Source: an uncultured Anaerolineales bacterium (lineage in GTDB: Bacteria; Chloroflexota; Anaerolineae; CG2-30-64-16). From it: a stretch of DNA of 64,000 nt. The stretch is taken from positions 1,205 through 65,204 of the forward strand of contig CAZELR010000002.1 in NCBI GenBank assembly GCA_964513075.1, in the 5' to 3' direction. The notes under the pieces are model-generated. The model was not told the DNA's origin, ran no database searches, and saw only the letters and a program-made list of their open reading frames with translations. Below are positions 1-64,000 of this stretch, piece after piece (positions within the stretch are counted from its first letter, which is position 1; each line of letters begins with the position of its first letter). Position numbers and translations under genes: made by a program.

Positions 1-135
1 CGCAGTGTCATTGCGAAGCGACCCGGCAAGGAAGTCCAGATAGTCATCCTGAGTGGGTCAACCATCCAAAGTCAGTTGCGGCGAGGCCCCAGCGAAGGAT
101 CTTGTCGACAGCCGGTGTTTTAAGGGAATGAGCCA

Positions 136-1002
136 GTGAGAACTGATTTTGACCTGTTGATGTTCGGTCACTTCGCTGTCGACCATATCATCGTCGATGG
201 TGTGGCCGAGACCGTATCCGGCGGCGGCGTGTATTATGGCAGCGTCGCAGCCCGGCGGCTGGGTGCGCGGGTGGGCGTGGTGACCCGGCTGCGCGAAGCC
301 GACTTCCCCCGCCTGGAGGAGCTGCGCGCCGAGGGCGTGAGGGTCTTTGCCGCGCCCGCTGCCGAGACGTCGGGCATCGCCAACTATTACAACTCGGCCG
401 ACATGGAGCGCCGCGTCTGCGTGCCGCTGGGCTTTGCCGGGCCGATTCAGCCAGCCGATGTGCCGGATGCCCGCGCGCGTATCTACGCGATAACGCCTAT
501 CATCGCTGGCGAAGTGGATCTGGCACTCCTGAAGACGCTGGCTGGGCGCGGATCGGTGGCGCTGGATGTACAGGGCTTCGTGCGCGTCCGTGTGGGCGAT
601 GAACTGCTCTTCCGCCCCTGGCCGGAGATGGCCGAAGGGCTGCGCCACGTGACCTACCTCAAGGTGGACCGCGCCGAGGCCGAGTCGCTGACCGGCGAGA
701 CCGATCTCGCCATCGCGGCGCGCAAGCTGGCGGCGTACGGCCCCAAAGAGATCGTTCTCACCCAGTCGGCCGGTGTCACCGTCTACGCGGATGGCGGGCT
801 GCACTTCGCGCCCTTCACCCCGCGCTCCCTGGCCGGCCGCACCGGCCGCGGGGACACCTGCTTCGCCACCTACCTGACCAAACGCCTCTCGCTCTCCCCG
901 GCCGAGGCGTGCCGCTGGGCGGGCATCGTGACCACCCTCAAGCAGGAGCAGCCCGGCCCCTGGCGAGGAACGGTTGCGGAGGTGGAGCGGCTTTGGGGCT
1001 AG
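136..1002 (+). CDS. PfkB-family carbohydrate kinase (ribokinase-like)
   Basis: 288-aa ORF with GTG start after AAGGGAA; C-terminal GRTGRGDTCFAT matches the PfkB anion-hole signature; the antisense ORF 58..1029 has no recognisable domains. Confidence 0.75.
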   Translation: MRTDFDLLMFGHFAVDHIIVDGVAETVSGGGVYYGSVAARRLGARVGVVTRLREADFPRLEELRAEGVRVFAAPAAETSGIANYYNSADMERRVCVPLGFAGPIQPADVPDARARIYAITPIIAGEVDLALLKTLAGRGSVALDVQGFVRVRVGDELLFRPWPEMAEGLRHVTYLKVDRAEAESLTGETDLAIAARKLAAYGPKEIVLTQSAGVTVYADGGLHFAPFTPRSLAGRTGRGDTCFATYLTKRLSLSPAEACRWAGIVTTLKQEQPGPWRGTVAEVERLWG

Positions 1003-1041
1003 GGTTGTCAACTTTCCAATAGCTGGCAACCCTGGCTTTTC

Positions 1042-2826
1042 CTATCGGATGTGCCCAAGCGCATCCGATACTAGTGCTTCCGGTACTCCATCTACCATCT
1101 CGACCCGTCCGATATCGCGTATTACCACGAAGCGCAGGCTGCGGCCGCGGCGTTTCTTGTCCGTGCCCATCGCGGCCAGCGCTGCGTTCGGGTCGAAGGA
1201 GTAGCGGACCGGCAGGCCGTGGCGTTCGACCGCGCTGCGGATCTTTTCGGGCAGGTCAATCGCACACAGCCCCAGGCTCGCGCTGAGCTCGGCCGCGGCC
1301 ACCAGCCCCAGGCCCACCCCCTCGCCATGGCGCAGCGTGAACCCCGAGATGAGCTCCAGCGCGTGGCCGAAGGTGTGCCCCAGGTTCAGCCACGCCCGGT
1401 CGCCGGCCTCGAACGGGTCGCGTTCCACGATGTCAGCCTTGACCCGGACCGCGGCGGCGATCATGCTGACCATGTCGGGTGGCTTTGCGTGGTGCGTATT
1501 GTGGCGACCTGCGGGTCGTGATGCGTATTGCGTGTTGCGTGTTGCGTGTTGCGTCTCTTTTTCCGGACTCGGGGCTTCAGCCGGTTTCTCGGGGCAGCGG
1601 GAACAACCGGCTAAAGCCTCGATTCCGGTGTCCAGGCGGTCGAAGAGCTCCGGATCGCCGATGATGGCGGTCTTGATGATCTCGGCCATGCCGGAGCGCA
1701 ATTCGACGCCTGGCAGGGTGGCCAGCAGGTCGGGATCGATCAGCACCAACGCCGGCTGTTTGAACGCGCCGACCAGGTTCTTCCCCTCGGGCAGGTCCAC
1801 GCCCGTCTTGCCGCCCACACTGGAGTCCACCATCGCCAGCAGGCTGGTTGGGATCTGCACGAACGGCACGCCGCGCAGCCACGTGGCGGCCGTGAACCCT
1901 GCCATGTCACCGACCACGCCGCCGCCCAGCGCGATCACCGGCTCGTTGCGCGCCAACTTGGCGGCTGTCAGTTGGGCATACAGGCCGGCCATCGTGGCCA
2001 ACGTCTTGTGCTGCTCGCCGTCCGGAACCTCGCAGACCAGCGGCTCGAAGCCGGCCACGACAAGCGATGTGCGCAGCGTCTCCAGGTGATATTGTCCGAC
2101 CGTCGGGTTGGTGATCACCGCGCAGCGGCCCGGGGGCAGGCCGGCCTCGACGATGTGGCGTCCTGCTTGTCTTAGGACCCCGCCCGCGATGAGGACCGCG
2201 TAGCCAGACGAAGGACGAACGACGGACGACGAACGATGGATGACGGACGACGAATCGGCTCCTTCGTTCTTCGTCTTTCGTCTTTCGTCTCGTATGACGA
2301 GGCAGTGCCCGCCCTCGGGCAACCCCGCGACAATACCCAGCACCCGCTCGGCGGCCGCGGCGATGGTCAGGTTGCCGGTGTCCAGGTGATGCGGTATGGC
2401 GGCGTAGGCATCGGCGCGCTGCGCGAGGAGGGCCCGGATGCGCGCCAGGCGGTCGCCTCCGGCGAGCATGGGACGGCCGGCGTCATCTCCGACGCGGCGT
2501 AGGATCACCTCGGGCGCGGCGTCGAGGCAGATCACCGTGCCTCCAGCCGCCAGCGCCTCCCGGTTGGCCGGATCGATGGCCGCGCCCCCGCCCGTTGCCA
2601 CCACCAGCCCCTGCGGCGCGGCCAGCTCCCGGCAGACGGCGGCCTCCAGCGCCCGAAACGCATCTTCGCCGTCTTCGGCGAAGATGGCCGGGATCGGTTT
2701 GGCGGCGCGTTCTGCGATGACGTCATCGAGGCTCACAAACCGACGTCCCAGCCGCGCGGCCACGACAGGGCCGACGCTGGTCTTGCCGGTGCCCATGAAG
2801 CCGGTGAGGATGATATTTTGTGTCAT
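1042..2826 (-). CDS. aroB: Shikimate kinase fused to 3-dehydroquinate synthase (AroK-AroB, one continuous ORF)
   Basis: N-terminal GFMGTGKTSVG Walker A of shikimate kinase; downstream DHQ synthase motifs (GGGVVGDMAGF, SSVGGKTGVDL, LNLGHTFGHALE); real start MTQNIIL at 2826; the track ORF is extended through an upstream heptamer repeat; two repeat insertions are read in-frame. Confidence 0.8.
   Translation of the reverse strand: MTQNIILTGFMGTGKTSVGPVVAARLGRRFVSLDDVIAERAAKPIPAIFAEDGEDAFRALEAAVCRELAAPQGLVVATGGGAAIDPANREALAAGGTVICLDAAPEVILRRVGDDAGRPMLAGGDRLARIRALLAQRADAYAAIPHHLDTGNLTIAAAAERVLGIVAGLPEGGHCLVIRDERRKTKNEGADSSSVIHRSSSVVRPSSGYAVLIAGGVLRQAGRHIVEAGLPPGRCAVITNPTVGQYHLETLRTSLVVAGFEPLVCEVPDGEQHKTLATMAGLYAQLTAAKLARNEPVIALGGGVVGDMAGFTAATWLRGVPFVQIPTSLLAMVDSSVGGKTGVDLPEGKNLVGAFKQPALVLIDPDLLATLPGVELRSGMAEIIKTAIIGDPELFDRLDTGIEALAGCSRCPEKPAEAPSPEKETQHATRNTQYASRPAGRHNTHHAKPPDMVSMIAAAVRVKADIVERDPFEAGDRAWLNLGHTFGHALELISGFTLRHGEGVGLGLVAAAELSASLGLCAIDLPEKIRSAVERHGLPVRYSFDPNAALAAMGTDKKRRGRSLRFVVIRDIGRVEMVDGVPEALVSDALGHIR
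1487..1555. repeat. Degenerate heptamer tandem array (GTRYTGC units), family C
   Basis: gtgcgtattgtg...gtgatgcgtattgcgtgttgcgtgttgcgtgttgcgt; other arrays at 2843-2882, 6219-6275, 26107-26150 and 44551-44624. Confidence 0.7.
2205..2292. repeat. Imperfect hairpin repeat (GACGAAG units / CTTTCGT units), family A, copy 1
   Basis: Left arm of GACGAAC/GACGGAC units, right arm TTCGTCTTTCGTCTTTCGTC; second copy at 6755-6853. Confidence 0.7.
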
Positions 2827-2885
2827 GATCGAGGACTTTCTGATGTGCTGCGTGTTACGTGGTGCGTATTGCGTATTGCGTGAGA

Positions 2886-4103
2886 TCATGTGTCGTAGCC
2901 GAAGTGCCACGGCGCGTTGTCCATGGGGAGATCCTCTAATCGGCTTTGGCGGAGCGCGGCAAAGCGCGGCAATTGCTCGGCCAGCGAATCGCCGCCGAGC
3001 TTGCGCATCAGCTCATCCGCCAGGACCCAGGCGACCATCGCCTCGCCGATGACGACGGCGCGCGGGACCGCGCAGAAGTCGGAGCGCTCGTAGCGGGTGG
3101 CCGCGGCCTCACCCGTGGCCAGGTCCACGGACCGCAGCGGCGTGAGGGTGGTGGCGATGGGCTTCATGGCCGCGCGGAGCACGATCGGCTCGCCGGTGGT
3201 GATGCCGCCCTCCAACCCGCCGGCGCGGTTGGAAGCGCGCCCTATCTCCCCCGTTCTCCCCTCTCCTCCGGAGAGGATAGGGGCCGGGGCTGGGGACCCT
3301 ATCTCGTCATGCACCTGCGTGCCGCGCAGCCGCGCGTTGGCGAACGCGGGCCCGATCTCCGCGCCCTTGACGGCCTGAATCGACACAATCGCCGCGACCA
3401 GTTTCGCGTCCAGTCTGCGGTCGAAGTGCACGTGGCTGCCCAGTCCCGGCGGTGCGCCCAGCGCTACCACCTCGAACACCCCGCCCAGCGTATCCTTGGC
3501 CTGCATCGTATCGGAAATGGCGCGGTGCATAGCGTCTGCGGCGGCAGGGTCGGGGCAGCGCACGTCGTTAGTCTCGGCCAGCGTGAAGCGGTCCTCGTAA
3601 GGCAGATCGTCCGGAATCTTCGCGTCCACTTCGCCGATGCTGGTGATGTAGCCGCCCACGGTGATGCCGAACTGGGCCAGGTATGTCTTGCAGATCGCGC
3701 CGACCGCCACGCGCATGGCCGTCTCTCTGGCGCTGGCGCGCTCCAACCCCGGCCGCAGGTCGCGGTAGCCGTACTTGATCGCCGCGGCCAGGTCTGCGTG
3801 GCCCGGCCGCGGGATCGTCATGGGCGGGATGTCTTTTTCGGCCCATGCCCTGTAGTCCAGGTTGGCTACTTCCAGGCCGATGGGCCCGCCGGTGGTGCGG
3901 CCGGCAGTTACGCCCGCGGTGATGCGAACTGCGTCTCGCTCGATCTTCATGCGGCCACCTGCGCCATAAGCGATCTGCCGTCGCGCCAGCTCCCGGTCGA
4001 TGTCTTCGGCCGCGAGCGGCAGCCCGGCGATTATCCCTTCCAGGATCGCGGTCAGCTTTGGGCCGTGGCTTTCACCGGCGGTAAGGAAACGCAATATAGC
4101 CAT
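2886..4103 (-). CDS. aroC: Chorismate synthase
   Basis: MAILRFLTAGESHG N-terminus and RASNRAGGLEGGITTGEP signature; carries an extra in-frame insert (GSPAPAPILSGGEGRTGEIG) encoded by a palindromic repeat. Confidence 0.9.
   Translation of the reverse strand: MAILRFLTAGESHGPKLTAILEGIIAGLPLAAEDIDRELARRQIAYGAGGRMKIERDAVRITAGVTAGRTTGGPIGLEVANLDYRAWAEKDIPPMTIPRPGHADLAAAIKYGYRDLRPGLERASARETAMRVAVGAICKTYLAQFGITVGGYITSIGEVDAKIPDDLPYEDRFTLAETNDVRCPDPAAADAMHRAISDTMQAKDTLGGVFEVVALGAPPGLGSHVHFDRRLDAKLVAAIVSIQAVKGAEIGPAFANARLRGTQVHDEIGSPAPAPILSGGEGRTGEIGRASNRAGGLEGGITTGEPIVLRAAMKPIATTLTPLRSVDLATGEAAATRYERSDFCAVPRAVVIGEAMVAWVLADELMRKLGGDSLAEQLPRFAALRQSRLEDLPMDNAPWHFGYDT
3239..3307. repeat. CCCTATCTCC / GGAGAGGATAGGGG palindromic mini-element inside aroC
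   Basis: Three copies of the ccctatctc core in inverted arrangement; translated in-frame. Confidence 0.6.
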
Positions 4104-4104
4104 C

Positions 4105-5382
4105 CTACCCCAGCACCCGCACCAGGTGATACTGCTTCTTGCCCGTCCTCAAGACCACGTAGGCGCCTTCGATGACCTGCGCGATGGTGATAGCTCCCGA
4201 CGCGTCATCGACGCGCACGTTGTTGACGTAGGCGCCGCCCGAGGCGAGCAGCCGGCGCGCCTCGCCTTTGGACTTCACCGCGCCGGTCTCGACTAACAGG
4301 TCTACGAGCGGCTTGCCTTCTCCCTCGAACGCCGTCTTCGGCTGCTCGCTGGCCGGCACGTCGGCAAAGATGTCGGCGATGTCCGACGCAGCCAGGCCTT
4401 CGATGGCGCCGCCGAAGAGCACTTGCGATGCCTTTTCAGCGTCGGCTAAGGCTTGGTCGCCGTGCACCAGCCGCGTCACCTCGCGCGCCAAGGTTCGCTG
4501 CGCGTCCCGGCGTTCGGGATGTTCCCGCGTCGCGGCCTCTTGGGCGGCGATCTCATCCGCGGTCAGCCAGGTGAAGTAGCGCAGGAAGTTGACCGCATCG
4601 GTGTCAGGCTGGTTCAGCCAGAACTGGTAGAAGCGGTACGGCGAGGTGCGCTGGGGATCCAACCAGATGGCGCCCTGTACGGTCTTGCCCAGCTTAACCC
4701 CCTCGGCGCCGGTGACCAGGGGGTAAACCATGCCGTAAGCCCGGGCGCCTTTGACGCGGCGGATCAGCTCGACGCCCGCGGTGATGTTGCCCCACTGATC
4801 GCTGCCGCCGGCCTGCAGGGTGCAGCCGAAGCGCTCGTGCAACTGCAGGAAATCGTAGGCTTGCAGCAGCATGTAGCTGAACTCGGCGTACGAGATGCCG
4901 TCCTGCCGGTCGAGCCTTGATTTGACCGAGTCCTTGGCCATCATGTAGTTCACCGTGAAGTGCTTGCCCACGTCGCGCAGGAAGTGCATCATCGGGATGG
5001 TGGTCAGCCAGTCGGCGTTGTTCACGATGCGGGCAGGGTTAGTGCGGACTTCGAAATCGAGGAAGCGCGCCAACTGGCCGCGAATCGCCTCCACATTGAC
5101 TGCAATCGTCTCCAGGCTTTGCAATTGGCGCTCCTGGCTTTTGCCGCTAGGGTCGCCGATCATGCCAGTGCCGCCGCCCGCGAGTGCGATGGGGGTGTGT
5201 CCCGCGCGCTGCATGCGCGCCAGTCCCATCAGCGCCAGTAGATTCCCCACCTGGAGGCTGGTCGAGGTCGGGTCGAATCCGATGTAGGCGGTCACCTTTT
5301 CCTGGGCCAAGGTATCAGGCAAGCCTTCGGTGAAGTCATACACCAGGCCGCGCCAGTGGAACTCATCGAAAACGTTGGTCAT
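4105..5382 (-). CDS. tyrS: Tyrosyl-tRNA synthetase (class I, with C-terminal S4 domain)
   Basis: GFDPTSTSL...[22 protein letters not shown] core, KLGKT (KMSKS) motif and S4-like C-terminus; the HIGH motif reads QVGN; embedded in the aro operon with overlaps on both sides. Confidence 0.85.
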
Positions 5383-6283
5383 TTGCTTCTAGCTCCTTTC
5401 TCATCAGTCGGGCAAGACTGCCCGCATCGATTCCTGTCCACAATGCTGCCGCTTGCGCGCCCTGGTGCACCAGCATCCCCAGCCCATCGATGGCTGTGGC
5501 GCCTTGCGACCGGGCCAGCGCCAGCAGCGCGGTGGGCCGGTGATAGATCAGATCGTACACCACCTGGTCCGACCGGAACGCCGCATCCGGCTCCCACGGC
5601 AGCGCATCCCCTGCGTGTAACCCTAAACTGGTCGCGTTGACGATCAGGTCGGCCCAAGGCGCCAGCTTCGGCAAGGCGCCGGGAAACGCATGTGCGCTCA
5701 GCCGGTCAGTCGCATCGGGCAGGGCCGCGCACATTGCTCGACATAATCTATCAGCATGCTCCGGCGTCCGGTTGGCGACGGCCACCTCCGCACCGGCCTC
5801 CAGCAGCGCATAGGCCACCGAGCGTGCCGCGCCGCCAGCGCCGAGGACGATGGCTCGGCGACTTCGCACCCCATGCGCCTGTAAATCCGCCATGAATCCC
5901 GCGCCGTCGGTGTTGTCGCCCAACAGTGAGCCATCGGCCCGCACGATAAGGGTGTTCACAGCCCCCGCCGCCTGCGCCATCGGCGTCAGTTCGTCTAGGA
6001 AGGGCATGACCGCCTGCTTGTGCGGCACGGTAACATTGGCTCCTGCGAAGCCAAGCGCAGCCAGCCCGGCCACAGCCTCGCCCACGCGTTCCGGCGCCAC
6101 CGGCAGCGGCACATAGACCCAATCCAGTCCTAGCGCCGCATACGCCGCGTTGTGCATCGCCGGGCTCAGGCTGTGGTCCACCGGCCAGCCGAGCAGGCCG
6201 ACCAGGCGGGTTGCGCCCGTGATGCGTGATGCGTGATGCGTGGTGCGTGGTGCGTATTGCGTATTGCGTACTGCTTTAGTCAT
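5363..6283 (-). CDS. aroE: Shikimate dehydrogenase
   Basis: [12 protein letters not shown] and GDNTDGAGF motifs plus an NAD(P) Rossmann fold ([15 protein letters not shown]); the ATG at 6283 overlaps the aroA stop (ATGA); the first ~24 aa are encoded by a heptamer repeat array. Confidence 0.85.
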
Positions 6284-7710
6284 TCGTCCATCGCTGATTC
6301 GTCACTCGCCCACTCGATTTCCGCCCCCAGGGACCTCATCGTCTCCACGAAGCTCGGGAACGAGTCACCGATTGCTTCGGCCCCCCGGACGGTGGTCTGA
6401 CCGCCTGCAACCAGGCCGGCCACCGCGAGGGCCATGGCCAGGCGATGGTCATGGTGGCATTTTACCACAGCACCTCTCAGTTGGGTGGGTCCGGTCACAA
6501 TCATGCCGTCCGGTCGTTCCTCGATAGTCGCGCCCATCTTCCGTAGCTCTGTCGCGACCGAAGCAATGCGGTCCGACTCCTTAACTCGCAGCTCACCGGC
6601 CTCGCGCACGACTGTTACGCCCTCCGCCTGCGTCGCGGCTACGGCGAAGATCGGGAACTCGTCGATCGCACGCACGATCAGGTCGCCGGCGGCTTCTGTG
6701 GCGCGCAGGGCGGCGCCCTGAACGGTGATGTCGGCGATCGGTTCGCCTGTCGCGGATGAAGGACGAAGGACGGACGACGAAGGACGAAGGACGGATGACA
6801 AGGTGCTTTCCTGCGGGTCGGCGCTTTCGTCTTTCGTCTTTTGTCTTTCGTCAGTCACGCACATCTTTGCTCCCATCGCCGCCAGCAGATCATACAGCCC
6901 CGTGCGAGTGGGATTGACGCCGACGCCGGGCAGCCGGATCTCTGAGCCCGGCACGATCGCGGCCGCGACCAGTGGAAACGCGGCGGAGGAGAAATCGGCG
7001 GGGATAGTGATGCCGTCGAGAGGCGCGCGCAATGCTTGCCCGCCGCGCAAGCGAACGGTCAGCTCTTGGGACTCGACGGCCACACCGAAGTCGCGTAGCA
7101 TGCGTTCGGTGTGATCGCGCGATGGTCCCGGCTCGTGAAGGATCGTCTCACCTTCAGCGAACAAGCCCGCCAGCAGGATGGCCGACTTGACCTGAGCACT
7201 GGCGACCGGCAGGCGGTAATCGATGCCCCGCAGGTTGCCGCCCTGGATAGTGAGCGGCGGCAGCCGGCCGCCGTCGCGGCCCAGCACCGTCGCGCCCATC
7301 AGCCGCAGCGGCTCGGCGACCCGGCCCATGGGGCGGCGGCGCAGCGGCTCGGTTCCGGTCAGCACGCTGGTGAACGGCTGCCCTGCCAGGAGCCCGGCCA
7401 GCAGCCGGATGGTAGTGCCCGAGCCGGCGCAGTGCAAAACGTCCTCCGGTTCGGTCAAGCCGTGCAGGCCGCGGCCGCGGATGAGCAGATCGGAGCCGAA
7501 ACCTGTCTTCTGGTCGTCAATGCTCACTCCGAGGGCCTGCATACAGCGCAGCGTCGCCATGCACACCTCCGCCGGCACCCAGCCGCGGATGCGCGTCTCG
7601 CCGTCGGCCAACGCGGCCAGGATGATTGCCCGGTGGGTGATCGATTTGTCGCCCGGCACGGTGGCTTGTCCGCGTAACGGGCCGGAAGGGTGGATGATCA
7701 GGTCTCGCAT
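6280..7710 (-). CDS. aroA: 3-phosphoshikimate 1-carboxyvinyltransferase (EPSP synthase)
   Basis: MRDLIIHPSGPLRGQATVPGDKSITHRA matches the AroA N-terminus; start chosen at ATG 7710, although the track ORF extends to 7770 through a GTTGAAT repeat; contains an in-frame hairpin-repeat insertion. Confidence 0.85.
   Translation of the reverse strand: MRDLIIHPSGPLRGQATVPGDKSITHRAIILAALADGETRIRGWVPAEVCMATLRCMQALGVSIDDQKTGFGSDLLIRGRGLHGLTEPEDVLHCAGSGTTIRLLAGLLAGQPFTSVLTGTEPLRRRPMGRVAEPLRLMGATVLGRDGGRLPPLTIQGGNLRGIDYRLPVASAQVKSAILLAGLFAEGETILHEPGPSRDHTERMLRDFGVAVESQELTVRLRGGQALRAPLDGITIPADFSSAAFPLVAAAIVPGSEIRLPGVGVNPTRTGLYDLLAAMGAKMCVTDERQKTKDESADPQESTLSSVLRPSSSVLRPSSATGEPIADITVQGAALRATEAAGDLIVRAIDEFPIFAVAATQAEGVTVVREAGELRVKESDRIASVATELRKMGATIEERPDGMIVTGPTQLRGAVVKCHHDHRLAMALAVAGLVAGGQTTVRGAEAIGDSFPSFVETMRSLGAEIEWASDESAMDE
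6755..6853. repeat. Family A hairpin repeat, copy 2 (inside aroA)
   Basis: gaaggacgaaggacggacgacgaaggacgaagg ... ctttcgtctttcgtcttttgtctttcgtc. Confidence 0.7.
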
Positions 7711-7726
7711 GGTGAGTACCGTATGT

Positions 7727-8605
7727 TCAATGTTGAATGTTGAGTGTCGAACGTTGAATGCGGTGATCATGGGCGCGCGTCAGGGTTGTCCGCAGTGTGG
7801 GCTCGTCCTCTGCTGCCAGTGATTCACGCAAGCCTGCGAGCTGCGCCGCATAGGCGTCCAGCCAGTCCAGCACGGCCGAACGATTGGTCAGCAGGATGTC
7901 CAGCATCATGTCCACGTCGCTGGCGGCCAGGCGGGTGGTGTCGCGGTAGCCGGATGCTGCCAGCGACCGGGCTAACGGATCATCGGCGGTCGAGACGGTG
8001 TTGACCAGCGCGGCCGCGACCGCGTACGGCAGATGACTGATGGCTGCCACGGCCCGATCGTGCGCGGCCGGGTGCAGGATGACCGGCCGTGCACCGACCG
8101 CCTCTACTAACGCGCGGGCCTGGGCCAGCGCAGCGCCCGATGTCCGCGACAGGGGACAGAGAACAAAGGTCTTGTTGCGGTAGAGCCCCGCCTCAGCCGC
8201 CGCGAACCCGGCTAGCTCCTTGCCGCACATGGGATGTCCGCCCACAGGCTGCAATTCTGGGGGCAGGTTTGCTAGCGCCGCACAAATCTCGACTTTGGTG
8301 CTGCCCAGGTCGAGCACCAGCGCGCCGGGCCTGGCGGCGCGGCCCACCTCCGGCAGTTGGCGCAGGATCGTGCGGGCCGGCGTGGCGAGCACGATCACAT
8401 CAGCGTCTGCCGCGCCCTCAGCCAGGTCGGTCGTGCCAAAATCAATTGCGCCGGCCTCAAGCGCCGCGCCGAGCGTCTCTTGCCTGCGCGCGACGCCGAC
8501 GATGCGTTGAACGCCGTCCCCGGAACCTTCAGCCTCCCGCAGCGCCAGCGCCAGCGATCCCCCCATCAGTCCAAGCCCCACGATGCACACAGTCGGCAAG
8601 TTCAT
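7727..8605 (-). CDS. tyrA: Prephenate/arogenate dehydrogenase
   Basis: N-terminal Rossmann fold IVGLGLMGGSLALAL; TyrA-family length and layout; lies in the aro operon between the DAHP synthase and aroA. Confidence 0.8.
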   Translation of the reverse strand: MNLPTVCIVGLGLMGGSLALALREAEGSGDGVQRIVGVARRQETLGAALEAGAIDFGTTDLAEGAADADVIVLATPARTILRQLPEVGRAARPGALVLDLGSTKVEICAALANLPPELQPVGGHPMCGKELAGFAAAEAGLYRNKTFVLCPLSRTSGAALAQARALVEAVGARPVILHPAAHDRAVAAISHLPYAVAAALVNTVSTADDPLARSLAASGYRDTTRLAASDVDMMLDILLTNRSAVLDWLDAYAAQLAGLRESLAAEDEPTLRTTLTRAHDHRIQRSTLNIQH

Positions 8606-8702
8606 TATTTCCGCCTCACAAGGTTTCCCCCTGGCTCGGTCAGAGACCGGCCAGAGCGAACTGCTCCCCTGCTCCCTTTCTCCCCTGCTCCCCCGCTCCC
8701 CC

Positions 8703-9716
8703 TCACAACGTCCTTCCCACCGCCGGCGCCAGCATGCGCAGCTCGCGCACCAGCTCGGCGAAGCGTTCCGGCTTCAGCGATTGAGCGCCGTCTGAGAGCG
8801 CCTGCGCCGGATGCGGGTGCACCTCGATGATCAAACCGTCGGCACCGGCCGCAATGCAGGCCTTGGACGTGGGTGGGATCAGTTCCCATTTGCCTGTGGC
8901 GTGACTCGGATCCGCAAAGACCGGCAGGTGCGTCCACTGCTTGAACAGCGCGATGGCGTTGATGTCCAGCGTGTTGCGCGTGGCGGTCTCGAAGGTGCGG
9001 ACGCCGCGTTCGCACAGCATGACGTTGCGGTTGCCTCCGCTGAGGATGTACTCTGCCGACATCAACGTCTCCTGGATGGTGCCCATCATGCTGCGCTTCA
9101 GGAACGCCGGCGTGCGTGTCTTGCCGATAGCTGCCAACAGCGGAAAGTTCTGCGCGTTGCGGGCGCCGATCTGAAAGATATCGGTGTATTTCCCGACCAG
9201 CGGCACGGCCTCAGGAGACATCACCTCGGTGATGATGGGCAACCCGGTGGCTTCGCGCGCTTCGGCCAGGATCTCCAGGCCCTCTTCACCCAGCCCTTGA
9301 AACGCGTAGGGCGATGAACGGGGCTTGAACGCACCGCCGCGCAAGATGTCGGCGCCGGCCTCCTTCACCGCATACGCGGTCTCCAGAAGTTGGCTTTTGC
9401 TTTCCACCGAACAGGGCCCCGCCATGATGACCAATCGAGGGCCGCCGATCGTGACCCCGCGCACGTCGAAGACGGTGTCATCCGGGTGAAAGTCGCGGCT
9501 TGCCAGCTTGAACGGCTGCAGGATGCGTACAACCTGCTCGACGCCGGCGAGCATCTCGAAGTTGTGTGATTGGATGGGCCGGTCGTCGCCGACCACGCCG
9601 ATGATCGTGCGCTCGGTGCCCTGGGACAGATGCGCGTGGTAGCCAAATGCCTCTACCTGTGTTACTACGGCATCGATGTCGCTCGCCGTAGCGCCGTGTC
9701 TCATAACGATAATCAT
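8703..9716 (-). CDS. 3-deoxy-7-phosphoheptulonate (DAHP) synthase, type I-beta with N-terminal ferredoxin/ACT-like regulatory domain
   Basis: Collinear with the Thermotoga-type DAH7PS: [10 protein letters not shown]...GPCSVES...[13 protein letters not shown]...IGARNAQNF...DPSHATG. Confidence 0.9.
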
Positions 9717-9728
9717 ACGGAACCTCCC

Positions 9729-10973
9729 CTACTCCGCCGCCGGATAGCTTCCCAGCAACTTCAGAAACGCTGTGCGGGTCAACAGGCCCAGCAGTGCCCG
9801 ATTAACGGTGGCATCCTGCCAGTGGCCTTCCATATCGACATAAAATACATAGTGCCACGGCCGGTTGCGCCGCGGCCGGCTTTCGATCTTAGTCAGATTG
9901 ATCCCCCGGTTGGCGAATTCGCCCATGACGTTGTACAACGCGCCAGGCGTGTGCATGGTGGCGAATACGATGGAGGTCTTGTTGTGTTTAGCAGGCGGCG
10001 GCTCCTCACGTCCCAGCAGGAAGAAGCGGGTCGTGTTGTCGGGTGAGTCTTCGATGCCTGCGTCCAGGATCGTCAGCCCATAAGTCTGACCGGCCAGCGC
10101 GCTGGCGATGGCAGCCGTGCCGGGCGCCGGGTTCCGGGCCAGCTCAGCCGCGGCGCCGGCCGTGTCATAGGCCGGCACCGCCTCCCAGCCGCGCAGGCGC
10201 AGATAGCGGCTGCACTGCGCCAGCGCCTGGGGGTGTGAGTGGACGCGGCGGATATCTGTCTGCTGGGTGCCCTCGGGCGCCAGCAGGCAGTGGCGCACCC
10301 GCAGCTTCACCTCGCCCACCACGCGCAGGTCGTGATCCAGCAGCAGATCGTAAGCTTGGTTGATGGAGCCTGCCTGTGAGTTTTCAACTGGGAGCAGCCC
10401 CAGGGCCGCCCGGCCCTCCTCCACTGCAGTGAAGATGTCGCCAAAGCCGGGACAGGCCAGGGTTGCGGTCTGTGCGCCCAGGTGTTGAAAGATCGCTTCT
10501 TGCGAGTAAGCGCCCGGCTCGCCCTGGAAGGCGACCACCTGGCGACCCTGACCGAGTGCTGAGCCGTTCTTGTGCGATTCCGGGGGTTCTGCCGGTGGGG
10601 GTGCAGCGAACTCGCCTTGCAGGTCCGGCCGCAGCACAACGGCGTCACGCAGGTAGATGTGACGGACATCGTAGATTGGGCGCTCGGTATTCCAGTGCAG
10701 CAGGATCCGGATGGTGCGGGGCAGTCCGCCGGGCGTCGCGATCTCCACGGCGTCGAGCAACGGCACGTGGTGCCAGCCCAGCTCGCGTGCAGCCCGTGCC
10801 GGGAACGCGGCGTCCAGATCCGGCGTCATTGTGAAGGTGGCGCTGGCCAGGTCTTCCACCTGGATACTGTTTGCCGCGACCAGCGCGGTCAGTAGTTCCC
10901 GGGTGACGTCCAGGATGGCTTGGGACGTGTTTTCGGTTGCAGTTGTGGCGCCGCGGACACCTCTAACGGGCAT
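9729..10973 (-). CDS. pheA: Chorismate mutase (AroH class) fused to prephenate dehydratase and ACT domain
   Basis: N-terminus [11 protein letters not shown]...MTPDL...[14 protein letters not shown] resembles B. subtilis AroH; followed by a PDT domain ([14 protein letters not shown]) and a C-terminal ACT; true start is ATG 10973 with GAAGGAGG upstream; the track start at 11021 lies inside a terminator hairpin. Confidence 0.85.
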
Positions 10974-10990
10974 GAGTCCTCCTTCAGGAA

Positions 10991-11025
10991 ATAAAAAGAG
11001 CGTGGGGGCTGGTGCCTCCACGCTC
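10991..11025 (-). terminator. Intrinsic terminator (attenuator) immediately upstream of the pheA RBS
   Basis: Minus strand reads gagcgtgg-aggcaccagccc-ccacgctc followed by TTTTTAT, directly before the pheA RBS. Confidence 0.5.
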
Positions 11026-11053
11026 GGCTTGACTGATCAGGCTGGACTGCGCT

Positions 11054-11170
11054 TCATTGCTTCAGCGGCGCCAAGGTTCCAGCCGGCGCGGGGGCTAGCC
11101 GGGGCGGGCTGGAATAATAAAAGAAGAAGCTGGCGCTAACTGAAACAATGCGCATAGGTGCATTTCTCAT
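11054..11170 (-). CDS. Putative Phe/Tyr-rich leader peptide (MRNAPMRIVSVSASFFFYYSSPPRLAPAPAGTLAPLKQ)
   Basis: 38-codon ORF between the predicted promoter and the terminator in the pheA leader; contains a consecutive FFFYY run. Confidence 0.4.
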   Translation of the reverse strand: MRNAPMRIVSVSASFFFYYSSPPRLAPAPAGTLAPLKQ

Positions 11171-11200
11171 TGCGTTACTGGATTTTTCAAGAACGACGGG

Positions 11201-11229
11201 ATCATAGCACGGCAACTAAAAACTGTCAA
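11201..11229 (-). promoter_or_regulatory. Sigma70-like promoter of the pheA leader (TTGACA-17-TATGAT)
   Basis: Minus strand reads TTGACA gtttttagttgccgtgc TATGAT, about 25 nt upstream of the leader-peptide ATG. Confidence 0.5.
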
Positions 11230-11265
11230 ACGCCAAGATGTTGGCGGGGTGTGGCTACCCATCTG

Positions 11266-12144
11266 TCAGTTAGCAGCCTCGATCTCGTGCAGGATGGTCT
11301 CCAGGTCGTCCCGGTTGAACTCGTAGCGCGCATAACAGAAGTGGCAGTCCACGGTGGCCTCGCCCTCGATCAGCAGCGCCAGGATGTCATCGTAGTCCAG
11401 CATCTTCAGCGCCTGGCGCGAGCGTTCCCGACTGCACGAACAGCGGAACGCCAGCGGCTCGGATTCCAATACCTCATACTCGATCCCAGTGAAGGACCTC
11501 GCCAGGATATCTTCCGGAGTCAGACCGCCGGTCAGCAGCGTCTCCAGGGATGGCAGCCCTTCTATGTTGGCTGCCAGGCGTGCGAACTCTGCGGGGCTGT
11601 GGCCGGGCATGGCCTGGATAAGCAAGCCGCCGGCCGCGGCTATGCTCCCGCCGTCCATTTGAACGCCGATCTGAGCGAGCGAGGGTACCTGCTCGGAGGT
11701 GTTGAAGTAGTGCGTCAGCTCTTTATCCAGCTCGCCGTTCTCCAGCTCCACCACGCTGCTGTAGAGGCTCTTGATGCGCAGGTCCTTCACCACGGTCAAC
11801 TGGCCCGTGCTGCCGATTGCTGCGGCCACCGCCGCGCGGTCTATGGTTTGTGGCGCCGCGATATCGGGGACAGCCACATAACCCCGCACGCGGCCGTACG
11901 CGTCGGCCTCGATCACCACCTTGCCCAGCGGGCCGTTTCCCTCGACCTTCAGGGCGACGCGCTCCTGAACCTTCAGAAGCCCGCCCAACAGCGCGCCGGC
12001 GGTCAGGCCATAGCCCAGCGCGGCTGCCGCGACCGGGTAAGCCGCGTGGCGCTGGGCCGCTTCCTGGGCCAGGCCGGTGGTGATGCAGGCGAGCCCGCGC
12101 ACGCCCGCCTGTTTGGCAATGGCTCGTACCATCGTATCGCTCAT
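11266..12144 (-). CDS. hslO: Hsp33 redox-regulated chaperone
   Basis: Hsp33 fold with C-terminal zinc centre CSCSRE...CHFC. Confidence 0.9.
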   Translation of the reverse strand: MSDTMVRAIAKQAGVRGLACITTGLAQEAAQRHAAYPVAAAALGYGLTAGALLGGLLKVQERVALKVEGNGPLGKVVIEADAYGRVRGYVAVPDIAAPQTIDRAAVAAAIGSTGQLTVVKDLRIKSLYSSVVELENGELDKELTHYFNTSEQVPSLAQIGVQMDGGSIAAAGGLLIQAMPGHSPAEFARLAANIEGLPSLETLLTGGLTPEDILARSFTGIEYEVLESEPLAFRCSCSRERSRQALKMLDYDDILALLIEGEATVDCHFCYARYEFNRDDLETILHEIEAAN

Positions 12145-12171
12145 GTTACTCCCAACACCCCCTATTTCGGT

Positions 12172-13587
12172 TTAGGCGTCGTAATACAACGTAAACTCGT
12201 ACGGATGCGGCCGCATGCGGACCGGATCCACCTCGGTCTCGCGCTTGTACGCGATGTAGACATCCAACATCTCGGTAGTGAAGACGTCGCCCTTCAGCAG
12301 AAACTCGTGATCTGCTTCCAGCGCCTTGAGCACTGCATCCAGCGAGCCCGGCACCTGCTTGACACGCCTGGCTTCTTCCGGCGGCAGGCCGTAGAGATCC
12401 TTGTCCATCGGCTCTCCGGGGTCGATGCGGTTCTGGATGCCATCCAGCCCAGCCATCAACAGCGCGGCAAAGCAAAGGTATGGATTGCACGAGGGGTCGG
12501 GCGCCCGAAACTCGACGCGCTTGGCAGCGGCGCTTTTGGAGCCAACCGGAATGCGGCAGACTGCGGAGCGGTTGCGCTGCGAGTAGGCCAGGTTGACCGG
12601 CGCCTCGAAACCGGGGACCAGGCGGCGATACGAATTGGTGCCGGGGGCAGCCAGGGCCAGCAGCGCCGGCGCGTGCTTCAGCAGCCCGCCGATGTAGTAC
12701 TTGGCCGTATCCGAAAGCTGCGCGTAACCGGCCTCGTCGTAGAATGCGTTCTTGCCGTTTTTCCAGATGCTCTGGTGGCAGTGCATGCCGCTGCCGTTGT
12801 CGCCGAACAACGGTTTCGGCATGAAGGTGGCGGTCAGGCCGTTCTGCCTGGCCACGTTCTTCACCATGTATTTGTAGATCTGAACGTTGTCGGCCATGTT
12901 CATCAACGTGTTGAAGCGCATGCCGATCTCGCACTGGCCGGCTGAAGCAACTTCGTGGTGATGGATTTCGACCGGGATGCCGGCGCCCTCGATAGCCAGC
13001 ACCATCTTACTGCGCACATCCTGCAGCGTGTCCGTGGGCGGGGTGGGGAAGTAACCTCGCTTGGCCGCGATCTGGCCGCCGAAGTTCGGCCCCAGCTCCT
13101 TGCCGCTGTTCCACCACCCCTCGCGGCTGTCCAGGTGATAGAACGCTTCGTTGGTGTTGCTGCCGTAACGTACGTCACTAAAGATGAAAAATTCAGGTTC
13201 GGGACCGATGTAGATCGTGTCGCCGATGCCGGTCTGCTTCAGATAGGTCTCAGCCCGGTGGGCGATGAAGCGCGGGTCGCGCTCGTACGGCTCGCGGGTG
13301 ATCGGATCGTAGACGTTCCCGATCATTACCAGGGTAGGCACTTCGAAGATCGGGTCAATGAACGCGGTGGTGGGGTCCAGCATCAGCAGCATGTCCGACT
13401 CGTGGATTTCTTTGAATCCGCGGATCGATGAGCCATCGAACGGCACGCCATTCTCGAACGTCTCTTCCGTCAGGATATGCGCGGGGATGGTGAAATGCTG
13501 CCAGACGCCGGGCAGGTCGGTGAAGCGGAGGTCCACCATCTGGACCTTTGCCGCCATGGTCAGTACGTCAGCGATGGTCTTAGGCAT
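12172..13587 (-). CDS. glnA: Glutamine synthetase type I
   Basis: GS-I motifs ([30 protein letters not shown], adenylylation-region NPY); start MPKTIADVL at 13587 with GGAAGGAG RBS; the track ORF is over-extended to 14007. Confidence 0.9.
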
Positions 13588-13615
13588 GGCAATGAATGCT
13601 CCTTCCAAGAAAAAT

Positions 13616-13646
13616 AAAGGTGGCATCTCGCCGAGATGCCACCTTT
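13616..13646 (-). terminator. Intrinsic-terminator-like hairpin in the glnA 5' leader
   Basis: 14-bp perfect stem aaaggtggcatctc / gagatgccaccttt with a 3-nt loop, followed on the minus strand by ATTTTTCTT, 28 nt before the glnA ATG. Confidence 0.55.
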
Positions 13647-13717
13647 GCACCGCACACAGGATAGTATAACGGAAGATTGGGAAGGTGTCCAGTCCCCAAA
13701 TGGGTAGTATTTGGAGC

Positions 13718-14266
13718 TTAATCGCACTGGTTCGTGCCGGCGGCAGCCTGCACCTTGAGCACGGTGGCCCAGTTGCGCGTGGTGGCTGCATCGGCGGTGA
13801 CGCGCGAAAACGCTTGGGCGAGCCTGGACTCGATGACCCCATTGGCGCACCAGAGGTAGGCTGCCTTTGCGCCCACGGCCAGCGCATCCGGCGCCCAGGC
13901 CTCCGCCAGCAACGGCCTGGTCTTTTCCAGCGTGGCTGCGCTGGCCACAAACGCGACAAGGAACTTCGACGGATCGGCAGTCGCTTGGGGCAGCGGATTC
14001 TCTGCAATGATGGCGTTCAACTCCCGCACCGTGACGACAACGACCGGCACGGAGAATCCGAACTTGCTTTGGATGGCCGCCTCGATTGCTGACGCAACCT
14101 CGGCTACGTCCGGCTGTGATGCCTGGAACACGGCGTTTCCGCTGTTGAGCAAGGTGCGGACTTCCCCAAAGCCGACCTCTTCAATGAGCGCGCGCAACTC
14201 GGCCATCGCGACGCGCTTTGCGCGGCCTACGTTGACGCCACGGAGGAGTGCAACACACTGGGTCAT
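13718..14266 (-). CDS. DUF1697 family protein
   Basis: LLRGVNVG N-terminal signature typical of DUF1697. Confidence 0.65.
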
Positions 14267-15018
14267 GTGTCCTGATTGAAATTGAATTTGCCGTAGACGG
14301 ACACGCAGTTGCTGCTGGTAGCTGTGAACGGTTCTCGGTCCCAGCCGGCCCAGCGCTCCTTCAGGCGCAGCCCTGCAATGCGCGCCATCAGATCGAGCTC
14401 GGCTGGCCAGGCGTAGCGCGTGACGATTGGGTTGAGACGGATGCCCGTGCTCGACAGGAACACGTGAGTTTCTTCGAGCCGTTGGCTCACCGGATCGTAG
14501 CGAGCCACGTCAAGTCGTACGCTGTCGACTTCGATGGCTTCTGCATCGACGTATTGGTTATTGCGTAAGAGGTGCCACTCGGTCGGCACCCCGCCCTCCA
14601 CGACGAACAAGCCGTCGTCAGTGAGATGTGCGGCGACGTTCTCGAAGCAACGAACCTGCTCGTCTTGGGTCAGCAGGTTGAACAGGGTGTTGAAGACCAC
14701 GTAAATCAAGCGATAGGCGCCGGGGACCGCAACATCGGCGAAGTTGCCCAGGGTGACCGCGATCCCGGCGCCCCCCGGCTTCGCGCGCAACCTGGCGACC
14801 ATCGCAGATGAAAAGTCAATGCCGTCGACGCGGATGCCCCGAGCGGCCAGGGGCAATGCGATCCGGCCGGTGCCGATCGCAAGTTCCAGCGCGGGACCGC
14901 CCCGTGCCAACTGCTCCAGGAATGCGACGGTTGCCATCTCATCCCCGCGTTGGGCGAGGCGGTCGTAGGCCTCGGCGACGTCGTCGTCGAAGCTCATGGC
15001 TGGCTCGTATTTTTCCAT
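14263..15018 (-). CDS. Class I SAM-dependent methyltransferase
   Basis: Motif I LELAIGTGRIALPLA with a downstream acidic residue; start MEKYEP at 15018; the stop overlaps the DUF1697 start. Confidence 0.75.
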   Translation of the reverse strand: MEKYEPAMSFDDDVAEAYDRLAQRGDEMATVAFLEQLARGGPALELAIGTGRIALPLAARGIRVDGIDFSSAMVARLRAKPGGAGIAVTLGNFADVAVPGAYRLIYVVFNTLFNLLTQDEQVRCFENVAAHLTDDGLFVVEGGVPTEWHLLRNNQYVDAEAIEVDSVRLDVARYDPVSQRLEETHVFLSSTGIRLNPIVTRYAWPAELDLMARIAGLRLKERWAGWDREPFTATSSNCVSVYGKFNFNQDT

Positions 15019-15147
15019 ATGACAGTCTCCTACTGGTCGGGTCATTATCGCACTGCGCGCCGGGTAGGTCAAGCCAGATGCGTAACCGGCGTTGATGAGG
15101 TATAATGCTGCGCGTTTAGATCCACTGCACGCCAGCGAAGGGATCGA

Positions 15148-15897
15148 ATGCATCCCCACTACACCTATCCCTGGCGAACCATGCTTGTCCTGTGCCGGCA
15201 GGTCCTGACCGGCGGACGGCGCTCGTTTCGAGCGGACGCCCGCGCGTGTCTTGACCGGTTGGCGCCGCCGTTGCAGGTCTATGGGGCAGAGCATATCCCT
15301 GTCTGCGGCCCTGCGTTGATCACCGTCAACCACTATTGCCGGCCAGGTTTCAACGCCTGGTGGATCGCTCTTGCCATTGCCTCGGTCGCACCCGAAGAGA
15401 TGCACTGGACCATGACCGGCGAACTGACCTTCCCCGGTAAGTGGTATGCCGGGCTGGGCGGCGCCGGCTCATGCTGGCTGTTGGGGCGGCTGGCACGCGT
15501 CTATGGCTTCACGGCCATGCCGCCCATGCCACCGCGGCCGGGCGATGCGGCAGCGCGCGGGCTGGCCGTGCGCCGCGTGCTGAGCTACGCCCGCGAGCAT
15601 CCCGCCGCGCTCATCGGGCTGGCGCCGGAAGGCATGGACATGCCCGGCGGCGTGCTGGGCTGGCCGCCGGAGGGGGCCGGCCGCTTCATCGCGCTGCTGG
15701 CTGGCATGGGGTTTTGCGTGACGCCTGTGGGGGCCTACGAGCAGGATGGCGCGTTCCGCCTTCATTTCGGCCCTCCCTACACGCTGCGCCTGCCCACAGG
15801 ACTCTCTGCTGAAGAAAAGGACCGCTCTGCGGCGCAGGTCGTCATGGCGGCCATCGCCCGCCTGCTCCCACTGCCAATGAGAGGAGAATTCGCATGA
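15148..15897 (+). CDS. Hypothetical protein, possible acyltransferase-like
   Basis: 249-aa ORF whose stop overlaps the next ATG (ATGA); only weak resemblance to lysophospholipid acyltransferases, with no clear HxxxxD motif. Confidence 0.45.
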   Translation: MHPHYTYPWRTMLVLCRQVLTGGRRSFRADARACLDRLAPPLQVYGAEHIPVCGPALITVNHYCRPGFNAWWIALAIASVAPEEMHWTMTGELTFPGKWYAGLGGAGSCWLLGRLARVYGFTAMPPMPPRPGDAAARGLAVRRVLSYAREHPAALIGLAPEGMDMPGGVLGWPPEGAGRFIALLAGMGFCVTPVGAYEQDGAFRLHFGPPYTLRLPTGLSAEEKDRSAAQVVMAAIARLLPLPMRGEFA

Positions 15898-17132
15898 AAC
15901 AGGATCTTTCGTTGGGCCGGCTGTTGGCCCCGAACGCCTACTGGGTGGGGCTGTCCTTCATGTGGAACGTGCTGCACCCCATCGTGCTGCCCGCGGTGAT
16001 GCTCAACTTTGTGCCGGACGCGCAGAAGAACACCTACCTCGGCCTGCTGACCTTCGCCGGGTTGGTGATCGCGATGGTTGTCCAGCCGATCTCCGGCGCG
16101 CTGAGCGACGGCTGGGTCTCGCGCTTCGGCCGCCGCCGGCCGCTGATCGTGTTCGGCACGTTGTTCGACTTTGTCTTCCTTGCGCTGCTGGCCTGGGCAG
16201 GAGGCCTGGTGTGGCTGTTCGTCGGCTACATCGGCCTGCAGTTCAGCTCCAACATCGCCCACGGTCCCGCGCAAGGGTTGCTGCCCGACGTGGTGCCTGC
16301 GCAACAGATCGGCACGGCGAGCGGACTGAAGATCTTCCTGGATATGTTCATGACCGCGGTGGCCACGCTTGCGGCGGGCTTCCTGCTTGACCCGGACACC
16401 CGCGACCCATCCCTGGTGATGGGGTTGGTGATGGGCTTGCTGTTTGTGTCGACCCTGGTCACGGTGTTGGGCACGCGCGAAGCGCCGGCCGGCGACCCGG
16501 CGGCTCGACGCCTGGCCTGGGCGAACCTGCGCAACCAGTTCCACATCGATTTTCGCCGTCACTCGGCCTACTGGTGGCTGATCGCCCAGCGCTTCGTGTG
16601 CCTGCTCGGCATCTATGGCATCCAGCAGTTTGCCCAGTATTACATCCAGGACGTGCTGCGGCCGGCGAACCCCGTCCGCGACACCGGCGTGCTCATGGCA
16701 GCGATCATTTTTGCGCTGCTGATCCTGGCGGTGATCGGCGGCAGACTGACCGACCGCTTTGGTGCGCGGCGCGTTACCACCGCGGCGGTGTTGGTTATTG
16801 CAGTGGGTTGTCCGCTGCTTCTGTTGGGGCGTAACTTGCTGAGCCTGGGGCTGTACGGCGGCGTGCTGGGCGCGGGGATGGGGTTGTTCCTGACGGCCAA
16901 CTGGGCGCAGGCCAACAGGCTGGCTCCGGTTGCCGAGGCGGGCAAGTACCTGGGCCTGACCAACATAGCCACGGCCGGCGCGGGCGCGCTCGCGCGGCTG
17001 GAAGGGCCCGTCATCGACGCGCTGAACAATGCCCGGCCCGGCGCGTGGCTCGGCTATACCGCCCTGTTCTTCTTCGGTGCCGTCTGTGCCCTGGCCAGCC
17101 TGCCGCTGCTGAAGAAGGCGGAACAGGGTTGA
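15894..17132 (+). CDS. MFS transporter
   Basis: 412 aa with 12 predicted TM segments; MFS motif GxLSDxxGRRRP-like (GALSDGWVSRFGRRRP). Confidence 0.8.
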   Translation: MKQDLSLGRLLAPNAYWVGLSFMWNVLHPIVLPAVMLNFVPDAQKNTYLGLLTFAGLVIAMVVQPISGALSDGWVSRFGRRRPLIVFGTLFDFVFLALLAWAGGLVWLFVGYIGLQFSSNIAHGPAQGLLPDVVPAQQIGTASGLKIFLDMFMTAVATLAAGFLLDPDTRDPSLVMGLVMGLLFVSTLVTVLGTREAPAGDPAARRLAWANLRNQFHIDFRRHSAYWWLIAQRFVCLLGIYGIQQFAQYYIQDVLRPANPVRDTGVLMAAIIFALLILAVIGGRLTDRFGARRVTTAAVLVIAVGCPLLLLGRNLLSLGLYGGVLGAGMGLFLTANWAQANRLAPVAEAGKYLGLTNIATAGAGALARLEGPVIDALNNARPGAWLGYTALFFFGAVCALASLPLLKKAEQG

Positions 17133-17144
17133 GGTTAATTTGAT

Positions 17145-17189
17145 GGAATCGAGGCTTCAGCCGGTCTGACCGCCTAAAGGCTCGATTCC
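17145..17189. repeat. Hairpin element ggaatcgaggctt...aaggctcgattcc, family D
   Basis: A related copy (ggcttcagccgg ... ccggctaaagcctcgattcc) sits at 1571-1630 inside aroB. Confidence 0.6.
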
Positions 17190-17210
17190 TTCATAAGGAG
17201 GCATGAAACG

Positions 17211-18530
17211 ATGTGCGACACCATGGTTGTGCTGGGCAGCGCCTCAGCCGACGGCGTAACTCTGTTTGCTAAGAACTCCGACCGGGATCCCCGGGAGGCC
17301 CACGAGATCGTGCGCATCCCAAGCGCGCGCCATCCGGCGGGGGCTACGATCCGGTGCACCTACATCGAGGTGCCCCAGGTGGAGCAGACCTTCGAAGTAC
17401 TCCTGTGCAAGCCGTTTTGGATCTGGGGCGCGGAGATGGGCGCCAACGAGCATGGCGTCACCATCGGCAATGAGGCTGTGTTTACCAAAGTACCCTACGA
17501 CAAACATCCCGGGCTGATCGGCATGGATTTTCTGCGCCTGGCGCTGGAGCGCGGCCGTACGGCGCGCGAGGCGCTGGATGTGATCATCGGGCTGTTGGCG
17601 GCGCACGGGCAGGGAGGCAACTGCGGCTATCCCGGTAAGTTGTTCTACCACAACAGCTTCCTGATTGCCGACCCACGGGAAGCGTGGGTGTTGGAGACCG
17701 CCGGCCGCGAGTGGGCCGCGGAGCGCGTGCAGGATGTGCGGAGCATTTCCAACAGCATCACCATCGGGGACCGCTGGGACCTGGCGTCGCCGGACCTGGT
17801 CAACTACGCCGTCGATCGCAGGTGGTGTCGCGGCCGCGAGGACTTCCATTTCGGCCGCTGCTACTCAGACTTTCTCTACACTCGCTTCTCGGATGCGCGG
17901 CACAGGCAGTGCCGGACGACCGAGCTGCTCGCGGCCAGGAAGGGCCATCTTTCCGTCGAAGATCTGATGCGCGCCCTGCGCGACCACGGGCCGGAAGCAG
18001 GTCCCGGCTGGACGCCGGCCCGCGGGCTTGCGGGCGCCACGGTCTGCGACCATGCAGGCTTCGGCCCCATCCGCGTCTCGCAGACGACCGGCTCCCTGGT
18101 CTCGCACCTGGCCGCCGACGTGCAGACACACTTCGTCACCGGCACGGCTGCGCCCTGCACATCGCTCTTCAAGCCGGTCTGGCTCGGGATGGAGCTGCCC
18201 CAGGCCGGGCCCGCGCCGACCGGAGCCTACGACGAGGCCAGCCTGTTCTGGCGCCACGAGGCGCTGCACCAGGCAACACTGCAAAACTACGCGGCGAGCA
18301 TGCCGCTATATGTGGAAGAACGCGAAGTTTTGGAGCGTCAGTTCATCGCGGGAGCGAGAGATTGCCAGGATCAGAGCCCTGAGCGGCGGACAATCTATTC
18401 AGCGCGTTGCTTCGCGGCCGCGGACGAAGCAGAGGCAGGGTGGCGTAAGCGACTGGCCGGCGCCCGACCGCCTGACCGGCGTCCCTTTCTCTATGCTTCA
18501 GCCTGGCGCGCGTTCGAACGCGGGAAGTAG
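17211..18530 (+). CDS. C69-family dipeptidase (N-terminal nucleophile Cys)
   Basis: Starts MCDTMVV (Cys2 nucleophile), AAGGAGG RBS; length and composition typical of peptidase C69. Confidence 0.7.
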   Translation: MCDTMVVLGSASADGVTLFAKNSDRDPREAHEIVRIPSARHPAGATIRCTYIEVPQVEQTFEVLLCKPFWIWGAEMGANEHGVTIGNEAVFTKVPYDKHPGLIGMDFLRLALERGRTAREALDVIIGLLAAHGQGGNCGYPGKLFYHNSFLIADPREAWVLETAGREWAAERVQDVRSISNSITIGDRWDLASPDLVNYAVDRRWCRGREDFHFGRCYSDFLYTRFSDARHRQCRTTELLAARKGHLSVEDLMRALRDHGPEAGPGWTPARGLAGATVCDHAGFGPIRVSQTTGSLVSHLAADVQTHFVTGTAAPCTSLFKPVWLGMELPQAGPAPTGAYDEASLFWRHEALHQATLQNYAASMPLYVEEREVLERQFIAGARDCQDQSPERRTIYSARCFAAADEAEAGWRKRLAGARPPDRRPFLYASAWRAFERGK

Positions 18531-18628
18531 GGGCGAGGCACTCTCCGGCAGGTCTGCGCCGCCGGAGAGTCTTGCATTAGGCGCTGAGGAGCGGGTCGCG
18601 ATGGATTTTGGACGGAGTGCCTCGCCCC

Positions 18629-19537
18629 CTATTCCGCAAACGGCTGGAAGACCGGCGCCAAGTCGCGCTTGCCCGCATACTCCAACTGCGGCTTCTGCGT
18701 GTAGCTACCTTTCAGCTTTTTGGTTACCTTCTGAGCCAACTGGCGATAGGTGAGCTGCCCGCGTGCTTCCTGGATGGTTTCGGCCAGGTAGTATGTGAAC
18801 GCGCCGTGGTAATCTCCTGCGATGTGGGCGTCCGCCGAGGTCTGGTCAGGACGGCAGCCGGCCAACAACACGTTTGACTCGTGGGTGCGCACGGCGCCAA
18901 AACGTTCCTTCTTGAAAGCGATTGTCAGGCCAAGGATCTTGTTGCGCAGTTCCTCATCCGTTAGGTCCTGGCCGCGCAGAGCCTTCACCCCTTGAAACAC
19001 GAATTCCTGCTGGTCGTGGGCGAATTTGGCTGCGGCCGCTTCGATCTTTTCTTCCTCTTCCCAGGATACAGGCAGGAACCGGTACACGACATCTCCGAAG
19101 GGGGCCCGGTTGTTGGTGCCCGAGTGGCAGCTGTCCATCATCAGGGTCAGGTTGCCGCCTTCGGGAAAACGATCGTAGAGAATCTTGAGGGTATCGTCGG
19201 TGAGGAAGCCGACGGATTCGTAATCGAACGGCACCAGGCATTCGTCGCGGCCATCCGGCTCATCGCCGTTTGTATCGGCCACGTAGGAGCCGTGACCTGA
19301 ATAGTGGAAGATGCGCACGGCATCGGAATCTGCGCCCCCCTCTGCCAGCCAGCCGAGCCCAGCCTGGATTCCGGCAGCGGTAGCGTCGCCATCTATCAGT
19401 AGCTTGATATCATTATCCTTGAAGCCGTAGTATTGCTTCAGCAGGCCTCGCACCTGTTGAACGTCGTTGATACAACCGCGCAGGGGCGCGTTAGGGTATG
19501 CATTGATGCCGACCAACAGTGCTTTACGGACTGACAT
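18629..19537 (-). CDS. Caspase-family (C14) peptidase, standalone metacaspase-like
   Basis: Catalytic His-Cys dyad context HYSGHG ... DSCHSG; 302 aa with no accessory domains; GGGAGG RBS. Confidence 0.8.
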   Translation of the reverse strand: MSVRKALLVGINAYPNAPLRGCINDVQQVRGLLKQYYGFKDNDIKLLIDGDATAAGIQAGLGWLAEGGADSDAVRIFHYSGHGSYVADTNGDEPDGRDECLVPFDYESVGFLTDDTLKILYDRFPEGGNLTLMMDSCHSGTNNRAPFGDVVYRFLPVSWEEEEKIEAAAAKFAHDQQEFVFQGVKALRGQDLTDEELRNKILGLTIAFKKERFGAVRTHESNVLLAGCRPDQTSADAHIAGDYHGAFTYYLAETIQEARGQLTYRQLAQKVTKKLKGSYTQKPQLEYAGKRDLAPVFQPFAE

Positions 19538-19575
19538 AGAAGCCTCCCATGTATGAGTGACTAGCCAACATTGTT

Positions 19576-19603
19576 ATTATACTCTCTTGTGAGGCTTTGT
19601 CAA
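19576..19603 (-). promoter_or_regulatory. Near-consensus sigma70 promoter (TTGACA-16-TATAAT) for the metacaspase gene
   Basis: Minus strand reads TTGACA aagcctcacaagagag TATAAT in the 100-bp gap between glnE and the metacaspase gene. Confidence 0.5.
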
Positions 19604-19637
19604 GAGGATTAATCTATGTTTGTGGCTTATTTGTGCA

Positions 19638-22600
19638 TCATCCCAATAATCGTCCCTCCAGCCGTTGCACCCACGCCGCCTGATCGCTGAGCGTGGCGGC
19701 CAGGTGGCCGGGGTCGTGGCCGTAGCCCAGGCGGCGGGCCAGGAACGCAAACTCCTCACTCCCTTCGGGTGGCACGGTGAGGTCCTTGCTGTTGCCGCGC
19801 ACGACCCGCAGCGCGTTGATAAGTTGCTGGAGGAAGATGTGCGCCTGGTGGAGGCGATGGGCGTTTTCCTGTGACAGGAAGCCGTGAGCCGCCAGTGCGG
19901 CGATGGCCGCGCGGGTGTTAGTGAGGCGCAGGTCGGGGTGGACCGCGCCGTGCCGCATCTGCAATCCCTGTACGACGTACTCCACATCCACCAGCCCGCC
20001 CAGGCTGTACTTGGCGTTGAATGCGCCTGGGGTGACGATGTGGCGGAGTTGCCGTTCGCGCATCGCGCGCATGGCGGCCACGTCGAAGCTGCCGGCATCA
20101 TACACGTAGGCATCGCGCAATGCCTCCACCTGCCGGCCCAGGTCGGCGTCTCCAGCGATGGCACGCAGCTTAATGAGGGCCTGCCGCTCATAGGCCCAGG
20201 CGGGACCCTCAGGCGCGAAGTAGCGGCGGAACGCGTCTAGCGGCACGGCAAGACTGCCGGCCTTGCCGTAAGGACGCAGCTCCAGGTCGATCTCAAAGAT
20301 GCCCTCGCGGCGGGCCCAGATCGCGCGGCCGAACTCCGTCACAAGTTTGTCGAAGAATTCAGCGGCGCTGGTGGCACGTGGGCCGCTTGTCTGTCCCGAT
20401 CCGGCGTAGATGAACATCACCTCGATGTCGGACGCGTAACCCAACTCGAAGCCGCCGCATTTGCCCAGCACGCAGACTGCCAACGGGATAGGCGCGCCGT
20501 CTGCCCCGCGCGGCGTGCCGTACTGCGCGGCCAGCTCCTCCTGCACCATGCGTGCGGCCGCTGCGACCACCGTTTCCACCAGGTCGGTCAGCTCGCCGGA
20601 GAACGCGTCGAAGTCCCGCGTATGACCCAGGATATGGCGCATGTCGATGCGGAACATCTCCCGATCCTTGAATGCGTTTAGCGCCGCACGTCGCGCCCCA
20701 AGATCAGGCGCAGTGGCAATTAACGTGCTCAGTTCTGCAGCCAGCTCGACCTTGCGCCGCGGCGCAGCCAGCGCGTCGACATCGGCCACCACCGGGAAGA
20801 GGTTCGCATACTGCATGCGCAGGAAGTCGTCCCAGAGAAACTCGCTGACCCCCAACAGCCGGGCGAGCGCATCCAATACCTCGGGTCGCTCCAGCGAGGC
20901 CAAGTCATCGGGCCATGAGGGTCGGCTGAACAGCTCGCCCAGATACTCGTGGAAGTGCAACAGCGCGGATTCCGGGTTGGGCGAACGCGGCAGCAGGTGG
21001 GTGAAGTGCTTGATGAGCACTGTGGCTGCGCGCAGCTCCCGCTGCCTGTCAGGTGCGGTGATCTTGCCGCCGCGGCTGTCTGTAACAAGGAGCGTGTCCT
21101 GCACCCGGTTGCCTGTCGAGATCACGGACACCTGGCTGATGTGGATGCCGCGCAAGGCCAGGGCGTTGGTGAACTCGTAGAGAAAACCGGGCGTGTCGGC
21201 CGCGCTGATGCGGAGGACGGTGTAGGCTGGCGATGCATCATTGTCGATCTCGATATCTACTGGGGGCAGTGCAGGCGCGGTTGCGATGCTGACCTGCAGC
21301 GCCTCGGCCACGCGTTTGGCCAGTACGCCCTGGGCCATGCGCTGTTCGCGCGCTTGCAGCAGTTCCACCAATGCCAGCAGGTCTGCGCTGTAACGCGGCC
21401 AGATCTTCTTATCAGGCTGCACCGTCGCCACCGGCCGCACCTGGAATACGTCGACAATCTTCCGCCGCGCGTCTGCTGCCTGTCCTCTCTCCCCTGCTCC
21501 CTTGCTCCCCCGCTCCCCAGCTTCCACTCCGGGCTCATACGTATACACATGCCCGTCCACGATGCTGAAGCCGTATGCGAACAACAGCCCGCAGATCACC
21601 GACAGCTCGCCCAGATAGTCGTAGCCAACGATGGTGACGCGCCAGAGATCATCGGCCAGCGGCCGCGCCTCCACCGTAACCGGTGTGGACGCATCCAGCC
21701 GGGCGGCCATGCTCGCGTGTCGCTCGACCTCTGCCGGATCGAAGGTGGCCGCGTAGGAGGGCGCCAGCCGCGCCAGGTGCAAGCGGACCGTGTCCGCCCG
21801 GACCGTGTCCGCCCGGGCTGTGTGCACCTGCAGCGTGTCTTCGTGCGTGGGTGTTGTTTTGGTTGGCTGTTCCGGGATCATGGTCAGGCCTCCGGATGGG
21901 GAGTGGTGTAGGGTCGCGGCTGTGGGCGCCGTCAGATGACGCAGATAGATCGCACGCACTGCCTGGCTGTGCTGCTGGTAGCGCGCAGTGAAATGGACGC
22001 GGGCGTCAGGGCCCTGGAAGCCCAGTCGGCGGGCCAGGTAACGCAGGTCGGCCGGGTTGGCCGGCAGCGTGTGCGTCTGGCGGTAGTCGAGGATCTGCAG
22101 GTAGTGCTCGACCGTGCGCAAGAAAGTGTAGCCCTCCGCCAGGATGCGATGGTCTTCGGCCGGCAAGTAGCCGGCCTCGGCCAGCCGTGCCAGCGCCTCA
22201 CGCGTGTTGCCGGTGCGCAGGCCCGGATGCTCGCGGCCGTGGGCCAGTTGCAGGTATTGGGCCACGAATTCGGCGTCGCGGATGGAACCCTCTCCCAATT
22301 TGACCTCGCCCCAGGTGCGGCCCGCCTCGCGCAGGTGGGCCTCGGTGGCCTGTTTCATGCCGTGCACCTCGACGCGCACCTCCTCCGGGCTTGCGCTGAA
22401 AAGCCGGGGTTCGGCACGGCGCAGGAAGTCCGCCCCGATCTGCTCATCGCCCGCCATAACCCGCGCCTTCAGCAGCGCCTGACGCTCCCAGAGCCGCGCA
22501 TACCGCTCGAGGTAGGCCAGGTAGCCATCGACTGTCGAGACTAGCGGACCGACGCGACCCCAGGGCCGCAGCCGCATGTCGACGCGGTACAAGAATCCTT

Positions 22601-23462
22601 CCGCCGTAGCCTGTGACAGCGCGAAGATCAGCCGCTCGCCCAGCTTTTGAAGATCTCGCATCCGGGCTTCATCATCACCTGTTCCTGCGGCAAGGAAGAG
22701 CAGGTCGATGTCGGAGCTGTAGTTTAGCTCGCCGCCGCCCAGCTTGCCCATGCCCAAGACGGTGAACCCCTCAGGCTCGACGCCGAGCTGTGCGGCAACG
22801 ATCTCCAGCGCGGCCCGAATGATGCTCTCGGCCAGATGCGAAAGCTGCGCGGTCACGGATGCTAACTCAAGCAGCCCGCCCAGGTCTGCGATGCCGATGC
22901 GCAGCAGCTCGCGTTGCTGGTAGCGCCGGAGCGCGTCCAGGGCGGCCGCGGGATCATCTCCTGAATTTAGGCATAGCCAGGGAACGACGGCCGCACGAGC
23001 CTCGGCCAGCAGGCGATCGGGGCTTTTGAGCTGCGCCAGCCCGTTGCGCTCGGCCAACAGCACAAAATAGCCGGGGTTGCGCAGGAGGATATCGGTGAGG
23101 TATTGGCTGCCGGCCAGCAGCGTGACCAGCCTCTCTAGGGTGTGTGGTTCGTCCGCCAGCCGCGCCAGCAGTACGTCCGGATCCGGCTGGCTCTGTAGGA
23201 AGCGTTCTAGGTTGATGAGTGCGCGGTCGGGGCTGGCAGCCTCCGTGAGACCGCGCAGTAGGGGCGGCAGGAGGCGCTCGAGAGCTGCGCTTTCTTCTGT
23301 GGATCTGCCCAACGTCCGCAGCCGCCGCGCCGCTCCATGCCAGTCCTCCAGGCCCAGGGGTGCCAACAGCTCCTGGGCCTGGGTGTCAGACGCCAGGCGG
23401 GCGAGGATAACGTTCACTCTATGATGGTAACGTCTGCCCGCAACCCGCGCAGAAGCGGTCAC
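19638..23462 (-). CDS. glnE: Glutamine synthetase adenylyltransferase/adenylyl-removase with inserted tandem ACT domains
   Basis: Two GlnE-type nucleotidyltransferase domains (GMGKLGGGELNYSSDIDLLF and LGKCGGFELGYASDIEVMF) separated by two ACT-like segments; 1274 aa. Confidence 0.8.
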   Translation of the reverse strand: MTASARVAGRRYHHRVNVILARLASDTQAQELLAPLGLEDWHGAARRLRTLGRSTEESAALERLLPPLLRGLTEAASPDRALINLERFLQSQPDPDVLLARLADEPHTLERLVTLLAGSQYLTDILLRNPGYFVLLAERNGLAQLKSPDRLLAEARAAVVPWLCLNSGDDPAAALDALRRYQQRELLRIGIADLGGLLELASVTAQLSHLAESIIRAALEIVAAQLGVEPEGFTVLGMGKLGGGELNYSSDIDLLFLAAGTGDDEARMRDLQKLGERLIFALSQATAEGFLYRVDMRLRPWGRVGPLVSTVDGYLAYLERYARLWERQALLKARVMAGDEQIGADFLRRAEPRLFSASPEEVRVEVHGMKQATEAHLREAGRTWGEVKLGEGSIRDAEFVAQYLQLAHGREHPGLRTGNTREALARLAEAGYLPAEDHRILAEGYTFLRTVEHYLQILDYRQTHTLPANPADLRYLARRLGFQGPDARVHFTARYQQHSQAVRAIYLRHLTAPTAATLHHSPSGGLTMIPEQPTKTTPTHEDTLQVHTARADTVRADTVRLHLARLAPSYAATFDPAEVERHASMAARLDASTPVTVEARPLADDLWRVTIVGYDYLGELSVICGLLFAYGFSIVDGHVYTYEPGVEAGERGSKGAGERGQAADARRKIVDVFQVRPVATVQPDKKIWPRYSADLLALVELLQAREQRMAQGVLAKRVAEALQVSIATAPALPPVDIEIDNDASPAYTVLRISAADTPGFLYEFTNALALRGIHISQVSVISTGNRVQDTLLVTDSRGGKITAPDRQRELRAATVLIKHFTHLLPRSPNPESALLHFHEYLGELFSRPSWPDDLASLERPEVLDALARLLGVSEFLWDDFLRMQYANLFPVVADVDALAAPRRKVELAAELSTLIATAPDLGARRAALNAFKDREMFRIDMRHILGHTRDFDAFSGELTDLVETVVAAAARMVQEELAAQYGTPRGADGAPIPLAVCVLGKCGGFELGYASDIEVMFIYAGSGQTSGPRATSAAEFFDKLVTEFGRAIWARREGIFEIDLELRPYGKAGSLAVPLDAFRRYFAPEGPAWAYERQALIKLRAIAGDADLGRQVEALRDAYVYDAGSFDVAAMRAMRERQLRHIVTPGAFNAKYSLGGLVDVEYVVQGLQMRHGAVHPDLRLTNTRAAIAALAAHGFLSQENAHRLHQAHIFLQQLINALRVVRGNSKDLTVPPEGSEEFAFLARRLGYGHDPGHLAATLSDQAAWVQRLEGRLLG
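21481..21530. repeat. CTCCCCTGCTCCC-type tandem mini-array inside glnE, family F
   Basis: Similar arrays at 8663-8706 (intergenic between the DAHP synthase gene and tyrA) and 59095-59140 (inside pbpC). Confidence 0.6.
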
Positions 23463-23964
23463 CGGGTTGATAGGGCTGGCCGCAGGCGGAGCAGGCGAGC
23501 GTGGCCGCTACATCGTTAGCCGGCGCGCGTTGGGAGGGCAGGGCCGCGCCGCATGCCGCGCAGAACTTGTCTTCAGGTGCGGCAGGTTTGCCACACGCCG
23601 GACAGGAGCGGCCGCTGGCGACGAGGCCCGCGTGGCGCTGGCGGATTGAGCGCTCAATGACAGAATCCAGCTCTTCGTCGATCTCGGTCTCCAAGCCGTC
23701 CAGCGCGCGTAAGGAATTGGCTGCGGCCTGTTTGAGGCGTGCTTCGAAGGCGACAAAGTCCTCGTCGGTGATCTTGCCCACTCGATGGTCGAAGTTCAGC
23801 TCGCGCAGCGCCTGAAATGCAGCGTCACGCTGCGCTAACAATTCGTCCAGCTTCTCTTGCACAGAAACGGTTGCGGGCTGGATCGAGCCTGAACGGCGGA
23901 TGATGGGATAGGCCACCCCAAACAAGGCGATGGCTGCGAGTAGGATGGCTGAGACGATGAGCAT
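23419..23964 (-). CDS. Membrane-anchored protein with C-terminal double zinc ribbon
   Basis: N-terminal TM segment, coiled-coil region, C-terminal CPACG...FCAACG...CSACG...FCAGCG. Confidence 0.5.
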   Translation of the reverse strand: MLIVSAILLAAIALFGVAYPIIRRSGSIQPATVSVQEKLDELLAQRDAAFQALRELNFDHRVGKITDEDFVAFEARLKQAAANSLRALDGLETEIDEELDSVIERSIRQRHAGLVASGRSCPACGKPAAPEDKFCAACGAALPSQRAPANDVAATLACSACGQPYQPGDRFCAGCGQTLPS

Positions 23965-23988
23965 GCTTTAATTCCAGTCACAAACCCT

Positions 23989-24033
23989 CGTTTTCCAAAC
24001 CAGGTTTCGCCGAGAAACCTGGTTTGGAAAACG
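23989..24033. repeat. REP-like perfect 20-bp palindrome with 5-nt loop
   Basis: cgttttccaaaccaggtttc-gccga-gaaacctggtttggaaaacg; related core aaacc(a/c)gg(a/t)ttc in the 29448-29486 palindrome. Confidence 0.7.
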
Positions 24034-24037
24034 AGAT

Positions 24038-26089
<2,052 letters not shown>

Positions 26090-26207
26090 GGTGTTGTCTC
26101 CAAGCTACGACTGCGTGTTGCGTACTACGTACTGCGCGTATCGTACTACGAATTGGTCCAGGCTGACGGTGGGATCCAATACGAAGCGCGCAGCATGCCG
26201 TATGATT

Positions 26208-26786
26208 TTACTTCGGCATGATTTGTGCGATGCGCTCTTCCAATTCCTCAGCCGTCAGTGGGCCGATTTTGCGGCAGCCGACGATTTTGCCTTCGGGATC
26301 GACAAAGAAGGTCTCCGGCACGCCGCGGATGGTGTAGCGCTTGGAGATCTTGCTGGCGAGATCCGCTCCGTTGGGGTAGGTGATATCGAATTTTGCCAGG
26401 TAGCGCTTGGCCGCAGGGTCCTGGTCCAGGTAATCCACGCCTATGAAGACGATGCCCTGATCCTTATACTTGCGCCAGGCGGCCTCTATTTCGGCAGCCT
26501 CCTGTTCACACGGGCCGCACCAGCTCGCCCAGAAGTTGAGTACAACCCCCTTGCCGCGTAAATCGGCCAGGCTGACGGTCTCGCTCGGCCAGCCGCCGTT
26601 GTATTCGGGGAAGAGAGTCAGGGTGAGATCGGGCGCGGCCTCATCGCACAGGCTCTTCTGCGGCGGTTTGATCAGCATCATGATGAGCAGTCCACCGATA
26701 AACAGGACGCCGATGCCCAGGACGATGGCCCAGCCGGGCAGTTTGCGCTTCGATTGAGGGGTAGCTGAATCTGTGTTTTCAGTCAT
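26208..26786 (-). CDS. ccmG: Thiol:disulfide oxidoreductase, TlpA/CcmG (DsbE) family
   Basis: Thioredoxin fold with WASWCGPC active site; N-terminal TM anchor; start MTENTDS at 26786. Confidence 0.8.
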
Positions 26787-26810
26787 AGCGTATTCCTGGT
26801 CAGTGTGCCT

Positions 26811-26845
26811 CAAGTTTGGCATCCCTCGCAGGGATGCCAAACTTG
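26811..26845. repeat. Perfect 15-bp palindrome with 5-nt loop between ccmH and ccmG
   Basis: caagtttggcatccc-tcgca-gggatgccaaacttg; no flanking U-tract on either strand. Confidence 0.65.
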
Positions 26846-26851
26846 AGTTGC

Positions 26852-27361
26852 TCATTCGTCAAGCTGCTTCAGCTCTTGCTCCACGCGTGCAAGATACTCG
26901 TCGCCCGCAGGCTTTTTTGTGCTCGGCTCAAGCAAGGTCGCTTCGGGCGAAGCCGCCTGCGTGATCGGCTTGCGCCGCCGCCAGGTGAAGATCAGATAGG
27001 CCACCCACCCCAGGCCCACCACTGCGGCCAGGACGGGGAAGATCCAGGCGATCAGGTTGAAACCCTCCTTTGACGGCTGGCCCAGCACCACGTCACCGTA
27101 TTGTTGGACAAAGTAGGCCTTGATCTGCTCCTTACTTTCGCCTGCTATCAGCTTTTCAGCGATGACCTCGCGCATCTGGATGCACGCCTGCAGCTCGCAG
27201 TTGTCGAGCCGCACGCCGTTGCACAACGGGCACCATAGATCGCGGGCGATCGCATTGATTTCGTTAGGGGTGGGCGTCTGCGCCAGGGCCGGTGATGCCA
27301 GCAATGCCAGAACTACGGCCACAACTATGGCCATGACACAGAGCGCTGCAGCTCGTTTCAT
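26852..27361 (-). CDS. ccmH: Cytochrome c-type biogenesis protein CcmH-like
   Basis: Signal peptide followed by LWCPLCNG (CcmH LRCxxC-type motif) and a C-terminal TM; start MKRAAAL at 27361. Confidence 0.65.
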   Translation of the reverse strand: MKRAAALCVMAIVVAVVLALLASPALAQTPTPNEINAIARDLWCPLCNGVRLDNCELQACIQMREVIAEKLIAGESKEQIKAYFVQQYGDVVLGQPSKEGFNLIAWIFPVLAAVVGLGWVAYLIFTWRRRKPITQAASPEATLLEPSTKKPAGDEYLARVEQELKQLDE

Positions 27362-27386
27362 CAAACTATCTGCCTCCACTGATAAA

Positions 27387-28322
27387 CTAGCCTCGCCGCG
27401 GCGCGCCGCATTGCGCGCAAAAGCGGTCGTCGGGCCGATGCCGGTGTCCGCATTGCGTGCAAAAGTCGGCAGCATCAGCGGCTGGCTCGGGGGTGCGTTG
27501 TACTCGCGCTGAGGGGACATGCGGGCGTTTGGCTGTCTCGAGGGCTGGCCGCCGGCGGCGGGATAACAGCCAGTGGACAAAAAAGGCCATGAGCATTATG
27601 GCGCCCGCGCCGATGAACACCCACGGCAGCCAGCCGCCGATGTCGGGCCTGCTCGATGATGCGCTCGAGGTGGCCGGCGTTGGGGATGAGTTTGTTACGG
27701 CTAGTTGCGGGCTGGATACACCGGAGTCGGCCTTTGTATAGCGCAGAACGATCTTCAGCATTTCGCCGGCCGCCAGATTGGCGCGTCTAAATACATAATA
27801 TGTCAGGCCATCTGTGCGGGTTTCGCTGCTCTCAGCCGCGGGGTCCACGCTGAAATCAGTGGCGCGGGCCGGTTGCTGCACCGTGACCGCAAGCGTCTCA
27901 ATGGCGTAGGGCGCCTGAAAAGAGTAAACGATCTCGCGTTGGTTGCCTGAGGGCTGCCGGTCGACGTAATATTCGAGGTGGAACGACGCGGCAGGCAGTT
28001 GCCTGTAGATCAATTTACTTTCACTGATCTCAGAGGCCGCTGTGAGCAGGCCGCCCGCAGCATCAGGATAAGCTGCCTGGACGTTGCGCGCGCCGGCGGG
28101 TAACGGGATGCTGATATCGCGCGGGAAGCTGGTCGGCTCCGTAAAGTCCCCCGCAAAGATCACCAGCAGGCCCGGATCGTCGTACTCGGGCCAGAGGAGT
28201 AATGAAGCAGTTTTGATCGTCGGAGGCGCGTCTTGAGCCATCACCGGCAGCGCGCTCAGGATAAGGATCAGCGCGCCGGCCAGGATGCCTGCCATAAGCC
28301 CCAGAGACCGATAGCGATTCAT
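27387..28322 (-). CDS. Exported/membrane protein with cytoplasmic C-terminal zinc ribbon
   Basis: Signal peptide, large extracytoplasmic domain, one TM, C-terminal FCTQCGHRHRPDDRFCAQCG. Confidence 0.5.
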   Translation of the reverse strand: MNRYRSLGLMAGILAGALILILSALPVMAQDAPPTIKTASLLLWPEYDDPGLLVIFAGDFTEPTSFPRDISIPLPAGARNVQAAYPDAAGGLLTAASEISESKLIYRQLPAASFHLEYYVDRQPSGNQREIVYSFQAPYAIETLAVTVQQPARATDFSVDPAAESSETRTDGLTYYVFRRANLAAGEMLKIVLRYTKADSGVSSPQLAVTNSSPTPATSSASSSRPDIGGWLPWVFIGAGAIMLMAFFVHWLLSRRRRPALETAKRPHVPSARVQRTPEPAADAADFCTQCGHRHRPDDRFCAQCGAPRRG

Positions 28323-28559
28323 ACGGTTGCAACTCCAGCATAATAGGAATAGAATAAATATTATAGCACACAGCAGCCTGGAGGCAAAGGCGCAACAAAA
28401 CTTCTTTGAGGGTTGTCGCTGCAGTTCACATTCGTGCCAGTCCCGTCATCTAATATATAGCATATTGTGCTATTGAGAGTTGACAAATTGTGCGCAACTA
28501 GTGTATCATCTGAGAGCAACGATTCAGAAGAATCGCTTGATATAAGTGAGGTGACAAAT

Positions 28560-29441
28560 ATGCGTTGGCCTTCGTTTTTCTCCCGTGGCCTGAGCCGAAG
28601 TCGGCCGTTTTCGAGGCATCATCCAGTCTTGCTGACGGCATTGCTGCTGTTCACGTTTGTCGCCGTGAACGTAGTCTCTGTATCTCCTGCGGCTGCTGCA
28701 CCTGCTGCCGATCAGACCGTCTACGTGGTGCGTGCTGGCGACACGCTGGCGCGTATTTCGGCCCGCTACGGCGTTTCGATAGCTGCCTTGGTGAGCGCCA
28801 ACGGCATCACAAATCCCAACCGGATCTTCGTCGGTCAGACGCTGATCATTCCTGGGGTTAACGGCGGTGGCACATTGCCTGCTCCTAGCCCGGCTCCCGG
28901 CACAGGCAGTATCTACATCGTCCAGCCTGGCGATACCCTCAGCAGAATAGCGGTTCGTTACGGCACGACTGTTGCGGCTTTGTTGGCTGCGAACGGCTTG
29001 ACGAATCCCGACCGAATCTGGGTTGGCCAGCGGCTGCGCATCGGCAGCGGGGGCGGCGCACCGCCTGCGCCTGTGACAGGGTCTTCGGGGGAGCGTTGGA
29101 TCGATGTGAACCTGAGCGCTCAGACCTTGACAGCCTACCAAGGCAACACGCCGGTCTTCTCAGCCCTCATCAGCGGCGGCTTGGCTGGCACTCCCACGGT
29201 TGTAGGACGGTTCAAAATCTATACGAAGCTGACCTCCACGCGTATGACCGGGCCGGGGTACGATTTGCCCAATGTTCCCTACACGATGTATTTCTATCGG
29301 GGCTATGCGATCCATGGCACCTATTGGCACAACAACTTCGGCACCCCGATGAGCCACGGCTGCGTTAACATGCGAACACAGGACGCGGCGTGGGTGTTCA
29401 ACTGGGCTAGCATCGGCACCACGGTGGTAACACATTGGTGA
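28560..29441 (+). CDS. L,D-transpeptidase with two LysM domains
   Basis: Two LysM repeats ([13 protein letters not shown]..., [13 protein letters not shown]...) and a YkuD catalytic motif HGTYW...SHGCVNM; TTGACA-18-TATCAT promoter and AGGTGA RBS upstream. Confidence 0.85.
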
Positions 29442-29447
29442 TCACCT

Positions 29448-29486
29448 ATCAGAAACCCGGATTCAGGGAGAATCCGGGTTTCTGAT
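29448..29486. repeat. REP-like perfect 17-bp palindrome with 5-nt loop between convergent genes
   Basis: atcagaaacccggattc-aggga-gaatccgggtttctgat. Confidence 0.7.
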
Positions 29487-29511
29487 ATGCATGGTTTCGG
29501 TTGGCGTCTTG

Positions 29512-30468
29512 TCACCGCGGCGACGACTGTGCACCGGCGCCGTTGCGGGCAAAGCGAGGATCCTCCGCCAGCAGTCGCTCCAGTCCCTCTGTCAGAGACA
29601 CCTTCGGCCGATAGCCTAGCAGGCGTTGGGCCACATTCAGATCAGCTACCAGGCGAGAGATGCCGCCGCCCTCTTGGGGGTTATAGATCACCTCCGGCTG
29701 GCGTTGTGTGACTTGCCCAAGCGTGGCGATGAGCGTGTGGATGCTAGTCTCTTGGCCTGAACCGATATTGATCACCTTGCGGTCAACATCTGCAGCCGTG
29801 GCGGCTGCGATCAGCGCATCTACGACATCGTCGATATAAACGAAATCGCGGGTCTGCTGGCCGTTGCCATGCACTACTACCGATGTGCGGTTTAGTACGC
29901 TCCTCGCGAAGTGGGGCACGACTGGCGCGTGCACCGGCGGGATGCGTTGACCCGGACCGTAGGCATTGAAGATGCGTAGTGCCACCGTTTCGATGCTGTT
30001 CAACGCGCCTAAAGCAAATACGTAATGCTCGGCCGCCAGTTTGCTGACCGCATAGGGTGCTTGAGGGTGCGGCCAAGCTGTCTCAGGTACAGGTTGCTGC
30101 GGCTGGGGCCCATATACTGTGGCCGAGGAGCCGAGCACGATGCGCTTGACGCCCGCATCCCGCGTGGCTTCAGCCAGGCTTACCGTGCCGCCGACGTTGA
30201 CATCATTGTACTCACGCGGATAGAGGACCGATTCTTGGACCGACACGCGGGCGGCCAGGTGGAAGACGCAATCGACGTGCTGCAGCAGCGTCCATAGCTT
30301 CGGCCGGTCGCGCACGTCACCCCGCGTGAATAGAACATCGGAATGCAGCCGGGAGGGATCCCCTGCGCTCAGGTCGTCCAGTACGCGCACATGATGGCCG
30401 GCTTTACTCAGACGGTTAGCCAGTGCTGTACCGATGAACCCGGCGCCGCCGGTGATCAAAAAACGCAT
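29512..30468 (-). CDS. NAD-dependent epimerase/dehydratase (UDP-sugar 4-epimerase-like SDR)
   Basis: GGAGFIG Rossmann motif and the YxxxK catalytic motif (YAVSK). Confidence 0.85.
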   Translation of the reverse strand: MRFLITGGAGFIGTALANRLSKAGHHVRVLDDLSAGDPSRLHSDVLFTRGDVRDRPKLWTLLQHVDCVFHLAARVSVQESVLYPREYNDVNVGGTVSLAEATRDAGVKRIVLGSSATVYGPQPQQPVPETAWPHPQAPYAVSKLAAEHYVFALGALNSIETVALRIFNAYGPGQRIPPVHAPVVPHFARSVLNRTSVVVHGNGQQTRDFVYIDDVVDALIAAATAADVDRKVINIGSGQETSIHTLIATLGQVTQRQPEVIYNPQEGGGISRLVADLNVAQRLLGYRPKVSLTEGLERLLAEDPRFARNGAGAQSSPR

Positions 30469-30605
30469 TTGACAGACTCCTCACAAGGTGTTGCCATTTG
30501 AGTATAGCATGGCCGCGGGTGCACGCCAAAGGGTGGACCCCTTGTTTGCGCCTTCATGCCGTGGGGCGGTATAATCGCGGTTGAATCTGAACTGGGAGAG
30601 CTATT

Positions 30606-32366
30606 ATGTTGAAGTCCATCAACTGTGGAGAATTGCGCTCGGAGCACACCGGGCAGACTGTGACCTTGGCCGGGTGGGTGCATCGTCGGCGTGACCATGG
30701 CGCGTTGTTGTTTCTTGATCTGCGTGATCGTTCAGGCATCGTTCAGGTGACCTGCGATGCGCAGGCGGCGTCGGTGGCCCACGCTGTGCTCAATGCTGCA
30801 CGAAGCGAGTACGTCATCCAGGTGACCGGAATCGTGCAGGTGCGGCCCGCCGGGTTGACTAACCCCAATCTGCCCACGGGCGAGATCGAGGTTGTAGCTG
30901 CCGCCGCTCAGATCCTCAATGAGGCGCGCACGACGCCGTTCTATATCAACGAGGATTCAGATGTGGACGAAGCATTGCGATTGAAATATCGTTATCTCGA
31001 TCTGCGCCGTCCAGCCATGCAGCGCAACATCCTGTTACGCCATCACACCGTGAAATTGATCCGCGACTTCATGACCGATCAGGGGTTCATCGAAATTGAG
31101 ACCCCGATGCTCATTAAGACGACCCCGGAGGGTGCGCGCGATTACGTCGTGCCCAGCCGTGTTCATCCAGGCCAGTTTTACGCGCTGCCACAGTCGCCCC
31201 AGCAGCTCAAGCAGTTGTTGATGGTGGCTGGGTACGAACGCTACTTTCAGATCGCGCGCTGTTTTCGCGATGAAGACCTGCGCGCCGATCGACAGCCTGA
31301 ATTCACGCAATTGGATGTGGAGATGTCATTTGTCGAGCGCGAGGATGTGATGGGCATCATCGAGCCGCTCTATACAAGGATCATCGAAACTTTAGGCAGC
31401 AAACCGATCCTGCAGAAGCCATTCCCGGTCTTGACTTATGCCGAGGCGATGGACAAGTACGGCTCAGATAAGCCGGATCTGCGCTTCGGTATGCAGTTTG
31501 TGGATCTCAGCGATCTGCTGGCCGAGAGTGCGTTTCAGGTCTGCGCCGGTGCGGTAGCCGCGGGCGGGCAGGTCAAGGCGATTGTGGCGCCGGGCGCCGC
31601 CGCCTTCAGCCGGAAGCAGCTCGATGACTTGGCCGAGGTCGCCAGACGTCTTGGCGCCAAGGGCCTTATCTCGATCGTCTGCCGCGATGGTGGCGTGAAG
31701 ACCTCTGCCAAAGCACTGACCGAGTCCGAGTTGGCTGCCATCATCGCGCGCACCGGCGCCGGAGATGGCGACCTGATCTTGATCGTTGCCGATAGCCAGC
31801 GCAGCGTGGTGGCCAAGAGCTTGGGTGAACTGCGACTGTTGCTTGGGCAGCAACTAGGCTTAGTGCGAACTGGCAGCCATGCGTTGTGTTGGGTAGTTGA
31901 GTTTCCCTTGTTGGAGTGGAGCGCGGACGAGCAGCGCTGGTCAGCCATGCATCACCCCTTCACCTCGGCCATGGATGAAGATTGGGATTTGCTGGAGAGC
32001 GATCCCGGCCGCGTGCGAGCCAAGGCGTACGACTTGGTGATGGACGGGTGGGAGGTGGGTGGCGGCAGTATTCGTATCCACCGTCGTGACCGGCAGCAAG
32101 CCATGTTCCGCGCGCTGGGCATCGGCCAGGAAGAGGCCGAAGAGAAGTTTGGCCATCTGTTGGAGGCGTTCGAGTACGGCGCGCCGCCTCACGGCGGCCT
32201 TGCCACCGGCATCGATCGCACCGTCGCCATCCTGGCGGGTACGCCCAGCATCCGAGACGTGATTGCCTTCCCGAAGACCGCGTCGGCCACCGACTTGATG
32301 TTTCGTTCGCCGTCAGAGATCAACGCGGCCCAGTTGCGCGAGCTGCACCTGGCGGTTGTTGATTAG
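30606..32366 (+). CDS. aspS: Aspartyl-tRNA synthetase (bacterial type)
   Basis: 586 aa with N-terminal OB fold, class II motifs ([18 protein letters not shown]; [11 protein letters not shown]) and the bacterial insertion domain. Confidence 0.95.
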
Positions 32367-32798
32367 GGAGCGAGGCGCCCGGGGTGTCTTGCCTCTTCTC
32401 TGAGGTTTGCGCCCTGAAAAAAGTTGTGCTAGGATAACCCAGCAGAACCCTGCCGTGCTCGTGATGTTCCAACAGCGTTTTGAGCCAACATGAATACAAA
32501 GGGAGCTGGACATCCCGGCCGGAGATGCAATAGCTGCGCACGCCGCTTCGTGTGACGTGCGTCTTAGCAAAGCAGAACTGACCGGCAAGGCACCCACCTG
32601 CGAAAGCAGGTTCAAAACAGTCGAGCACACGGCACAGCGGGGGACTCAGAATATAAACGGCCATTTGGGAATGCCCAGATGGCCGTTTTGAGTTTTGTAA
32701 AACCCTTGACATAGCCTCTCGGATTGTGCTATTCTTGATCCAACAGCCGTCCGTGCTGGTGCCGACCGGCCGATTCCTAGTCTTAATCGAGGAACCCT

Positions 32799-33644
32799 TT
32801 GAAGCGCGATCGCATCTCTGATGGCGTCTACGTATTTACCAGCGGTGTTTATGCCGAGGTCACGGCGACGATCATTTTTACCGATGAGGGCGCCGTGTTG
32901 GTGGACACGCTGCCGTTTCCGCAAGAAACCCGGCACATTCGCGAGTTTGTGAATCAGCGTCGGTCGAAAGTGGCCTACGTTATTAACACGCACTCGCACG
33001 CCGACCATATCTATGGGACCTATCTGTTCCCTGAGGCGTTGGTCGTTGCGCACTATCGCTGTCGCCGCATCATGGAACGTTACGCTGAAGCTGCGTTGGT
33101 TCAGGCCAAAGACCATACGCCACAGCTCAGCGACGTGAAGATCCGCTACCCTGAATTGCTCTTCAACGACGCGATGACACTGCGAATTGGCGGCAAGACG
33201 ATTGAGCTTAACTACTCGCCCGGTCACAGTCGTGACGTTATCACCGTGCATGTGGTCGAGGACCGACTGATGATCGCCAGTGACAGCGTGATGCCTGTTC
33301 CTTACATCGTCGGTGGCGATCTTGATGACATGATCCTTTCGCTGCAGGCGATACGGGCTAAGAGCCTGGAAAACCTGGTGCAGGGGCACGGCGAGGTGCT
33401 GTTGCGGGGCGAGATCGAAGAGACGCTGGACGCCAATATCAACTACCTGCGAATGATCGATCGGCTGGTGCGTGAGCGTATCGCGCGCGGCGTGCCGCGC
33501 GCCGGCATTGTCGACATTACCATCGAAGAATGTGGGCTCTCTCGGATTCCCTTGGGCGGTCTGGTGCAGAAACTACATCAGGCCAATCTGTTGACCCTCT
33601 ATGATGCCTACCGTTCTGAGATGCGCGCTCGGCGCACGGGCTAG
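32799..33644 (+). CDS. MBL-fold metallo-hydrolase
   Basis: HSHADH zinc-binding motif; TTG start with GAGGA 5 nt upstream; TTGACA-18-TATTCT promoter upstream. Confidence 0.75.
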   Translation: MKRDRISDGVYVFTSGVYAEVTATIIFTDEGAVLVDTLPFPQETRHIREFVNQRRSKVAYVINTHSHADHIYGTYLFPEALVVAHYRCRRIMERYAEAALVQAKDHTPQLSDVKIRYPELLFNDAMTLRIGGKTIELNYSPGHSRDVITVHVVEDRLMIASDSVMPVPYIVGGDLDDMILSLQAIRAKSLENLVQGHGEVLLRGEIEETLDANINYLRMIDRLVRERIARGVPRAGIVDITIEECGLSRIPLGGLVQKLHQANLLTLYDAYRSEMRARRTG

Positions 33645-33694
33645 GGGCCGTTTCGGCCGCAATACGCGTCTCTCATGGCTTCGTGGGGCGGTGG

Positions 33695-35866
33695 TCAGGG
33701 AAGCAGCACGATCTGCCTAACGACCACGCGCGTTTGCGGTGCTGCTGCAGCCAGTTCGACTTCTTGGACGCCTGCGCTCAGCGATAATCGTGCCACATAA
33801 GCGCCTTCCTCATGGGGCAGAGCAAGCGGCGCACTGTCCGGCGCCAGCCTGACCTGCACCACAGCCTGCCCAGCCGCGCGAGCATGCACTACTAGCCTTG
33901 CACTGCCGACAAACGAGCGCGTCTGATCGATTGCATCGAACGGTTCCCACCCAAGGCCAAGCGATAGATACGGGGTTGCCTCAGGTGGCGGCAGGACCTC
34001 GTAGACTGTGAGTCGGTCATCTGCGTAGACCGGCGCTTGCTCACCGAAGACTTCGGCTGCGTATGCTTTCGTAGCCTCTCGCTCGTGGCCTCCCGGCATC
34101 TTATAGTGATCCAGCACCACCCAGCGCACTTCCAAATCAGCCAAAGCTTGCTGCCCCTGGCTTGCCAGGTCGAACGCGATCACATCTGGCCCCAGGTGCC
34201 GGAAAATCTGGAGGATCGGCGTCCGGTCGACCAGGGTGCGCGGGTCATCGCGGCTGATGTAAGCGGCCGTCAATGGCTTGCCATGCTCGGTCTGATAGAG
34301 CAGATAGCCGGGGCGGTCCCAGTTCATTGGGAGATTGAGCACCGCACCGGGCCGAGGATCAGACGCCAGAGTTCGATACCAGGCCGGGGTGTCGGGTGGG
34401 CTCATGGGATAGGGTATGGGCAAGTACTCGAACAGGATCAGCGCGCCGGCGATGACCACGGCCACACGCCCCAGCGGCCATCGGGCCAGCCAGTTAGCGC
34501 CTGCCGCCGCCAAGACCCCCAAAGCCAGCATCACCATGCTGTCGAAGCGGCTGACCGACCTTGTAATCTCAATGAATGGCACGAGCTGAGTCAGCAGCCC
34601 GTAGGGCAAAGGCACTTCGCGGCCGCCGGGCAGCAGCTCGGTACGACCGCCGATGTGCAGAACCGGTCCCAGCGCCAGGATGAAAAACAGCAGCAGAATC
34701 ACCAGCCAGAAACCCGGCCGTCTGGCTGCAAGAGACCTGATCTGGCCCGTTTGTCTCTCAACCGCGGTGTGCGCTGGCCGACGACGGCGCGTCGTTCCCC
34801 ATAGCCCTGCCCCTGCTAACCCTAACGCCGTAAACCCGGCGAAGACGGTATACTCCGACACAGTGGACGTGAATACCTGGCTGCGCTCCTGCGCCCACGC
34901 GCCCCACAGCGGGTGAAATGCTTGCGGAGTGACGAATGCCAGCAGGTCAGCCGAAAGGGTGCGACTCTGCGTTGGGTCGGGAATCATGAAATCGAACTGA
35001 CGCGCTTCGCGCACCATCGGCGCCAGCCACGGGGCTACGGCGATGGCCCAGGCTAACCCCAGGCCAATCATGGCGCCGATGCTGCGCGTGGCTGCTCTTT
35101 CCAACCGCTGGCCTTTGACCCTTTCCGCGATGGTCGCGCCCGCGATCCAGGCTGCCACTGCCGCGGTGAAGATCAAACAATACATCAGATAATACCAATC
35201 GCACAGAGTCACCAGCACCAGGAAGAGCGCGGCCAGTAATGCGTTGTGAATGATAGCGCGTCTGGGTTTGTTGTTGTAGGCTGCTGCCATTGTCCGCAGC
35301 AGATACAGCACATAAAAGGGGATCCACTCCAGGCTGATAAGCTGCATATGGCCCAGCAGGTGGGCGATGTGATAGGGAGAGAAGGTGAAGATGAGTCCGG
35401 CGATGAAGGCCGCCCAGCGGTTTGCGCCGGGGCCCAGCACGTAGCGCGCCAGCAGATAGGCGCCCAGCCCCCCAAGGACAAAGCTGAATGTTACCGCGGT
35501 GTTATAGGCTGGTAGCAGTCCCCAGGCGATTTGGACCGGTAGGAAGGTAAAGCCGTTGAAGCCGTTAAGCGTGTGAAACAGTAGCTCTACGCCAGTGGGA
35601 TAGTAGAGGACGTTAGTGAACCAAGGCTGCGTGTGCTGCTCGAGCAGTGCGACCTTCACCCACCACAAGTTCCAATAGTTCTGCCAGCCGTCGAAACCAT
35701 CACCGGGGATGGCTGCTGCGAATTGGGTGACCAGGGGATAGGTCATGCCCAAGGTGAGCAGAACGTAGCCGGCCAGTGCCCGACCACCGAAGTCGAACGG
35801 TTGGGCCTGGTGATTGCGACGCGTCTCCTGGGATCTGTCTGGGTAGCTTGATGCTGTAGGTTTCAT
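33695..35866 (-). CDS. Polytopic membrane protein, putative GT-C-fold glycosyltransferase (YfhO/PMT-like)
   Basis: 723 aa; about 12 N-terminal TM helices plus a C-terminal extracytoplasmic domain; family assignment is tentative. Confidence 0.5.
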   Translation of the reverse strand: MKPTASSYPDRSQETRRNHQAQPFDFGGRALAGYVLLTLGMTYPLVTQFAAAIPGDGFDGWQNYWNLWWVKVALLEQHTQPWFTNVLYYPTGVELLFHTLNGFNGFTFLPVQIAWGLLPAYNTAVTFSFVLGGLGAYLLARYVLGPGANRWAAFIAGLIFTFSPYHIAHLLGHMQLISLEWIPFYVLYLLRTMAAAYNNKPRRAIIHNALLAALFLVLVTLCDWYYLMYCLIFTAAVAAWIAGATIAERVKGQRLERAATRSIGAMIGLGLAWAIAVAPWLAPMVREARQFDFMIPDPTQSRTLSADLLAFVTPQAFHPLWGAWAQERSQVFTSTVSEYTVFAGFTALGLAGAGLWGTTRRRRPAHTAVERQTGQIRSLAARRPGFWLVILLLFFILALGPVLHIGGRTELLPGGREVPLPYGLLTQLVPFIEITRSVSRFDSMVMLALGVLAAAGANWLARWPLGRVAVVIAGALILFEYLPIPYPMSPPDTPAWYRTLASDPRPGAVLNLPMNWDRPGYLLYQTEHGKPLTAAYISRDDPRTLVDRTPILQIFRHLGPDVIAFDLASQGQQALADLEVRWVVLDHYKMPGGHEREATKAYAAEVFGEQAPVYADDRLTVYEVLPPPEATPYLSLGLGWEPFDAIDQTRSFVGSARLVVHARAAGQAVVQVRLAPDSAPLALPHEEGAYVARLSLSAGVQEVELAAAAPQTRVVVRQIVLLP

Positions 35867-36504
35867 GCGTTAGGCCCCGCTGCACCGGCCGCGACCAGGG
35901 CGCGGGTCAACACCCCTTCACCAACCGTCGCGATTTCATCGACGCGAGCGCCGATCCCCTCGCAGTAGTCGGCATCGCGGATCAATGCCAGATTGGTATG
36001 CACGTTCCGGGTCGCACCCTGCAGGCCGGCATGCGCCAACAACGCGCCGACCGCCGCATCACTGGCCGCATTGCGGTTGCCGTGTGCGGCGGCTGCCGCG
36101 GCCAACTTCAGAGCCTGCAAGCAGAGGTCGGCAACTTCCAGTTGCGCCTCTGTCGCATGACGCAACTCAACCCTGATGGCCTCGGCGCGGCGCATCTGTG
36201 ATCCGGGCTCCTTGGGTATCTGATACGCGGTCATGACTTTGCAATAGGTGCGCGCATCGATATCTACCAGCGCCAACAGCCTCGCCCGCACCGCGTCGGC
36301 GGCATCCTGGATTGTGACCATCGCTGTTTCGTGCTCAGCGTAGCGCGGTCGCCCGACGGTAAGCCGGGCGACCATGGCTGCCAGTGCAGCGCCTTGTGCA
36401 CCTGCCAGCGCTGCGGCCGATCCGCCGCCCGGCAGGGGGCTCTCGCGGGCCAGTCGATCGATGAACTCAGCAACGGTCAAGTCAACCAGGCTTGGTGTCG
36501 TCAT
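35863..36504 (-). CDS. Cyclodeaminase/cyclohydrolase family protein (FtcD C-terminal-like)
   Basis: About 210-aa all-helical protein with LPGGGSAAALAGAQGAALAAMV signature; start overlaps the upstream gene. Confidence 0.7.
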   Translation of the reverse strand: MTTPSLVDLTVAEFIDRLARESPLPGGGSAAALAGAQGAALAAMVARLTVGRPRYAEHETAMVTIQDAADAVRARLLALVDIDARTYCKVMTAYQIPKEPGSQMRRAEAIRVELRHATEAQLEVADLCLQALKLAAAAAAHGNRNAASDAAVGALLAHAGLQGATRNVHTNLALIRDADYCEGIGARVDEIATVGEGVLTRALVAAGAAGPNA

Positions 36505-36786
36505 TTAGTAATCTGGCCTTGTTCTTGTTTGTCTGGCGTGAAGACGCCATATCATGGCGCCATTATAAGCGTCGAGTATTGGAAGCGCAAAGGCGCACGC
36601 GTTATCTGCCAGGGTGCGAGAAAGAAAGAGAGGTTCGCGTTCGGGTGCCAAAGGCTGCTCAACGCAAATGATTCGTTAACATGCAAGAAGCGTAATGCTA
36701 ACAAAACTTTGATAATCTTATCTTGGCGTCATCGTTGGCTCAATGTCCGTTCTGTGATAGAATCGATTTCAGTCCGTACTGGCCGA

Positions 36787-37215
36787 ATGTGGATTCTCAG
36801 CACGGAAGGCGCCCCGGAACATGGGCAGGAGGATAGGTCAGTGTATCGCGATAACTACAACGACGTTCGGTGGGGATTGTCGCACGAAGCGGTCTGGCAT
36901 CCGCCCACGGATGTCTATGAGACTGACGACTGCGTTGTCGTACTGGTGGAAATTGCCGGGCTGAGCTTTGGCGATTACGAGGTTCTCTTGGATGGCCGCA
37001 CGCTCGTTATCAGCGGTGAGCGCCGCGATCCTGCCGAGAAGCTGGTTTATCAGCAAATGGAGATTCGCCACGGCAAATTTCGCGCCCAGGTGCACCTGCC
37101 GTGGGCTTTGGAGAGTAGCGGGTACGAGGCAAGCTACGAGAACGGCTTCTTGAAAGTCGCGCTACCGAAGGCGCGGGCGCGCCGTGTGCCGGTGCATGTG
37201 ACGCCCAGTGAATGA
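36787..37215 (+). CDS. Hsp20/alpha-crystallin small heat-shock protein
   Basis: Alpha-crystallin domain (PPTDVYETDDCVVVLVEIAGLSFGDYEV...GFLKVALPK); 23 nt upstream of lon; TTGGCT-17-TAGAAT promoter upstream. Confidence 0.75.
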   Translation: MWILSTEGAPEHGQEDRSVYRDNYNDVRWGLSHEAVWHPPTDVYETDDCVVVLVEIAGLSFGDYEVLLDGRTLVISGERRDPAEKLVYQQMEIRHGKFRAQVHLPWALESSGYEASYENGFLKVALPKARARRVPVHVTPSE

Positions 37216-37244
37216 CTTTTCGGATGTTATAAGGATGTGTGTTG

Positions 37245-39704
37245 ATGGCAGAGCAAAACGAATTTCATATTCCCGCTGAGTTACCCATCCTCCCGTTGCG
37301 AGGGGTGGTGGTGTATCCCATGATGTGGTTGCCTTTGACGATTGGCCAGGAGCGCTCTATCCGGCTGGTCGACGACACGCTTATTGAAGCGTCTGATCAG
37401 CGCATCATCGGCTTGGCCGCTTCGCTTGATGCGGAATTGGAAGAACCGAGCTCGGATCAGGTGCATCAGATAGGTACGGCCGCGGTTGTACACCGCATGT
37501 TGCGCGCTCCGGATGGCTCTATCCGTCTCATTGTCCAGGGGCTCGAACGTATCCGCATCCTCAATTACCTGCAGGAGCAGCCTTATCTGCGCGCCCAGGT
37601 CGAAGTGATCCCGGATGAGGAGGACGAAGAGACGTCATTGGAACAGGAGGCCGTGGCCCGCAACACGTTGGAGTTGTTCCGCCGATTGGTTTCTCTGGTG
37701 CCGCACATGCCCGAGGAACTTGAGACCGCTGCGATCAATGCATCCGGGCCGCGCCAACTTGCCTATCTGGTCGCGGCTAGCACGCGGATGGAGTCTACTC
37801 AGGCGCAGGAGATCCTGGAGATCAATCCGGTCACCGAGAAACTGGTTAAGCTCAATGCAATTCTCGGCAAGGAACTGGAGGTGTTGGAATTGGGTCGCAA
37901 GATCCAGTCGCAGGCCCAGGATGAGATGAGCAAGATGCAGCGGGAGTACTTCCTGCACGAGCAGCTCAAGGCTATTCAGAAGGAATTGGGCGAAGGCGAC
38001 GAACAGGAGGCGGAGCTTCAGGAATTTGAGCGCCGAATCACCGCGTCGGGGATGCCCGGAGAGGCCGAGAAGGAAGCCCGCCGCGAGCTGGATCGCATGC
38101 GCAAGATGCCAACGCAGGCGGCGGAATACTCTGTCATCAAGACCTACCTGGACTGGATGGTGAGCTTGCCGTGGCAGGTGGCAACCGAGGATAATCTGGA
38201 TATCGCGCACGCCCGGCAGGTATTGGAAGAAGACCACTACGGCCTGGACGAAATCAAGGATCGCATCCTGGAATTTTTGGCGGTGCGCAAGCTCCGGCTC
38301 GACCGCCGCGCGTCGGGCGCCGGCGAGCCTGATGCCGACGCGCCTGTCGACCACATCCGCCGCGAGCGCGAGGGCGTGATCCTGTGCTTTGTGGGCCCGC
38401 CCGGAACCGGCAAGACCTCGCTGGGGCAGTCTATCGCGCGCGCCATGGGCCGCAAGTTCATTCGCCTATCGCTGGGCGGTATCCGCGACGAGGCCGAAAT
38501 TCGCGGCTTCCGGCGCACCTATATTGGCTCCATGCCGGGTCGCGTCATCCAGTCTGTGCGCCGCGCAGAGAGCCGCAATCCGGTCTTCATGCTGGACGAG
38601 GTCGACAAGCTGGGCCATGACTTCCGGGGAGATCCTTCTTCCGCGCTGCTGGAGGTGTTGGATCCCGAACAGAACACCGAGTTTCGCGATCACTACCTGG
38701 ATGTCCCATTTGACCTGAGCCCGGTGTTCTTCATCACCACGGCCAATTGGCTGGATACGATCCCCCAGCCGCTGCTTGACCGCATGGAGGTGATCCAACT
38801 CAGCTCCTACACCGAAGAGGAGAAGGTCAAGATCGCCCAAGGCTACCTTGTGCCCCGGCAGGTCAAAGAAAACGGCTTGCGTACGGGTGAGATTGAGTTC
38901 ACCGAAGAGGCGTTGCGCCGCATGGTGCGCGAGTACACTCGCGAGGCCGGTGTGCGCAACATCGAGCGCCAGATCGGTACGGTGTGCCGTAAGGTGGCCA
39001 CCAAGGTGGCCGAAAAGGGCGTTGGCCCGGAGCCGACGGTCATCACGGCTGAAAGCGTTGCCGAATACTTGGGGCGGCCGAAGTTCTTGTCTGAGGTGGC
39101 CGAGCGCGTCGTGATGCCCGGCGTGGCAACCGGCCTGGCGTGGACCCCTACGGGGGGCGATGTGTTGTTTCTGGAGGCTACACGCATGCCGGGTAGCAAA
39201 GGCTTCACCCTCACCGGCCAACTTGGTGATGTAATGAAGGAATCGGCGCAGGCGGCGTTGAGCTGGGTGCGCAATCAGGCGAAGGACTACGGCATCTCGG
39301 AAGATTTCTTCGCCAAGAGCGACATCCACCTGCATATCCCGTCAGGTGCGACCCCGAAGGATGGCCCCAGCGCGGGCGTTACGATGGCTACGGCGCTGGT
39401 CAGCCTGTTGACGGGCCGTCCGGTGCGTAAAGACGTGGGCATGACCGGCGAGATCACGCTGCGCGGCCAGGTGCTGCCGATCGGCGGCCTCAAGGAGAAG
39501 GTGCTGGCGGCCAATCGTTTCGGCCTGACTACCGTGATTTTGCCCAAGCGCAACGAGGGGGATCTGGAAGATGTGCCGGAGGCCGTGCGGTCGAAGATGA
39601 CCTTTGTGCTTGCTGAGCGGGTGGAGGATGTGATTCAGGCCGCACTGACGCCGATGTCAATGCCTGTTTCCGACGCCGATGTCGAATCGCAACCGGCCGG
39701 GTAA
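37245..39704 (+). CDS. lon: ATP-dependent Lon protease (endopeptidase La)
   Basis: LON N-domain, AAA+ domain ([11 protein letters not shown]) and the catalytic motif [15 protein letters not shown] with downstream Lys; ATG 37245 chosen (AAGGA 9 nt upstream), although the track starts at GTG 37239. Confidence 0.9.
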
Positions 39705-39802
39705 GCTCAGTCCGTAACGGGTTGAAGTCGATGTTGAAGCACGCTATGCCTGTGCCAGCCGAATCAGGCTTGCCGCAGAGACTGCATGCGGACGACGTCA
39801 GC

Positions 39803-39830
39803 TTGACAAAAAAGCAAATGTAAACATAAT
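39803..39830 (+). promoter_or_regulatory. Sigma70-like promoter TTGACA-16-CATAAT upstream of the PHP gene
   Basis: AT-rich island; a ggctcgg-tcgaaagg-ccgagcc hairpin at 39870-39891 lies in the 5' UTR. Confidence 0.45.
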
Positions 39831-39927
39831 AGGTATTGAAGTACGTTTGTACCGGTTGGGCACCATATAGGCTCGGTCGAAAGGCCGAGCCATACTTTAA
39901 CAAGCCCAACCTTCAAGAAAGGAGTGA

Positions 39928-42312
39928 GTGTACTTTACTGTGTCAAATCAAAAAAGAATAAGAAGGGGCTTTCGGGCAATCGAGGGCGATTGGCGGCGGG
40001 TGGATCTTCATTTGCACACCCCCGCGTCGGCGGACTGGCAAGAGCCAAGCGTCACTTACCTCGAATGGTTGCAGAAGGCGGAGTCGAAGGGCCTCGACAT
40101 TGTGGCGATCACCGATCACAACACCGTTGAGGGGATTGCCAAGTTGCGAGCCGAGATTGAACGGCTTGCGTGGTTGGAGGCCAACGACCGGTTACGTCCC
40201 CAGGAGCGACGGGAATTAGATGAGTACCGCCGTATTGGCGACAAGATCCTGGTGCTGCCCGGTTTCGAGTTTACCGCTATGTTCGGCTTCCACATTCTCG
40301 CCATCTTCCCGCCCGAAACATCGCTCCGCAAGCTGGAATTGCTCCTGCTGCGTCTCAACGTGCCGGATAACCGGCTCATTGAGGGCAGCACGGAAGTCGG
40401 CGCGAGCACTGATGTGCTTGCAGCGTACCGCCAGATCAACGAGGCCGGCGGCATTGTCATTGCCGCGCACGCGAACAGCACGCACGGTGTGGCGCTGCAG
40501 GGCCTTAGCTTCGGCGGCCAGACCAAAATTGCCTTCACACAAGATCCCCACCTGCACGCGCTGGAAGTCACCGACCTGGAAAGCGTTTCCCGGCGCGCCA
40601 CCGCGCGTTTCTTCGACGGCTCCAAGCCCGAGTATCCGCGACGCATGCATTGCATCCAGGGCTCCGATGCGCATCGGCTGAACCGCGATCCCAAGGACAA
40701 GAATCGCCTGGGAGTGGGAGAGCGGGTGACTGAGGTGCTGCTGCCGGATGTTAGCTTCGATGCGTTGAAAGCGGTCTTCGACGGCGACGATTTCGCGCGC
40801 ACGCGGCCTTATCGGCTGCCGGCCGAGGTGCCTTTCGACCACATCGAGGCCGCTCGCGAGCAAGGCAACACCATTATTCAGGTATTCCACGAGAGTCTGT
40901 CTCGTGAGGGTGGCCGGCTCCACAAAGTCTTGTGCGATGTGGTAGCATTCGCGAATACCAATGGCGGCACCGTGTATATCGGCGCCAGCGCCACGCGCAA
41001 GACGCCCCCCAAGGGCGTGGAGAATGCAGATCAAGCCGCCATCTTGCTGCGCCGCGAGATCGAGCGCAATGTGAATCCCCCGTTGGACGTACGGGTCGAT
41101 CTTGCCCAAAGCCTGGGCGTACCGATTGTGCGTGCCGTGGTGCCCAGCGGCCCTAATAAGCCCTATGCGTTGAGCCAAACGCGCATCTATGTTCGGCAAG
41201 AGGGCGAGACGAACGAGGCGATGCGTGACGAGCTGGTCCAGCTTGTCCTCAGTGGGCAACCGGTTGCGACCGAGGCAGTGGTCCTGGCTGCGCCGGTAGC
41301 TGCGCCTCCGCCGCCGGAGCATAAGCCGACTGTGGTCAAGAAGCTTCAGAAAGAGCCGGCAGCCGAGCCGGTTGTGGCGCCCCAGGTTGCCACCGTCACT
41401 GTACCGCCCGTGGTCGACGAGGGGCCATCCTTGCCTTCCATCGGTGTTGAGATCGTGGACATGGAAGAGCGTAAGGGTGCGCGTTACTTCACTATTCGCG
41501 ACCTGCGCAATGGCAATACCGTGCAGAACGTGACCATGCAGTCGGCGCGCAAGCTGTGGAGCTATGCGATCAGCCAATACCTGACGAACCCGGTGGATGC
41601 GGCCCGTGTCGAGTGGCGTGGTGACTTGGGACTCTGGCAGTCGGCGCGACGCGCCAAGGCGCTGCGCTATGACTTGGCGCTGCGTCAGACGGATGGCACG
41701 GTGCGTGTTTTTTATGGCGTTACGGGGGATGGCATGACTGGGCCCTGGGCGCAGTTCCTGAAGGCCGAAGATCGTGGTGAACCGGGGCAAGAAGACGACT
41801 ATGACAGCGGCTCTGCTCCGGAGTTGGAGGCCGAGTGGGAAGCGGCACTGCAGGCGGACTTTGATCTGGAGCCGGTTGCGCTTGCGCCATCCCGGTCAGG
41901 TGAGAAAGCATCGAACCGCGCGGCCGTCGAGTCGAAACCACAACCTGAGGCCAAGCCGGCGGGACGAAGCAGCCGCCAGCCGCGCACCAAGAAAGCCGCT
42001 GTCGCGCCTCAAATCGAGGAACAGGGCGCAGAAAACGCTGCCGAGGTAGTTGCACCGGCCTCAGCGTCGGCGCCTTTATCTGATGTGAAGCCGGTGGTAG
42101 ATGCCGCTGCGCCCCAACCGGAGGCGAAGCCCAAGCCCTCCCGCCGTTCTCGCGCCAAGGTACAGCCTGAGGCTGCGCCAAGTGACGCAGGTTTGGCCCC
42201 CGTCCCGGCAGCTCAGATCGTCCCAGTGCTCCCCGAGGCCAAACCAGCCCCGCGCAGCCGATCGCGCAGTCGCAAGCCCAAGGCTGAGACTGTAGCCCAC
42301 GAAGATGCCTGA
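39928..42312 (+). CDS. PHP-domain phosphoesterase fused to an AlbA_2 (Schlafen-like, divergent AAA) domain and a Lys/Ala/Pro-rich C-terminal tail
   Basis: N-terminal PHP metal-binding motifs (DLHLHTPASADW, ITDHN, AHANS); AlbA_2-like core KVLCDVVAFANTNGGTVYIGAS; last ~170 aa are PEAKP/KPK-rich low complexity. Confidence 0.7.
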   Translation: MYFTVSNQKRIRRGFRAIEGDWRRVDLHLHTPASADWQEPSVTYLEWLQKAESKGLDIVAITDHNTVEGIAKLRAEIERLAWLEANDRLRPQERRELDEYRRIGDKILVLPGFEFTAMFGFHILAIFPPETSLRKLELLLLRLNVPDNRLIEGSTEVGASTDVLAAYRQINEAGGIVIAAHANSTHGVALQGLSFGGQTKIAFTQDPHLHALEVTDLESVSRRATARFFDGSKPEYPRRMHCIQGSDAHRLNRDPKDKNRLGVGERVTEVLLPDVSFDALKAVFDGDDFARTRPYRLPAEVPFDHIEAAREQGNTIIQVFHESLSREGGRLHKVLCDVVAFANTNGGTVYIGASATRKTPPKGVENADQAAILLRREIERNVNPPLDVRVDLAQSLGVPIVRAVVPSGPNKPYALSQTRIYVRQEGETNEAMRDELVQLVLSGQPVATEAVVLAAPVAAPPPPEHKPTVVKKLQKEPAAEPVVAPQVATVTVPPVVDEGPSLPSIGVEIVDMEERKGARYFTIRDLRNGNTVQNVTMQSARKLWSYAISQYLTNPVDAARVEWRGDLGLWQSARRAKALRYDLALRQTDGTVRVFYGVTGDGMTGPWAQFLKAEDRGEPGQEDDYDSGSAPELEAEWEAALQADFDLEPVALAPSRSGEKASNRAAVESKPQPEAKPAGRSSRQPRTKKAAVAPQIEEQGAENAAEVVAPASASAPLSDVKPVVDAAAPQPEAKPKPSRRSRAKVQPEAAPSDAGLAPVPAAQIVPVLPEAKPAPRSRSRSRKPKAETVAHEDA

Positions 42313-42333
42313 TAGACGCCTAAAGCGCCCGTA

Positions 42334-42376
42334 AACAAAAAGTCCTCGCATTCATCACGAATGCGGGGGCTTTTTG
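42334..42376. terminator. Bidirectional intrinsic terminator between the PHP gene and the UbiA gene
   Basis: Stem gtcctcgcattc / gaatgcgggggc flanked by an A-run on one side and a T-run on the other. Confidence 0.5.
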
Positions 42377-42393
42377 TAACGCTTCTAATCCAA

Positions 42394-43314
42394 CTATATT
42401 AGTCTGCGCAGAATTGGCTCTCCATAGAAGATCAGGAACACCACCAGGCCGAAAAGCAGCACGTCAATCTGCAGCGGCCGATCCTTCAGCACGACCACAT
42501 CGGGTGGGTCGGTCTCGCCTTTGACGTGGATCAAGTACAGGTAGCGGAAGAGCCCGTAGAGAACAAAGGGTACAGTGAGCATTGTCGTGTGGTTGGCGGG
42601 CAGGTTGGACGCGGAAAAGGTGTAAAGCGCGTATGCCATGACCGTGGTCGCACTCACCAGGGAGAGCATTTCATCTATGAAGCGCAGGTTATACTGGGCC
42701 AGGATCGAGCGTACGTGACTGGAGCTTTCGTCCATCAGCACAATCTCCTGGCGCCGTTTGCCCAGCGCCAGGAACAACGCCAACAGCACCATGCAGAAAT
42801 AGATCCACGGCGAGAAGCGCTCCGCGTTGATCACTGCCACGCCTGCGGCCACGCGGAGCACAAACCCAGCGGCAATGGTCAGCACATCGACGATGACGAT
42901 GTTCTTGAGCCAGAAGGAATAGGCGATCATCAGGAAAAGATAGCCGTAGAGGATCAACGTTAGCCCTCTATCGATCCAGAGCGCCAGAGGCAGTGTCGCG
43001 ACGATGATGAAGAGCGCCGCCCCGGCGGCCAGGCGCGCGTTGAGCGCGCCAGAGGCGAGGGGACGATTGCGCTTGTTAGGGTGTATGCGATCTTTTTCAA
43101 CGTCGACAAGATCATTGATGATGTAGACAGCGCTCGAGATGAGGCAAAAGAGCACGAAGGTGAGCAGCGTGCGCAGGAATGGCTGCAAGTGAAATAGCTT
43201 GACATCAAACACCAAGGCTGCCCAAACAAAGACGTTTTTGGTCCACTGTTTAGGCCGCATGGTCTTCAGCAATAGTGCGGCCTGGCTAGGCTTCCGCTGG
43301 TTGGTCTCGCTCAT
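42394..43314 (-). CDS. UbiA-family prenyltransferase, decaprenyl-phosphate phosphoribosyltransferase-like
   Basis: RPKQWTKNVFVWAA and NDLVDVEKDRIHPNKRNRPLASG motifs resembling DPPR synthase; 8-9 TM helices. Confidence 0.65.
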   Translation of the reverse strand: MSETNQRKPSQAALLLKTMRPKQWTKNVFVWAALVFDVKLFHLQPFLRTLLTFVLFCLISSAVYIINDLVDVEKDRIHPNKRNRPLASGALNARLAAGAALFIIVATLPLALWIDRGLTLILYGYLFLMIAYSFWLKNIVIVDVLTIAAGFVLRVAAGVAVINAERFSPWIYFCMVLLALFLALGKRRQEIVLMDESSSHVRSILAQYNLRFIDEMLSLVSATTVMAYALYTFSASNLPANHTTMLTVPFVLYGLFRYLYLIHVKGETDPPDVVVLKDRPLQIDVLLFGLVVFLIFYGEPILRRLI

Positions 43315-43364
43315 GATCCCTGTAAGCTCCCGAAGGCGGATGATACCGTACCGCAGGAGGGAAG

Positions 43365-44483
43365 TCAACTTACTATCCCACCCAATGCGAACAGCCGCTT
43401 TGTCACCGCCCGTGACGTGTTCTCTAGGATGTCAGTGTTGTCGCTGATCTGGTCAATGCCGCCGGTAGGTGCATGTTCAGCGAGACGTCTGACGTCCGGG
43501 TCGCTGATTCGCGTCAGAATCATCTGGCTGAAGCGCTCTCCGTGGATGACTGAGAAAGGTCGGCCCCAGAAAGGCGAGCAAGCCGCCGGCAGTGGGTCAG
43601 TAATCCCGAGCGCGTTGTGCTGGGCAGCTACATATTCGTAGGCCGCTGCCAGATGCCTGTCGCGTGTCTGCCAAGTCTCTGCATGTAACGCAGCCTGTAA
43701 CAGCGGGGTTAGTGCGGGACCCACCTTCAACTGCGAGAAGGCAGTGCCGAACCACTTTGGATACGGTGCGTATTGCCGTTCCATCAAGAAGCACAGCATC
43801 ATCACGTCGTGCACCAGCCGCGCGGCGATGAGCGCTGAGCCGAGCTCGTCGCCTACATATCCGGCGCGGCCCATCAGGTGTTCCTCCTGCCCGATGCGCT
43901 GCCAGCTGCTCGCCAGCATGTACAACCACACGTCGTCTGGGTAATACGCAAAGCGCGCCAGCACCTCGGCCAGCCCGATCCCATCGTGAAAAAGCGTTCC
44001 GCCTGCGAAGGTGCGCAGCCGCTGTTGCGGGAATGACAGCCAGTCCGCGGGCGTGAGGGGGCAGGCCGGATCATATCCCAGATAATCGTGCATGAAACCG
44101 GCGACCGTGAAGATTTCGACGCGGTGATCTATCGGTCCGTCTTCAGTTGCCTTGAGGTGGCGCGTGCCTGGGTCTTCGGGGACAGGTTGGCTGAAGTTGG
44201 TGGGGTAGCCCAGGAAGCGGTGGGGCAGGCGCCACCGGAACAGCTCGTGGAGCGTTTTGTGGTAGCGCTCATAGTCCGCCGGAGCGAGAAAGATCAGCGC
44301 GCGCGGCCCCCAGTGGTGGTCTGCCGACATCGGTGTGTCGAAGCCCAGCACCTCTGAGCCGTAGCCGATCAATGCCGCGCTGTGCGGCAGGTCGGGGTGT
44401 GCGTCGTCCAGGACCGGCCTGACCGCTTGCCAATAAAAGCGCCGCGCCAGTTCAAGCCCAGGAATGAAAGGGGGTTCGCTCAT
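43365..44483 (-). CDS. Hypothetical protein (DUF4037-like, nucleotidyltransferase-associated?)
   Basis: 372-aa soluble ORF with coding-like codon usage; the domain call is tentative. Confidence 0.45.
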   Translation of the reverse strand: MSEPPFIPGLELARRFYWQAVRPVLDDAHPDLPHSAALIGYGSEVLGFDTPMSADHHWGPRALIFLAPADYERYHKTLHELFRWRLPHRFLGYPTNFSQPVPEDPGTRHLKATEDGPIDHRVEIFTVAGFMHDYLGYDPACPLTPADWLSFPQQRLRTFAGGTLFHDGIGLAEVLARFAYYPDDVWLYMLASSWQRIGQEEHLMGRAGYVGDELGSALIAARLVHDVMMLCFLMERQYAPYPKWFGTAFSQLKVGPALTPLLQAALHAETWQTRDRHLAAAYEYVAAQHNALGITDPLPAACSPFWGRPFSVIHGERFSQMILTRISDPDVRRLAEHAPTGGIDQISDNTDILENTSRAVTKRLFALGGIVS

Positions 44484-44550
44484 GCATCACGCACCACGAG
44501 ATTCTTCGCCCTGCGGCCATCTGCGGATGGTCGGCGCTCAGAATGACATG

Positions 44551-44624
44551 CACTACGCACCGCGCACCACGCAATACGCAGTACGCAATACGCAGTACGC
44601 AATACGCAGTACGCAATACGCTAC
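44551..44624. repeat. Heptamer/14-mer tandem array (ACGCAATACGCAGT x3-4), family C
   Basis: Intergenic between the DUF4037-like gene and mmdB. Confidence 0.7.
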
Positions 44625-45775
44625 ATCATCAATGCCAGCACGATGCCACCCGCCAGCACCGAGGCGATTTGGCCGGCGGTGTTGGCGCCCATGGCGTGCA
44701 TCAGCAGGAAGTTTTCGTAATCTTCTTCCAGACCGACGCGGTTGACCACCCGGGCTGCCATGGGAAAGGCACTGATGCCCGCGGCGCCGATCAGGGGGTT
44801 GAACCGGCCGTGCGTAAGCATGTTCAGCAGCTTACCGAACAGCACGCCTGCAGCTGTGTCTAGCGCAAACGCCAGGATGCCCAGCACCAGGATCATCAGG
44901 GTCTGCAAGTTGGCGAATGCCGTGCCGACCATGGTCGCGCCGATCGTGATGCCCAGAAAGATGGTGGTGATATTGGCTAACTCGTTGCCGGCCGTTTTAA
45001 CCAACCGGTCTACCACGCCGGATTCGCGCATCAGGTTGCCGAACATCAGGGTGCCGATGAGCGGGCTGGCCTGGGGGGCCAGGAAGCCGGTCAGCAGGGT
45101 GACGACGATGGGGAAGATGACGCGCGTGCGCTTGCTCACCGGTCGCTCGATGTAGGGCATGCGGATGCGCCGCTCTTCCTTGGTTGTGAGCAGGCGCATG
45201 ATGGGCGGCTGGATGATGGGCACCAAACTCATGTACGTGTAGGCAGCCACCGCAATGGGAGCCAGCAGGTGTGGGGCTAGCTTGGACGCCACGAAGATGC
45301 TGGTGGGTCCGTCGATGGCGCCGATGATGCCGATAGATGCGGCCTCGTTCAGGGTAAACCATCCGCTGGCCAGCGCCAGCAGCAGCACGCCGAAGATCCC
45401 GAACTGGCCGGCCGCACCCACGAGCACCATGCGCGGGTTTGACAACAGCGGTCCAAAGTCGGTCATGGCGCCGATGCCGATGAACAGCAGCAGCGGAAAC
45501 AACTCGGTCTCGATCCCGGCCTTGTAGAGCGCATAGAAGACGCCTTCCTGCTGCTGCCCGGCCATGATGGCGCGCAGGTCCAGCCCCATGCCGGCGCCGG
45601 GGATGTTGGCCAGGATCGCCCCGGTGCCGATGGGGATCAACAGCACCGGCTCGTACTCCTTGGCGATGGCCAGGTAGATGAGCAAGCAGCCCACCGCGAT
45701 CATCAGCACGTTGGCCCAGCTTAGCTGGGTAAAGCCGGCCACGATGGACAACAGATTGTCCCAACCGATCTGCAT
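44621..45775 (-). CDS. mmdB: Na+-translocating decarboxylase beta subunit (OadB/MmdB/GcdB family)
   Basis: Polytopic membrane protein of OadB-family length and character (conserved Asp-containing helix, ...MTDFGPLL...). Confidence 0.9.
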   Translation of the reverse strand: MQIGWDNLLSIVAGFTQLSWANVLMIAVGCLLIYLAIAKEYEPVLLIPIGTGAILANIPGAGMGLDLRAIMAGQQQEGVFYALYKAGIETELFPLLLFIGIGAMTDFGPLLSNPRMVLVGAAGQFGIFGVLLLALASGWFTLNEAASIGIIGAIDGPTSIFVASKLAPHLLAPIAVAAYTYMSLVPIIQPPIMRLLTTKEERRIRMPYIERPVSKRTRVIFPIVVTLLTGFLAPQASPLIGTLMFGNLMRESGVVDRLVKTAGNELANITTIFLGITIGATMVGTAFANLQTLMILVLGILAFALDTAAGVLFGKLLNMLTHGRFNPLIGAAGISAFPMAARVVNRVGLEEDYENFLLMHAMGANTAGQIASVLAGGIVLALMM

Positions 45776-45783
45776 GGCGCCCC

Positions 45784-46242
45784 CTATCCCAGATTGACCA
45801 GCAGGTCACCATAAGCGACGGATTGACCCGGCTGGACTGCAATCTCGGTCACGGTGCCGGTCGAGGCGGCGCGGATCGGGTTCTTCATCTTCATGGCTTC
45901 CAGCACGCATACCACTTGACCGGGTTCCACTGCCTGCCCAACCTTGACGTCCACTGAGAGAATGGTGCCGGGCATCGGAGCCGTGATGTGTGACCCGCCG
46001 TTGGCGCCGGCCGGTATGGCCGGCCGGGCAATCGAAATAGCCGGGGGTGGGGGCAACGTCGATGGTTGGGGCGCCAGCCGTGGCGGCTCTGTTAGTTGGG
46101 CAGATGCCTGGGACGGCAGAGATCCGGCGATGGCGACGTCAAATGTTTCGCCGTCAACGATGACTTGCAGCGGCGAAGCACCGGGATCTGGAACTTCGAC
46201 ATGATAGGTTTTACCGCTAATGGTGATGTCAAACTTAGGCAC
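45784..46242 (-). CDS. Biotin carboxyl carrier subunit (biotinyl domain) of the decarboxylase
   Basis: C-terminal biotinylation motif VLEAMKMKN; Ala/Pro-rich linker; GTG start 46242. Confidence 0.8.
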   Translation of the reverse strand: MPKFDITISGKTYHVEVPDPGASPLQVIVDGETFDVAIAGSLPSQASAQLTEPPRLAPQPSTLPPPPAISIARPAIPAGANGGSHITAPMPGTILSVDVKVGQAVEPGQVVCVLEAMKMKNPIRAASTGTVTEIAVQPGQSVAYGDLLVNLG

Positions 46243-46288
46243 TGAGACACCCTTTCTGTTAAGCCTGAGTCCGGGCTCTACGGAGCGA

Positions 46289-46705
46289 TTAGTACTGGTT
46301 GGACGGTGGGTAGTTTTCGGGCTTGCGCTGCGGTTGCCAGCGCTGCAGCGCGTGAGAGCGGTTGCCGGCCACCCACGCAGGCGCAGTGCGGCCGTGCTCA
46401 AAGGTCGGGCCGACCGGAGGCTCAAACTCAAGCCACAGGGCGTTGGACAAGAGCGCGCCGGCGACGATGGCGGCCACGTGAGCCCGCTCTGCGGTCAACT
46501 GTTCGCCTTGCGTCGTATCCGACAGGGCCGCTGCGACGGGTTGGGTCACTGCCTCGCCCACAACAACCTCACCTTTGTCGCGAAAGACAGTGGTCAGCAG
46601 CCGCATCAAGCCCCACAGCAACGCCAACGCGGCAAAGACGAGCCCCATGCCGAGTGCGGTCATGATGAGTCCCTGGTTGAGCAGGGCGCCGACAGTTTCA
46701 TTCAT
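46289..46705 (-). CDS. OadG-like small membrane subunit of Na+-pumping decarboxylase
   Basis: N-terminal MNETVGALLNQGLIMTALGMGLVFAALALLW typical of OadG/MmdD; start at 46705. Confidence 0.55.
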   Translation of the reverse strand: MNETVGALLNQGLIMTALGMGLVFAALALLWGLMRLLTTVFRDKGEVVVGEAVTQPVAAALSDTTQGEQLTAERAHVAAIVAGALLSNALWLEFEPPVGPTFEHGRTAPAWVAGNRSHALQRWQPQRKPENYPPSNQY

Positions 46706-46712
46706 ATCGTCC

Positions 46713-48257
46713 TCAAACCGGCATGATGCCGTGCTTCTTCGGCGGGTTGCTGGCCACCTTGGAGCGCAGGATCTCGAGTGCATTGATCAGGCGCAGTCGC
46801 GTGTAGCTGGGTTCAATAACCTCATCGACCTGTCCCATGTCGGCCGCAGCGTAAGGGTTGTGGAACTTGTCGACGTACTCCTGTAACAATTGTTTGCGCA
46901 TTGCTTCGGGATCGGCGGCCTTCTTGATCTGATCGCGGTACAGGATGTTGACCGCCCCATCCGGCCCCATCACGGCGATCTCAGCGCTGGGCCAGGCATA
47001 GGCTAAGTCAGTGCGCATTTGCTTGCTGCTCATGGCGATGTATGCGCCGCCCATGGCTTTACGAATCACCACGCTGATTTTTGGCACGGTGGCTTCGCAG
47101 TAGGCGTAGATTACCTTGGCGCCGTGCCGGATGATGCCGCCATGCTCCTGGGCCACGCCGGGCATATAGCCGGGGGTGTCCACCAGGGTGATGATCGGCA
47201 GGTTGAACGCATCGCAGAAGCGTACGAAGCGCGCGATCTTGTCGCTGGAATCGATATCCAGCACGCCAGCCAAGCACATGGGCTGATTGGCCACCAGGCC
47301 GACGGGGAAGCCGTCCAGCCGGGCCAACCCAATCAGTGCATTCTTAGCGTAATGTGCATGCACTTCCAGGAAGCTGCCGCGGTCGAACACACTACTGATG
47401 ACCTGCCGCATGTCGTACGGCTGACTGCTGTCTTCGGGCACCAGGTGGTCCAGCAGATCGTCGCGGCGGCCGGGGTCATCGTAGGGTGGCACGCGCGGCG
47501 GATCCTCGCTGTTGTTCTGGGGCAGATAGCTGAGGATCTCCTTGACCAGGCGAAACGCGGCTCGTTCATCGTCGGCCGCGAAGTGCGCCACGCCGCTGTG
47601 AACGTTATGCGCCTCGGCGCCACCCAGCGTCGTGAAGTCGACCTCTTCACCCGTCACCGCCTTGATGACGTCAGGGCCGGTGATGAACATGAAGCTGGTC
47701 TTGCGCACCATGACGATGAAGTCGGTGAGCGCGGGAGAATAGACCGAGCCGCCGGCACACGGACCCAATTGCACCGATATCTGGGGAATCACTCCGGAGG
47801 CCATCACGTTGCGGACGAACAACTCGCCATACGCAGCCAGAGAGCGCACCCCCTCCTGGATACGTGCGCCGCCCGAGTCCAGCAAGCCCACCACCGGGAT
47901 GCCGCTCTCCTGGGCCAGCTCCATGATCTTGCAGACCTTGTGCGACTGCACTTCGGAGAAGGAGCCGCCGAGGATGGTGAAATCCTGGGCGTATACCGCC
48001 ACGCGTCGACCGTCGATCTTGCCGAAGCCGGTAACGACGCCATCGCCGGGATACTTTTTGTCGGCCATCCCGAAATCGCTGAAGTTGTGGGTGGCCAGGC
48101 GGCCGAGCTCCTGAAAGGTGCCGCTGTCCAGCAGCATGTCGATGCGTTCTCGGGCCGTCAGTTTTCCCCTGGCGTGCTGGTCGTCGATGCGGGCTTGTCC
48201 GCCGCCCAGTTTCGCCTTGGCGCGCATTTTGCGCAGTTCTTCGAGTTTATCTTTCAT
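46713..48257 (-). CDS. mmdA: Methylmalonyl-CoA decarboxylase alpha subunit / acyl-CoA carboxyltransferase
   Basis: PCC-beta/MmdA-family carboxyltransferase with both CoA-carboxyltransferase subdomains. Confidence 0.9.
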   Translation of the reverse strand: MKDKLEELRKMRAKAKLGGGQARIDDQHARGKLTARERIDMLLDSGTFQELGRLATHNFSDFGMADKKYPGDGVVTGFGKIDGRRVAVYAQDFTILGGSFSEVQSHKVCKIMELAQESGIPVVGLLDSGGARIQEGVRSLAAYGELFVRNVMASGVIPQISVQLGPCAGGSVYSPALTDFIVMVRKTSFMFITGPDVIKAVTGEEVDFTTLGGAEAHNVHSGVAHFAADDERAAFRLVKEILSYLPQNNSEDPPRVPPYDDPGRRDDLLDHLVPEDSSQPYDMRQVISSVFDRGSFLEVHAHYAKNALIGLARLDGFPVGLVANQPMCLAGVLDIDSSDKIARFVRFCDAFNLPIITLVDTPGYMPGVAQEHGGIIRHGAKVIYAYCEATVPKISVVIRKAMGGAYIAMSSKQMRTDLAYAWPSAEIAVMGPDGAVNILYRDQIKKAADPEAMRKQLLQEYVDKFHNPYAAADMGQVDEVIEPSYTRLRLINALEILRSKVASNPPKKHGIMPV

Positions 48258-48316
48258 GCGTCCTTCCTGATTATTTTTGCTCGTTGCCTCGGTCTATGGT
48301 AAGATCAGGTTCGTTC

Positions 48317-48402
48317 GGAGAGGTCGCATAGTTGGCCTAGTGCGCGCGTCTCGAAAACGCGTATCCCGGAAGGGATCGTGGGTTCGAATCCCACCCTCTC
48401 CG
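48317..48402 (+). tRNA. tRNA-Ser (anticodon CGA)
   Basis: Cloverleaf with GGAGAGG/CCTCTCC acceptor stem, anticodon loop CTCGAAA, long variable arm, GTGGGTTCGAATCCCAC T-arm. Confidence 0.85.
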
Positions 48403-48428
48403 CCTGTGCCGGCCAGTGCTGGAATGAA

Positions 48429-48460
48429 GAACCCCACATTTCGTGGGGTTCTGTATTGTT
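48429..48460 (+). terminator. Intrinsic terminator after tRNA-Ser(CGA)
   Basis: gaaccccac-atttc-gtggggttc followed by TGTATTGTT. Confidence 0.6.
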
Positions 48461-48604
48461 GCACTATCTTGCCAAGGCGGCTTACCTACCCCCATGAAGC
48501 TGCCGCCATTGCCCTATTCTAGCCGTCTCAGAACCGGTCGGCAATGACAAGGGTCATACTGATTTGGGGAAACCGGCTGCTCCGCTTATAATCACCGCCG
48601 GTAT

Positions 48605-48694
48605 GGAGAGGTCGCATAGCTTGGCCTAGTGCGCACGACTGGAAATCGTGTATCCCGAAAGGGATCGAGGGTTCAAATCCCTCCCTCTCCGCCA
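48605..48694 (+). tRNA. tRNA-Ser (anticodon GGA), CCA encoded
   Basis: Same acceptor stem, anticodon loop CTGGAAA, long variable arm, GAGGGTTCAAATCCCTC T-arm, 3' GCCA; TTATAAT about 12 nt upstream. Confidence 0.85.
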
Positions 48695-48700
48695 AAAATC

Positions 48701-48764
48701 CAGACGCCCCGACTGCTGAAGGTGCCATGTGCAGCGCCTTGCAGGGTCGGGGCGTCTGTTTGTC
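48701..48764 (+). terminator. Terminator-like 13-bp stem with large loop after tRNA-Ser(GGA)
   Basis: cagacgccccgac ... gtcggggcgtctg followed by TTTGTC. Confidence 0.45.
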
Positions 48765-48845
48765 AGGCAAGCATCAGCCAGACGACAAGCACCCCAACGA
48801 TTTTGCGGTTATAATAGCAGCATCGTAGGAGTCCAAGGAGGACGT

Positions 48846-49619
48846 ATGATTCGCTTTCGCGCGGTGTTCACGGGCTGTCTCCTGCTGGGCCTGACCCTGG
48901 TGGGGGCGGCGCCTGTGCTGGCTGCCAGCGCCCCGCAGGCATTGACTCCGCTGCAGGCGCCCATTGAGGGCTTCGATCGTTTTTTGGCGTTCCTCGCCAA
49001 TCCCAACGTCGCCTATCTGTTGTTGGTGATCGGCCTATTGGGTGTGGTTGCTGAGGTGGTCACTGCCGGGGCGGTGTTCCCGGGCATTGCTGGCGCCATT
49101 TGTCTGCTGCTGTCAGCTTATGGCCTGCTGCGTTTACCGACCAACTGGATTGGGCTGGCGCTGATCGCCGCGGGCATCGTGATGTTCGTGCTGGATCTCA
49201 AGATCTCCGGCATCGCCCTGAGCATCGGCGCGGTGATCGCGTTTGCCCTGGGATCGCTGTTGATCTTCACACCGTTTTGGGTGAGCGTCGATCTGGCGGT
49301 CCCGGTGGCCCGCTTGAATCCGTGGTTGATCGCCGGCGCGACCGGGGGTGTGGCGGCGTTTTTCTTGCTGGGTCTCGCGGCCGCGGTGAAGGCGCAACTC
49401 AGGCCGGCCGCCATGGGGTCGAAGACATTGCTGGGTAAGACAGGTAGTGTGAAGACGGCGCTGGCGCCCCAGGGGATCGTGCACGTGGAGGGCGAGGAGT
49501 GGAGTGCGGTCAGCGCCACCGGCGCCCACTTGCCGGCCGGTGCGTCGGTGCGGGTGATCGGCCTGGATGGACTGACGTTGCGGGTCACCCCGTTGTCAGA
49601 GCCGGAATCGAGCCTTTAG
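48846..49619 (+). CDS. NfeD-family membrane protein
   Basis: Signal peptide, multiple TM segments and a C-terminal OB-fold; AAGGAGG RBS; partner of the downstream SPFH gene. Confidence 0.8.
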   Translation: MIRFRAVFTGCLLLGLTLVGAAPVLAASAPQALTPLQAPIEGFDRFLAFLANPNVAYLLLVIGLLGVVAEVVTAGAVFPGIAGAICLLLSAYGLLRLPTNWIGLALIAAGIVMFVLDLKISGIALSIGAVIAFALGSLLIFTPFWVSVDLAVPVARLNPWLIAGATGGVAAFFLLGLAAAVKAQLRPAAMGSKTLLGKTGSVKTALAPQGIVHVEGEEWSAVSATGAHLPAGASVRVIGLDGLTLRVTPLSEPESSL

Positions 49620-49696
49620 GCGGTCTCAGGCCCGGTAACGCCGAACCGGGCGAAGTCTCGAATCCAATAACAATAACCATCTCAAGGAGGTTCCCT

Positions 49697-50611
49697 ATGT
49701 TCAATGTAGCTAATGCGATTGCACTTCTGCTGCTGGTGCTGGTTCTGCTGTTCCTGTTTATCCTGGTGGCGTTTCGGCCATTGCGCATCGTGCGCGATTA
49801 CGAGCGGTTGGTGCTGTTCCGGCTGGGCCGGTTCGCGGGCGAGCGTGGCCCAGGCCTGGTATGGCTGTGGCCCATCATCGACCAGGCGGTGAAGGCCAAC
49901 CTGCGGGAGGACTTCCTGGAGATCCCTAGCCAGACCTGCATCACCCAGGACAACGCACCCATCGACATCGACTTCCTGATCTATTGGAAGGTGGTCGATC
50001 CGGGCCTGAGCGTGCTGAAGGTGCGCGACTTTGCTGGCGCGTCTCAGGGCATCGCCACCACCACGCTGCGCGCAGTGATCGGCGATATCCCGTTGGACGA
50101 CGTGCTGGCGAAGCGCGAGCAGATCAACCAGATTCTGCGCACAAAGCTCGACGAGGTGACCGAGCGTTGGGGCGTCAAGGTAACCGGCGTCGAAATCCGG
50201 GAGATCGTGCCTCCGCGCGAGATCCAGCAGGCGATGAACCGCCAGATGGCAGCCGAGCGTGAGCGCCGCGCGGTCGTCCTTGAGGCCGACGGCAAGCGTG
50301 AGGCCTCGATCAAGGTGGCCGAGGGCGCCAAGCAGGCCTCCATCCTCCAGGCAGAAGGCTCACGCCAGTCTTCCATCCTGAACGCCGAGGGCACGCGGCA
50401 GGCCGCGATCCTGAACGCCGAAGGCTATTCGCTGGCCCTGACGAAGATCTACGAGGCCGCGCAGAACATCGACAGCAAGACCATGAGCTTGCAGTACCTC
50501 GAGGCATTGAAGGCGCTGGGTGCAGGCTCGGCCACCAAGTTCATCTTCCCGATGGAATTCGCCAGCCTGGTGAAGCCGCTGGCGGGGCAGGTGGCTGAGG
50601 CGATGAAGTAA
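49697..50611 (+). CDS. SPFH/band-7 (stomatin/prohibitin-like) protein
   Basis: N-terminal TM followed by an SPFH domain; C-terminal AEG(S/T)RQ(A/S)(A/S)ILNAEG repeats; AAGGAGG RBS. Confidence 0.9.
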   Translation: MFNVANAIALLLLVLVLLFLFILVAFRPLRIVRDYERLVLFRLGRFAGERGPGLVWLWPIIDQAVKANLREDFLEIPSQTCITQDNAPIDIDFLIYWKVVDPGLSVLKVRDFAGASQGIATTTLRAVIGDIPLDDVLAKREQINQILRTKLDEVTERWGVKVTGVEIREIVPPREIQQAMNRQMAAERERRAVVLEADGKREASIKVAEGAKQASILQAEGSRQSSILNAEGTRQAAILNAEGYSLALTKIYEAAQNIDSKTMSLQYLEALKALGAGSATKFIFPMEFASLVKPLAGQVAEAMK

Positions 50612-50647
50612 AATCTTTGACAAAACCGCCTCGCTCGGTTACCATAT

Positions 50648-50928
50648 GTGCGGTCGTGCTAAACGGGGAGCTAGCGGTGCCTTGTAACCCGCAATCCGCT
50701 ATAGCGGGGTCGAAGTCCCTTCTTGAGGGCCTGCGGTCAGCGGGACTGCTTGGCAGGTAAGCGTGGATGGTTGGGTCCTGTGCGGCGGGGGCCTGTGAAA
50801 CTGGTCAGGACCGGAAGGTAGCAGCCATAAGCGGTCACCCTCGGGTGCCACGGGGTTGCCTGGCCTGAGCAAGCCTGTCCGGCAAGCCAAGTGACGAGGA
50901 TCGAAAAAGGGTGCACGACCAGCACTCA
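50648..50928 (+). ncRNA. ffs: Signal recognition particle RNA, long (Bacillus-type, about 280 nt)
   Basis: Conserved domain IV sequence GGTCAGGACCGGAAGGTAGCAGCC; 5' tgcggtcgtgc pairs with 3' gcacgaccagca (closing helix); TTGACA-17 promoter just upstream. Confidence 0.7.
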
Positions 50929-50932
50929 TGAA

Positions 50933-50968
50933 GACGGACAAGCCATTTATGGCCTGTCCGTCTTTTTC
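50933..50968 (+). terminator. Intrinsic terminator of the SRP RNA gene
   Basis: gacggacaagcc-attta-ggcctgtccgtc followed by TTTTTC. Confidence 0.65.
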
Positions 50969-51007
50969 GTTCGTAAGTTGGCAACCAGGAGAATGAGCAG
51001 GATCCCA

Positions 51008-51670
51008 TTACGGCAATACCCCTAGTTCATCCAGTGACCGGAACAGCTCCGCGGCATCGCGGTAGACCCGGTACGCGCCGGCCCGGTTGAGCTCATCCTC
51101 GCCGTACCCTCCGGTCAGCACTCCGATGCTCAGCATGCCGGCCCGCCGCGCGGCCAGCAGGTCCCATACCGCATCCCCGATCACATAGCAGTCTTCGGGA
51201 CGCACCCCCAGCCGCTCCTGGCAGGCCAGAAAGAGATCAGGTTCCGGCTTGGCTCGCGAGACGTCACCCCGTTCCACCACCACAGTCTCCTCACCGATCC
51301 CCAGCACCGCCAGCGACGCGTCGATGTCGGGGCGATGCCCCGAGGTGGCGATGCCGTGCGTGATGTTGTTGGCCCGCAAGTAGGCCAGGAGCTCCACCGC
51401 GCCGGGCAGGGGCCGGCGCACGGGCATGGCCTGCTCGAAAAGCTCGCTGTGCCGGCGCTGCAGCGCAGTCACCTCCTCCGCGCTGAGCTCACGGCCCAGC
51501 TCGCGGCCCGCTGCGCGCGCAAACAGGCCGCCGCTCATGCCGATGCGTCGGTGGATGCGCCAACCATCGATCGGCAGGCCGGCCTCCCAGAACGCGGTCT
51601 GCCACGTGAAGACATGCGCGTAAACCGTGTCGATCAGGGTGCCGTCGAGGTCGAAGATCAGTGCTCGCAT
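51008..51670 (-). CDS. HAD-superfamily hydrolase (subfamily IA)
   Basis: Motif I FDLDGTLIDT and motif IV GDAVWD. Confidence 0.8.
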   Translation of the reverse strand: MRALIFDLDGTLIDTVYAHVFTWQTAFWEAGLPIDGWRIHRRIGMSGGLFARAAGRELGRELSAEEVTALQRRHSELFEQAMPVRRPLPGAVELLAYLRANNITHGIATSGHRPDIDASLAVLGIGEETVVVERGDVSRAKPEPDLFLACQERLGVRPEDCYVIGDAVWDLLAARRAGMLSIGVLTGGYGEDELNRAGAYRVYRDAAELFRSLDELGVLP

Positions 51671-51766
51671 GGATGATCTGCCTTTCTCAATCGGAGCGCG
51701 GCATCCTCAGAGGCTGCCGTTCGCATCTGAGGATGCTCACTACGCTGTGCAGGGCGCCTGTTGGCG

Positions 51767-52219
51767 TCACTTCTCGGCCGGCAGTCGCCGGAGCAGCGTT
51801 AGATGGGCGCCGAAGAGCGTCATCAGGAACTGCAGAAACGGCGAGATGCCGATCATCAGCACCAGCCAGCCGACGAAGCTTGCGGTGGGTTCGTAAAGGA
51901 TCATGGGGATGCCGAAGTTTGCCAGGTCGGCCGCGGGATCCAACAGCATCTCGACCATGCGGCTCCAGATGATCGCCATGAGGAGGCCGGTAAAGGCTGC
52001 AGTCAGCGCCGCCCACCGCAGCACCTGGCCGAGCAGTTGCCGGGCTGGACGCGGCTTCTCCGTGACCCGCATCGCGATCACCCATCCGACCGGCAGGCCG
52101 AACACGATGCAGACGATGGGGATGCCCATGCCGAGCCCGACGCAGATCACGTCGAGCGCGGCGTAGATGAGCAGCAGCCAGCGGGGTTGGAGCGAAAGAA
52201 GAGCTGGTCTTTGAGTCAT
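51767..52219 (-). CDS. Small integral membrane protein
   Basis: 150 aa with 4 predicted TM helices; starts 7 nt after the alpha-2-macroglobulin stop, so likely co-transcribed. Confidence 0.45.
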   Translation of the reverse strand: MTQRPALLSLQPRWLLLIYAALDVICVGLGMGIPIVCIVFGLPVGWVIAMRVTEKPRPARQLLGQVLRWAALTAAFTGLLMAIIWSRMVEMLLDPAADLANFGIPMILYEPTASFVGWLVLMIGISPFLQFLMTLFGAHLTLLRRLPAEK

Positions 52220-52226
52220 GGCAACC

Positions 52227-55200
52227 CTACTCTGTCACTATGAACACGCCCCCGGCCCCGCGGCCCCACACTTCAGGGAAGTACATCTGCGACGCGGTCG
52301 GCGGCAGGGTCAGGAACGTGCCGGGCAGGCTGGCGCGCGCCTGGTAGGTGAACTGGTAGGTGCCGGGTGCCAGCTCAGTGGCGAAGAGCACCGCCTTCTC
52401 ATCCCGCAGCTCGACGTGGGTGGGGGTCCACCACCAGTCCCACCACGGCGCTGTCTTCGCGGATGTACTGCCCTTCTCCACGTCCGGCCCTTCGGCCGTC
52501 CGGCTGGTGGTGAGCAGGCTGGCGTCCACGCCCTCCAGGCCCGCGGGCAGCGGGTCTTCCACGATCACGTAGTGGCTGGTGTTCGGCACGACTACGGTTA
52601 GCTTGATTTGCAGCACGTCACCGACGCGCGCTTTGTTCACGGGTGCGCACGCAGCGGTTGGGTTCTTGGCGCCGGCCTGCGCCTGCGTGTTGAGGCAATC
52701 GGCCAAGCGCACCTCGCGACTGACGGTCAGGCCCCGGCTCAGCGGCTGGATCTGCTCGGCTGGTTGGTAGGTCCGCAGGTGCGCGGTGTAGTAGAGCTGG
52801 CCGTCGCCGGTCTGACCTGCAGCCGCTGTGCGGCTGAGGACGAGGTCGTTGGTTCTGTCCAGCAGCAGTCGGGCGATATCGGCGCGCATGGTTGCGACCT
52901 GATCGACGGTGTCGGGCGTCACCGCACCCTCGCCCAGCGTCTGGCCGTTGAGCGCCACCTGCCAGGAATAATCCCCCTTCAGTTCGCCGGTCGCAGCCAT
53001 CCACTCGGTCAGCGCGATGATGGACCAGGCGGTTTCCTGGGTGGTCTCCCAGTGATCAGCCTTGCGTGCGGTCATCAGCCAGCGGACGGTGTTCGGTCCC
53101 AGTGCGTTCTCCGGGTCCAGCTTGGCCAGCGCGGCCAGCACGATGGCGGTGCTGCGCGTGTCGGTGTTCATGTTCCAGTAGTCCGGCAGTCCCTCTTCCC
53201 AGTGCGTCGAGGTCGCCGTGACCCGCGCCTCGTGGCCCAGGTCCACCAGCAGGGTCTTGATGCGATCCGGCGCGGCCTCGTCGTTGATCAGATTTAGCGT
53301 CATCGCCAGGTAGGCCTTGCCGAACGCGGCCAGCTTGGCATTTTCGGCGAAGAGCGCGCCCGCCCGGTTCGGTTCCAGTTGGCCGGCCTCGGCCAGCGCG
53401 TAGAGGATGAACGCCTGGCGGTCGAGCTGCCACTCGCGCAGCTCCTTGGGCGCCTTCAGGCTGCCCCGCAGGAACTTGATTCCGCGCTCCAGCACCCCTT
53501 GATCTACGGTGAAGCCGGCCTGCCTGGCTTTCGCCAGGCCGAACACCACGTAGGAGCTGATCGTGACGTTGCTGTCGTCGTTGCTCCACCAGCCCCAGCC
53601 GCCATCGACGTGCTGCTGGCTGTAGATGCGCTGCAAGCCCACCCCCACCTGCTGCGGCAGCTTGGCTTCCAGATCCGGGTTCGAGCGTCCCAGTTTCTTC
53701 AGCGCGGCGTAGCTCACCACGTTGGGCAGGAAGCGGCTCAGGGTCTGCTCGACGCATTCGTAGGGGTAGTGCTCCAGGTATGTCAGCCCGCCCAACATGC
53801 CGGCGGCTAGACTCGGCTCCAGCGTCACGTCCAGCTCGGCGCGGGTCGGGTCGATGCCGCTGGGCAGGCGCACCAGCTCCAGCACATCGGCGCCCAACGC
53901 CACCTGGCCGCTGGTGCCCACCACTTCGGGCGTGCTGTAGCGATAGACCGGCAGCACGACTTTCACCGCGTCGGCCAGCGGCTCCGCGCGGCCCGAGGTG
54001 GTCGCGCTCATGGTGACGGTCACCTCTTCGACGTTCGCCTGCACGGTGACCGGCCAGACGGCCTTGTAGGTGCCGCCCGCTGGCACGCTGACGGTTGCAG
54101 TTGTCGTCTGCGGGGTTTCAAGCCCGGTCGCTGCAAGGCGCACCGTCACTTCCAGTGGGTCGGCGGTGGTGTTGTGGATCACGCCCGCGATCTCGGCCTT
54201 GTCGCCGGCCACGAAGAAGCGCGGCAGCACCGGCCGCACCAGCAGCGCCTTGGTGGCGATGATGTCGGTCTTGGACTGGCCCACCAGCGTGTCGGCGGTG
54301 ATCGCGCGGGCGTCCATGGTCCAGGTGGTCAGGTTGTCGGGCAGCGTCACCTCGACGGATGCCTTGCCGTCCTTGTCGGTGGTCACGGCCGAGCGCCAGA
54401 ACGCGATATCGGGAAACTCGCTGCGCACTGCCAGCAGGCCCATCTCGCCGCCGCCGCCGCCGCCGCCCTTGCCTTCCTCGGCAAGCTGGGCCACCAGCCG
54501 GTCGATGTTCAGGGCCAGGGTCGCACCGGTCTGCACACCCAGGCTGCGCTGGCTGTAGAAGCGGTCGAGCAGGGCCCCCGCGTTGTCCGCGGCCAGCGAC
54601 AGTACTGCCTTATCCACCAGCGCCAGCGACACCTCGGCCGCCACCGGTTTGCCCGCGGCGTCCAGGGTCCGAATGTCCCACGTCACCGTGTCGCGCGGCG
54701 CGAATTGAGCTGGAACTGAATCCTGACCCCTGACTTCTGTCTCCTGTCCCCTGGGGGTCAATACCACCTGCAACTCCTTGTCGGCCACCGACACCTTGAG
54801 CTGAATCAGGCCGACCTTGAAGGACGGCGAGGGGCTGGTGGCGTCGATGCCTTTCATGATGATCAGCGACACGAACGCGTTGGGCGCCATCTCGGCGGTG
54901 ATGGGCAGTTCCAGCACCTCGCTGTTACCGGCTAGCTCGATCACTCGGTGGCTGAGCACTCGGCCGCGTTCGATCGTCAGCAGCGCCTTCACCTTGCCCT
55001 GGTAGGGGCTGGGGGCCAGGATCTCGGCCGTGTCACCTACTTTGTACTCGTCTTTGTCGGCGACCAGTTTGATGCGGTCGTTGTTCTCTTGTCGCCACGG
55101 CACGAAGTCACGGCCGCTGACCCAGACGTAGGCTGCGCTGCGCAGTGCATGGCCCTGCTCGTCCCGTGCGCTGGCCTCGATCTTGTACTCGCCGGACTTT

Positions 55201-58200
55201 TTCGGGGTCCAGGCTAGCACGGCCGCGCCTTGGGCATCGGTTGTAAGGGTCTCAGTCAGCACCGCAGTCTTTATGGGTCGCGTGACCCAGTAGAAGCGGC
55301 CGTCTTCGGCTTTCTCCTGCACGCTCTTCCATTCGATCTGGCTGACCACAGCGGTCACTTCGACCCCGGGCACGGGTGCGCTCTGCGCGTCCACGGTGAT
55401 GATGTCGACCTGATTCTCCTGATCGGTGGTCCCCACGTAGCCGCGCGGGCTCACGCCGATGTAGAACTGGCCCTTGTGCACCACCGCAGTGGCCTGGGTC
55501 GAGACCGCCTGGTTGTTCAGGTCCTCGACGGTGAGGTCAAAGGTGAAGCGCTGGCTGCCCGGGAACTTCGCAATGTCGGCCGGCGCGCTGAAGGTGAAGC
55601 GGCCTTGGGCGTCGGTGCGGCCCTCGCCCTGGCTGAGCTGCCCGCCCGATGGACCGGTGCGCGTCACGTTCCACCACTCCCAATCACTGAAGCTCCAATA
55701 TCCCTCGCCTTGATAGTCGAAGGACGCGTCATTGCTCAACAGCGTCCAGCGCACCTTGCCGTTCTTCACCGGCCCGCCGAAGAAGTAATTGGCCTGCAAC
55801 GTCACACTGATCTGTTCGCCCTGGGTGTATTCGGGCTTGTCGGTCACCGCGCTCAGCTCGTATTCGGGCTTGCGGTACTCGGCCACCTGGAAGCCGACGC
55901 CCGGCGACACCGACTCGGTCAGTTGCACCGATAGGTAGTAGTAGCCCAGGGATGCATCCGGACCCAGCTCGAGCTTGCCGTCGGTCGCGCCCAGCGCATC
56001 CAGGAGCTGGCTCGTCTGGACCAGCGCATTGCCCTGGTCGTCATTGATGGTGACGGTGACGGGCTGACCCGGCGCAGGCAGGGAATACAGTGCGTCGTTG
56101 TCACGGCGGATGATGGCCTTCCAGTACACGGTTTGGCCAGGGCGGTAGATGGGACGATCGGTGTAGACATAACCGACATAGGGTTGAGCCTGTGCGCCGC
56201 CAGATATGCTGAAGTCCCACGGGCCGATGCCGTCCGACCAGTTGGTGGACGCCACACCAAACCCGCCGGCTTCGGTTGTCGCCAGCGCCAGCAGCGGCTC
56301 CCACGGGTTGCGCACGGCGGCCAGCTTGATGGTGGCGACGCCATCTTCGTCCGTCGTCGCCGTGAGATCGGTATCTGCGTTATCGGTGAAGTGCACCTGT
56401 GCGCCGGACACCGGCTGGCCTGTCTTTAGGTCGGTGACCCACGCCAGCGCTGCATCGCTGCTGGCCTTGAGGGTGACGTTGAGATCGGTGCGAATGATCA
56501 GTTGGCGCGGGGGCCTCTGGTTGTTCGACAGGGAGCCGCCCAACTCCAGCCAGTAGATGCCGGGCGCCAGCGCTGCGCCCTGATCATCCAGCAGTGACTC
56601 GCGCAGGAAGCCCGTCTCGTTAGCCTTCACGGTGCTGGTTACCGCCCACTGGCGCACGCGCGCCGCGGCCGACGGCCGATACTTGTCCCACGCCTCCCAG
56701 TACTCGCCGCCGGTCACCGCGATGAGCTCATTGGGCGTCAGCCGGTAGAGGTCGAAGCGCACCTCCGGCGTGTTGCGGTAGACCACCACGGCCTGGGTCT
56801 CGGTGTACGCGCTGTAAGTGCCTACCTGGCCCTGGTTGTTGAGCTGCAGAATCGGATCCAGGTTGCCCGTGCGGAAGCGCAGCACGTTGTCCTCACCCAG
56901 GGTGTTGCCGTAGGGATCGGCCACCTTGCCCGAAAGGGTCACGATGTAATCGGTCGCCGGCAGCTTGGTGAAGTCGAGATAAAGATAGTTCTCGTACTCG
57001 TTGTAATAGGTGTAGACCTGGGTCGGCTTGGGCAGGATCGTGATCGTACCGCTGATGAAGGTCGCAGGATTCATCGGGCCCGCGAACTCGAAGCGGACGC
57101 CGCCGGCAGGCTCGAACGATTTGGCGCCGTTTGCAGGCTGGGTCTTGGTCACCTTGGGCAGCGGCACGGTGCTGAACACGAAACGGCGGCCCGGCGTGTC
57201 CTGCAACTGGCCCACTTTGCTGATGGCCAATGCGGTCGGTGCGACGGCCGCCGTATACCCGGTGCCGAATTTCAGCACCTGCGCCGGCTTGAATCCCAGC
57301 TCGGTGGCATCGGCGTTCCAGGTGAAGGTCCCGGCTACTGCATCGCCCTTGACTTCGGTCAGCGTAAACGCGGCCTCGGTGCTCGGCTTGTCCATCGGCA
57401 TCGAGAACGTGACCGTGATCGGCTTTTCGATGCGCACGTTGGTGGGCGATTCGGGCGTCCAACGCAGCACGGTCGGCTCCGTGGTGCGGAAGCCAAAGGT
57501 ATAAGGGGCGCCCAGCACGCCGCCCGTGGTGTCTTCCAGGCCTGCTGTGACCGTCACGCTGTACTGCATGGAGGCGGCCAATCCGGCCAGCGGCGTGAAG
57601 CGATAGATGCTGGTGCTGATCCATTCCCCCTTGCCTTCCAGCGTCGGGGTGATGATCAGCGGTGCGGGCAGCCCGGCCTGCTCACCTCCACCGGTCAACG
57701 GCACCACGGGCCGGTTGAATGCGATGGTGATTGGGATGTCCACCGGCACGCCTTCGGTCTTATCGGCCGGTTGGGTGCTGGTCACTTCCAGGAAGCCCAC
57801 CGTCTTGAACTTGGTTGCGACCGGCTGCAGGAGCTGCAAGCCGCTGGCGCTCTTCGCACTGGCCGCCACCGCGATGCGGTATTCCAGGCCGCGCTCCATT
57901 CGTTCTGTGGGGGTGAAGGTCAACCGGTCACCCTTCACCTCGACGTCGCCCGCCACCTTTGGCTCAATGCTGAACGCAGCGCTGGTGCTGGCCGGGTCCA
58001 TGGGCTGGTCGAAGGTGACGATCACCGGCGCGGCGATGATTTGTTCCTCCCCGCGATCGGGCTTGACGCTGATCACGGTGGGCGGCAGCGGCGGCCGCGT
58101 GGGGGTAGGAGCCGGTACATCGGTGGGCGCAGCCGTGGGCGCGTCAGCTATCGGAGAAAGCGCCTGGCTGGTCTGCGGCGCGGCAGGAGCCGACGTTGCG

Positions 58201-58295
58201 GCCGGCGCGGCCGGCTGGACCGCCGGCGAACACGCAGCAAGGAATACCATCATGAGAGTGGCGATGATGGAGATTGTGCGTTGGTGCTGATGCAT
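52227..58295 (-). CDS. Bacterial alpha-2-macroglobulin family lipoprotein
   Basis: About 2020 aa; lipobox LAAC after the signal peptide; MG-domain repeats; thioester-region motif CVEQ (YPYECVEQTLSRF); start ATG 58295 preceded by GGGAGG; the track ORF starts 27 nt earlier at a TTG. Confidence 0.85.
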   Translation of the reverse strand: MHQHQRTISIIATLMMVFLAACSPAVQPAAPAATSAPAAPQTSQALSPIADAPTAAPTDVPAPTPTRPPLPPTVISVKPDRGEEQIIAAPVIVTFDQPMDPASTSAAFSIEPKVAGDVEVKGDRLTFTPTERMERGLEYRIAVAASAKSASGLQLLQPVATKFKTVGFLEVTSTQPADKTEGVPVDIPITIAFNRPVVPLTGGGEQAGLPAPLIITPTLEGKGEWISTSIYRFTPLAGLAASMQYSVTVTAGLEDTTGGVLGAPYTFGFRTTEPTVLRWTPESPTNVRIEKPITVTFSMPMDKPSTEAAFTLTEVKGDAVAGTFTWNADATELGFKPAQVLKFGTGYTAAVAPTALAISKVGQLQDTPGRRFVFSTVPLPKVTKTQPANGAKSFEPAGGVRFEFAGPMNPATFISGTITILPKPTQVYTYYNEYENYLYLDFTKLPATDYIVTLSGKVADPYGNTLGEDNVLRFRTGNLDPILQLNNQGQVGTYSAYTETQAVVVYRNTPEVRFDLYRLTPNELIAVTGGEYWEAWDKYRPSAAARVRQWAVTSTVKANETGFLRESLLDDQGAALAPGIYWLELGGSLSNNQRPPRQLIIRTDLNVTLKASSDAALAWVTDLKTGQPVSGAQVHFTDNADTDLTATTDEDGVATIKLAAVRNPWEPLLALATTEAGGFGVASTNWSDGIGPWDFSISGGAQAQPYVGYVYTDRPIYRPGQTVYWKAIIRRDNDALYSLPAPGQPVTVTINDDQGNALVQTSQLLDALGATDGKLELGPDASLGYYYLSVQLTESVSPGVGFQVAEYRKPEYELSAVTDKPEYTQGEQISVTLQANYFFGGPVKNGKVRWTLLSNDASFDYQGEGYWSFSDWEWWNVTRTGPSGGQLSQGEGRTDAQGRFTFSAPADIAKFPGSQRFTFDLTVEDLNNQAVSTQATAVVHKGQFYIGVSPRGYVGTTDQENQVDIITVDAQSAPVPGVEVTAVVSQIEWKSVQEKAEDGRFYWVTRPIKTAVLTETLTTDAQGAAVLAWTPKKSGEYKIEASARDEQGHALRSAAYVWVSGRDFVPWRQENNDRIKLVADKDEYKVGDTAEILAPSPYQGKVKALLTIERGRVLSHRVIELAGNSEVLELPITAEMAPNAFVSLIIMKGIDATSPSPSFKVGLIQLKVSVADKELQVVLTPRGQETEVRGQDSVPAQFAPRDTVTWDIRTLDAAGKPVAAEVSLALVDKAVLSLAADNAGALLDRFYSQRSLGVQTGATLALNIDRLVAQLAEEGKGGGGGGGEMGLLAVRSEFPDIAFWRSAVTTDKDGKASVEVTLPDNLTTWTMDARAITADTLVGQSKTDIIATKALLVRPVLPRFFVAGDKAEIAGVIHNTTADPLEVTVRLAATGLETPQTTTATVSVPAGGTYKAVWPVTVQANVEEVTVTMSATTSGRAEPLADAVKVVLPVYRYSTPEVVGTSGQVALGADVLELVRLPSGIDPTRAELDVTLEPSLAAGMLGGLTYLEHYPYECVEQTLSRFLPNVVSYAALKKLGRSNPDLEAKLPQQVGVGLQRIYSQQHVDGGWGWWSNDDSNVTISSYVVFGLAKARQAGFTVDQGVLERGIKFLRGSLKAPKELREWQLDRQAFILYALAEAGQLEPNRAGALFAENAKLAAFGKAYLAMTLNLINDEAAPDRIKTLLVDLGHEARVTATSTHWEEGLPDYWNMNTDTRSTAIVLAALAKLDPENALGPNTVRWLMTARKADHWETTQETAWSIIALTEWMAATGELKGDYSWQVALNGQTLGEGAVTPDTVDQVATMRADIARLLLDRTNDLVLSRTAAAGQTGDGQLYYTAHLRTYQPAEQIQPLSRGLTVSREVRLADCLNTQAQAGAKNPTAACAPVNKARVGDVLQIKLTVVVPNTSHYVIVEDPLPAGLEGVDASLLTTSRTAEGPDVEKGSTSAKTAPWWDWWWTPTHVELRDEKAVLFATELAPGTYQFTYQARASLPGTFLTLPPTASQMYFPEVWGRGAGGVFIVTE

Positions 58296-58426
58296 GTGAG
58301 CCTCCCAGTCCTTTTCATTCAAAGCGCGAGTGATACTACAACTGTTCCGTCATTGTACCGCGCTAGACGCCTCGTGCTTCTGCAAAGTTCCATCCAATTC
58401 CCCTGATTTCCTGTTGTTTTGTTGAC

Positions 58427-58459
58427 ACACCCTAAGGGTCTCGAAGACCCTTAGGGTGT
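58427..58459. repeat. Perfect 14-bp palindrome with 5-nt loop between pbpC and the alpha-2-macroglobulin gene
   Basis: acaccctaagggtc-tcgaa-gacccttagggtgt; no U-tract. Confidence 0.65.
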
Positions 58460-58464
58460 AGGCG

Positions 58465-61317
58465 TTACTCTACAAACACAATCACTTCCGCGCTCCGCAC
58501 CTCCTGCCCATCCGCCAGGCGCGCGATAGCCTGGAAGGTGTGTTGGCCCTTGACTAACGTCCACCAGGCGGTGTGCTCCGGACCCGGCGCAGGGGCCAGG
58601 GGTGCGCCGTCGGCCCAGAGAACGATCGTGCCATCCAGGCCCGGCGCCGCCAACGCAGTGATCGGGATCGCCTGCGCGCTGAGCGGCAGCCCCGGGTTGA
58701 TGCGATAGGTGCGGTTGGGATCAGGGCTGGTCAGTCGAAGGTTAAAGGTTGAAGGTTGAAGGTCGGATGCTCGGTTTTGGATTTTGGATGGCACAGTTTC
58801 CAGTCCGCCATCCGCCATCTGCCATCTGCCGTCTGCCAGTTGCGGGATGTTGTTGGCTCGGGCCCAAGCCTGGTATGTGGGCGGAAGCTGCCAGATCGTC
58901 TGCGGTGCGACGTGTTGGGGTGGGGTCGTCTCGTCAGCGGGCTGGCCGGTGCGGGTGTCGATCAGTACGCGCAGGTGCGAGCGGTCGACCTCGGTGGGTT
59001 CCGTCCCCGCGATGAACCATTCCAGGCGGCGTTGGGGGCAGGGGATGGTGGATGGTTGACGTCGGGGGTTGGATGTTGGATCTTGTAGGCTGCCGCTGCC
59101 CTGCACCCCTGCACCCTTGCTCCCCTGCTCCCCTGCTTGCATCGGCAGCAGCCCCGAGTCCGCGCACACCTCCACCTGCACCAGGCCGTCGGGGATCTCG
59201 AAATCGCTGGCGGGGATATCGCGCAGCACTGCGAGCATGAAGTCGCGCCAGATGGGGCCGGCGCCGCTGATGCCGCTGACATCCTTCATGGGTGTGTTGT
59301 CCGCGTTGCCCACCCAGACGCCGGCGACCACTGCCGGTGTGTAGCCCACGGTCCAGTTATCGCGCCAGTCGGTGGAGGTGCCGGTCTTGGCCGCGGCCGG
59401 CCGGCCCAGCTCTAGCACGTTGCCCCGCCCGAACGCCGGCAGCCGCGCGTTGTTGTCGCTGAGGATGTCGGTAATCAGGTAGGCGACGCGGGGATCCAGG
59501 GCCATGGTTGAAGGTTGAAGGTTGAAGGTTGAAAGATCTGAACCTTTAACCTTCAACCTTTCAACGTGTGACCCGCTCTCGTAGATCGTCTCGCCATCCA
59601 AACTCTCCACCCGCTCAATAGCGTAGGGCCTGACGCGCTGGCCGCCGTTGGCGAATGCGGCGTAGGCCGCGGTCAAATCGAGCAGCCGCACCTCGCCGCC
59701 GCCGAGGGTCAACGATAGACCGTAATGGGTTGAAGGTTCAAGGTTCAAGGTTGAAGGTTGACTCGCGGATGTGGACTGCGAAGCATCAGCCTGTGCCCCC
59801 TTGCCCACTGCCCCCTGATCACTGTCCCCTGACCCCTGACGACTGACCACTGACCGCCGTCCACTGCCCTCTGCTTCCCACGGAATCCCCAGCCGCGCGG
59901 CCTGCTCGACCAGTGCGTCGATGCCGATGTGGTCCAGGGTGATCACGGCGGGAATATTGTAGGAATTGGCCAGCGCGGCGCGCACCGAGACGGGGCCGTG
60001 GTAGATCCGGTCGTAATTGTTGGGGACATACGGCTCGCCTTCAGCGGTCAGAAAGGCGGTTCGCAAGTCGGCGATCACTGTGGCCGCGGTCCAGGGCGCC
60101 TGGCCAACTGCCCGGCTGCGTTCGGGGTCCAGCGCGGCCGCGTAGGTGAGCGGTTTGATGGCGGAGCCGGGCTGGCGGAGGCTGAGGCTGGCATTGACCG
60201 CGCCGCTGATCGCCGGGGCGAAATAATCCGGGCTGCCCACCATGGCCAGCACCGCGCCGGTAGCGGGATCGACCGCCACTAATGCGGCGTTCTCGGCGCG
60301 GCGCGCGGGATCGGCGGCCGCGTCACACGTCACGCCGGGGACCGCGTTGGGAAGCGACGCGCAGGGGCGGAGCTGTGCCAGCCGGCGCTGTACGGCATCT
60401 TCGGCCGCCTGCTGCCAGTCGAGGTCAAGAGTGGTGGTTACCCGCAGGCCGCCGAGGCTCAGTTGCTCTGCAGATAGCAGCGATTCAAGTTGGCCCTGCG
60501 CCCACATCACGAAGTGCGGGGCGGCGATCGGAAAGGGGGTGCCGGCATAGGCCAGGCGTTCCCTTTTTGCGTCCTGAGCTTGGCCTGGAGTAAGGTACCC
60601 TTGCTCGATCATCAGCCTCAGCACCGTGGCCTGCCGCTCCTGCGCGATCTCCGAGTTTTCGATGGGATTGTAGCCGGCCGGGTATTGCGGCAGCCCGGCC
60701 AGCAGCGCGCACTGGGCCAGGTCCAGCTCAGACGCATGCATGCCGAAATAGGCCTGGGCCGCGGCCTCGATCCCCACGGCAAAGTGGCCGTAGTAAGTGT
60801 CGTTCAGGTACAGCGCAAGGATCTCGTCTTTGGAGTACCGCGTCTCCAGCCGCAGCGCCAGCCATGCCTCGCGCAGCTTGCGCCGCAGCGTCTGTTCGTT
60901 TCGCTCTTCGGCAGATAGGTACAACGTGCGCGCAACCTGCTGGGTAAGCGTGCTGGCTCCCGACATGGCGCCGCCGCGCCAATTTTGCCAGGCAGCGCGG
61001 CCGATCGCGATGAGGTCCACGCCCGGATGCTCGTAGAAGCGGCTGTCTTCGGTGGCGACCGTAGCCTGCTGGCAGGCCAGGGGAATCTGATTTAGCGCCA
61101 GCGGTATGTGCTTGCTGCCAGCCGGGTCGATCACTTCGTAGAGCAAGCGATCGTGGCGGTCGGTGATCAGGATGCTGGACCTGGCCGCGGGCGCGTCAAT
61201 GTTGCCCGTTGCCCGGCCCGGGTCGGGCAGGTCGGCCAGCAGGACAAAGTAGCCCAGGAGCGCGCCAGCCAGCAACGCTCCCAGGGGGGCCAGGTGCCAC
61301 CAGCGAACGCGATGCAT
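58465..61317 (-). CDS. pbpC: Penicillin-binding protein 1C-like bifunctional transglycosylase/transpeptidase
   Basis: GT51 motifs (ATEDSRFYEHPGVD, GASTLTQQ, RKLREAWLALRLE); transpeptidase SxxK region (GSAIKP); C-terminal PbpC-like domain; several repeat-encoded in-frame inserts. Confidence 0.85.
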   Translation of the reverse strand: MHRVRWWHLAPLGALLAGALLGYFVLLADLPDPGRATGNIDAPAARSSILITDRHDRLLYEVIDPAGSKHIPLALNQIPLACQQATVATEDSRFYEHPGVDLIAIGRAAWQNWRGGAMSGASTLTQQVARTLYLSAEERNEQTLRRKLREAWLALRLETRYSKDEILALYLNDTYYGHFAVGIEAAAQAYFGMHASELDLAQCALLAGLPQYPAGYNPIENSEIAQERQATVLRLMIEQGYLTPGQAQDAKRERLAYAGTPFPIAAPHFVMWAQGQLESLLSAEQLSLGGLRVTTTLDLDWQQAAEDAVQRRLAQLRPCASLPNAVPGVTCDAAADPARRAENAALVAVDPATGAVLAMVGSPDYFAPAISGAVNASLSLRQPGSAIKPLTYAAALDPERSRAVGQAPWTAATVIADLRTAFLTAEGEPYVPNNYDRIYHGPVSVRAALANSYNIPAVITLDHIGIDALVEQAARLGIPWEAEGSGRRSVVSRQGSGDSDQGAVGKGAQADASQSTSASQPSTLNLEPSTHYGLSLTLGGGEVRLLDLTAAYAAFANGGQRVRPYAIERVESLDGETIYESGSHVERLKVKGSDLSTFNLQPSTMALDPRVAYLITDILSDNNARLPAFGRGNVLELGRPAAAKTGTSTDWRDNWTVGYTPAVVAGVWVGNADNTPMKDVSGISGAGPIWRDFMLAVLRDIPASDFEIPDGLVQVEVCADSGLLPMQAGEQGSKGAGVQGSGSLQDPTSNPRRQPSTIPCPQRRLEWFIAGTEPTEVDRSHLRVLIDTRTGQPADETTPPQHVAPQTIWQLPPTYQAWARANNIPQLADGRWQMADGGLETVPSKIQNRASDLQPSTFNLRLTSPDPNRTYRINPGLPLSAQAIPITALAAPGLDGTIVLWADGAPLAPAPGPEHTAWWTLVKGQHTFQAIARLADGQEVRSAEVIVFVE
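58735..58848. repeat. GGTTGAA heptamer array plus ggattttggatgg and ccgccatctgcc mini-arrays, family B, inside pbpC
   Basis: Related copies at 59506-59566 (perfect hairpin), 59727-59762 and 62748-62862, and near 7723-7760 and 39721-39740. Confidence 0.7.
59506..59566. repeat. Family B perfect hairpin (ggttgaagg x4 / ccttcaacc) inside pbpC
   Basis: ggttgaaggttgaaggttgaaggttgaaagatctgaacctttaaccttcaacctttcaac. Confidence 0.75.
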
Positions 61318-61391
61318 TGTATTCTATAAACGTTATTCGGCGGCATAAGTTCCGGGCTATCCTGTAGGGGCGAGGTCACCTTGTCCCTACA

Positions 61392-61781
61392 TCACCACTC
61401 GAAATTTCCCGCGTGTGTGTCCCAATTGACGCCTTGCAGATGGGCGGCCACGTGGGTTAAGACGTCGGTCGGGAACTCGTCCGCATACCAGCAAACGGTC
61501 AGCTCGGAAGCCTCGCCTTGCGTGCCTCGCAGGGGTTTGTCTGAAGAAAGCTGCGCGATAAAGGTCAACGCCGGCAGGTCACCGGCCGGCGGTTCAAGCA
61601 GCAGGAAGGGCGTGTCCTCACCGCTGACAGCCGTAACGCGCTCGAAGGGGATGTCAAGCAGCATCAGGCGGCGGTCTTCGGGCGTGCCGCCCTCGACTTC
61701 AAGATAGGTGTCTTCGATGATCAGCCGGTCCAGGCGGACGATACGATCCGTGGCCAGGGTGATGATGGGTGCGTTGCTCAT
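61392..61781 (-). CDS. Hypothetical soluble protein
   Basis: 129-aa ORF upstream of pbpC with coding-like codon usage and no recognisable motifs. Confidence 0.4.
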   Translation of the reverse strand: MSNAPIITLATDRIVRLDRLIIEDTYLEVEGGTPEDRRLMLLDIPFERVTAVSGEDTPFLLLEPPAGDLPALTFIAQLSSDKPLRGTQGEASELTVCWYADEFPTDVLTHVAAHLQGVNWDTHAGNFEW

Positions 61782-61906
61782 GGTTATCCTTTTTGTACGG
61801 TTGTTTTTATCATCGTTTCAGATGGCATCGGGCTGAACCTCCTGGAAAAGGAAGATCGGACCATCAGTTTAGCACCGATGGCCCGATCTGTCACACTGAG
61901 AGCCGG

Positions 61907-62479
61907 TTATTTCTTCAGTCGGCTCAGATACTTCTGGCGGAACTTCGCCACCTTGGGTGCAATGATGATCTGGCAGTAGCCTTGTTCGGGGTGGCGTGCA
62001 AAGTATTCCTGGTGATATGCTTCGGCCGGGTAGAAAGCGGTAAACGGCGTCACCTCGGTGACGATCTTGCGCGGCCAGATGCCTTCGGCCTCCAGATCGC
62101 GTATCACCTGCTCGGCGATTGTCTGCTGCACCAAGCTGTGGACAAAGATAGCAGAGCGGTACTGGGTGCCCACGTCGGCGCCTTGCCGGTTCAGCGTCGT
62201 CGGATCGTGGATGGTGAAGAACACCTCCAGCAGCTCACGGTAGCTGACGACCTGGGGATCGAACGTGATCTGCACCACCTCGGCGTGCCCGGTCGCGCCC
62301 GTACAAACCTCCTCGTAGCTCGGATTCGGCCTGAGGCCGCCGGCATAGCCCGAGACCACGTCCTTCACCCCGCGGAGATCGTCATAGATCGCTTCCAGGC
62401 ACCAGAAGCAGCCGCCGGCCAGGGTGGCGACTTCTTCACCCTGTGCCGGATTGGTCGTCGATTCAGTTTTGTCGATCAT
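61907..62479 (-). CDS. msrA: Peptide-methionine (S)-S-oxide reductase
   Basis: Catalytic GCFWC motif; MsrA length. Confidence 0.9.
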   Translation of the reverse strand: MIDKTESTTNPAQGEEVATLAGGCFWCLEAIYDDLRGVKDVVSGYAGGLRPNPSYEEVCTGATGHAEVVQITFDPQVVSYRELLEVFFTIHDPTTLNRQGADVGTQYRSAIFVHSLVQQTIAEQVIRDLEAEGIWPRKIVTEVTPFTAFYPAEAYHQEYFARHPEQGYCQIIIAPKVAKFRQKYLSRLKK

Positions 62480-62541
62480 AACACCTCACATTCTGACATG
62501 ATGGATTTGTGTGGGCAGTATACCATCCGGCAGCCGCTCTG

Positions 62542-64000
62542 TCAGTGGACAAGCTTACCGGATTCCGGCTCGGCCGCAACCAAATCGGCGCCACTGGCGT
62601 CTGTCCAAAGCCGGCGCATCCCCTCCGACGTTGCCAGCAGTTCATCCAGCGTGCCTTCGGCTTCCACGCGGCCATCCAGCAGCACGATGATGCGATCGGC
62701 CCGGCGCAGCACCGCGCGGCGGTGGGAGACGGCAAGAACGGTCGCGGGGGTTGAAGGTTGGAAAGTTGAAGGCGCAAGGTCGTCATCACCCCCCGAGCCT
62801 TCATTTCCGTCTTTAAACCCTGAACCTTCGACCTTAAACTTTGAACCTTGAACCTTCAACCCCACGCGCTCCCACAGGATCTCCTCCGTCTGCACGTCCA
62901 GCGCGCTGGAGAGGTCATCGAAGACCAACAGCTCAGGCGCGCGCGCGAACATGCGCGCCGCGGCTGCGCGCTGCACCTGGCCGCCGCTCAGCCGCACCCC
63001 GCGCGGTCCGACGAGGGTGTCCAGGCCATGCTCCAACGTGGCGATGTCGGGTTCCAGCACCGCGCGCCAGATGGCATACTGTATCTCACCCTCTATCCCC
63101 ATCAGTACATTCTCTCGCAGCGTCGCGCTGAACAGGCGCGGCACCTGGGCGGTGTAGGCGGCGCACGGCCGGCCCCGCGGCGGCGAAGCCAACAGCGCGG
63201 CCGGATCGACCACAGGCTCGCCGTCCCACACGATCTCGCCCGCGTCGCGGGCCAGCAGGCCCAGCACGGCGCGCAGCAGCGTCGTCTTGCCCGAGCCGAT
63301 CTGCCCGGTGATGACCACGAAGCTGCCGCGGGGCACGCTGAAGGTGACGTCCCGCACGCCGCGATCGGCACCTGGATGGAAACAGGTGAGGTGGCGCACT
63401 TCCAGGAGGGGCGGCAGAGGCCCAGTTCCGGGAGAAGACGGCGTCACCCTGAGCGAGTCTGCGGCGCAAGGTTGGCTGCGGCTCAAGCTCAGCGAAGGGT
63501 CTTGTTGGCCGGGTTGAGATCCTTCGCTGGGGTCTCGGCGTGACTGCTTTTGGGCCGACAACCCGCTCAGGGTGACTTTCTGGTGGGTCATGGGGTGATG
63601 TTCCACCAGTACCTCCGGCGGCTCATCCGGGATCAGTTCGACCAGGCGGCTGATGGCCACCTCCTGCTGCTTGATGTCGCCGACGAAGCTGCCCAGGTAC
63701 GACGGTAGGTCGGTGGTGAACCACAGGTAGTAGGTGAACAGCGCAAAGTCACCCACGGTGAACGCACCCTGTGTCATCGCCTGCCCCGCCAGCAGCAGCA
63801 TCACCCCAACACCGACCACGACTGCGATGCTGTTCATAGAGAAGGCGAGCTCTTCCAGCACCGCGGCCCGGATCGTGGCCCGGCTGCGCGTCTCGGCCAG
63901 CCGGCTGAAATGGGCGACGGTGTGCGTCTCGGCGCCGGCCACTTTCACCGCCTGGACCGCGCCGAACAGCTCGGCTAGGAAGCCGATCACCGCGTCCCCG
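62542..64000 (-). CDS. ABC exporter, fused permease/ATPase; N-terminus outside the window
   Basis: Walker [10 protein letters not shown], signature LSGGQVQR, Walker B LLVFDD; ORF remains open at the window edge; carries a repeat-encoded in-frame insert before the H-loop. Confidence 0.8.
62748..62862. repeat. Family B hairpin with large loop inside the ABC transporter gene
   Basis: ggttgaaggttggaaagttgaagg ... ccttcgaccttaaactttgaaccttgaaccttcaacc. Confidence 0.7.

Follow-up and report, generated by a model that had tools for sequence, protein, structure and literature searches.

How does repeat DNA come to be read in frame within an essential enzyme? The question is raised by the aroK-aroB gene of an uncultured, Anaerolineae-like bacterium, in which about 147 nt of repeat DNA (1480-1626, minus strand) form part of the reading frame. 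Palindromic repeats read in frame have mostly been seen as a peculiarity of Rickettsia and of a few proteobacteria rich in REPs, and genes are expected to contain few repeats whose unit length is not divisible by three. We analysed the gene within a stretch of 64,000 nucleotides (hereafter the window), whose features are listed in Table 1.

The host gene and its in-frame inserts

The aroK-aroB ORF extends from 1042 to 2910, with a probable ATG start at 2826, and encodes 594 aa; a protein 100% identical to it is present in NCBI (P0001). All Pfam matches lie in one frame and score above the curated cut-offs (SKI, residues 11-162, 134.6 bits; DHQ_synthase, 265-377, 156.7 bits; DHQS_C, 446-558, 121.4 bits), the DHQS_C match starting only from profile position 29. 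In the orthologue alignment GGGV.GD and the metal-binding motif NLGHTFGHA, which is intact here, are invariant, and the Pfam domains together with the conserved metal and NAD motifs identify the protein as an AroB fused to AroK. Among the matches listed in a profile search of genome contigs with the orthologue alignment, the AroKB genes were all at most 49% identical and no cultured model was found.

The initial annotation had described a composite 150-bp block, consisting of a GTRYTGC array and a hairpin, that lies between conserved segments of DHQ synthase and is read through with no stop codon. The uninterrupted reading frame was confirmed by the single ORF and the common frame of the Pfam domains. 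Array and hairpin are both real, but they are two separate elements rather than one 150-bp unit, and the hairpin, placed at 1571-1630 at first, has its core element at 1565-1626 according to the inverted-repeat search. The foreign peptide had been translated correctly, but its repeat-coded part begins seven residues earlier, because GIEALAG corresponds to hairpin arm 1. The core of the heptamer array (1517-1554) has a period of 7 with 5.4 copies and 90% matches as determined with TRF, and 2.5 more units are found at 1485-1503, beyond the palindrome GACC-TGCG-GGTC (1506-1517). Translation would yield peptides such as NTQYASRPAGR and HNTHHAKPPDMVSMIAAAVR. The second insert, in the AroK/AroB linker, contains two arrays (TRF, 2207-2254 and 2270-2290) and folds as RNA with -45.7 kcal/mol (z -3.4). 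Inserts of the same GACGAAR/YTTCGTC type occupy the same linker place in three orthologues (L081, L205 and L206).

Table 1. Repeat features of the window and the gene that hosts the AroB and linker inserts. Strand: -, minus;., no strand assigned.
Feature	Position	Strand	Translation	Basis
aroK-aroB fusion (shikimate kinase + 3-dehydroquinate synthase), host of inserts	1042..2826	-		ORF listing and Pfam
Heptamer array GCAAYAC (coding strand; GTRYTGC on plus strand), split by palindrome 1506-1517	1487..1555	-	ETQHATRNTQYAS...HNTHHA	
H element, 62-nt REP-like inverted dimer; arms GGAATCGAGGCTTYAGCCGG, 22-nt loop	1565..1626	-	GIEALAGCSRCPEKPAEAPSP	
Second in-frame insert, AroK/AroB linker; heptamer hairpin (GACGAAR)n - loop - (YTTCGTC)n	2206..2292	-	RDERRKTKNEGADSSSVIHRSSSVVRPSS	
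GTRYTGC heptamer array, aroC/aroK spacer, directly upstream of aroK start	2845..2881	-		
Heptamer arrays (CGTGATG, TGCGTAT), aroA stop / aroE 5' end	6218..6274	-		
Heptamer hairpin (GACGAAR/YTTCGTC type), in frame in EPSP synthase (AroA)	6754..6852	-	DERQKTKDESADPQESTLSSVLRPSSSVLRPSSA	
Heptamer array TCAACAT (coding strand), tyrA 3' end / aroA 5' end	7723..7760	-		
Intergenic H copy, short loop, between MFS transporter and peptidase C69 genes; fold z -5.5	17145..17189	.		
Octamer array (CAGGGGAG), in frame in GlnE	21489..21522	-	EAGERGSKGAGER	
Longest GTAYTGC/ACGCAAT array, 7.6 copies, intergenic	44550..44621	.		
Diverged H copy between NfeD and SPFH genes	49604..49665	.		
PBP1A, four in-frame heptamer/octamer array + hairpin clusters (58737-58838, 59043-59137, 59506-59565, 59728-59873)	58737..59873	-		
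GGTTGAA/TTCAACC heptamer hairpin, in frame in ABC ATPase, between Walker B/D-loop and H-loop	62746..62862	-		

At the AroB insert 47 residues face only 8 in the V. cholerae DHQS (3okf), and the phmmer match splits at this point. The AlphaFold model of AroKB has a mean pLDDT of 81 and a pTM of 0.83, and pLDDT falls below 50 only at residues 183-205 (linker insert) and 403-449 (AroB insert). With a target-normalised TM-score of 0.85-0.90 against solved DHQS structures, the DHQS fold is otherwise intact in the model despite the inserts. The insert has low confidence and lies between intact flanking helices, and the inserted peptide is predicted to lie at the protein surface in a manner compatible with the fold, as is reported for Rickettsia palindromic elements (RPEs). 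That the gene is a pseudogene or an assembly artefact is scarcely credible: the organism is uncultured and repeats are error-prone in the assembly of metagenome-derived genomes, but the ORF and catalytic motifs are preserved, the gene sits within a complete aromatic amino-acid operon, and assemblies made independently of one another (ENA, NCBI and Logan) have this element at the identical position in AroB.

Judging from the reading frame, the insert is presumably translated as part of AroKB. The heptamer units speak for selection on an open frame: none of the 14 in the window has a stop on the coding strand, 6 of them carry stops on the opposite strand, and stop-prone hairpin arms are short or mutated; in the ABC ATPase hairpin the units of the stop-prone arm are mutated and no TGA is read. 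These observations bear on a reading in which the insert remains untranslated, by ribosomal bypassing or RNA removal like the palindromic 'byp' elements of yeast mitochondria. A hairpin of -40 kcal/mol in a coding region would be an obstacle to the ribosome, and there is a precedent in Magnusiomyces mitochondria (as cited in PMC6649704), yet all inserts examined are stop-free and keep the frame, in dozens of orthologues and about ten other genes, and their units are oriented or mutated against stops, which bypassed elements would not need. We consider this reading very improbable. Readings as intein, intron or frameshift were rejected, as the insert is too short, is without such motifs and is in one frame throughout.

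The aroB array is part of a wider pattern. The window contains 19 GTRYTGC dimers (0.43 expected), and the heptamer unit is found at 5 loci. Of the 23 repeat blocks, about 15 are internal to conserved genes and in frame with them (AroA, PBP1A, GlnE, ABC ATPase), and about ten other in-frame repeat inserts are present within the same 64 kb. At the hairpin site of AroA the orthologues carry different sequences. Period-7 arrays reach 36-38 per 100 kb in the window and its close relatives compared with 7 in distant loci; the density in the window resembles that of the cyanobacterial loci sampled.

The hairpin element and its dispersal

In aroB the inverted repeat of the H element has arms of 24 nt at 1563-1586 and 1605-1628 that are 88% complementary. 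As RNA it folds with -40.7 kcal/mol (z -7.6), and 0 of 200 shuffles were as good. Its arm motif occurs 5 times in the window, where 0.03 occurrences are expected. The related copy at 17145-17189 that was noticed initially is real, and a third copy at 49604-49665 supplies the stop codon of NfeD. Outside aroB the copies of the window are located in short operon spacers, and tandem H clusters were found in two further loci (L138 and L162).

The H arm is present on at least 120 metagenome contigs, and the arms in aroB match this dispersed family at about 90%. Most of the full hairpins (52 of 63) are situated outside apparent coding ORFs. The 11 apparently coding copies include the four borne by AroB and others in LysA-DapF, a MobA-like transferase, Lgt, an ACS-like protein and PMT_2. 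Copies measure 59-62 nt and are found in both orientations relative to transcription. The consensus GGAATCGAGGCTTCAGCCGG...CCGGCTGAAGCCTCGATTCC has neither a GTAG nor a CGTC tag at either end. The CCGG...CCGG flanks are part of the palindrome itself and are not readable as a target-site duplication; the arms could count as terminal inverted repeats. A mini-palindrome is retained within each arm, where an exchange of G-C for C-G is compensated. Between the arms there is no covariation beyond sequence conservation (90% paired, no better than shuffles), and since the pairing is no better than in shuffles, we do not claim H as a structure-selected RNA. A search of Rfam gave no family at the inserts, the sole hits being chance miRNA-like matches far below threshold.

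One DHQ synthase loop, several repeat families

We compared the AroB loop in 98 orthologues, placing them in a neighbour-joining tree and examining the DNA of 6 of them. The loop has a baseline of 17 aa in 53 orthologues and is expanded in 45, the window gene showing the second longest expansion. The expanded loops carry H, D (a GACGAAG hairpin), F (a GTAG REP dimer), Q (a heptamer repeat) or other sequences, which amounts to at least four unrelated repeat families. On this sequence evidence the loop is a hot spot used by several repeat families. The F insert, found in L206, carries GTAG, has a unit layout as in H and has intergenic copies in the same genome; an F-type element was searched for in the window and is absent there. 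Plasmids gave no match, and viral contigs gave no match to the arms of H or F.

The insert had been expected to be absent from orthologues. This is the case for distant orthologues and solved structures, but the hairpin is shared by orthologues of 70-79% identity, which carry it at the same codon. Altogether H is found in AroB of four species (that of the window and L081, L082 and L083) at the same codon, in the same phase and with the same length of 62 nt. In these relatives the segment is not ordinary coding sequence: the hairpin arms have kept both their pairing and their match to the dispersed family. The heptamer block was seen solely in the window gene and its closest relatives. The orthologue L081 is without the array and keeps one unit-like relic, AATGCAATCAC.

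Could the loop have grown by local slippage, as a fast-evolving low-complexity region without mobile DNA, its resemblance to other loci being convergence? The heptamer part could stem from the seed still visible in L081, loop lengths differ in small steps among orthologues, and slippage is the usual account of heptanucleotide repeats (Mrazek et al. 2007, as cited in PMC4679880). On the other hand, the arms of H match the family on at least 120 unrelated contigs as well as two other loci of the window, a small set of heptamer units turns up again and again, across numerous loci and species, and the F insert of relatives is a tagged REP dimer with copies elsewhere in its genome. Slippage without mobile DNA is therefore quite improbable as an account of the insert, and for the hairpin it is already largely refuted.

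Across the four species the arms of the AroB-borne H are 80-100% identical, compared with 52-72% at four-fold degenerate sites, while the H loop (36-68%) has diverged about as much as the four-fold sites. With arms so far above four-fold-site identity, a purely neutral relic does not fit. In the orthologue tree, moreover, the genes with H at this codon fall into two clades that are apart from each other, so that a single ancient insertion is not the whole explanation. As read from these sequences, the arm conservation implies nucleotide-level selection, gene conversion or repeated re-insertion. The hairpin might accordingly be kept for a nucleic-acid role in the operon, as an mRNA stabiliser or processing site, as a translational pause between folding units or as a binding site of a protein recognising the arms, with the peptide as a by-product. 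Besides the arm conservation, the very stable fold and the compensated mini-palindromes speak for such a role, and REPs elsewhere have been proposed as RNA elements (PMC3733652). We nevertheless regard it as unlikely: the hairpin is not needed for AroB, given the 53 orthologues without any insert and the others with unrelated elements, covariation of the arms does not exceed sequence conservation, copies occur in both orientations, and gene conversion from other copies would give equal conservation.

We think it likely that the insert represents tolerated, translated repeats, selfish or neutral, in a loop at the surface of the helical domain that forms the C-terminal part of DHQ synthase. Its first piece would be H, a family spread through the intergenic spacers of an Anaerolineae-type lineage, which probably entered the loop before the lineage of the window split from its closest relatives. 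The second piece would be the GCAAYAC array, among the heptamer families recurring in the genome, either added later beside the hairpin or expanded by slippage. Copies would persist because the added length is a multiple of three, because the units are stop-free on the coding strand and because the 46 extra residues would form a polar, probably disordered loop that leaves fold and catalytic motifs untouched. For the enzyme we infer that the insert is neutral. Insertion may have proceeded by REP/RAYT-type transposition or gene conversion, plus replication slippage.

Relation to known repeats and significance

Intragenic REP dimers are the closest described class for the H insert (PMC3733652). 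GTAG/CGTC REPs are short palindromic elements, mostly intergenic downstream of genes and often arranged as inverted dimers or clusters (Di Nocera et al. 2013, PMC3733652), and H likewise is a short imperfect palindrome with many, mostly intergenic copies and inverted dimers or clusters. A minority of REPs lie wholly within ORFs of known proteins, where they encode 20-82 residues; different REPs were reported at about one site in Xanthomonas recB, and REP ends can supply stop codons (PMC3733652), as does the H copy at NfeD. The F insert shares the GTAG tag of these REPs. H differs from the described REPs in lacking either tag and in having 20-22-nt arms that pair across a 22-nt variable spacer. 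A scan of most ORFs of the window outside 27.6-30.0 kb gave no RAYT or IS200-like transposase gene. The window further differs in combining a REP-like element with heptamer arrays and in its high share of intragenic copies. To the initial annotation such insertions seemed little described for high-GC, Chloroflexota-like genomes; in the literature searched we found no paper on them in Chloroflexota, and nothing relevant on heptamer repeats in Chloroflexi or Anaerolineae, but Chloroflexi are listed among the hosts of GTAG REPs (PMC3733652).

The resemblance to RPEs that had been pointed out holds as a likeness of behaviour, not as homology. RPEs are dispersed palindromes in frame in unrelated housekeeping genes, compatible with fold and function, and are seen as selfish DNA that adds peptides (Ogata et al. 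2000, 2002, as cited in PMC10969869 and PMC6649704); H is likewise a dispersed palindromic repeat in frame in ORFs of conserved proteins. According to the accounts given in the same two papers, RPEs measure about 100-150 bp, are confined to the obligate intracellular, AT-rich Rickettsia and lose their repeat identity with time, and RPE-4 and RPE-6 are CGTC-tagged (PMC3733652). Compared by description, H is 62 nt long (59-62 nt in the family), resides in a genome of free-living type with 63% GC and has arms that stay conserved within the gene, and by length, host and tag it falls outside the RPE family, to which no sequence relationship is expected.

Heptanucleotide SSRs are known as the cyanobacterial STRR, as TAACTGA in Beggiatoaceae and as GGGAATC in Xanthomonas and Nostoc, and are reported as mainly intergenic and under-represented in coding regions (PMC4679880, PMC4692102). 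The arrays of the window resemble them as tandem 7-nt units of at least 3 copies at many loci (36 period-7 arrays per 100 kb), with many families scattered over the genome and sometimes tandemly inverted pairs. Unlike the mostly non-coding SSRs, the blocks of the window are for more than half part of the reading frame of conserved genes, and many of them form hairpins. MITEs within genes, such as ERIC, the Coxiella QMITE and those of Anabaena, are small non-autonomous inverted-repeat elements that can also give in-frame fusions with host ORFs (PMC10969869, PMC5896051), and H is similarly a small inverted-repeat element fused in frame with its host; MITEs are defined by IS-related terminal inverted repeats and target-site duplications. 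In the mitochondria of Nematomorpha coding hairpins are translated on both arms, at positions common to species, with dynamic gains and losses and actively maintained arms (PMC6649704). In contrast to H these palindromes are perfect, their arms reach 142 bp, the residues they encode are native and conserved, and they have no dispersed intergenic family.

In-frame insertion of REPs and RPEs is already known; new here are its variants, namely hairpins built of heptamers, the density at which they occur and the repeated use of a single site. As in Rickettsia, protein loops that tolerate insertions are shown to be settled by small repeats. In-frame repeats are present at high density in a free-living-type, high-GC, uncultured lineage of Chloroflexota, and they comprise several families including 7-nt tandem units, which would be expected to be the worst passengers of a reading frame. 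The loop of one essential enzyme, hit by at least four families, constitutes a natural experiment on insertion-tolerant sites and on the gain of loops and linkers, and conserved arms within coding sequence permit a direct test of whether selection, gene conversion or re-insertion maintains such elements. Such inserts also inflate protein lengths, split Pfam matches and can mislead the annotation of metagenome-assembled genomes. It is possible, if on balance doubtful, that this Anaerolineae clade possesses a process, active to this day, by which dimers of REP type and hairpins of heptamer period are written into those loops of essential proteins that tolerate them, with the arms under nucleotide-level control even within coding sequence (homing, gene conversion or an enzyme working in a 7-nt register). 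If so, heptamer hairpins would be REP stems expanded in a 7-nt register, and active writing would be a major source of novel loops and linkers for the clade's proteomes, as dense as in Rickettsia or denser.

Structure of the AroB insert

The aroK-aroB ORF encloses the whole repeat block at 1487-1640 and encodes a protein of 594 aa from the probable start ATG at 2826. Pfam matches comprise shikimate kinase (residues 11-162), the DHQ synthase N-domain (265-377) and the DHQ synthase C-domain; the last match begins only at residue 446 and profile position 29, therefore the domain is split. On the coding strand the insert carries a hairpin element, here called H, reading GGAATCGAGGCTTTAGCCGG, a 22-nt loop and CCGGCTGAAGCCCCGAGTCC from window position 1626 down to 1565, with 24-nt arms that are 88% complementary and a folding energy as RNA of -40.7 kcal/mol (z = -7.6). 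H is followed by an 11-nt spacer, three GCAACAC units, GCAATAC and GCATCAC, then by a small palindrome, GACC-CGCA-GGTC, and about 2.5 further units to position 1487. GTRYTGC dimers were observed 19 times in the window against 0.43 expected, and the H arm motif 5 times against 0.03 expected. The claim of the initial annotation that the repeat block is read in frame is confirmed from the ORF, the heptamer array, the hairpin and the arm counts. The hairpin itself is real with slightly wider limits than first assigned, and the repeat-coded peptide begins at GIEALAG, 7 residues ahead of the start given in the initial annotation.

That this peptide is extra to the enzyme is borne out by structures and orthologues. 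In a phmmer search of solved structures the match to V. cholerae DHQS (3okf) is broken in two at the insert, with 47 query residues facing 8. Of the best 120 homologues, 98 are parsable at the AroB loop, all of them AroK-AroB fusions from Anaerolineae/Chloroflexota metagenome genomes (closest 75% identical). A baseline of 17 residues (EQLATTGPASLTAMIAD) is seen in 53, and the remaining 45 exceed it by 3 to 74 residues; with +46, the expansion in the window is the second longest. The AlphaFold2 model obtained with the orthologue alignment (mean pLDDT 81, pTM 0.83) has exactly two stretches with pLDDT < 50, residues 183-205 and 403-449, and the helices flanking the AroB insert (392-399 and 452-469) are modelled with confidence. 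Against solved DHQ synthases the model reaches TM-scores of 0.85-0.90, normalised to the target. An unlikely rival explanation would be a pseudogene or an artefact; in the window AroB neither the metal-binding motif NLGHTFGHA nor any other invariant column is disrupted.

Coordinates of repeats and neighboring features (window unless a metagenome locus is named)
Feature	Position	Strand	Remarks
aroK-aroB ORF	1042..2910	minus
Main AroB heptamer array	1517-1554		TRF; 5.4 copies, 90% matches
H in AroB	1565-1626		both arm motifs
AroK/AroB linker heptamer hairpin	2206-2292		(GACGAAR)n-loop-(YTTCGTC)n, codes RDERRKTKNEGADSSSVIHRSSSVVRPSS
Tyrosyl-tRNA synthetase gene	4105-5388
Heptamer array near aroE	6218-6274
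aroA stop/possible aroE start	6280-6283		ATGA
EPSP synthase (AroA) hairpin	6754-6852		in frame
H arm motifs	17145-17189		both arms
GCCT-TT-AGGC variant	17170-17189; 49604-49623
Peptidase_C14 gene	18629-19573
GlnE octamer array	21489-21522		in frame
GlnE 15-nt x2 repeat	21784-21816		in frame
Perfect inverted repeats	23987-24035; 26809-26847; 29447-29487		18-22 nt, 3-5-nt loops
6S RNA	32444-32647		Rfam
AlbA_2 gene	39928-42312
tRNAs	48317-48402; 48605-48691		Rfam
H arm motif	49604		one arm
Diverged H copy at NfeD gene	49604-49665
Bacterial large SRP RNA	50654-50918		Rfam
PBP1A gene	58465-61317
PBP1A repeats	58737-59873		in frame; eight blocks, four clusters
ABC ATPase nucleotide-binding domain hairpin	62746-62862		in frame
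H tandem cluster, L138	2678-2972		four copies
H tandem cluster, L162	1294-1733		four copies
F copy, L206	11200-11270		AroB loop insert
F copy, L206	2767-2823		pheA/aroF spacer, head-to-head

Different elements at the AroB loop and the AroK/AroB linker

The AroB loop is a hot spot, with different elements in different orthologues. Apart from H we found a D type (GACGNNN heptamer hairpin, DGRPATGDRRPSSVVG in the metagenome locus L084; 12 proteins), a Q type consisting of a run of GCAATAC-type heptamers, and an F type (SLWDFSRSYEPTTEVVTTN; 11 proteins). Its DNA shows F to be a REP dimer with a GTAG tag and the unit GTAG-T-GACGACT-TC-AGTCGTC; one contig carries it twice. H arms are laid out like F units (tail, stem, TC apex) and lack GTAG. 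The 7-nt F stem GACGACT looks like the heptamer units GACGAAG/GACGACG, and because of this resemblance heptamer hairpins may have arisen from REP stems by expansion in a 7-nt register. The AroK/AroB linker, with a baseline of ~10-17 residues, behaves like the AroB loop: the hairpin type of the window is also present in L081, L205 and L206, and the linkers of L083 and L084 hold other heptamer families.

The AroB insert is made up of two elements of different age. Three of the six orthologues compared at the DNA level (L081, L082 and L083, proteins 70-79% identical to the window's) carry H with codon, phase and 62-nt length all as in the window. L081 is devoid of the heptamer block, with only AATGCAATCAC, about one unit, at its place, and the orthologue protein P0003 has a heptamer-coded stretch behind arm 1. 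In the neighbour-joining tree the H type is split between two clades, that of the window and a separated one (L082/L083), and the lineages between them have other inserts or none. The window insert would be an old H copy to which heptamers were added later. The uninserted loop DNA of L205 (around 2730, ACCGGCCCGGCCTCG) is alike in 12 of 16 positions to H arm 2 (ACCGGCTGAAGCCTCG); judging from this one uninserted sequence, such likeness could be a microhomology guiding insertion twice at one codon.

Dispersal and conservation of H

H is a REP-like dimer with dispersed copies: one exact arm is present on at least 120 metagenome contigs, and an exact search of viral contigs for the arm gave none. 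Full elements are mostly 59-62 nt long, and 52 of 63 full copies lie outside apparent coding ORFs, some clustered in tandem at periods of 78 nt and 127 nt. The clusters in L138 and L162 lie in non-coding metagenome DNA in a BIME-like arrangement. Outside AroB, a LysA-DapF fusion contains H in frame twice, with the decarboxylase domain interrupted by one of the copies; further in-frame copies are found in a MobA-like nucleotidyl transferase, in Lgt, in an ACS-like ATP-grasp protein and in a PMT_2 glycosyltransferase. A diverged copy in the window overlaps the NfeD gene end and provides its TAG stop codon, and the SPFH/Band 7 partner gene begins 30 nt past this copy.

Across an alignment of 46 copies the arms are paired in 90% of cells with no covariation beyond shuffles, and are thus conserved as sequence. 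Each arm holds a mini-palindrome, GGCT-TC-AGCC. Eight arms carry the doubly changed GCCT-TT-AGGC, a G-C pair replaced by C-G on both sides, and none a single change (98% paired, a level reached by 0 of 500 shuffles); the pattern suggests that every arm forms a small stem-loop of its own, similar to a REP, or a binding site for a dimer. Rfam contains no matching family. Among the four AroB-borne copies arm identity (0.80-1.00) is above that of four-fold degenerate sites in the same genes (0.52-0.72), therefore synonymous positions in the arms are held; identity of the 22-nt loop is 0.36-0.68. Possible causes are nucleotide-level selection, gene conversion with other copies as donors, and re-insertion; in view of the conserved arms, a nucleic-acid-level function of the hairpin is a possible, though less likely, alternative.

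Repeats across the window and their spread

About 15 of the 23 repeat blocks in the window lie in frame within conserved genes, two of them in AroB and one, the linker hairpin, between AroK and AroB; the others are at gene boundaries. AroA orthologues have differing sequences at the site of the EPSP synthase hairpin. PBP1A is the most heavily colonised gene, its heptamer/octamer clusters (two of four within the transpeptidase domain) adding ~150 residues in all. The aromatic amino-acid operon comprises pheA, DAHP synthase, tyrA, aroA, aroE, tyrS, aroC and aroKB, the tyrosyl-tRNA synthetase gene being flanked by aroE and aroC. The aroA stop overlaps a possible aroE start, and if this start is used the adjacent heptamer array would form an N-terminal extension of shikimate dehydrogenase. 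Three AT-rich (relative to the genome) inverted repeats, unlike H in sequence, could be terminators or another hairpin class. Two further window proteins may be defence- or conflict-related: one of 794 aa that has a Schlafen AlbA_2 domain, and one with a caspase domain.

None of the 14 heptamer units of the window has a stop when read on the coding strand, and 6 do on the other strand; hairpins that require a stop-prone arm have a short one or one built of mutated units. Such a pattern is expected from open-frame selection and argues that the inserts are translated, against the rival of a non-translated insert. Period-7 arrays number 36 per 100 kb in the window, 38 in close relatives and 7 in distant AroKB loci (556 kb), where they are concentrated in cyanobacteria, with none in the more distant Chloroflexota loci. 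Purely local slippage can account for array growth, but not for recurrence of identical units at many loci.

Rickettsia provides known cases of in-frame palindromic repeats (RPE; PMC10969869, PMC6649704), to which the block was initially likened. Di Nocera et al. (PMC3733652) described REPs within genes of several bacteria, with intragenic dimers coding for 20-30 residues, clusters for up to 82, and different REPs at about one site in recB of two Xanthomonas species; they also noted that Chloroflexi have GTAG REPs. In many bacteria heptanucleotide repeats outnumber other long simple repeats, and their reported location is mainly non-coding (PMC4679880, PMC4692102). The literature searched, the coverage of which was incomplete, yielded no account of heptamer hairpins or REP-like dimers in Anaerolineae housekeeping genes, so that this is absence of evidence only.

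How the elements move we can only infer: the tag that marks RAYT-mobilised REPs is present in F and absent from H, and the ORFs scanned in the window include no transposase. The best-supported explanation involves small repeats of two kinds, on the one hand a REP-like inverted dimer and on the other heptamer arrays, which often form hairpins. Both would spread in this lineage and be retained at sites where they are harmless. Copies would endure in operon spacers, interdomain linkers and surface loops, and inside genes survival would be limited to those that keep the frame and have no stops. The AroB loop and the AroK/AroB linker would then be permissive sites, used repeatedly by different families.

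Follow-up and report, generated by a model that had tools for sequence, protein, structure and literature searches.

Repeat systems described in bacteria

The heptamer direct repeats of cyanobacteria known as STRR were reportedly described by Mazel et al. in 1990. Similar arrays, with TAACTGA as the unit, have been detected in Beggiatoaceae, cyanobacteria and Bacteroidetes, and in BOGUAY 169 sets of arrays are direct as against one that is indirect (PMC4679880). STRR and TAACTGA arrays have a period of seven nucleotides, occur as several families per genome, often just upstream of start codons, and are nearly all direct and intergenic.

Other repeats enter genes. The Rickettsia palindromic elements (RPE; Ogata et al. 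2000, reviewed in PMC10969869) are selfish palindromic repeats found in frame in unrelated housekeeping genes, with families of about 100-150 bp that have a conserved full-length consensus and peptide. REPs consist of a single stem of 20-40 bp, a defined loop and one tag that stays unpaired; for those with a CGTC tag no dedicated transposase has been identified (PMC3733652; PMC3116915). PARCELs are repeats of a 25-residue protein domain in surface or membrane ORFs. For Chloroflexota, Anaerolineae included, no report of heptamer repeats was found in the literature.

The window, the whole 64-kb stretch of DNA that was analysed, contains a fused aroK-aroB gene with a hairpin between its two domains. 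This element is very probably a copy of a dispersed repeat of non-coding origin that landed in the linker of an anciently fused gene.

The fused aroK-aroB gene

The gene lies on the minus strand (a correction to the preliminary description) as an open reading frame of 594 amino acids at 1042-2826, with the ATG at 2826 and the stop codon at 1042-1044. It was assigned from the ORF list, Pfam and a 100% match to a database protein, P0001, whose start is placed 21 codons upstream of this ATG, through an ACGCAAT array. Pfam finds, within the single frame, an N-terminal shikimate kinase (SKI, residues 11-162, 2341-2796, minus strand; E = 4e-39, high pLDDT) and a C-terminal 3-dehydroquinate (DHQ) synthase, the latter as DHQ_synthase (residues 265-377, 2e-46) and DHQS_C (446-558, 4e-35). 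The DHQS/Fe-ADH fold begins at about residue 213, and in the AlphaFold2 model the first DHQS strand is E209-213; Pfam and the model together give the synthase part as residues 209-594 (1045-2202, minus strand). The model is confident for both folds (pTM 0.83), and pLDDT falls below 50 solely at residues 182-205 (2212-2283) and 404-449. The protein is an ordinary member of the bifunctional AroK-AroB proteins in having both Pfam domains, and the conserved operon setting with aroC, aroE, aroA, aroQ and tyrS is likewise present. It differs from the others by about 70 additional residues, found in two repeat-derived segments that are predicted to be disordered.

The hairpin in the linker

The first of these segments is encoded by a hairpin element, family A, at 2207-2289 on the minus strand, recognized by its period-7 arrays, its folding and a motif count. 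Arrays of the heptamer GACGAAN, in inverted orientation, form its two arms around a unique centre. In gene sense the 5' arm (about 2262-2289) is (GACGAAR)x4 and the 3' arm (about 2207-2254) a degenerate (NTTCGTC)n; the coding strand reads GACGAAA, GACGAAA, GACGAAG and AACGAAG, then the centre, and ends with GTTCGTC and CTTCGTC. TRF reports period-7 arrays at 2207-2254 and 2270-2290. The folding energy is -41.6 kcal/mol (z = -2.4 versus dinucleotide shuffles). Allowing up to two mismatches, the motif GACGAAAGACGAA occurs 18 times in the window (0.83 expected), and all except three of these matches fall within this element and its relative in aroA.

Translated in frame, the stretch that separates the kinase from the synthase domain reads ...RDERRKTKNEGADSSSVIHRSSSVVRPSSG...; the peptide encoded by the element is approximately DERRKTKNEGADSSSVIHRSSSVVRPS, and an example of the peptide across it is TKNEGADSSSVIHR. 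The roughly 25 added residues are predicted by AlphaFold2 to be disordered, flanked by two well-folded domains. The open frame and the continuity of the domains suggest that the element is read through in translation. An internal aroB start within it was rejected, since inspection of the sequence finds no in-frame ATG, GTG or TTG there. Ribosomal bypass or excision, in the style of T4 gene 60 or mitochondrial 'byp', was judged needless because the copy is in frame and stop-free. No Rfam family matched the element, a promoter and terminator scan found nothing at it, and on reading the sequence no direct repeat (target-site duplication) was seen to flank it.

The preliminary description had reported a hairpin at this junction at 2205-2292, forming the linker between AroK and AroB. 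The hairpin is real, with the narrower span given here; its place between the domains is borne out by Pfam and the pLDDT profile, and the peptide quoted with it is the exact translation of the ORF.

Other repeats in the window

In aroA (EPSP synthase) a second family-A hairpin lies in frame at 6755-6852 on the minus strand, within the part for a surface loop, and encodes TDERQKTKDESADPQESTLSSVLRPSSSVLRPSS. It folds with -38.9 kcal/mol (z = -2.8) and contains period-7 arrays at 6754-6793 and 6824-6852 (TRF). This copy had been placed at 6755-6853 and called near-identical to that in the linker. It is present, one position shorter, and belongs to the same family; the likeness was overstated, as identity is about 85% when gapped columns are left out and 71% when all are counted, a 16-nt indel separates the two, and their centres differ. 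A family-A element is also present in the same loop of a metagenomic EPSP synthase (L101). The aroA ORF itself (6280-7770, minus strand; ORF list and Pfam) probably has its true start at M21, near 7710, and the 20 codons upstream of M21 cross a TCAACAT heptamer array.

The DHQ synthase part of the fused protein is split by a second in-frame repeat insertion at the boundary of its N and C domains (residues 404-449, 1480-1617, minus strand; pLDDT <50). This insertion combines a direct array of the heptamer ACGCAAY (1517-1554) with a strong hairpin of a family other than A. The hairpin, GGAATCGAGGCTTTAGCCGG...CCGGCTGAAGCCCCGAGTCCGG, folded over 1556-1630, has -40.7 kcal/mol and z = -6.4. A period-7 scan also detected a direct ACGCAAT-type array in the aroC-aroK intercistronic spacer (2840-2881, minus strand), directly upstream of the aroK start; at the equivalent position the relative L082 has GACGAAR units. 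The window has ACGCAAT, TCAACAT and GAAGGTT arrays in positions directly upstream of start codons. A seed-based repeat search overlooked the family-A hairpins because the seeds are interrupted every 7 nt.

Family A across metagenomes

Family A is widespread: its heptamer repeats are scattered in housekeeping proteins of Anaerolineae-type Chloroflexota, and it has been detected in at least 120 metagenome contigs. The elements have a median length of 62 nt (44-84 nt, 5th-95th percentile) and 2-7 units per arm, most often 4. The unit is best written as 6+1, with an entropy of 1.85 bits at position 7 as against 0.33-0.90 in the core, the core values being biased downward by the two-mismatch limit for unit calling. 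Among 125 distinct elements the centres are all distinct, and the copies thus lack the full-length consensus that marks RPE.

The arms of one element appear to be independent of each other. The 7th base of the units in one arm is not matched by that in the other (Fisher p = 1), and real arms fold no better than chimeric ones (p = 0.52). These two results rule out both fold-back copying and compensatory selection, one or other of which had been suggested by a few palindromes that look perfect (L123, L126, L147 and L148). Neighbouring units share the 7th base slightly more often than expected (0.43 versus 0.35), so some local slippage occurs, though most neighbours differ. Over 12 positions per flank in 122 elements there is neither a flank consensus, no base being preferred above about 40%, nor a target-site duplication.

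In-frame copies have been found in seven different protein families, EPSP synthase and the linker cases included. The hosts are PBP transpeptidase, histidine-kinase HATPase_c, DUF2298 and EPSP synthase, and the linkers of ABC-F, DUF4147/MOFRL and Fer4/CCG. Such positions are probably the minority: 51% of elements, as against 68% of random positions, have 40 or more open codons on each side, which suggests that most copies are intergenic or at gene ends. Phase is kept by 24 of the 43 elements with same-strand coding flanks (one third expected), a weakly informative figure as co-directional neighbouring genes look like out-of-frame cases. Length is a multiple of three in 34 of 122 maximal elements, which is no enrichment; as their boundaries are imprecise and many of them are intergenic, this figure says little.

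GACGAA[G/A/C] arrays, like their complements, are free of stop codons in all six frames. A run of three units spans 21 nt, or 7 codons, and any frame therefore yields the same cyclic peptides, DEGRRTK-like for the 5' arm and LRPSSFV-like for the 3' arm. Consequently insertion needs solely a length divisible by three.

Relatives and alternative explanations

Close relatives show at least seven different repeat types at the same spot in the linker, and varied types are also found among them in the loop between the DHQS domains and in that of aroA. For example, the linker DNA of L082 and L084 has GACGAAR, that of L085 GATGAAG/CTTCATC, and that of L086 GATTGCG/CGCAATC. L087 has direct arrays of GGCCCATC and GCGCAAT, L083 a degenerate GACGACC, and L088 and L089 no repeat.

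Retention of a hairpin under sequence change (types A, G and D, with GATGAAG facing CTTCATC in L085) is what selection for an mRNA or DNA structure at the domain boundary would produce. The hairpin could then act as an mRNA stabilizer, an operon processing site or a translational pause, in which AroK would fold before AroB emerges. Stable hairpins are predicted at both domain boundaries of AroK-AroB, and several metagenomic copies also lie in interdomain linkers. Selection of this kind is nonetheless improbable. The direct arrays of L087 form no hairpin, basal relatives lack one, and element-specific covariation of the arms is absent. Copies are also found within domains and in intergenic DNA, the z-scores (-2.4 and -2.8) are modest, and permissiveness of linkers predicts the same positions.

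Ordinary drift of the linker, or low-complexity expansion by local slippage unrelated to copies elsewhere, is less probable again. Linkers evolve fast, period-7 arrays can expand by slippage (Mrazek and co-workers, summarised in PMC4679880), and the slight excess of shared 7th bases is in keeping with this. De novo slippage, however, does not produce an inverted arm, most neighbouring units differ at the 7th base, and the same core and inverted layout recur in aroA and, among metagenomes, in no fewer than 120 unrelated contexts. The preliminary description had proposed that a fused ORF with a non-repetitive linker in relatives would imply drift. Such ORFs do exist; the implication fails because the repeats that closer relatives have at the site exist at the DNA level, with heptamer or octamer units and in several families.

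The same description left open whether the fusion was ancestral or had been made by a stop-free element that merged two genes. In many bacteria aroK and aroB are indeed neighbouring, separate genes, several loci outside the Chloroflexota lack a single open frame over the match, and similar heptamer arrays occur in intercistronic spacers of the window (e.g., 2840-2881). However, all of the best 120 homologues listed are fused, seven further lineages of Chloroflexota have aroK-aroB as a single open frame, and the linker of basal relatives and of other classes of the phylum is non-repetitive and 6-14 amino acids long. This plain type, ...PVRTPEG(G/Q)YD..., is found in basal homologues (...PVRTPEGGYD...) and in single open frames of Caldilineaceae, Thermoflexales, Chloroflexia and others. 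The fusion is therefore shared with relatives and older than every repeat seen at the site. These comparisons support entry of the element into a pre-existing linker rather than the joining of two genes by it, which is rejected as most unlikely.

An assembly artefact, with a chimeric or collapsed repeat, can be dismissed as next to impossible: the source is evidently a MAG, P0001 coming from an NCBI contig of 164 kb, and repeats are prone to misassembly, but the insertion preserves the frame and both domains, and homologous elements at the same site are found in independent assemblies (NCBI, ENA, JGI and Logan).

Proposed origin

The best overall reading of the linker copy is a tolerated, selfish, RPE-like in-frame repeat. 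Its heptamer, a 6-nt GACGAA core with one almost free base, is laid out as inverted arrays around a unique centre, and the repeat may have replaced an earlier linker of 4-8 codons. To the enzyme the insertion would be neutral or close to neutral, and the element may persist because the site is one of few that are permissive. That relatives have other repeat families at this place may be explained likewise: insertions would arrive at a high rate and survive where the site is permissive.

How family A spreads is a more tentative matter. Unit-by-unit assembly of the arms, not cut-and-paste of a master copy, is a possibility of lower confidence; it is suggested because centres are unique, the variable base is not mirrored between arms and target-site duplications are absent. 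Hairpins might, for example, induce breaks at which repair or recombination assembles the arms, or a repeat-adding synthesis might do so. A bolder proposal, and a doubtful one, is that these inverted 6+1 arrays are an undescribed repeat class of Anaerolineae-type Chloroflexota, built in place and not transposed as units. A template-jumping polymerase or reverse transcriptase could add repeats at both 3' ends of a break; alternatively, hairpin-induced breaks could undergo ectopic repair. Permissive sites (linkers, loops and intercistronic spacers) would then be continually overwritten by the heptamer family active in the lineage. If this is true, essential genes would be gaining sequence by a new mechanism.

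Significance

Selfish DNA within coding genes, best known in Rickettsia, would also operate on a large scale, and in an unusual form, in free-living Chloroflexota. As the 7-nt unit is open in all six frames, it can insert into any gene, frame or orientation. For annotation, repeat-derived N-terminal extensions and disordered insertions of 20-45 residues lengthen the proteins of these MAGs, and both may be taken wrongly for linkers or fusions specific to a lineage. For protein evolution, the repeats flag permissive sites of conserved enzymes and provide raw disordered sequence. Independent arms, a free 7th base and turnover at one site run contrary to what transposition of a master copy predicts. 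These features offer a concrete handle on the heptamer repeats of filamentous bacteria, for whose origin we know of no explanation since the discovery of STRR.

Comparison with known repeat systems

PARCELs resemble family A in being coding repeats whose DNA has dyad symmetry, so that either orientation can be translated; as domain repeats they are unlike its short insertions into enzymes. REPs and REPINs share with it the form of short dispersed hairpins, some of them intragenic and in frame, including CGTC-tagged ones (PMC3733652; PMC3116915), and CGTC is contained in every unit of the family-A 3' arm (CTTCGTC). There, however, it is internal and not a terminal tag. The REP/REPIN architecture is not that of family A, whose 44-84 nt form segmented 6-bp helices, split by the free base every 7 nt, with variable loops. 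The target-site duplication and conserved flank or target motif of a MITE are absent from the 122 elements and the window copy, and no IS with GACGAA-type ends was seen within the window.

The arms of family A are tandem, head-to-tail 7-nt arrays, as in STRR and TAACTGA. They differ in forming an inverted pair that is often intragenic, and in being stop-free in all six frames, whereas TAACTGA has stops in its forward frames. Other families of the window, such as ACGCAAT, do fit the direct, intergenic pattern. RPE are similar in adding a peptide segment compatible with the fold of the host protein, and family A too forms in-frame, stop-free palindromes in unrelated genes, from seven protein families. 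Unlike RPE, its copies have in common the 6-nt core only, with unique centres, a variable length and a Chloroflexota host.

Anatomy and position of the element

The fused shikimate kinase/DHQ synthase ORF (aroK-aroB, 594 codons, 1042-2826, minus strand) carries a family-A element at 2207-2289. Read in gene sense (2289 to 2207, minus strand), its units are GACGAAA GACGAAA GACGAAG AACGAAG GAGCCGA TTCGTCG TCCGTCA TCCATCG TTCGTCG TCCGTCG TTCGTCC TTCGTC. Tandem Repeats Finder detects period-7 arrays flanking the centre on either side (2207-2254 and 2270-2290), and the element strand forms a long hairpin in which single mismatches divide 6-bp blocks (-41.6 kcal/mol, z = -2.4). With up to two mismatches, GACGAAAGACGAA is matched 18 times in the window versus 0.83 expected, and 15 of these 18 matches fall within this element and a second copy in a loop of aroA (EPSP synthase, 6755-6852). 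Arrays, fold and motif excess confirm the hairpin of the preliminary description, whose peptide is the true translation of the ORF. Its placement at the domain junction also holds; the strand (minus) and limits (2207-2289, not 2205-2292) had to be corrected. No Rfam family scored above threshold at the hairpins, and a promoter and terminator scan reported neither kind of site at 2207-2289. An assembly artefact is unlikely, with homologous in-frame elements at the same site in independent assemblies from four sources.

Pfam assigns shikimate kinase to residues 11-162 and the DHQ-synthase/Fe-ADH fold to about 213 to 558. An AlphaFold2 model (24 homologues; pTM 0.83) is confident except at residues 182-205 and 404-449, where pLDDT is below 50. 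The former correspond to window 2212-2283, the hairpin, and the segment it encodes is predicted to be disordered. Residues 404-449 (1480-1617, minus strand) form a second in-frame repeat insertion, which separates the N and C domains of DHQ synthase and contains a direct ACGCAAY heptamer array and a strong hairpin of another family, GGAATCGAGGCTTTAGCCGG... (folded stretch 1556-1630, -40.7 kcal/mol, z = -6.4), translated as GIEALAGCSRCPEKPAEAPSPEK; the hairpin peptide GIEAxAG..P..PAEAS.P is common to many relatives at this interdomain site. A related hairpin occupies the intergenic gap 17138-17196 (z = -5.5).

Order of fusion and insertion

All 120 of the 120 best homologues (Anaerolineae/Chloroflexi MAG proteins, 55-75% identity) have both domains in one chain. 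When the linkers were ordered on a neighbour-joining tree of conserved columns, basal proteins had linkers of 6-14 residues (RVPVRTPEGG, RLVIHGPAGSGMLP, RLILGD). The same short motif recurs, within a single open frame, in Caldilineaceae, another Anaerolineae MAG and Thermoflexales (...PVHTPEGQYD, ...PVREPGGSYD, ...AVRHPAGQYD), and one open frame also at Methylomirabilales, Chloroflexia, Thermogemmatispora and Dehalococcoidia loci. Because the best homologues are all fused and basal and other lineages have a short linker, the fusion is much older than any repeat inside it. Whether the two genes are separate in relatives had been proposed as the check on two histories: an ancestral fusion entered by the element, which is borne out, or a fusion created by the element, which is ruled out by fused homologues with short linkers. 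The element has no in-frame start codon from which AroB could be produced as a separate protein.

A recurrent landing site

The aroK-aroB linker was extracted from the DNA of eight relatives. Two (L082, L084) have window-like GACGAAR hairpins. L085 has a GATGAAG...CTTCATC hairpin, L086 a GATTGCG...CGCAATC hairpin, L083 a degenerate GACGACC-type hairpin, and L087 direct GGCCCATC octamers and then GCGCAAT units; L088 and L089 have no repeat. At the protein level the linker shows at least seven repeat-derived peptide types (DEGRTTNDE...SSFVLRPSS; ...IADS...QSAIRNPQSAI; NTQYAIRNTQH; HLVTLSPCHPVTLSP; ESANQRISESA; GEWEKG...SPTLPLSRS; DDRRPTT...SSRSAVRGP), and these types are intermixed on the tree, down to the closest relatives of the window. 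The DHQ synthase interdomain site, occupied by family-A units in L085, is likewise recurrent, as is the aroA loop, short in L089 and filled with unrelated repeats in others. The aroC-aroK spacer also behaves in this way, holding ACGCAAT units in the window and GACGAAR units in L082. Most simply, insertions would arrive at a high rate and selection would let only permissive sites keep them; one repeat might also be actively replaced by another.

Family A in metagenomes

A metagenome scan with the pattern GACGAARGACGAA-N8-38-TTCGTCYTTCGTC found at least 127 elements on at least 120 contigs. Among the matches listed, 125 distinct elements have 125 distinct centres, and the flanks (12 nt on each side) show neither consensus nor duplication. 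In 485 units not forced by the pattern, entropy is 0.33-0.90 bit at the six core positions, values biased down by the mismatch cut-off, and 1.85 bit at the seventh (G 39%, A 33%, C 14%, T 13%). There is no mirroring of the seventh base from one arm to the other (Fisher p = 1; diagonal 0.28 versus 0.27 expected), and hairpins whose arm halves were exchanged with those of other elements fold no less stably (-11.7 versus -11.4 kcal/mol, p = 0.52). The hairpin thus arises because two arrays of one core, each composed independently of the other, face in opposite directions; the same tests rule out copying of one arm from the other and compensatory evolution. Neighbouring units share the seventh base only slightly more often than chance (0.43 versus 0.35, a value not attained in any of 2000 permutations). 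Some metagenomic family-A hairpins enclose one of the GGTTGAA/TTCAACC family, so that families are nested (L123 1249-1301, L190 1071-1123), and L153 has two identical family-A copies (5714-5761, 5956-6003) spaced by 242 nt within a single interdomain linker.

With G, A or C as seventh base (GACGAAG, GACGAAA, GACGAAC), arrays and their complements are stop-free in all frames; a T at this position, the rarest base there, introduces TGA (GACGAAT). As three units span seven codons, the cyclic peptide is the same whichever frame is read, and inverted symmetry makes both orientations equivalent. Together these explain the shared DE(G/R)R(R/K)T(K/N)... then ...SS(F/V)V(L/I)RPSS in aroK-aroB, aroA and relatives. 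Among the matches listed, a frame stays open for 40 codons or more to either side in 51% of 126 elements versus 68% of random positions on the same contigs, and among 43 elements whose flanks look coding on one strand, 24 keep the phase versus an expected one third. Pfam recognised seven proteins among ten long ORFs that span elements, and in each of them the element falls in a loop of a domain or in a linker between domains: PBP transpeptidase, sensor kinase HATPase_c, DUF2298, ABC-F, DUF4147/MOFRL (two copies), Fer4/CCG and EPSP synthase, the last in the same loop as in the window's aroA.

Origin and maintenance

The family is dispersed and lies in frame in many proteins; the aroK-aroB element is very probably translated through, near-neutral and kept through permissiveness. 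An mRNA hairpin with a selected role, such as a pause at the domain boundary, is a minor and highly improbable rival. Independent arms, a free seventh base, unique centres and no target-site duplication disfavour transposition of a master copy. Copies may instead arise by unit-wise synthesis or ectopic repair at breaks, an origin entertained tentatively; that it would constitute a new mechanism is unlikely. The single aroK-aroB insertion is probably a tolerated passenger, and family A is of more interest than this one copy.

Other repeats and genes

A class-A penicillin-binding protein ORF of the window (58465-61323, minus strand) is interrupted in frame at four places by heptamer or octamer repeats (about 58737-58838, 59043-59137, 59506-59560 and 59728-59873). 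Among them is a GAAGGTT/AACCTTC hairpin (z = -7.1) whose GAAGGTT arm has variant units exactly at would-be TGA stops. Direct arrays of ACGCAAT/ACGCAGT and TCAACAT in sense orientation (2840-2881, 6218-6274, 7723-7760, 44548-44621) directly precede or overlap the annotated starts of aroK, aroE, aroA and gene 44621-45805. Six database proteins (P0001, P0004, P0006, P0009, P0010, P0017) read such arrays as N-terminal extensions, e.g., QPSTFNLQPST, probably mis-called starts. Chorismate synthase has an extra segment, PAPAPILSGGEGRTGEIG (3236-3306, minus strand), from a G/C-rich imperfect palindrome, CCCTATCTCCCCC...GGGGAGATAGGG, with a fold z of only -1.2. Period-8 arrays (CTGCTCCC, CTCCCCTG, GCTCCCCT) occur at 8661-8701, 21489-21522 and 59095-59137, and matching peptides (GEWEKGRRGEGE...SPTLPLSRS) in relatives' aroK-aroB linker. 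Two of three perfect inverted repeats (18-22 bp, 3-5-nt loops; 23987-24035, 26809-26847, 29447-29487) are of GAAACCNGGTTTC type, and the EKPGF/SQKPGFL peptide of relatives' aroA (alignment columns 85-100) looks like an in-frame member of that family.

The shikimate operon carries the tyrosyl-tRNA synthetase gene tyrS (4105-5382, minus strand), flanked by aroE and aroC, as in several relatives (L082, L083, L085, L087). The L085 operon is interrupted between aro genes at 6095-6741, 9413-10004 and 11929-16435 by a PIN/antitoxin-like pair, a nucleotidyltransferase pair and a methyltransferase-containing block. At the Rfam gathering threshold the window has a 6S RNA (32444-32647), a large SRP RNA (50654-50918) and two tRNAs (48317-48402, 48605-48691).

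Comparison with known repeats

Cyanobacterial STRR sequences are heptamer arrays, almost exclusively direct and intergenic. The TAACTGA heptamer arrays of Beggiatoaceae and Bacteroidetes are also almost exclusively direct and intergenic (PMC4679880). A literature search of partial coverage found no link between heptamer repeats and Chloroflexota or Anaerolineae, a negative that amounts to no more than absence of evidence. REPs, CGTC-tagged ones among them, also occur inside ORFs, and the CGTC-tagged ones have no known dedicated transposase (PMC3733652). The Rickettsia palindromic element (RPE), selfish DNA found in frame in housekeeping genes (PMC10969869), is the nearest analogue in function. 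RPE, REP and MITE copies have a common whole-element consensus, whereas family A has none. The element differs from RPEs in consensus, from MITEs in having no target-site duplication and from REPs in lacking a single-stem/tag architecture; with heptamer SSRs it shares the period of 7 but not orientation or location. Since it departs wholly or in part from each, it is filed as a variant of these known kinds and a member of none.

Follow-up and report, generated by a model that had tools for sequence, protein, structure and literature searches.

The aro cluster and the enlarged loop of AroC

The window, by which we mean the whole 64-kb stretch of DNA analyzed here, encodes a chorismate synthase (AroC) in an intact open reading frame, surrounded by an aro cluster whose other members were assigned from the list of open reading frames together with Pfam matches:

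1042-2827: AroK-AroB fusion
2886-4103, minus strand: aroC, chorismate synthase, 405 amino acids
4105-5382: TyrS
5363-6283: AroE

The window AroC matches Pfam family PF01264 from end to end (profile positions 1-327 of 327, E = 1.5e-113, 379 bits), and its best solved relative in a PDB search is the Aquifex enzyme (1q1l, E = 5e-111); the full-length profile match and the matches to solved structures place it in this family. Across 81 homologues many positions do not vary, among them R289..N292-R293-x-G295-G296-L-E-G-G directly after the insert that is the subject of this analysis, and the conserved RxSNRAGGLEGG segment behind the insert is intact in the window protein.

The insert forms an enlarged loop between the VHDEI and RASNRAGG segments, which is where a preliminary description of this DNA had located it, and contains the following features:

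3240-3299, minus strand: enlarged AroC loop, residues 269-288 (GSPAPAPILSGGEGRTGEIG)
3240-3248, plus strand: first copy of the direct repeat CCCTATCTC, encoding E-I-G on the minus strand
3260-3276: surviving central hairpin, CCTCTCC tcc GGAGAGG, with a 7-bp stem (3260-3266 / 3270-3276) and a 3-nt loop
3297-3305, plus strand: second copy of CCCTATCTC, overlapping the conserved E267-I268 codons

The preliminary description had the element adding about 20 amino acids. The same loop, however, has 8-9 residues in the solved chorismate synthases of Aquifex, S. pneumoniae, and M. tuberculosis (PDB alignment) and 8-10 residues in the bare-loop close relatives of the window AroC. Because ordinary chorismate synthases already have 8-9 amino acids at this position, the net extension is ∼11-12 amino acids rather than 20, and the window insert looks more like a replacement of the ancestral 8-9-residue turn than a clean insertion.

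The internal structure of the insert is modest. Its hairpin can alternatively be drawn as 11 bp with one mismatch, the 14-nt arms being 79% complementary, and GGAGAGGATAGGGG is present at 3270-3283, but the 75-nt insert region folds no better than shuffled sequences (z = -0.10 on the coding strand and +0.62 on the other strand). The repeated 9-mer is mildly unusual, with 0.23 occurrences expected and at least two in 3 of 100 shuffles. No second copy of the element was found in the 64 kb with exact or mismatch-tolerant patterns, a hairpin scan, regular expressions, or a covariance model run with filters off, and an Rfam scan of positions 1000-6500 returned chance-level matches alone (E about 0.8-0.9). 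From the window sequence by itself a repeat origin would be suggested at most, and it becomes convincing only through the comparison with orthologues.

Repeats in the AroC loop of related Anaerolineae

The 120 best AroC homologues are proteins from Anaerolineae MAGs, 68-91% identical to the window AroC and 392-461 amino acids long, and nearly all of their length variation is confined to this single loop. The loop is bare in 54 of them (45%; e.g., VHDEIVRDADGNLRRASNRAGG), and in the rest it is extended by inserts that add as many as about 67 residues and fall into at least four classes: SPPxPLLxGEG...GGLG, which includes the window AroC, and further GAEPVEAPSALRQAQG, PGTSEVPGTS, and ...QRSAVIG. 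In a neighbor-joining tree built with the loop masked, bare loops and the insert classes are intermixed; this tree is approximate, and the number of independent events is uncertain. The DNA of the closest relatives was obtained through exact-protein look-ups, and 166 further loci came from genome and metagenome collections, scans of which with the AroC protein returned, among the matches listed, mostly relatives that are ≤69% identical. The loop could be parsed in roughly 130 of these loci, most of which are bare, with hairpin elements or arrays of tandem heptamers occupying the site in a minority. Because the bare state is common and the classes are interleaved, we regard AroC insertion as sporadic and not phylum-wide, and both data sets speak against a loop conserved across the phylum with non-repetitive DNA, the finding that the preliminary description had named as its refutation.

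The closest comparison is provided by locus L081, whose aroC is 89.5% identical to that of the window at the nucleotide level and whose protein (P0001) shows 91% identity in the local alignment. The L081 insert occupies the same codons as that of the window, is equally long, and is a perfect nested 58-nt palindrome, CTATCCTCACCCC-cga-CCCCTCTCCTG-ggcg-CAGGAGAGGGG-tca-GGGGTGAGGATAG, with a folding z of -8.65 against -0.10 for the window copy. This palindrome consists of two head-to-head copies of CCCTCTCCC-loop-GGGAGAGGG-n3-GGGGTGAGGG. The two inserts agree at 38 of 57 positions (67%), against 89.5% for the whole gene, so that the insert has diverged faster than its surroundings. The simplest reading of these alignments would be a single ancestral element that stayed intact in the L081 lineage and eroded in the window lineage, although the equal length in both could in principle also reflect two independent acquisitions of related elements.

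The hairpin-plus-tail unit recurs in related Anaerolineae loci, in intergenic as well as intragenic positions, and the consensus of 30 such copies, CCCCTCTCCCnnnGGGAGAGGGGnnnGGGGTGAGGGA, agrees with the published TM_ECO pattern and with the Table 1 sequences of the same paper (PMC4666352). BoxC/PIT/TM_ECO, known as BoxC or PIT in older work cited by Holder et al., is a G/C-rich intrastrand triplex motif, CCCTCNCCC-N3-6-GGGNGAGGG-N3-GGGNGAGGG (Holder et al. 2015, PMC4666352), of which 3610 copies were counted in 262 proteobacterial genomes; cyanobacteria contain large numbers of G/C-rich triplex motifs, and the motif forms a triplex in vitro, with none detected in vivo (PMC4666352).

A covariance model (R1) built solely from Anaerolineae copies recovered, with full-length matches of 49.8 and 43.2 bits, two copies that lie between hrpB and mrcB of E. 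coli K-12. The same model scored 41-42 bits on both strands of L081, as expected of a head-to-head pair, 46 and 25 bits on the antisense strand of the AroC inserts of L087 and L169, and 31-59 bits at seven strong matches in the 21-kb locus L150. Its top match in the window lies at 3258-3283 and covers model positions 3-32, with 12.7 bits and an E value of about 0.04 on a rough calibration. On these scores we consider the family link of the Anaerolineae copies to the E. coli BoxC/PIT/TM_ECO motif firm and the window copy's own score marginal. Matching the pattern directly to the insert gave two overlapping copies:

3259-3295, plus strand (antisense to aroC): decayed triplex-motif copy, CCCTCTCCT-cc-GGAGAGGAT-a-GGGGCCGGGGCTGGGG, 5 substitutions from the pattern
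3248-3282, minus strand (coding): second, more decayed triplex-motif copy, 6 substitutions, with the central hairpin common to both

A match with 5 substitutions was equalled by 1 of 200 shuffles. Since the two window copies lie on opposite strands and share the hairpin, the ancestral element would have been a head-to-head pair, i.e., a palindrome. With 5-6 substitutions the window copy falls outside the published definition, which allows at most one stem mismatch, whereas the copy in L081 and no fewer than 26 of those in related loci agree with the published pattern exactly or with ≤2 substitutions. From its score of 12.7 bits and its status as the sole copy in 64 kb we take the window copy to be a relic, and because the 64 kb hold no other copy, its family membership rests mainly on the orthologue; related genomes have many copies. 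It appears to be a decayed derivative of the triplex-motif family and not an intact member. Where the preliminary description saw a palindromic element inserted in frame into aroC, the strings it quoted are present, the segment is repeat-derived, and the frame is kept, but the palindrome has decayed and its structure is down to shuffle level. The GTAG/CGTC REP superfamily was also considered for this element and rejected, as the tag is missing: GTAG/CTAC is absent from 3236-3310, and the sole CGTC (3304-3307) belongs to conserved Asp-Glu codons outside the element.

Besides the window and L081, at least five loci carry the triplex-motif family in the same AroC loop. L009, L150, and L159 have the tail of the motif on the sense strand, L087 and L169 have it on the antisense strand, and L081 has it on both, and the presence of the two orientations points to several independent events. 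The DNA of the non-triplex insert classes shows further palindromes and heptamer arrays. Heptameric tandem repeats occur in cyanobacteria as well as in other bacteria, and although the window AroC insert is itself no tandem array, arrays of this kind are found both in the same loop of other Anaerolineae and in other aro genes of the window. Their presence in the loop suggests that it accepts any short repeat, and from these sequences the AroC loop would be a permissive or unstable hot spot for repeats.

Intragenic copies and the mode of arrival

Repeats in this group of genomes are by no means restricted to aroC. In related loci, 30 of 40 copies of the hairpin family lie inside long open reading frames, including those of AroE, AroA, AroK, and AroC, and in the window heptamer-repeat segments are present in the AroB domain and in the AroK-AroB linker, at places where relatives have other repeats or none. 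Both observations bear out the early suggestion that these elements tolerate, or target, coding regions. Intragenic sites shared between genomes recur in AroE (before VLGAGG), AroA, AroK, a putative dehydrogenase, and AroC. At those in AroA, AroE, AroK, and the putative dehydrogenase, genomes share 88-100% identity in the three 9-nt blocks against 51-76% in the 60-nt flanks, while the element loops vary freely and the element itself is read in differing frames. The class-C palindromes of L084 and L086 differ by paired changes, such that the palindrome stays perfect. The nucleotide conservation of the intact copies in other genomes hints at some function or active maintenance, for which a neutral-passenger model does not account.

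Such conservation could mean that the element works at the DNA or RNA level, through pausing, mRNA processing, recombination, or protein binding in the aro operon, and is kept regardless of the peptide it encodes. Near-identical blocks in diverged flanks and in differing frames would be explained in this way, as would the palindrome-preserving changes between L084 and L086. Repeated insertion of the element, or gene conversion among its copies, could produce the same conservation equally well, however, and earlier experiments in E. coli detected neither promoter nor terminator activity of the motif, nor a stable triplex in vivo (PMC4666352). Because the window copy has lost both motif and structure while its gene remains intact, any DNA- or RNA-level role is dispensable here, and we consider it unlikely as an explanation of the window insert.

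The manner in which such elements arrive can be read most directly from L083 and L084, which are 96.9% identical and represent a bare loop and a loop filled with a class-C palindrome, respectively. Between them, 18 nt have been replaced by 45 nt; the 45-nt segment of L084 contains the perfect palindrome, there is no duplication, and the flanks are identical up to the junctions. All remaining differences lie upstream of the loop, with none in about 360 nt downstream, which suggests a recombination breakpoint at the loop. The triplex-motif alleles also replace the ancestral turn, at junctions that differ from those of class C.

These junctions bear on a MITE-type insertion, in which the two CCCTATCTC repeats would be the target-site duplication around a 48-nt element mobilized by a transposase. 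Two exact 9-mers lying 57 nt apart, a multiple of 3, where chance predicts 0.23 occurrences, give this idea its appeal. The orthologous L081 copy has no such direct repeat, though, and excision would reduce the segment to HDEIG-RASN, with 8 residues fewer in the loop than in any bare-loop relative, which is impossible as an ancestral state; on these two grounds we rejected the 9-nt repeat as a target-site duplication. The window insert does not show the terminal inverted repeats and target-site duplication by which a MITE is recognized, the filled and empty pair L083/L084 exhibits replacement without duplication (for a class-C element), and neither a transposase nor any other mobilizing activity has been linked to the triplex-motif family (PMC4666352). 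A MITE at this site is quite improbable.

We infer from the sequence comparisons that the acquisition fits patch replacement better than cut-and-paste transposition with target-site duplication, and that the window stretch is probably the decayed remnant of a palindromic BoxC/PIT/TM_ECO pair in aroC. Two repeats of the BoxC/PIT/TM_ECO type, head to head, would have come to lie in frame at the tip of a surface β-hairpin between HDEI and RxSNRAGG. In each ancestral unit a C-rich block and a loop would be followed by a G-rich block complementary to the first and then, after a short spacer, by another G-rich block. The pair would have replaced the 8-9-residue turn and then decayed by mutation to the roughly 57-nt remnant seen today. 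A structure-prone site may have had its patch replaced, without target-site duplication, in the course of break repair, through template switching, or by allelic recombination, after which selection would have kept those products that stay in frame and free of stops in a permissive loop. The loop would collect repeats by virtue of being structurally permissive while insertions elsewhere are removed by selection, and hairpin- or triplex-forming DNA may in addition make it prone to breakage, templated repair, or recombination. The triplex family seems extinct or rare in this genome by now, so that the copy would no longer be maintained and would be eroding.

Consequences for the protein and for the repeat family

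The preliminary description had raised structural modelling as a way to see whether the insert falls in a flexible loop. An AlphaFold model of the window AroC made with the 81-sequence alignment (mean pLDDT 84.6, pTM 0.88) predicts just that, the insert appearing as a coil between two short strands with a pLDDT that averages 51 at residues 271-280 and drops below 50 at 275-279. From this model the extension is best understood as a tolerated disordered loop, and its Gly/Pro/Glu/Ser-rich peptide would be a passenger with no enzymatic role. Like other in-frame intragenic repeats, the insert is absent from many related orthologues, introduces neither a stop nor a frameshift, leaves the conserved motifs in place, and occupies a surface or loop position that is compatible with the fold, as judged from the AlphaFold model and the PDB homologues. 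In the S. pneumoniae enzyme the residues that bind FMN, which we take to be Asn251, Lys311, and Thr315, lie in the SINAFKG and MKPIPT segments, outside this loop; their numbering agrees with the PDB alignment of AroC, an agreement that concerns position in the sequence and implies nothing about distance. The review PMC7144000 gives no account of this loop.

The long loop is kept in frame in the window AroC, in P0001, and in the second-closest homologue, P0002, and adjoins the highly conserved RxSNRAGGxEGG segment, and one could take it for an adaptive, lineage-specific addition whose DNA only resembles a repeat and which modulates, e.g., oligomerisation, access of the flavin, or the binding of a partner. 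Such a role is very unlikely for a low-complexity peptide that is predicted to be disordered, is hypervariable among close relatives and missing from 45% of them, outpaces the rest of the gene in divergence, and is encoded by DNA matching a dispersed repeat that is also present in intergenic DNA. Scarcely credible is a chance G/C-rich low-complexity expansion, e.g., by slippage, unrelated to any repeat family: it would account for a window copy that has no significant structure, is unique in the window, and reaches a model E of only about 0.04, but not for L081, the closest relative, where the same codons are occupied by an equally long intact element, nor for a pattern match that beats 199 of 200 shuffles or for the same family in the same loop of at least five other loci.

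As a probable decayed BoxC/PIT/TM_ECO pair, the window insert can be set beside several known systems. The Anaerolineae copies share with the E. coli motif the same three blocks, the palindromic head-to-head pairs, and local variability between close relatives, and in E. coli the motif is tied to increased local rearrangement between strains (PMC4666352). The 23 copies of E. coli K-12 are described as always intergenic (PMC4666352), whereas the Chloroflexota (Anaerolineae) copies lie mostly in coding sequences and in frame, the window copy within aroC among them. Rickettsia RPEs and intragenic GTAG/CGTC REPs resemble the AroC insert in being short in-frame palindromes in housekeeping genes that encode fold-compatible peptides and vary in presence or absence among orthologues (PMC3733652, PMC10969869). 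The AroC insert is unrelated to them in sequence, and RPE-1 is about 150 bp long (PMC3733652, PMC10969869); REPs are also linked to RAYT transposases, in contrast to the triplex motif with no known mobilizing enzyme. In-frame palindromic repeats and the triplex repeat family are thus both already known, and what appears new is the Chloroflexota host, the location within genes of repeats that had been described as intergenic, and a hot spot of several repeat classes in one loop. The open-access papers and preprints that we searched contained no description of the triplex family in Chloroflexota genes or of an AroC hot spot.

A more far-reaching proposal, which we offer as a tentative speculation, is that the triplex motif is actively maintained in Anaerolineae, or repeatedly re-created, inside housekeeping genes at preferred sites. 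If true, this would imply sequence-specific homing or gene conversion, or selection for a function at the DNA or RNA level, and it would explain how near-invariant 9-nt blocks come to lie beside diverged codons and in differing reading frames. The tip of the AroC hairpin would then be a targeted hot spot at which structure-forming repeats replace one another.

With its presence in Anaerolineae, the triplex motif extends to another phylum and is found within essential genes instead of between them. The filled, empty, and replaced alleles of AroC form a natural series for tracing how such a repeat arrives, be it by transposition, templated repair, or recombination, and the same series could show whether non-B DNA drives local hypervariability of a protein. 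For the annotation and structural study of shikimate-pathway enzymes, variation in the length of the AroC loop would be repeat noise and not functional divergence.

Palindromic inserts in the AroC loop

Two aroC alleles from related Anaerolineae loci, L083 (1003-2181) and L084 (768-1973), are 96.9% identical, and between them 18 nt are swapped for a 45-nt segment holding the perfect palindrome CGTGCCAGGCACTTC-G-GAAGTGCCTGGCACG. Every other difference between these alleles lies upstream of the loop, with 0 in the 360 nt downstream. A third locus, L086, also has this element; its sequence changes there are paired and leave the palindrome perfect. In the related locus L167, the aroC gene (10001-11245) has an insert of another sequence class, class B, consisting of the palindrome GCTGAGCCTGTCGAAG...CTTCGACTAGCTCAG and encoding the peptide AEPVEAPSALRLAQG. 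When 16-mers of this insert were compared with one mismatch allowed, a second site with 16-mers in common was found ∼9.5 kb upstream on the same contig (L167:495).

Relative to L081, the closest orthologue locus, the left end of the insert in the window shows a block change from CCTA to AGGG, which created a 9-nt direct repeat, GAGATAGGG, at 3240-3248 and 3297-3305. One possible source of this block change is template switching from one arm of the former palindrome to the other.

Repeat-built segments, tandem arrays, and hairpins in the window

A single minus-strand ORF of the window (1042-2827) encodes shikimate kinase fused to 3-dehydroquinate synthase; its true ATG is probably at about 2827, downstream of the ORF-list start at 2910. 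Repeats make up the linker of this fusion (2193-2290), and the ∼40-aa segment separating the two DHQ-synthase Pfam domains is also repeat built. The same AroK-AroB fusion is found in the relatives L167 and L169, where the repeat content at both segments differs from that of the window.

Tandem arrays of heptamers are numerous in the window (their units include TGCGTAT/CGTGTTG, GGACGAA, GGTTGAA, CCACTGA, and AACCTTG), and three places carry octamer arrays. The heptamer arrays resemble those known from cyanobacteria. Several lie within ORFs or at gene boundaries (the variable region of AroB, the linker between AroK and AroB, and the 5' end of AroE), and translation gave the peptides that the arrays encode. 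We also observed a 20-bp hairpin at 59511-59560, formed by two heptamer arrays in inverted orientation, AAGGTTGAAGGTTGAAGGTT ... AACCTTTAACCTTCAACCTT. Other long, near-perfect hairpins have stems of 14 to 22 bp, and two of them have a GAAACC(T/C)GG(T/A)TT core in common; these may act as terminators or belong to a further dispersed family of palindromes. Separately, two adjacent tRNA-Ser genes are 88% identical across 73 nt.

Repeats and related features of the window
1517-1554, 2207-2290, 2845-2881, 6218-6274, 6754-6852, 7723-7760: heptamer tandem arrays
44569-44621, 58737-58838, 59506-59533, 59728-59873, 62816-62861: heptamer tandem arrays
8661-8701, 21489-21522, 59095-59137: tandem arrays with octamer units, CTCCCCTG / GCTCCCCT
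23987-24035, 29445-29489, 26809-26847, 13616-13646, 32655-32688, 50931-50964, 58427-58459: long near-perfect hairpins
48317-48404 and 48605-48694, plus strand: tRNA-Ser genes, anticodons CGA and GGA

Triplex motifs in AroA, AroE, and AroK

Three other aro enzymes carry intact triplex motifs (the BoxC/PIT/TM_ECO repeat) in frame, at the same sites in different Anaerolineae genomes.

Triplex motif sites (locus:position)
AroA: L024:8203, L031:4639, L033:8122, L150:8072
AroE: L008:366, L009:3986, L133:1163
AroK: L107:2314, L118:12106, L124:12065

The three 9-nt blocks of these motifs are conserved far more strongly than the codons on either side, and the motif is read in different frames at the shared sites.

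Follow-up and report, generated by a model that had tools for sequence, protein, structure and literature searches.

How an essential gene can carry a long hairpin within its reading frame is the question raised by aroA, the EPSP synthase gene of an uncultured Anaerolineales bacterium, which we analyzed as part of a 64-kb stretch of DNA (64,000 nucleotides, hereafter the window). A preliminary description had placed the hairpin in-frame in aroA, equated it with a copy at the aroK/aroB junction in the same orientation, and proposed that one of its reading frames is selectively tolerated. The element, at positions 6754–6852, is 99 nt long and consists of two tandem heptamer arrays in inverted orientation, (GACGAAR)n-loop-(YTTCGTC)n, hereafter family A. 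Tandem Repeats Finder detects period-7 arrays at 6754–6793/6758–6803 (unit GGACGAA, 5.7 copies) and 6824–6852 (unit CTTTCGT, 4.1 copies), and the two are mutually inverted, giving a long hairpin whose outer units are unpaired because arm 2 is longer than arm 1. An inverted pair of arrays of the same unit would let either DNA strand, or the RNA, fold as a hairpin of ~40 bp. The predicted folding energy is −59.5 kcal/mol for the plus-strand RNA (z = −5.5; 0/200 shuffles equally good) and −40.3 kcal/mol for the aroA-sense RNA (z = −2.65).

Table 1. Position and content of the aroA element, its host gene and other repeat arrays in the window.
Feature	Position	Strand	Details
aroA (EPSP synthase), host gene	6280..7710	-	intact, 476 aa; identical to database protein P0001
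Net extra sequence compared with solved EPSP synthases	6748..6843	-	96 nt, 32 codons (AroA residues 289–320)
Arm 1 of aroA element	6823..6852	-	aroA sense (GACGAAA)x4; translated DERQKTKDES
Central loop/junction of aroA element	6804..6822	.	unique sequence, unrelated to loop of aroKB copy
Arm 2 of aroA element	6754..6803	-	aroA sense (GTCCTTC)-type units, ~6.5 copies; translated LSSVLRPSSSVLRPSS
Second family-A hairpin, in aroK-aroB fusion	2193..2292	-	in-frame; AroK/AroB junction, N-terminal part of AroB
Composite element in aroB	1480..1625	-	(ACGCAAC/ACGCAAT) array plus GC-rich palindrome; in-frame, between DHQ_synthase N and C domains
GGTTGAA/TTCAACC hairpin, class A PBP	59503..59561	-	in-frame, transpeptidase domain; HVERLKVKGSDLSTFNLQPST
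Pair of unrelated arrays in PBP	58737..58838	-	GAAGGTT... then GCCATCT...; in-frame
Further array pairs in PBP	59043-59140; 59727-59873
GGTTGAA-family hairpin in ABC ATPase	62760..62862	-	in-frame; ...APSTFQPST
Heptamer array CGTGATG/CGTGGTG/CGTATTG	6216..6276	.	boundary of aroA stop and aroE start
Heptamer array	2845..2883	.	aroC/aroK boundary; absent from L198
Octamer array (CTGCTCCC)	8661..8704	.	between DAHP synthase gene and tyrA
Heptamer array ATGTTGA	7722..7760	.	overlaps the 3' end of tyrA and the 5' end of aroA; also present in L198

The placement of the element in-frame in EPSP synthase is confirmed by the read-through ORF, Pfam and a structure alignment. The minus-strand ORF 6280..7770 is unbroken across the hairpin and its translation contains ...VTDERQKTKDESADPQESTLSSVLRPSSSVLRPSSATGEP...; the EPSP_synthase domain (PF00275) spans AroA residues 7–458, and the AroA alignment shows the catalytic motifs LRVKESDR and DHRLAM. 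The solved EPSP synthases 3rmt and 3tr1 align to residues 4–288 and 321–465 and skip residues 289–320, so the hairpin is a true insertion; its first arm-1 unit overlaps native D-E-R codons, which correspond to ENER in the solved homologs. In an AlphaFold prediction (pTM 0.82), the insert is disordered (pLDDT < 50 at residues 289–317) and lies at a beta-hairpin turn between predicted strands 281–286 and 324–330. By this model, the element is an in-frame disordered surface loop of an essential enzyme.

The aroKB copy is translated as IRDERRKTKNEGADSSSVIHRSSSVVRPSSGYAV within the fused aroK-aroB ORF (1042..2826, minus strand), on the same strand as the aroA copy, and the orientation originally described for it thus holds. 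When as many as 3 mismatches are allowed, GACGAAGGACGAAGGACG, an 18-mer, matches the window at the aroA and aroKB loci only (12 hits vs 0.07 expected). The two copies share the repeat family and unit; that they are one and the same element does not stand, since their loops and arm lengths differ. Pfam places the aroKB copy between SKI (ending at residue 162) and the Fe-ADH_2 (from 213) and DHQ_synthase (from 265) matches, and we read it as occupying the first beta-hairpin on the AroB side.

Selective tolerance of a single reading frame is not supported. A tandem 7-nt array regains its codon phase every 21 nt and encodes the same cyclic heptapeptide in all three frames (GACGAAG gives DEGRRTK, and its complement LRPSSFV), and the GACGAAR unit is stop-free in all frames on both strands. 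As the two arms are mutually inverted, reading the other strand yields the same peptide types, and the plus-strand ORF 6725..7114 opposite aroA also reads DEGRRTD...LSSFVF. Peptides of the form RKTK...SSV..RPSS are therefore expected of any read-through, and the frame shared by the aroA and aroKB copies is a matter of arithmetic, not of selection. In 26 intragenic family-A arrays from Chloroflexota, entry phases are distributed 8:2:7; 11 arrays have just the purine arm on the sense strand, 8 just the pyrimidine arm, and 7 have both arms there.

There is a real coding bias, acting on strand composition and not on frame. The T-poor strand is the sense strand in 51/70 intragenic arrays (51:19, p = 2e-4), and the peptides of these arrays are more hydrophilic in the sense than in the antisense reading (Kyte-Doolittle −0.94 vs −0.23, p = 4e-4). 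Co-directional intergenic arrays are unbiased (18:17), and for this reason a transcription-linked mutation bias behind the G.U/A.C strand asymmetry is rejected. Orientation does matter for units with a stop on one strand (GGTTGAA, CGTGATG and CCACTGA), in which stops are edited out; for instance, in the ABC ATPase hairpin the stop-creating GGTTGAA unit has become GGTTCAA.

The aroA element belongs to a larger population. The window holds 18 period-7/8 arrays, 13 of them intragenic and distributed over 5 genes, with units that include GACGAAG, TGCGTAT, GGTTGAA, CCACTGA and CTGCTCCC, for at least five unit families in 64 kb. The hairpin in the PBP transpeptidase domain is of the same element class as that in aroA, with a different unit. 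In 427 kb of Chloroflexota DNA we counted 164 elements, of which 70 are intragenic by crude gene calls (stop-to-stop ORFs plus GC3-GC2), in a locus sample picked by the family-A 18-mer and in which the aroA orthologs are non-independent data points; unselected loci from other taxa, our density control, yielded 9 elements in 411 kb. Arrays are thus depleted in genes yet often read through (~43% intragenic, against a coding density assumed to be near 90%). Loci with the 18-mer are mostly from Chloroflexota, with others from Nostoc, Bacteroidota, Acidobacteriota and further groups. Heptanucleotide, and sometimes octanucleotide, arrays are probably typical of the Chloroflexota lineage of the source, the Anaerolineae. 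A synthetic family-A hairpin peptide, a short, low-complexity query whose result is no census, gave 16 weak hits in a 5.8-billion-sequence protein database, mostly hypothetical ORFs of 60–118 aa.

Most of ~108 AroA homologs carry an insert at this exact site, ranging from 0 to ~55 aa and drawn from at least four unit families; the relatives bear the names Anaerolineae or Chloroflexi. Same-site peptides are unrelated among relatives (DERRKTK..., GDAETRRHGD..., MDHGPSTVDH..., TRNTQH...), and some relatives have no insert. In DNA of nine relatives, 8/9 have a hairpin-type insert at the aroA site built from other units, one of them an octamer. This hairpin potential in nearly all insert-bearing relatives, with differing units, could reflect selection for structure and not a recent origin of each element, and sits less easily with a passenger repeat. 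Among the matches listed in a metagenome scan with the AroA alignment, most were distant AroA sequences (43–57% identity) lacking inserts, and L118 alone was informative; the remaining loci supplied the density control given above.

The closest relative, L198, shows how the arrays change. Its alignment to the window (87–94% nucleotide identity) breaks exactly at arrays: aroA retains only an arm-1 remnant, aroB has an ACGCAAT array at the site of the window's family-A hairpin, the 49-nt stem-loop of the composite aroB palindrome is inverted, and the aroA/aroE boundary carries the unit GCGAATC, unlike the window. Two boundary arrays are absent from L198, where the entire 96-nt spacer between the DAHP synthase gene and tyrA is missing. 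Judged from these alignments, array turnover is fast, through gain, loss and replacement. Gradual drift of units in place is doubtful as the sole source of family differences, given the unrelated aroB-site units of L198 and the window between flanks that are 87–94% identical.

We consider it likely, with some reserve, that the aroA element is a heptanucleotide repeat of the STRR/LSSR kind, tolerated as a passenger and similar in behavior to Rickettsia palindromic elements (RPEs), and one member of a genome-wide population of arrays. Such arrays would arise and change by replication slippage, intrastrand template switching, or something equivalent to it, may maintain the likeness of their arms, and selection would purge most insertions into genes. 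The element persists in aroA because its net length of 96 nt is a multiple of three; because GACGAAR is stop-free in every frame on both strands and all frames are equivalent, so that with a 7-nt period slippage by multiples of three units never disrupts the ORF; because it occupies a beta-hairpin tip on the protein surface, a position at which 32 additional disordered hydrophilic residues leave the fold undisturbed; and because the sense strand carries T-poor variants (GACGAAA/GTCCTTC). These variants encode D, E, R, K, T, S and P instead of F, L and V, with A.C mismatches in the mRNA hairpin and G.U pairs left on the antisense strand as a side effect. For the enzyme, the insert is best explained as a passenger loop and not as a functional module.

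We think it unlikely that the element is instead mobile but non-autonomous, similar to a MITE or an RPE, moving as a unit when mobilized in trans and entering aroA and aroB independently. The dispersal of same-unit copies in this genome and many others, their variable presence between close relatives, and the tandem duplication of entire hairpin units in L092 would all suit such an origin. The copies, however, have only the 7-nt unit in common, their loops, arm lengths and termini differ, relatives carry unrelated units at the same site, and no linked transposase lies within the window. The aroA and aroKB copies show neither a target-site duplication nor conserved terminal repeats, and flanking direct repeats are absent from both copies and from the reduced site in L198. 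The MITE reading is rejected, for want of a target-site duplication, terminal repeats and a shared core.

A functional nucleic-acid structure, whether an mRNA element (acting through ribosome pausing at a sub-domain boundary or mRNA decay), an antisense RNA, or a DNA cruciform for regulation or recombination, is similarly improbable. The very stable plus-strand fold speaks for it, as do the location of elements at domain or hairpin boundaries, the hairpin potential kept at the aroA site despite unit turnover, and the better folding of the antisense RNA in 18/22 hairpin-like intragenic elements (worse in 3, tied in 1). However, T-poor codon choice accounts for that strand asymmetry, which is lacking in transcribed intergenic arrays, and it is the hairpin of the sense mRNA that is weakened. 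Moreover, the sequence is not conserved, and L198, P0005, P0029, P0033 and P0038 have an intact aroA in which the element has been lost or reduced. An Rfam 15 scan of the window at gathering score returned SRP RNA, 6S RNA and two tRNAs only, with no match at the aroA element, and a promoter and terminator scan of both strands over 6300–7300 gave 0 terminator-like sites and nothing at the element, leaving the ideas of a terminator or antisense promoter unsupported.

The arrays also have a marked polarity. Adjacent array pairs are purine-rich, center, pyrimidine-rich on both strands (RY) in 35 cases, YR in 2, and RR or YY in 14; among pairs without any family-A unit, RY outnumbers YR by 11 to 0. 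Slippage alone leaves this strong purine-arm-first polarity unexplained, as it does the fact that different unit families repeatedly occupy the same sites, and both observations are awkward for a passenger model. There is a slim chance that Chloroflexota have an active, directional repeat-writing process in place of passive slippage. Each of the two 3' ends at a DNA break would gain purine-rich heptamers, and joining and fill-in of the ends would then give the RY pattern; the 7-nt period would make the product frame-independent and so unusually survivable inside genes. The resulting palindrome may itself be fragile, and if such writing occurs, the same sites (aroA, aroB) would for that reason be rewritten with new units in close relatives.

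Least credible is a useful peptide, a flexible charged loop or linker aiding solubility, scaffolding or the AroK-AroB fusion, since same-site peptides are unrelated between relatives or absent and identical peptides occur in unrelated proteins, despite the hydrophilic, predicted disordered character of the insert, the positions at the AroKB domain junction and between the DHQS domains, and the analogy with repeat-born disordered regions of Borg elements (PMC9879509).

Non-triplet repeats can thus persist in essential genes when a stop-free 7-nt unit encodes one cyclic heptapeptide in any frame; in an inverted pair the peptide types are independent of orientation as well, and selection then filters only total length and insertion site. 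A shared frame is not by itself evidence of selection. Heptamer arrays explain odd low-complexity segments in Chloroflexota proteins (e.g., DEGRRTK, LRPSSFV, TQYAIRN, STFNLQP), which inflate and blur MAG annotations. They also provide natural experiments, with different units in one aroA loop across dozens of lineages and turnover between genomes that are ~90% identical, and bear on a question standing since 1990–2007, the origin and over-representation of heptanucleotide repeats in many bacteria.

The heptanucleotide STRR repeats of cyanobacteria reportedly go back to work by Mazel in 1990. In heterocystous cyanobacteria, the canonical STRR units are CCCCAGT, TTGGTCA and CAACAGT, and no window unit matches them. 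Like the window arrays, STRR/LSSR repeats consist of head-to-tail 7-nt units in at least 3–4 copies (5.7 and 4.1 here), with several dispersed unit families per genome and variable copy number, and they occur in scattered phyla. They are described as mainly intergenic direct arrays, whereas 13/18 window arrays and 70/164 Chloroflexota elements are intragenic, and the arrays here are paired as inverted repeats, purine arm first, many of them read through inside essential genes. In summaries of the LSSR literature (Mrazek 2007), heptanucleotide repeats are the most abundant class of long SSR in many prokaryotes and mostly intergenic (PMC4679880, PMC4692102), and TAACTGA repeats are a further heptanucleotide example (PMC4679880). 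Our literature search on tandem repeats of heptanucleotide (heptamer) units in Chloroflexi found, apart from an unrelated frameshift paper, only a satellite survey, in whose table Chloroflexus aurantiacus is the most satellite-rich bacterium, with dispersed (GATAGRA)n heptamer satellites (PMC6749651).

Other systems resemble the aroA element in part. REP/BIME and MITEs (Correia/NEMIS, ERIC, BOX) are likewise small, dispersed, hairpin-forming and sometimes fused in-frame to ORFs, but they have a defined consensus, target-site duplications, terminal inverted repeats or an association with RAYT, and no such feature was seen in the 64-kb window; moreover, REP/BIME are extragenic imperfect palindromes of 20–40 nt, while the aroA element is intragenic, ~100 nt long and made of tandem units. 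Nor does it qualify as an intrinsic (rho-independent) terminator, defined as a GC-rich hairpin with a U tract behind it. Borg tandem repeats (PMC9879509) are also fast-evolving nucleotide repeats in ORFs that add disordered segments. Where satellites encode amino-acid repeats, the unit length is usually a multiple of 3 (PMC6749651), whereas here the unit is 7 nt and the multiple-of-3 constraint applies to total length alone. PARCEL (PMC2996958) shares coding repeats with dyad symmetry in DNA, but comprises 25-residue protein-domain repeats in surface proteins and not 7-nt arrays inserted into enzymes.

The closest parallel in behavior is with RPEs, for which in-frame insertion in Rickettsia genes has been described (Ogata et al. 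2000 Science; review, PMC10969869). Both are palindromic repeats of ~100 bp (~100–150 bp for RPEs) that form a long hairpin and lie in-frame in unrelated housekeeping genes, translated at structurally permissive positions with the host gene intact. RPEs, however, have a conserved full-length family consensus and encoded peptide, where the aroA element shares only its heptamer unit; they lack tandem heptamers, so that their frame matters, while here the frames are all equivalent; and they occur in Rickettsia only, while the host here belongs to Chloroflexota. By analogy, then, the aroA element is in its behavior a Chloroflexota counterpart of the RPEs, built from heptamer repeats of the STRR/LSSR type.

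The aroA element consists of two heptamer arrays, inverted copies of a single heptamer family, on either side of a short unique stretch. RNA of the plus strand, antisense to aroA, folds into a single long hairpin (-59.5 kcal/mol, z = -5.5, 0 shuffles as good); the mRNA-sense strand reaches only -40.3 kcal/mol (z = -2.65), its hairpin being weaker because G.U positions of the plus strand become A.C. The aroA ORF crosses the element without a stop and yields the peptide reported in the preliminary description. Solved EPSP synthases align to AroA residues 4-288 and 321-465 and skip 289-320 (window 6748-6843, 96 nt), which constitute an insertion; the TDER of the first repeat unit aligns with the native ENER turn motif of these enzymes. 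In an AlphaFold model built with 30 homologs the two domains fold with confidence (pTM 0.82), and pLDDT drops under 50 over residues 289-317, which lie between strands 281-286 and 324-330. From the alignment gap and this low-pLDDT segment, the insert is predicted to be a disordered loop projecting where a surface beta-hairpin has its tip.

Features of the window and, where compared, their counterparts in the close relative L198
Feature	Position	Strand	Details	L198
aroA	6280..7710	minus	Pfam EPSP_synthase, residues 7-458
(GGACGAA)n with variants	6754-6803	plus-strand reading	aroA element
Unique stretch		 	~19 nt, between the two arrays of the aroA element
(CTTTCGT)4	6823-6852	plus-strand reading	aroA element
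Family-A hairpin	2193-2292	minus, same strand sense as aroA copy	fused aroK-aroB ORF, aroB N-terminal site	ACGCAAT array
Boundary array	2845-2883		aroC/aroK	missing
Boundary array	6216-6276		aroA/aroE, CGTGATG family	different unit, GCGAATC
Boundary array	7722-7760		tyrA/aroA
Boundary array	8661-8704		DAHP synthase/tyrA	missing
Inside aroE			no array	extra array
Class A PBP	58465-61317	minus	Transgly + Transpeptidase + BiPBP_C
Four in-frame heptamer/octamer array pairs	58737-58838, 59043-59140, 59503-59561, 59727-59873		class A PBP
6S RNA	32444-32647
Large SRP RNA	50654-50918
Two tRNA genes	48317-48402, 48605-48691

A family-A 18-mer (unit GACGAAR), allowing up to 3 mismatches, matches 12 times in the window (0.07 expected), always at the aroA and aroK-aroB loci. 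The latter copy follows the SKI domain (ending at residue 162) and precedes the earliest DHQ-synthase-type Pfam matches, Fe-ADH_2 (from 213) and DHQ_synthase (from 265). The preliminary description had called the two copies the same element; family, strand and unit are indeed shared, but the loops and arm lengths differ in alignment. It had also read their common frame as a sign that one frame is selectively tolerated. Since 7 is not a multiple of 3, a tandem heptamer array cycles through the three codon phases over 21 nt, and ideal arrays translate from every frame into an identical cyclic heptapeptide: DEGRRTK for GACGAAG, DERRKTK for GACGAAA, and LRPSSFV and FRLSSFV for the respective complements, with no stop in any of these. 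The inverted-repeat build means that the opposite strand too reads DEGRRTD...LSSFVF, as is visible in a spurious plus-strand ORF (6725..7114). Frame equivalence and the inverted-repeat layout thus make RKTK...SSV.RPSS obligatory in any family-A read-through. Across Chloroflexota loci, the sense strand of 26 intragenic family-A arrays carries only the purine arm in 11 cases, only the pyrimidine arm in 8 and both in 7, with entry phases of 8:2:7. The shared frame is not evidence of selection; the observation is confirmed, and its interpretation is partly supported, with in-frame insertion and common family upheld and frame selectivity not.

The 18 period-7/8 arrays of the window fall into five or more unit families: GACGAAG, TGCGTAT/CGTGATG, GGTTGAA, CCACTGA and an octamer, CTGCTCCC. 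Thirteen of the 18 arrays are intragenic and spread over five genes: aroK-aroB (two sites), aroA, a 1290-aa ORF, a class A penicillin-binding protein (PBP) and an ABC ATPase. All four array pairs of the PBP lie inside or adjoin the transpeptidase domain, two of them within its envelope. The GGTTGAA unit contains TGA, a stop on one strand; in the translated arrays of this family (62760-62862 and 59727-59762) the TGA-giving unit is changed to GGTTCAA or shifted in phase by one base, which is direct evidence of stop avoidance. Four arrays of the aro operon coincide exactly with gene boundaries, and boundary arrays give alternative N-terminal extensions (22 residues on AroE, MITAFNVRHSTFNIEH on AroA). 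The long (ACGCAAT ACGCAGT)n array at 44550-44623 is intergenic; read in the direction of its flanking genes (the complement, with UGCGUAU-type units) it folds to -48 kcal/mol, and on the other strand to -15, the reverse of the intragenic trend described below. The two tRNA genes lie ~290 nt apart and are 88% identical over 73 nt, and the window ends share a 67-nt inverted repeat (36-102 vs 63517-63583, 78% complementary), which may reflect chance or related coding sequence.

The exact 18-mer GACGAAGGACGAAGGACG occurs at >117 genome loci; among those listed are many from Anaerolineales, Chloroflexia, Caldilineales, Roseiflexaceae and Kouleothrix, and also Bacteroidota, Acidobacteriota, Planctomycetota, Verrucomicrobiota, Omnitrophota and Nostoc. 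Chloroflexota DNA (427 kb) yields 213 arrays forming 164 elements; unselected control loci of other taxa (411 kb) hold 9 period-7/8 elements. By crude gene calls (long ORFs with coding-type GC3), 70 of the 164 elements are intragenic, well below random insertion into DNA assumed to be ~90% coding, yet far from rare. A Caldilineales MAG (L092, 7788-7974) carries entire family-A hairpins plus spacer (...CCTGAAATCGGCCCAA...) in tandem duplication, so that the hairpin unit is itself repeated at a higher order. In the gammaproteobacterial isolate Ferrimonas gelatinilytica (L019, 4316 onward) the 18-mer matches 74 times, with overlaps, in a pure GACGAAG array; GACGAAG has therefore expanded greatly as a direct array outside Chloroflexota.

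Within the crude gene calls, and with several points being orthologous aroA sites, the 70 intragenic elements are T-poor on the sense strand (T 0.19 vs A 0.26; 51:19, p = 2e-4), and sense-strand G+T is below 0.5 in 49/69. The peptides they encode score as more hydrophilic than those the antisense strand would give (Kyte-Doolittle -0.94 vs -0.23, p = 4e-4), and the sense reading has half the stop density; 36 intergenic arrays between co-directional genes display no strand bias (18:17). Of 22 hairpin-like intragenic elements, 18 fold better as antisense RNA by >3 kcal/mol and 3 fold worse (for aroA itself -62 vs -40 kcal/mol, in the aroA ortholog of L204 -42.5 vs -14.6 kcal/mol), MFE gaps that partly reflect composition. 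We attribute the better antisense folding to selection for a T-poor, hydrophilic-coding sense strand, as codons poor in U keep out F, L, I, V and stops; the present data do not distinguish this effect from direct selection for a weaker mRNA hairpin. A functional RNA or DNA structure would fit the strength of the plus-strand hairpin; the weaker fold lies on the aroA mRNA, and we regard such a function as unlikely.

The NPTRTGL-IDEFPI segment of the best 120 AroA homologs (63-100% identity) measures 47-48 aa if unoccupied and reaches as much as 103 aa with an insert, which most of these homologs have. The commonest type is GDAETRRHGD...SPRPRVPAS; other repeat-derived types are DERRKTK...SSVLRPSS, MDHGPSTVDH...SSIVHRPSS and TRNTQHATRNTQH. 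At the DNA level, eight of nine relatives have a hairpin-type insert, and the units in relatives are GACGAAA, ATGGACC/CATCGTC, GACGGCG and the octamer GGAGACAC/GCGTCCCC. L198, the closest relative with a long contig (AroA 84% identity, flanks 87-94% at the nucleotide level, same gene order), retains only a remnant of arm 1 in aroA (EEKEQKTKD), and its alignment with the window is interrupted precisely at the arrays. Between genomes this close, such differences suggest that arrays were replaced or lost rather than changed by slow drift. The aroA site is a long-lived landing pad with fast turnover. A transposing, MITE-like element is an alternative reading; the occupying units vary among relatives, and we consider transposition improbable. 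The aroA element did not pass as a MITE, a REP, a terminator or an Rfam family.

In both genomes aroK and aroB form one ORF (window 1042-2826, minus; L198 10693-12684) whose junction region holds a repeat element of differing unit; the called L198 gene also continues from the aroC tail. Within aroB, a 49-nt stem-loop in a GC-rich palindrome is inverted between window (1563-1611, minus) and L198 (12095-12143), with 96% identity on the opposite strand. Both orientations are translated (AGCSRCPEKPAE vs AGFSGQREQPAD), so the hairpin loop has flipped within an essential gene while staying in frame.

Adjacent arrays in the window and the Chloroflexota loci (L001-L118, L198-L205) nearly always run, 5' to 3', from purine-rich to pyrimidine-rich (RY 35, YR 2, RR+YY 14; chi-square p = 3e-12 against 1:1:2), an order that by symmetry is true on both strands. 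It spans true hairpins and pairs of unrelated units, intragenic and intergenic, and extends to Chloroflexota pairs without a family-A unit (RY 11, YR 0; Rn 8, nY 6, opposite cases 0); in other phyla direct arrangements prevail (RY 9 vs YR 3). Passive slippage does not predict this polarity. Speculatively, and with little probability in our view, purine-rich units could be added to both 3' ends of a DNA break, which would then be joined and filled in, giving the RY order and leaving the site fragile again.

That the peptide is a useful linker, as its hydrophilic surface excursion might suggest, is very improbable at a site that homologs leave empty or fill with several insert types. We think it likely that the aroA element is a passenger, a heptanucleotide repeat of STRR/LSSR type made by slippage and strand switching and filtered to host-tolerable sites and forms. 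Replication slippage would generate and remodel the arrays, some form of strand switching would keep the two arms alike, and selection would retain those with a total length that is a multiple of 3, stop-free, hydrophilic and in a surface turn, such that the host protein still works and the insert is presumably neutral for the enzyme.

The significance lies less in the single aroA copy than in three wider points: 7-nt repeats code independently of frame, fixed sites within essential genes are rewritten repeatedly, and adjacent arrays follow a polarity rule. Our literature search found no account of inverted heptamer arrays translated within essential enzymes, or of their frame independence. 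Rickettsia palindromic elements (RPE) are ~100-150 bp palindromic repeats translated in-frame in housekeeping genes at permissive positions (PMC10969869). The aroA element matches RPE in behavior, but it lacks a full-length consensus and has another host, and is not a member of that family. By composition it groups with the heptanucleotide long SSRs, of which cyanobacterial STRRs are one example. TAACTGA repeats are another (PMC4679880). Among long SSRs, heptamers rank first in abundance in many prokaryotes (Mrazek, 2007, as cited in PMC4679880 and PMC4692102). Chloroflexus aurantiacus has the top satellite count in a bacterial table and dispersed (GATAGRA)n satellites (PMC6749651). The literature places known heptanucleotide repeats mostly between genes, as direct arrays, whereas here arrays are paired as inverted repeats and a large share is read through within genes.
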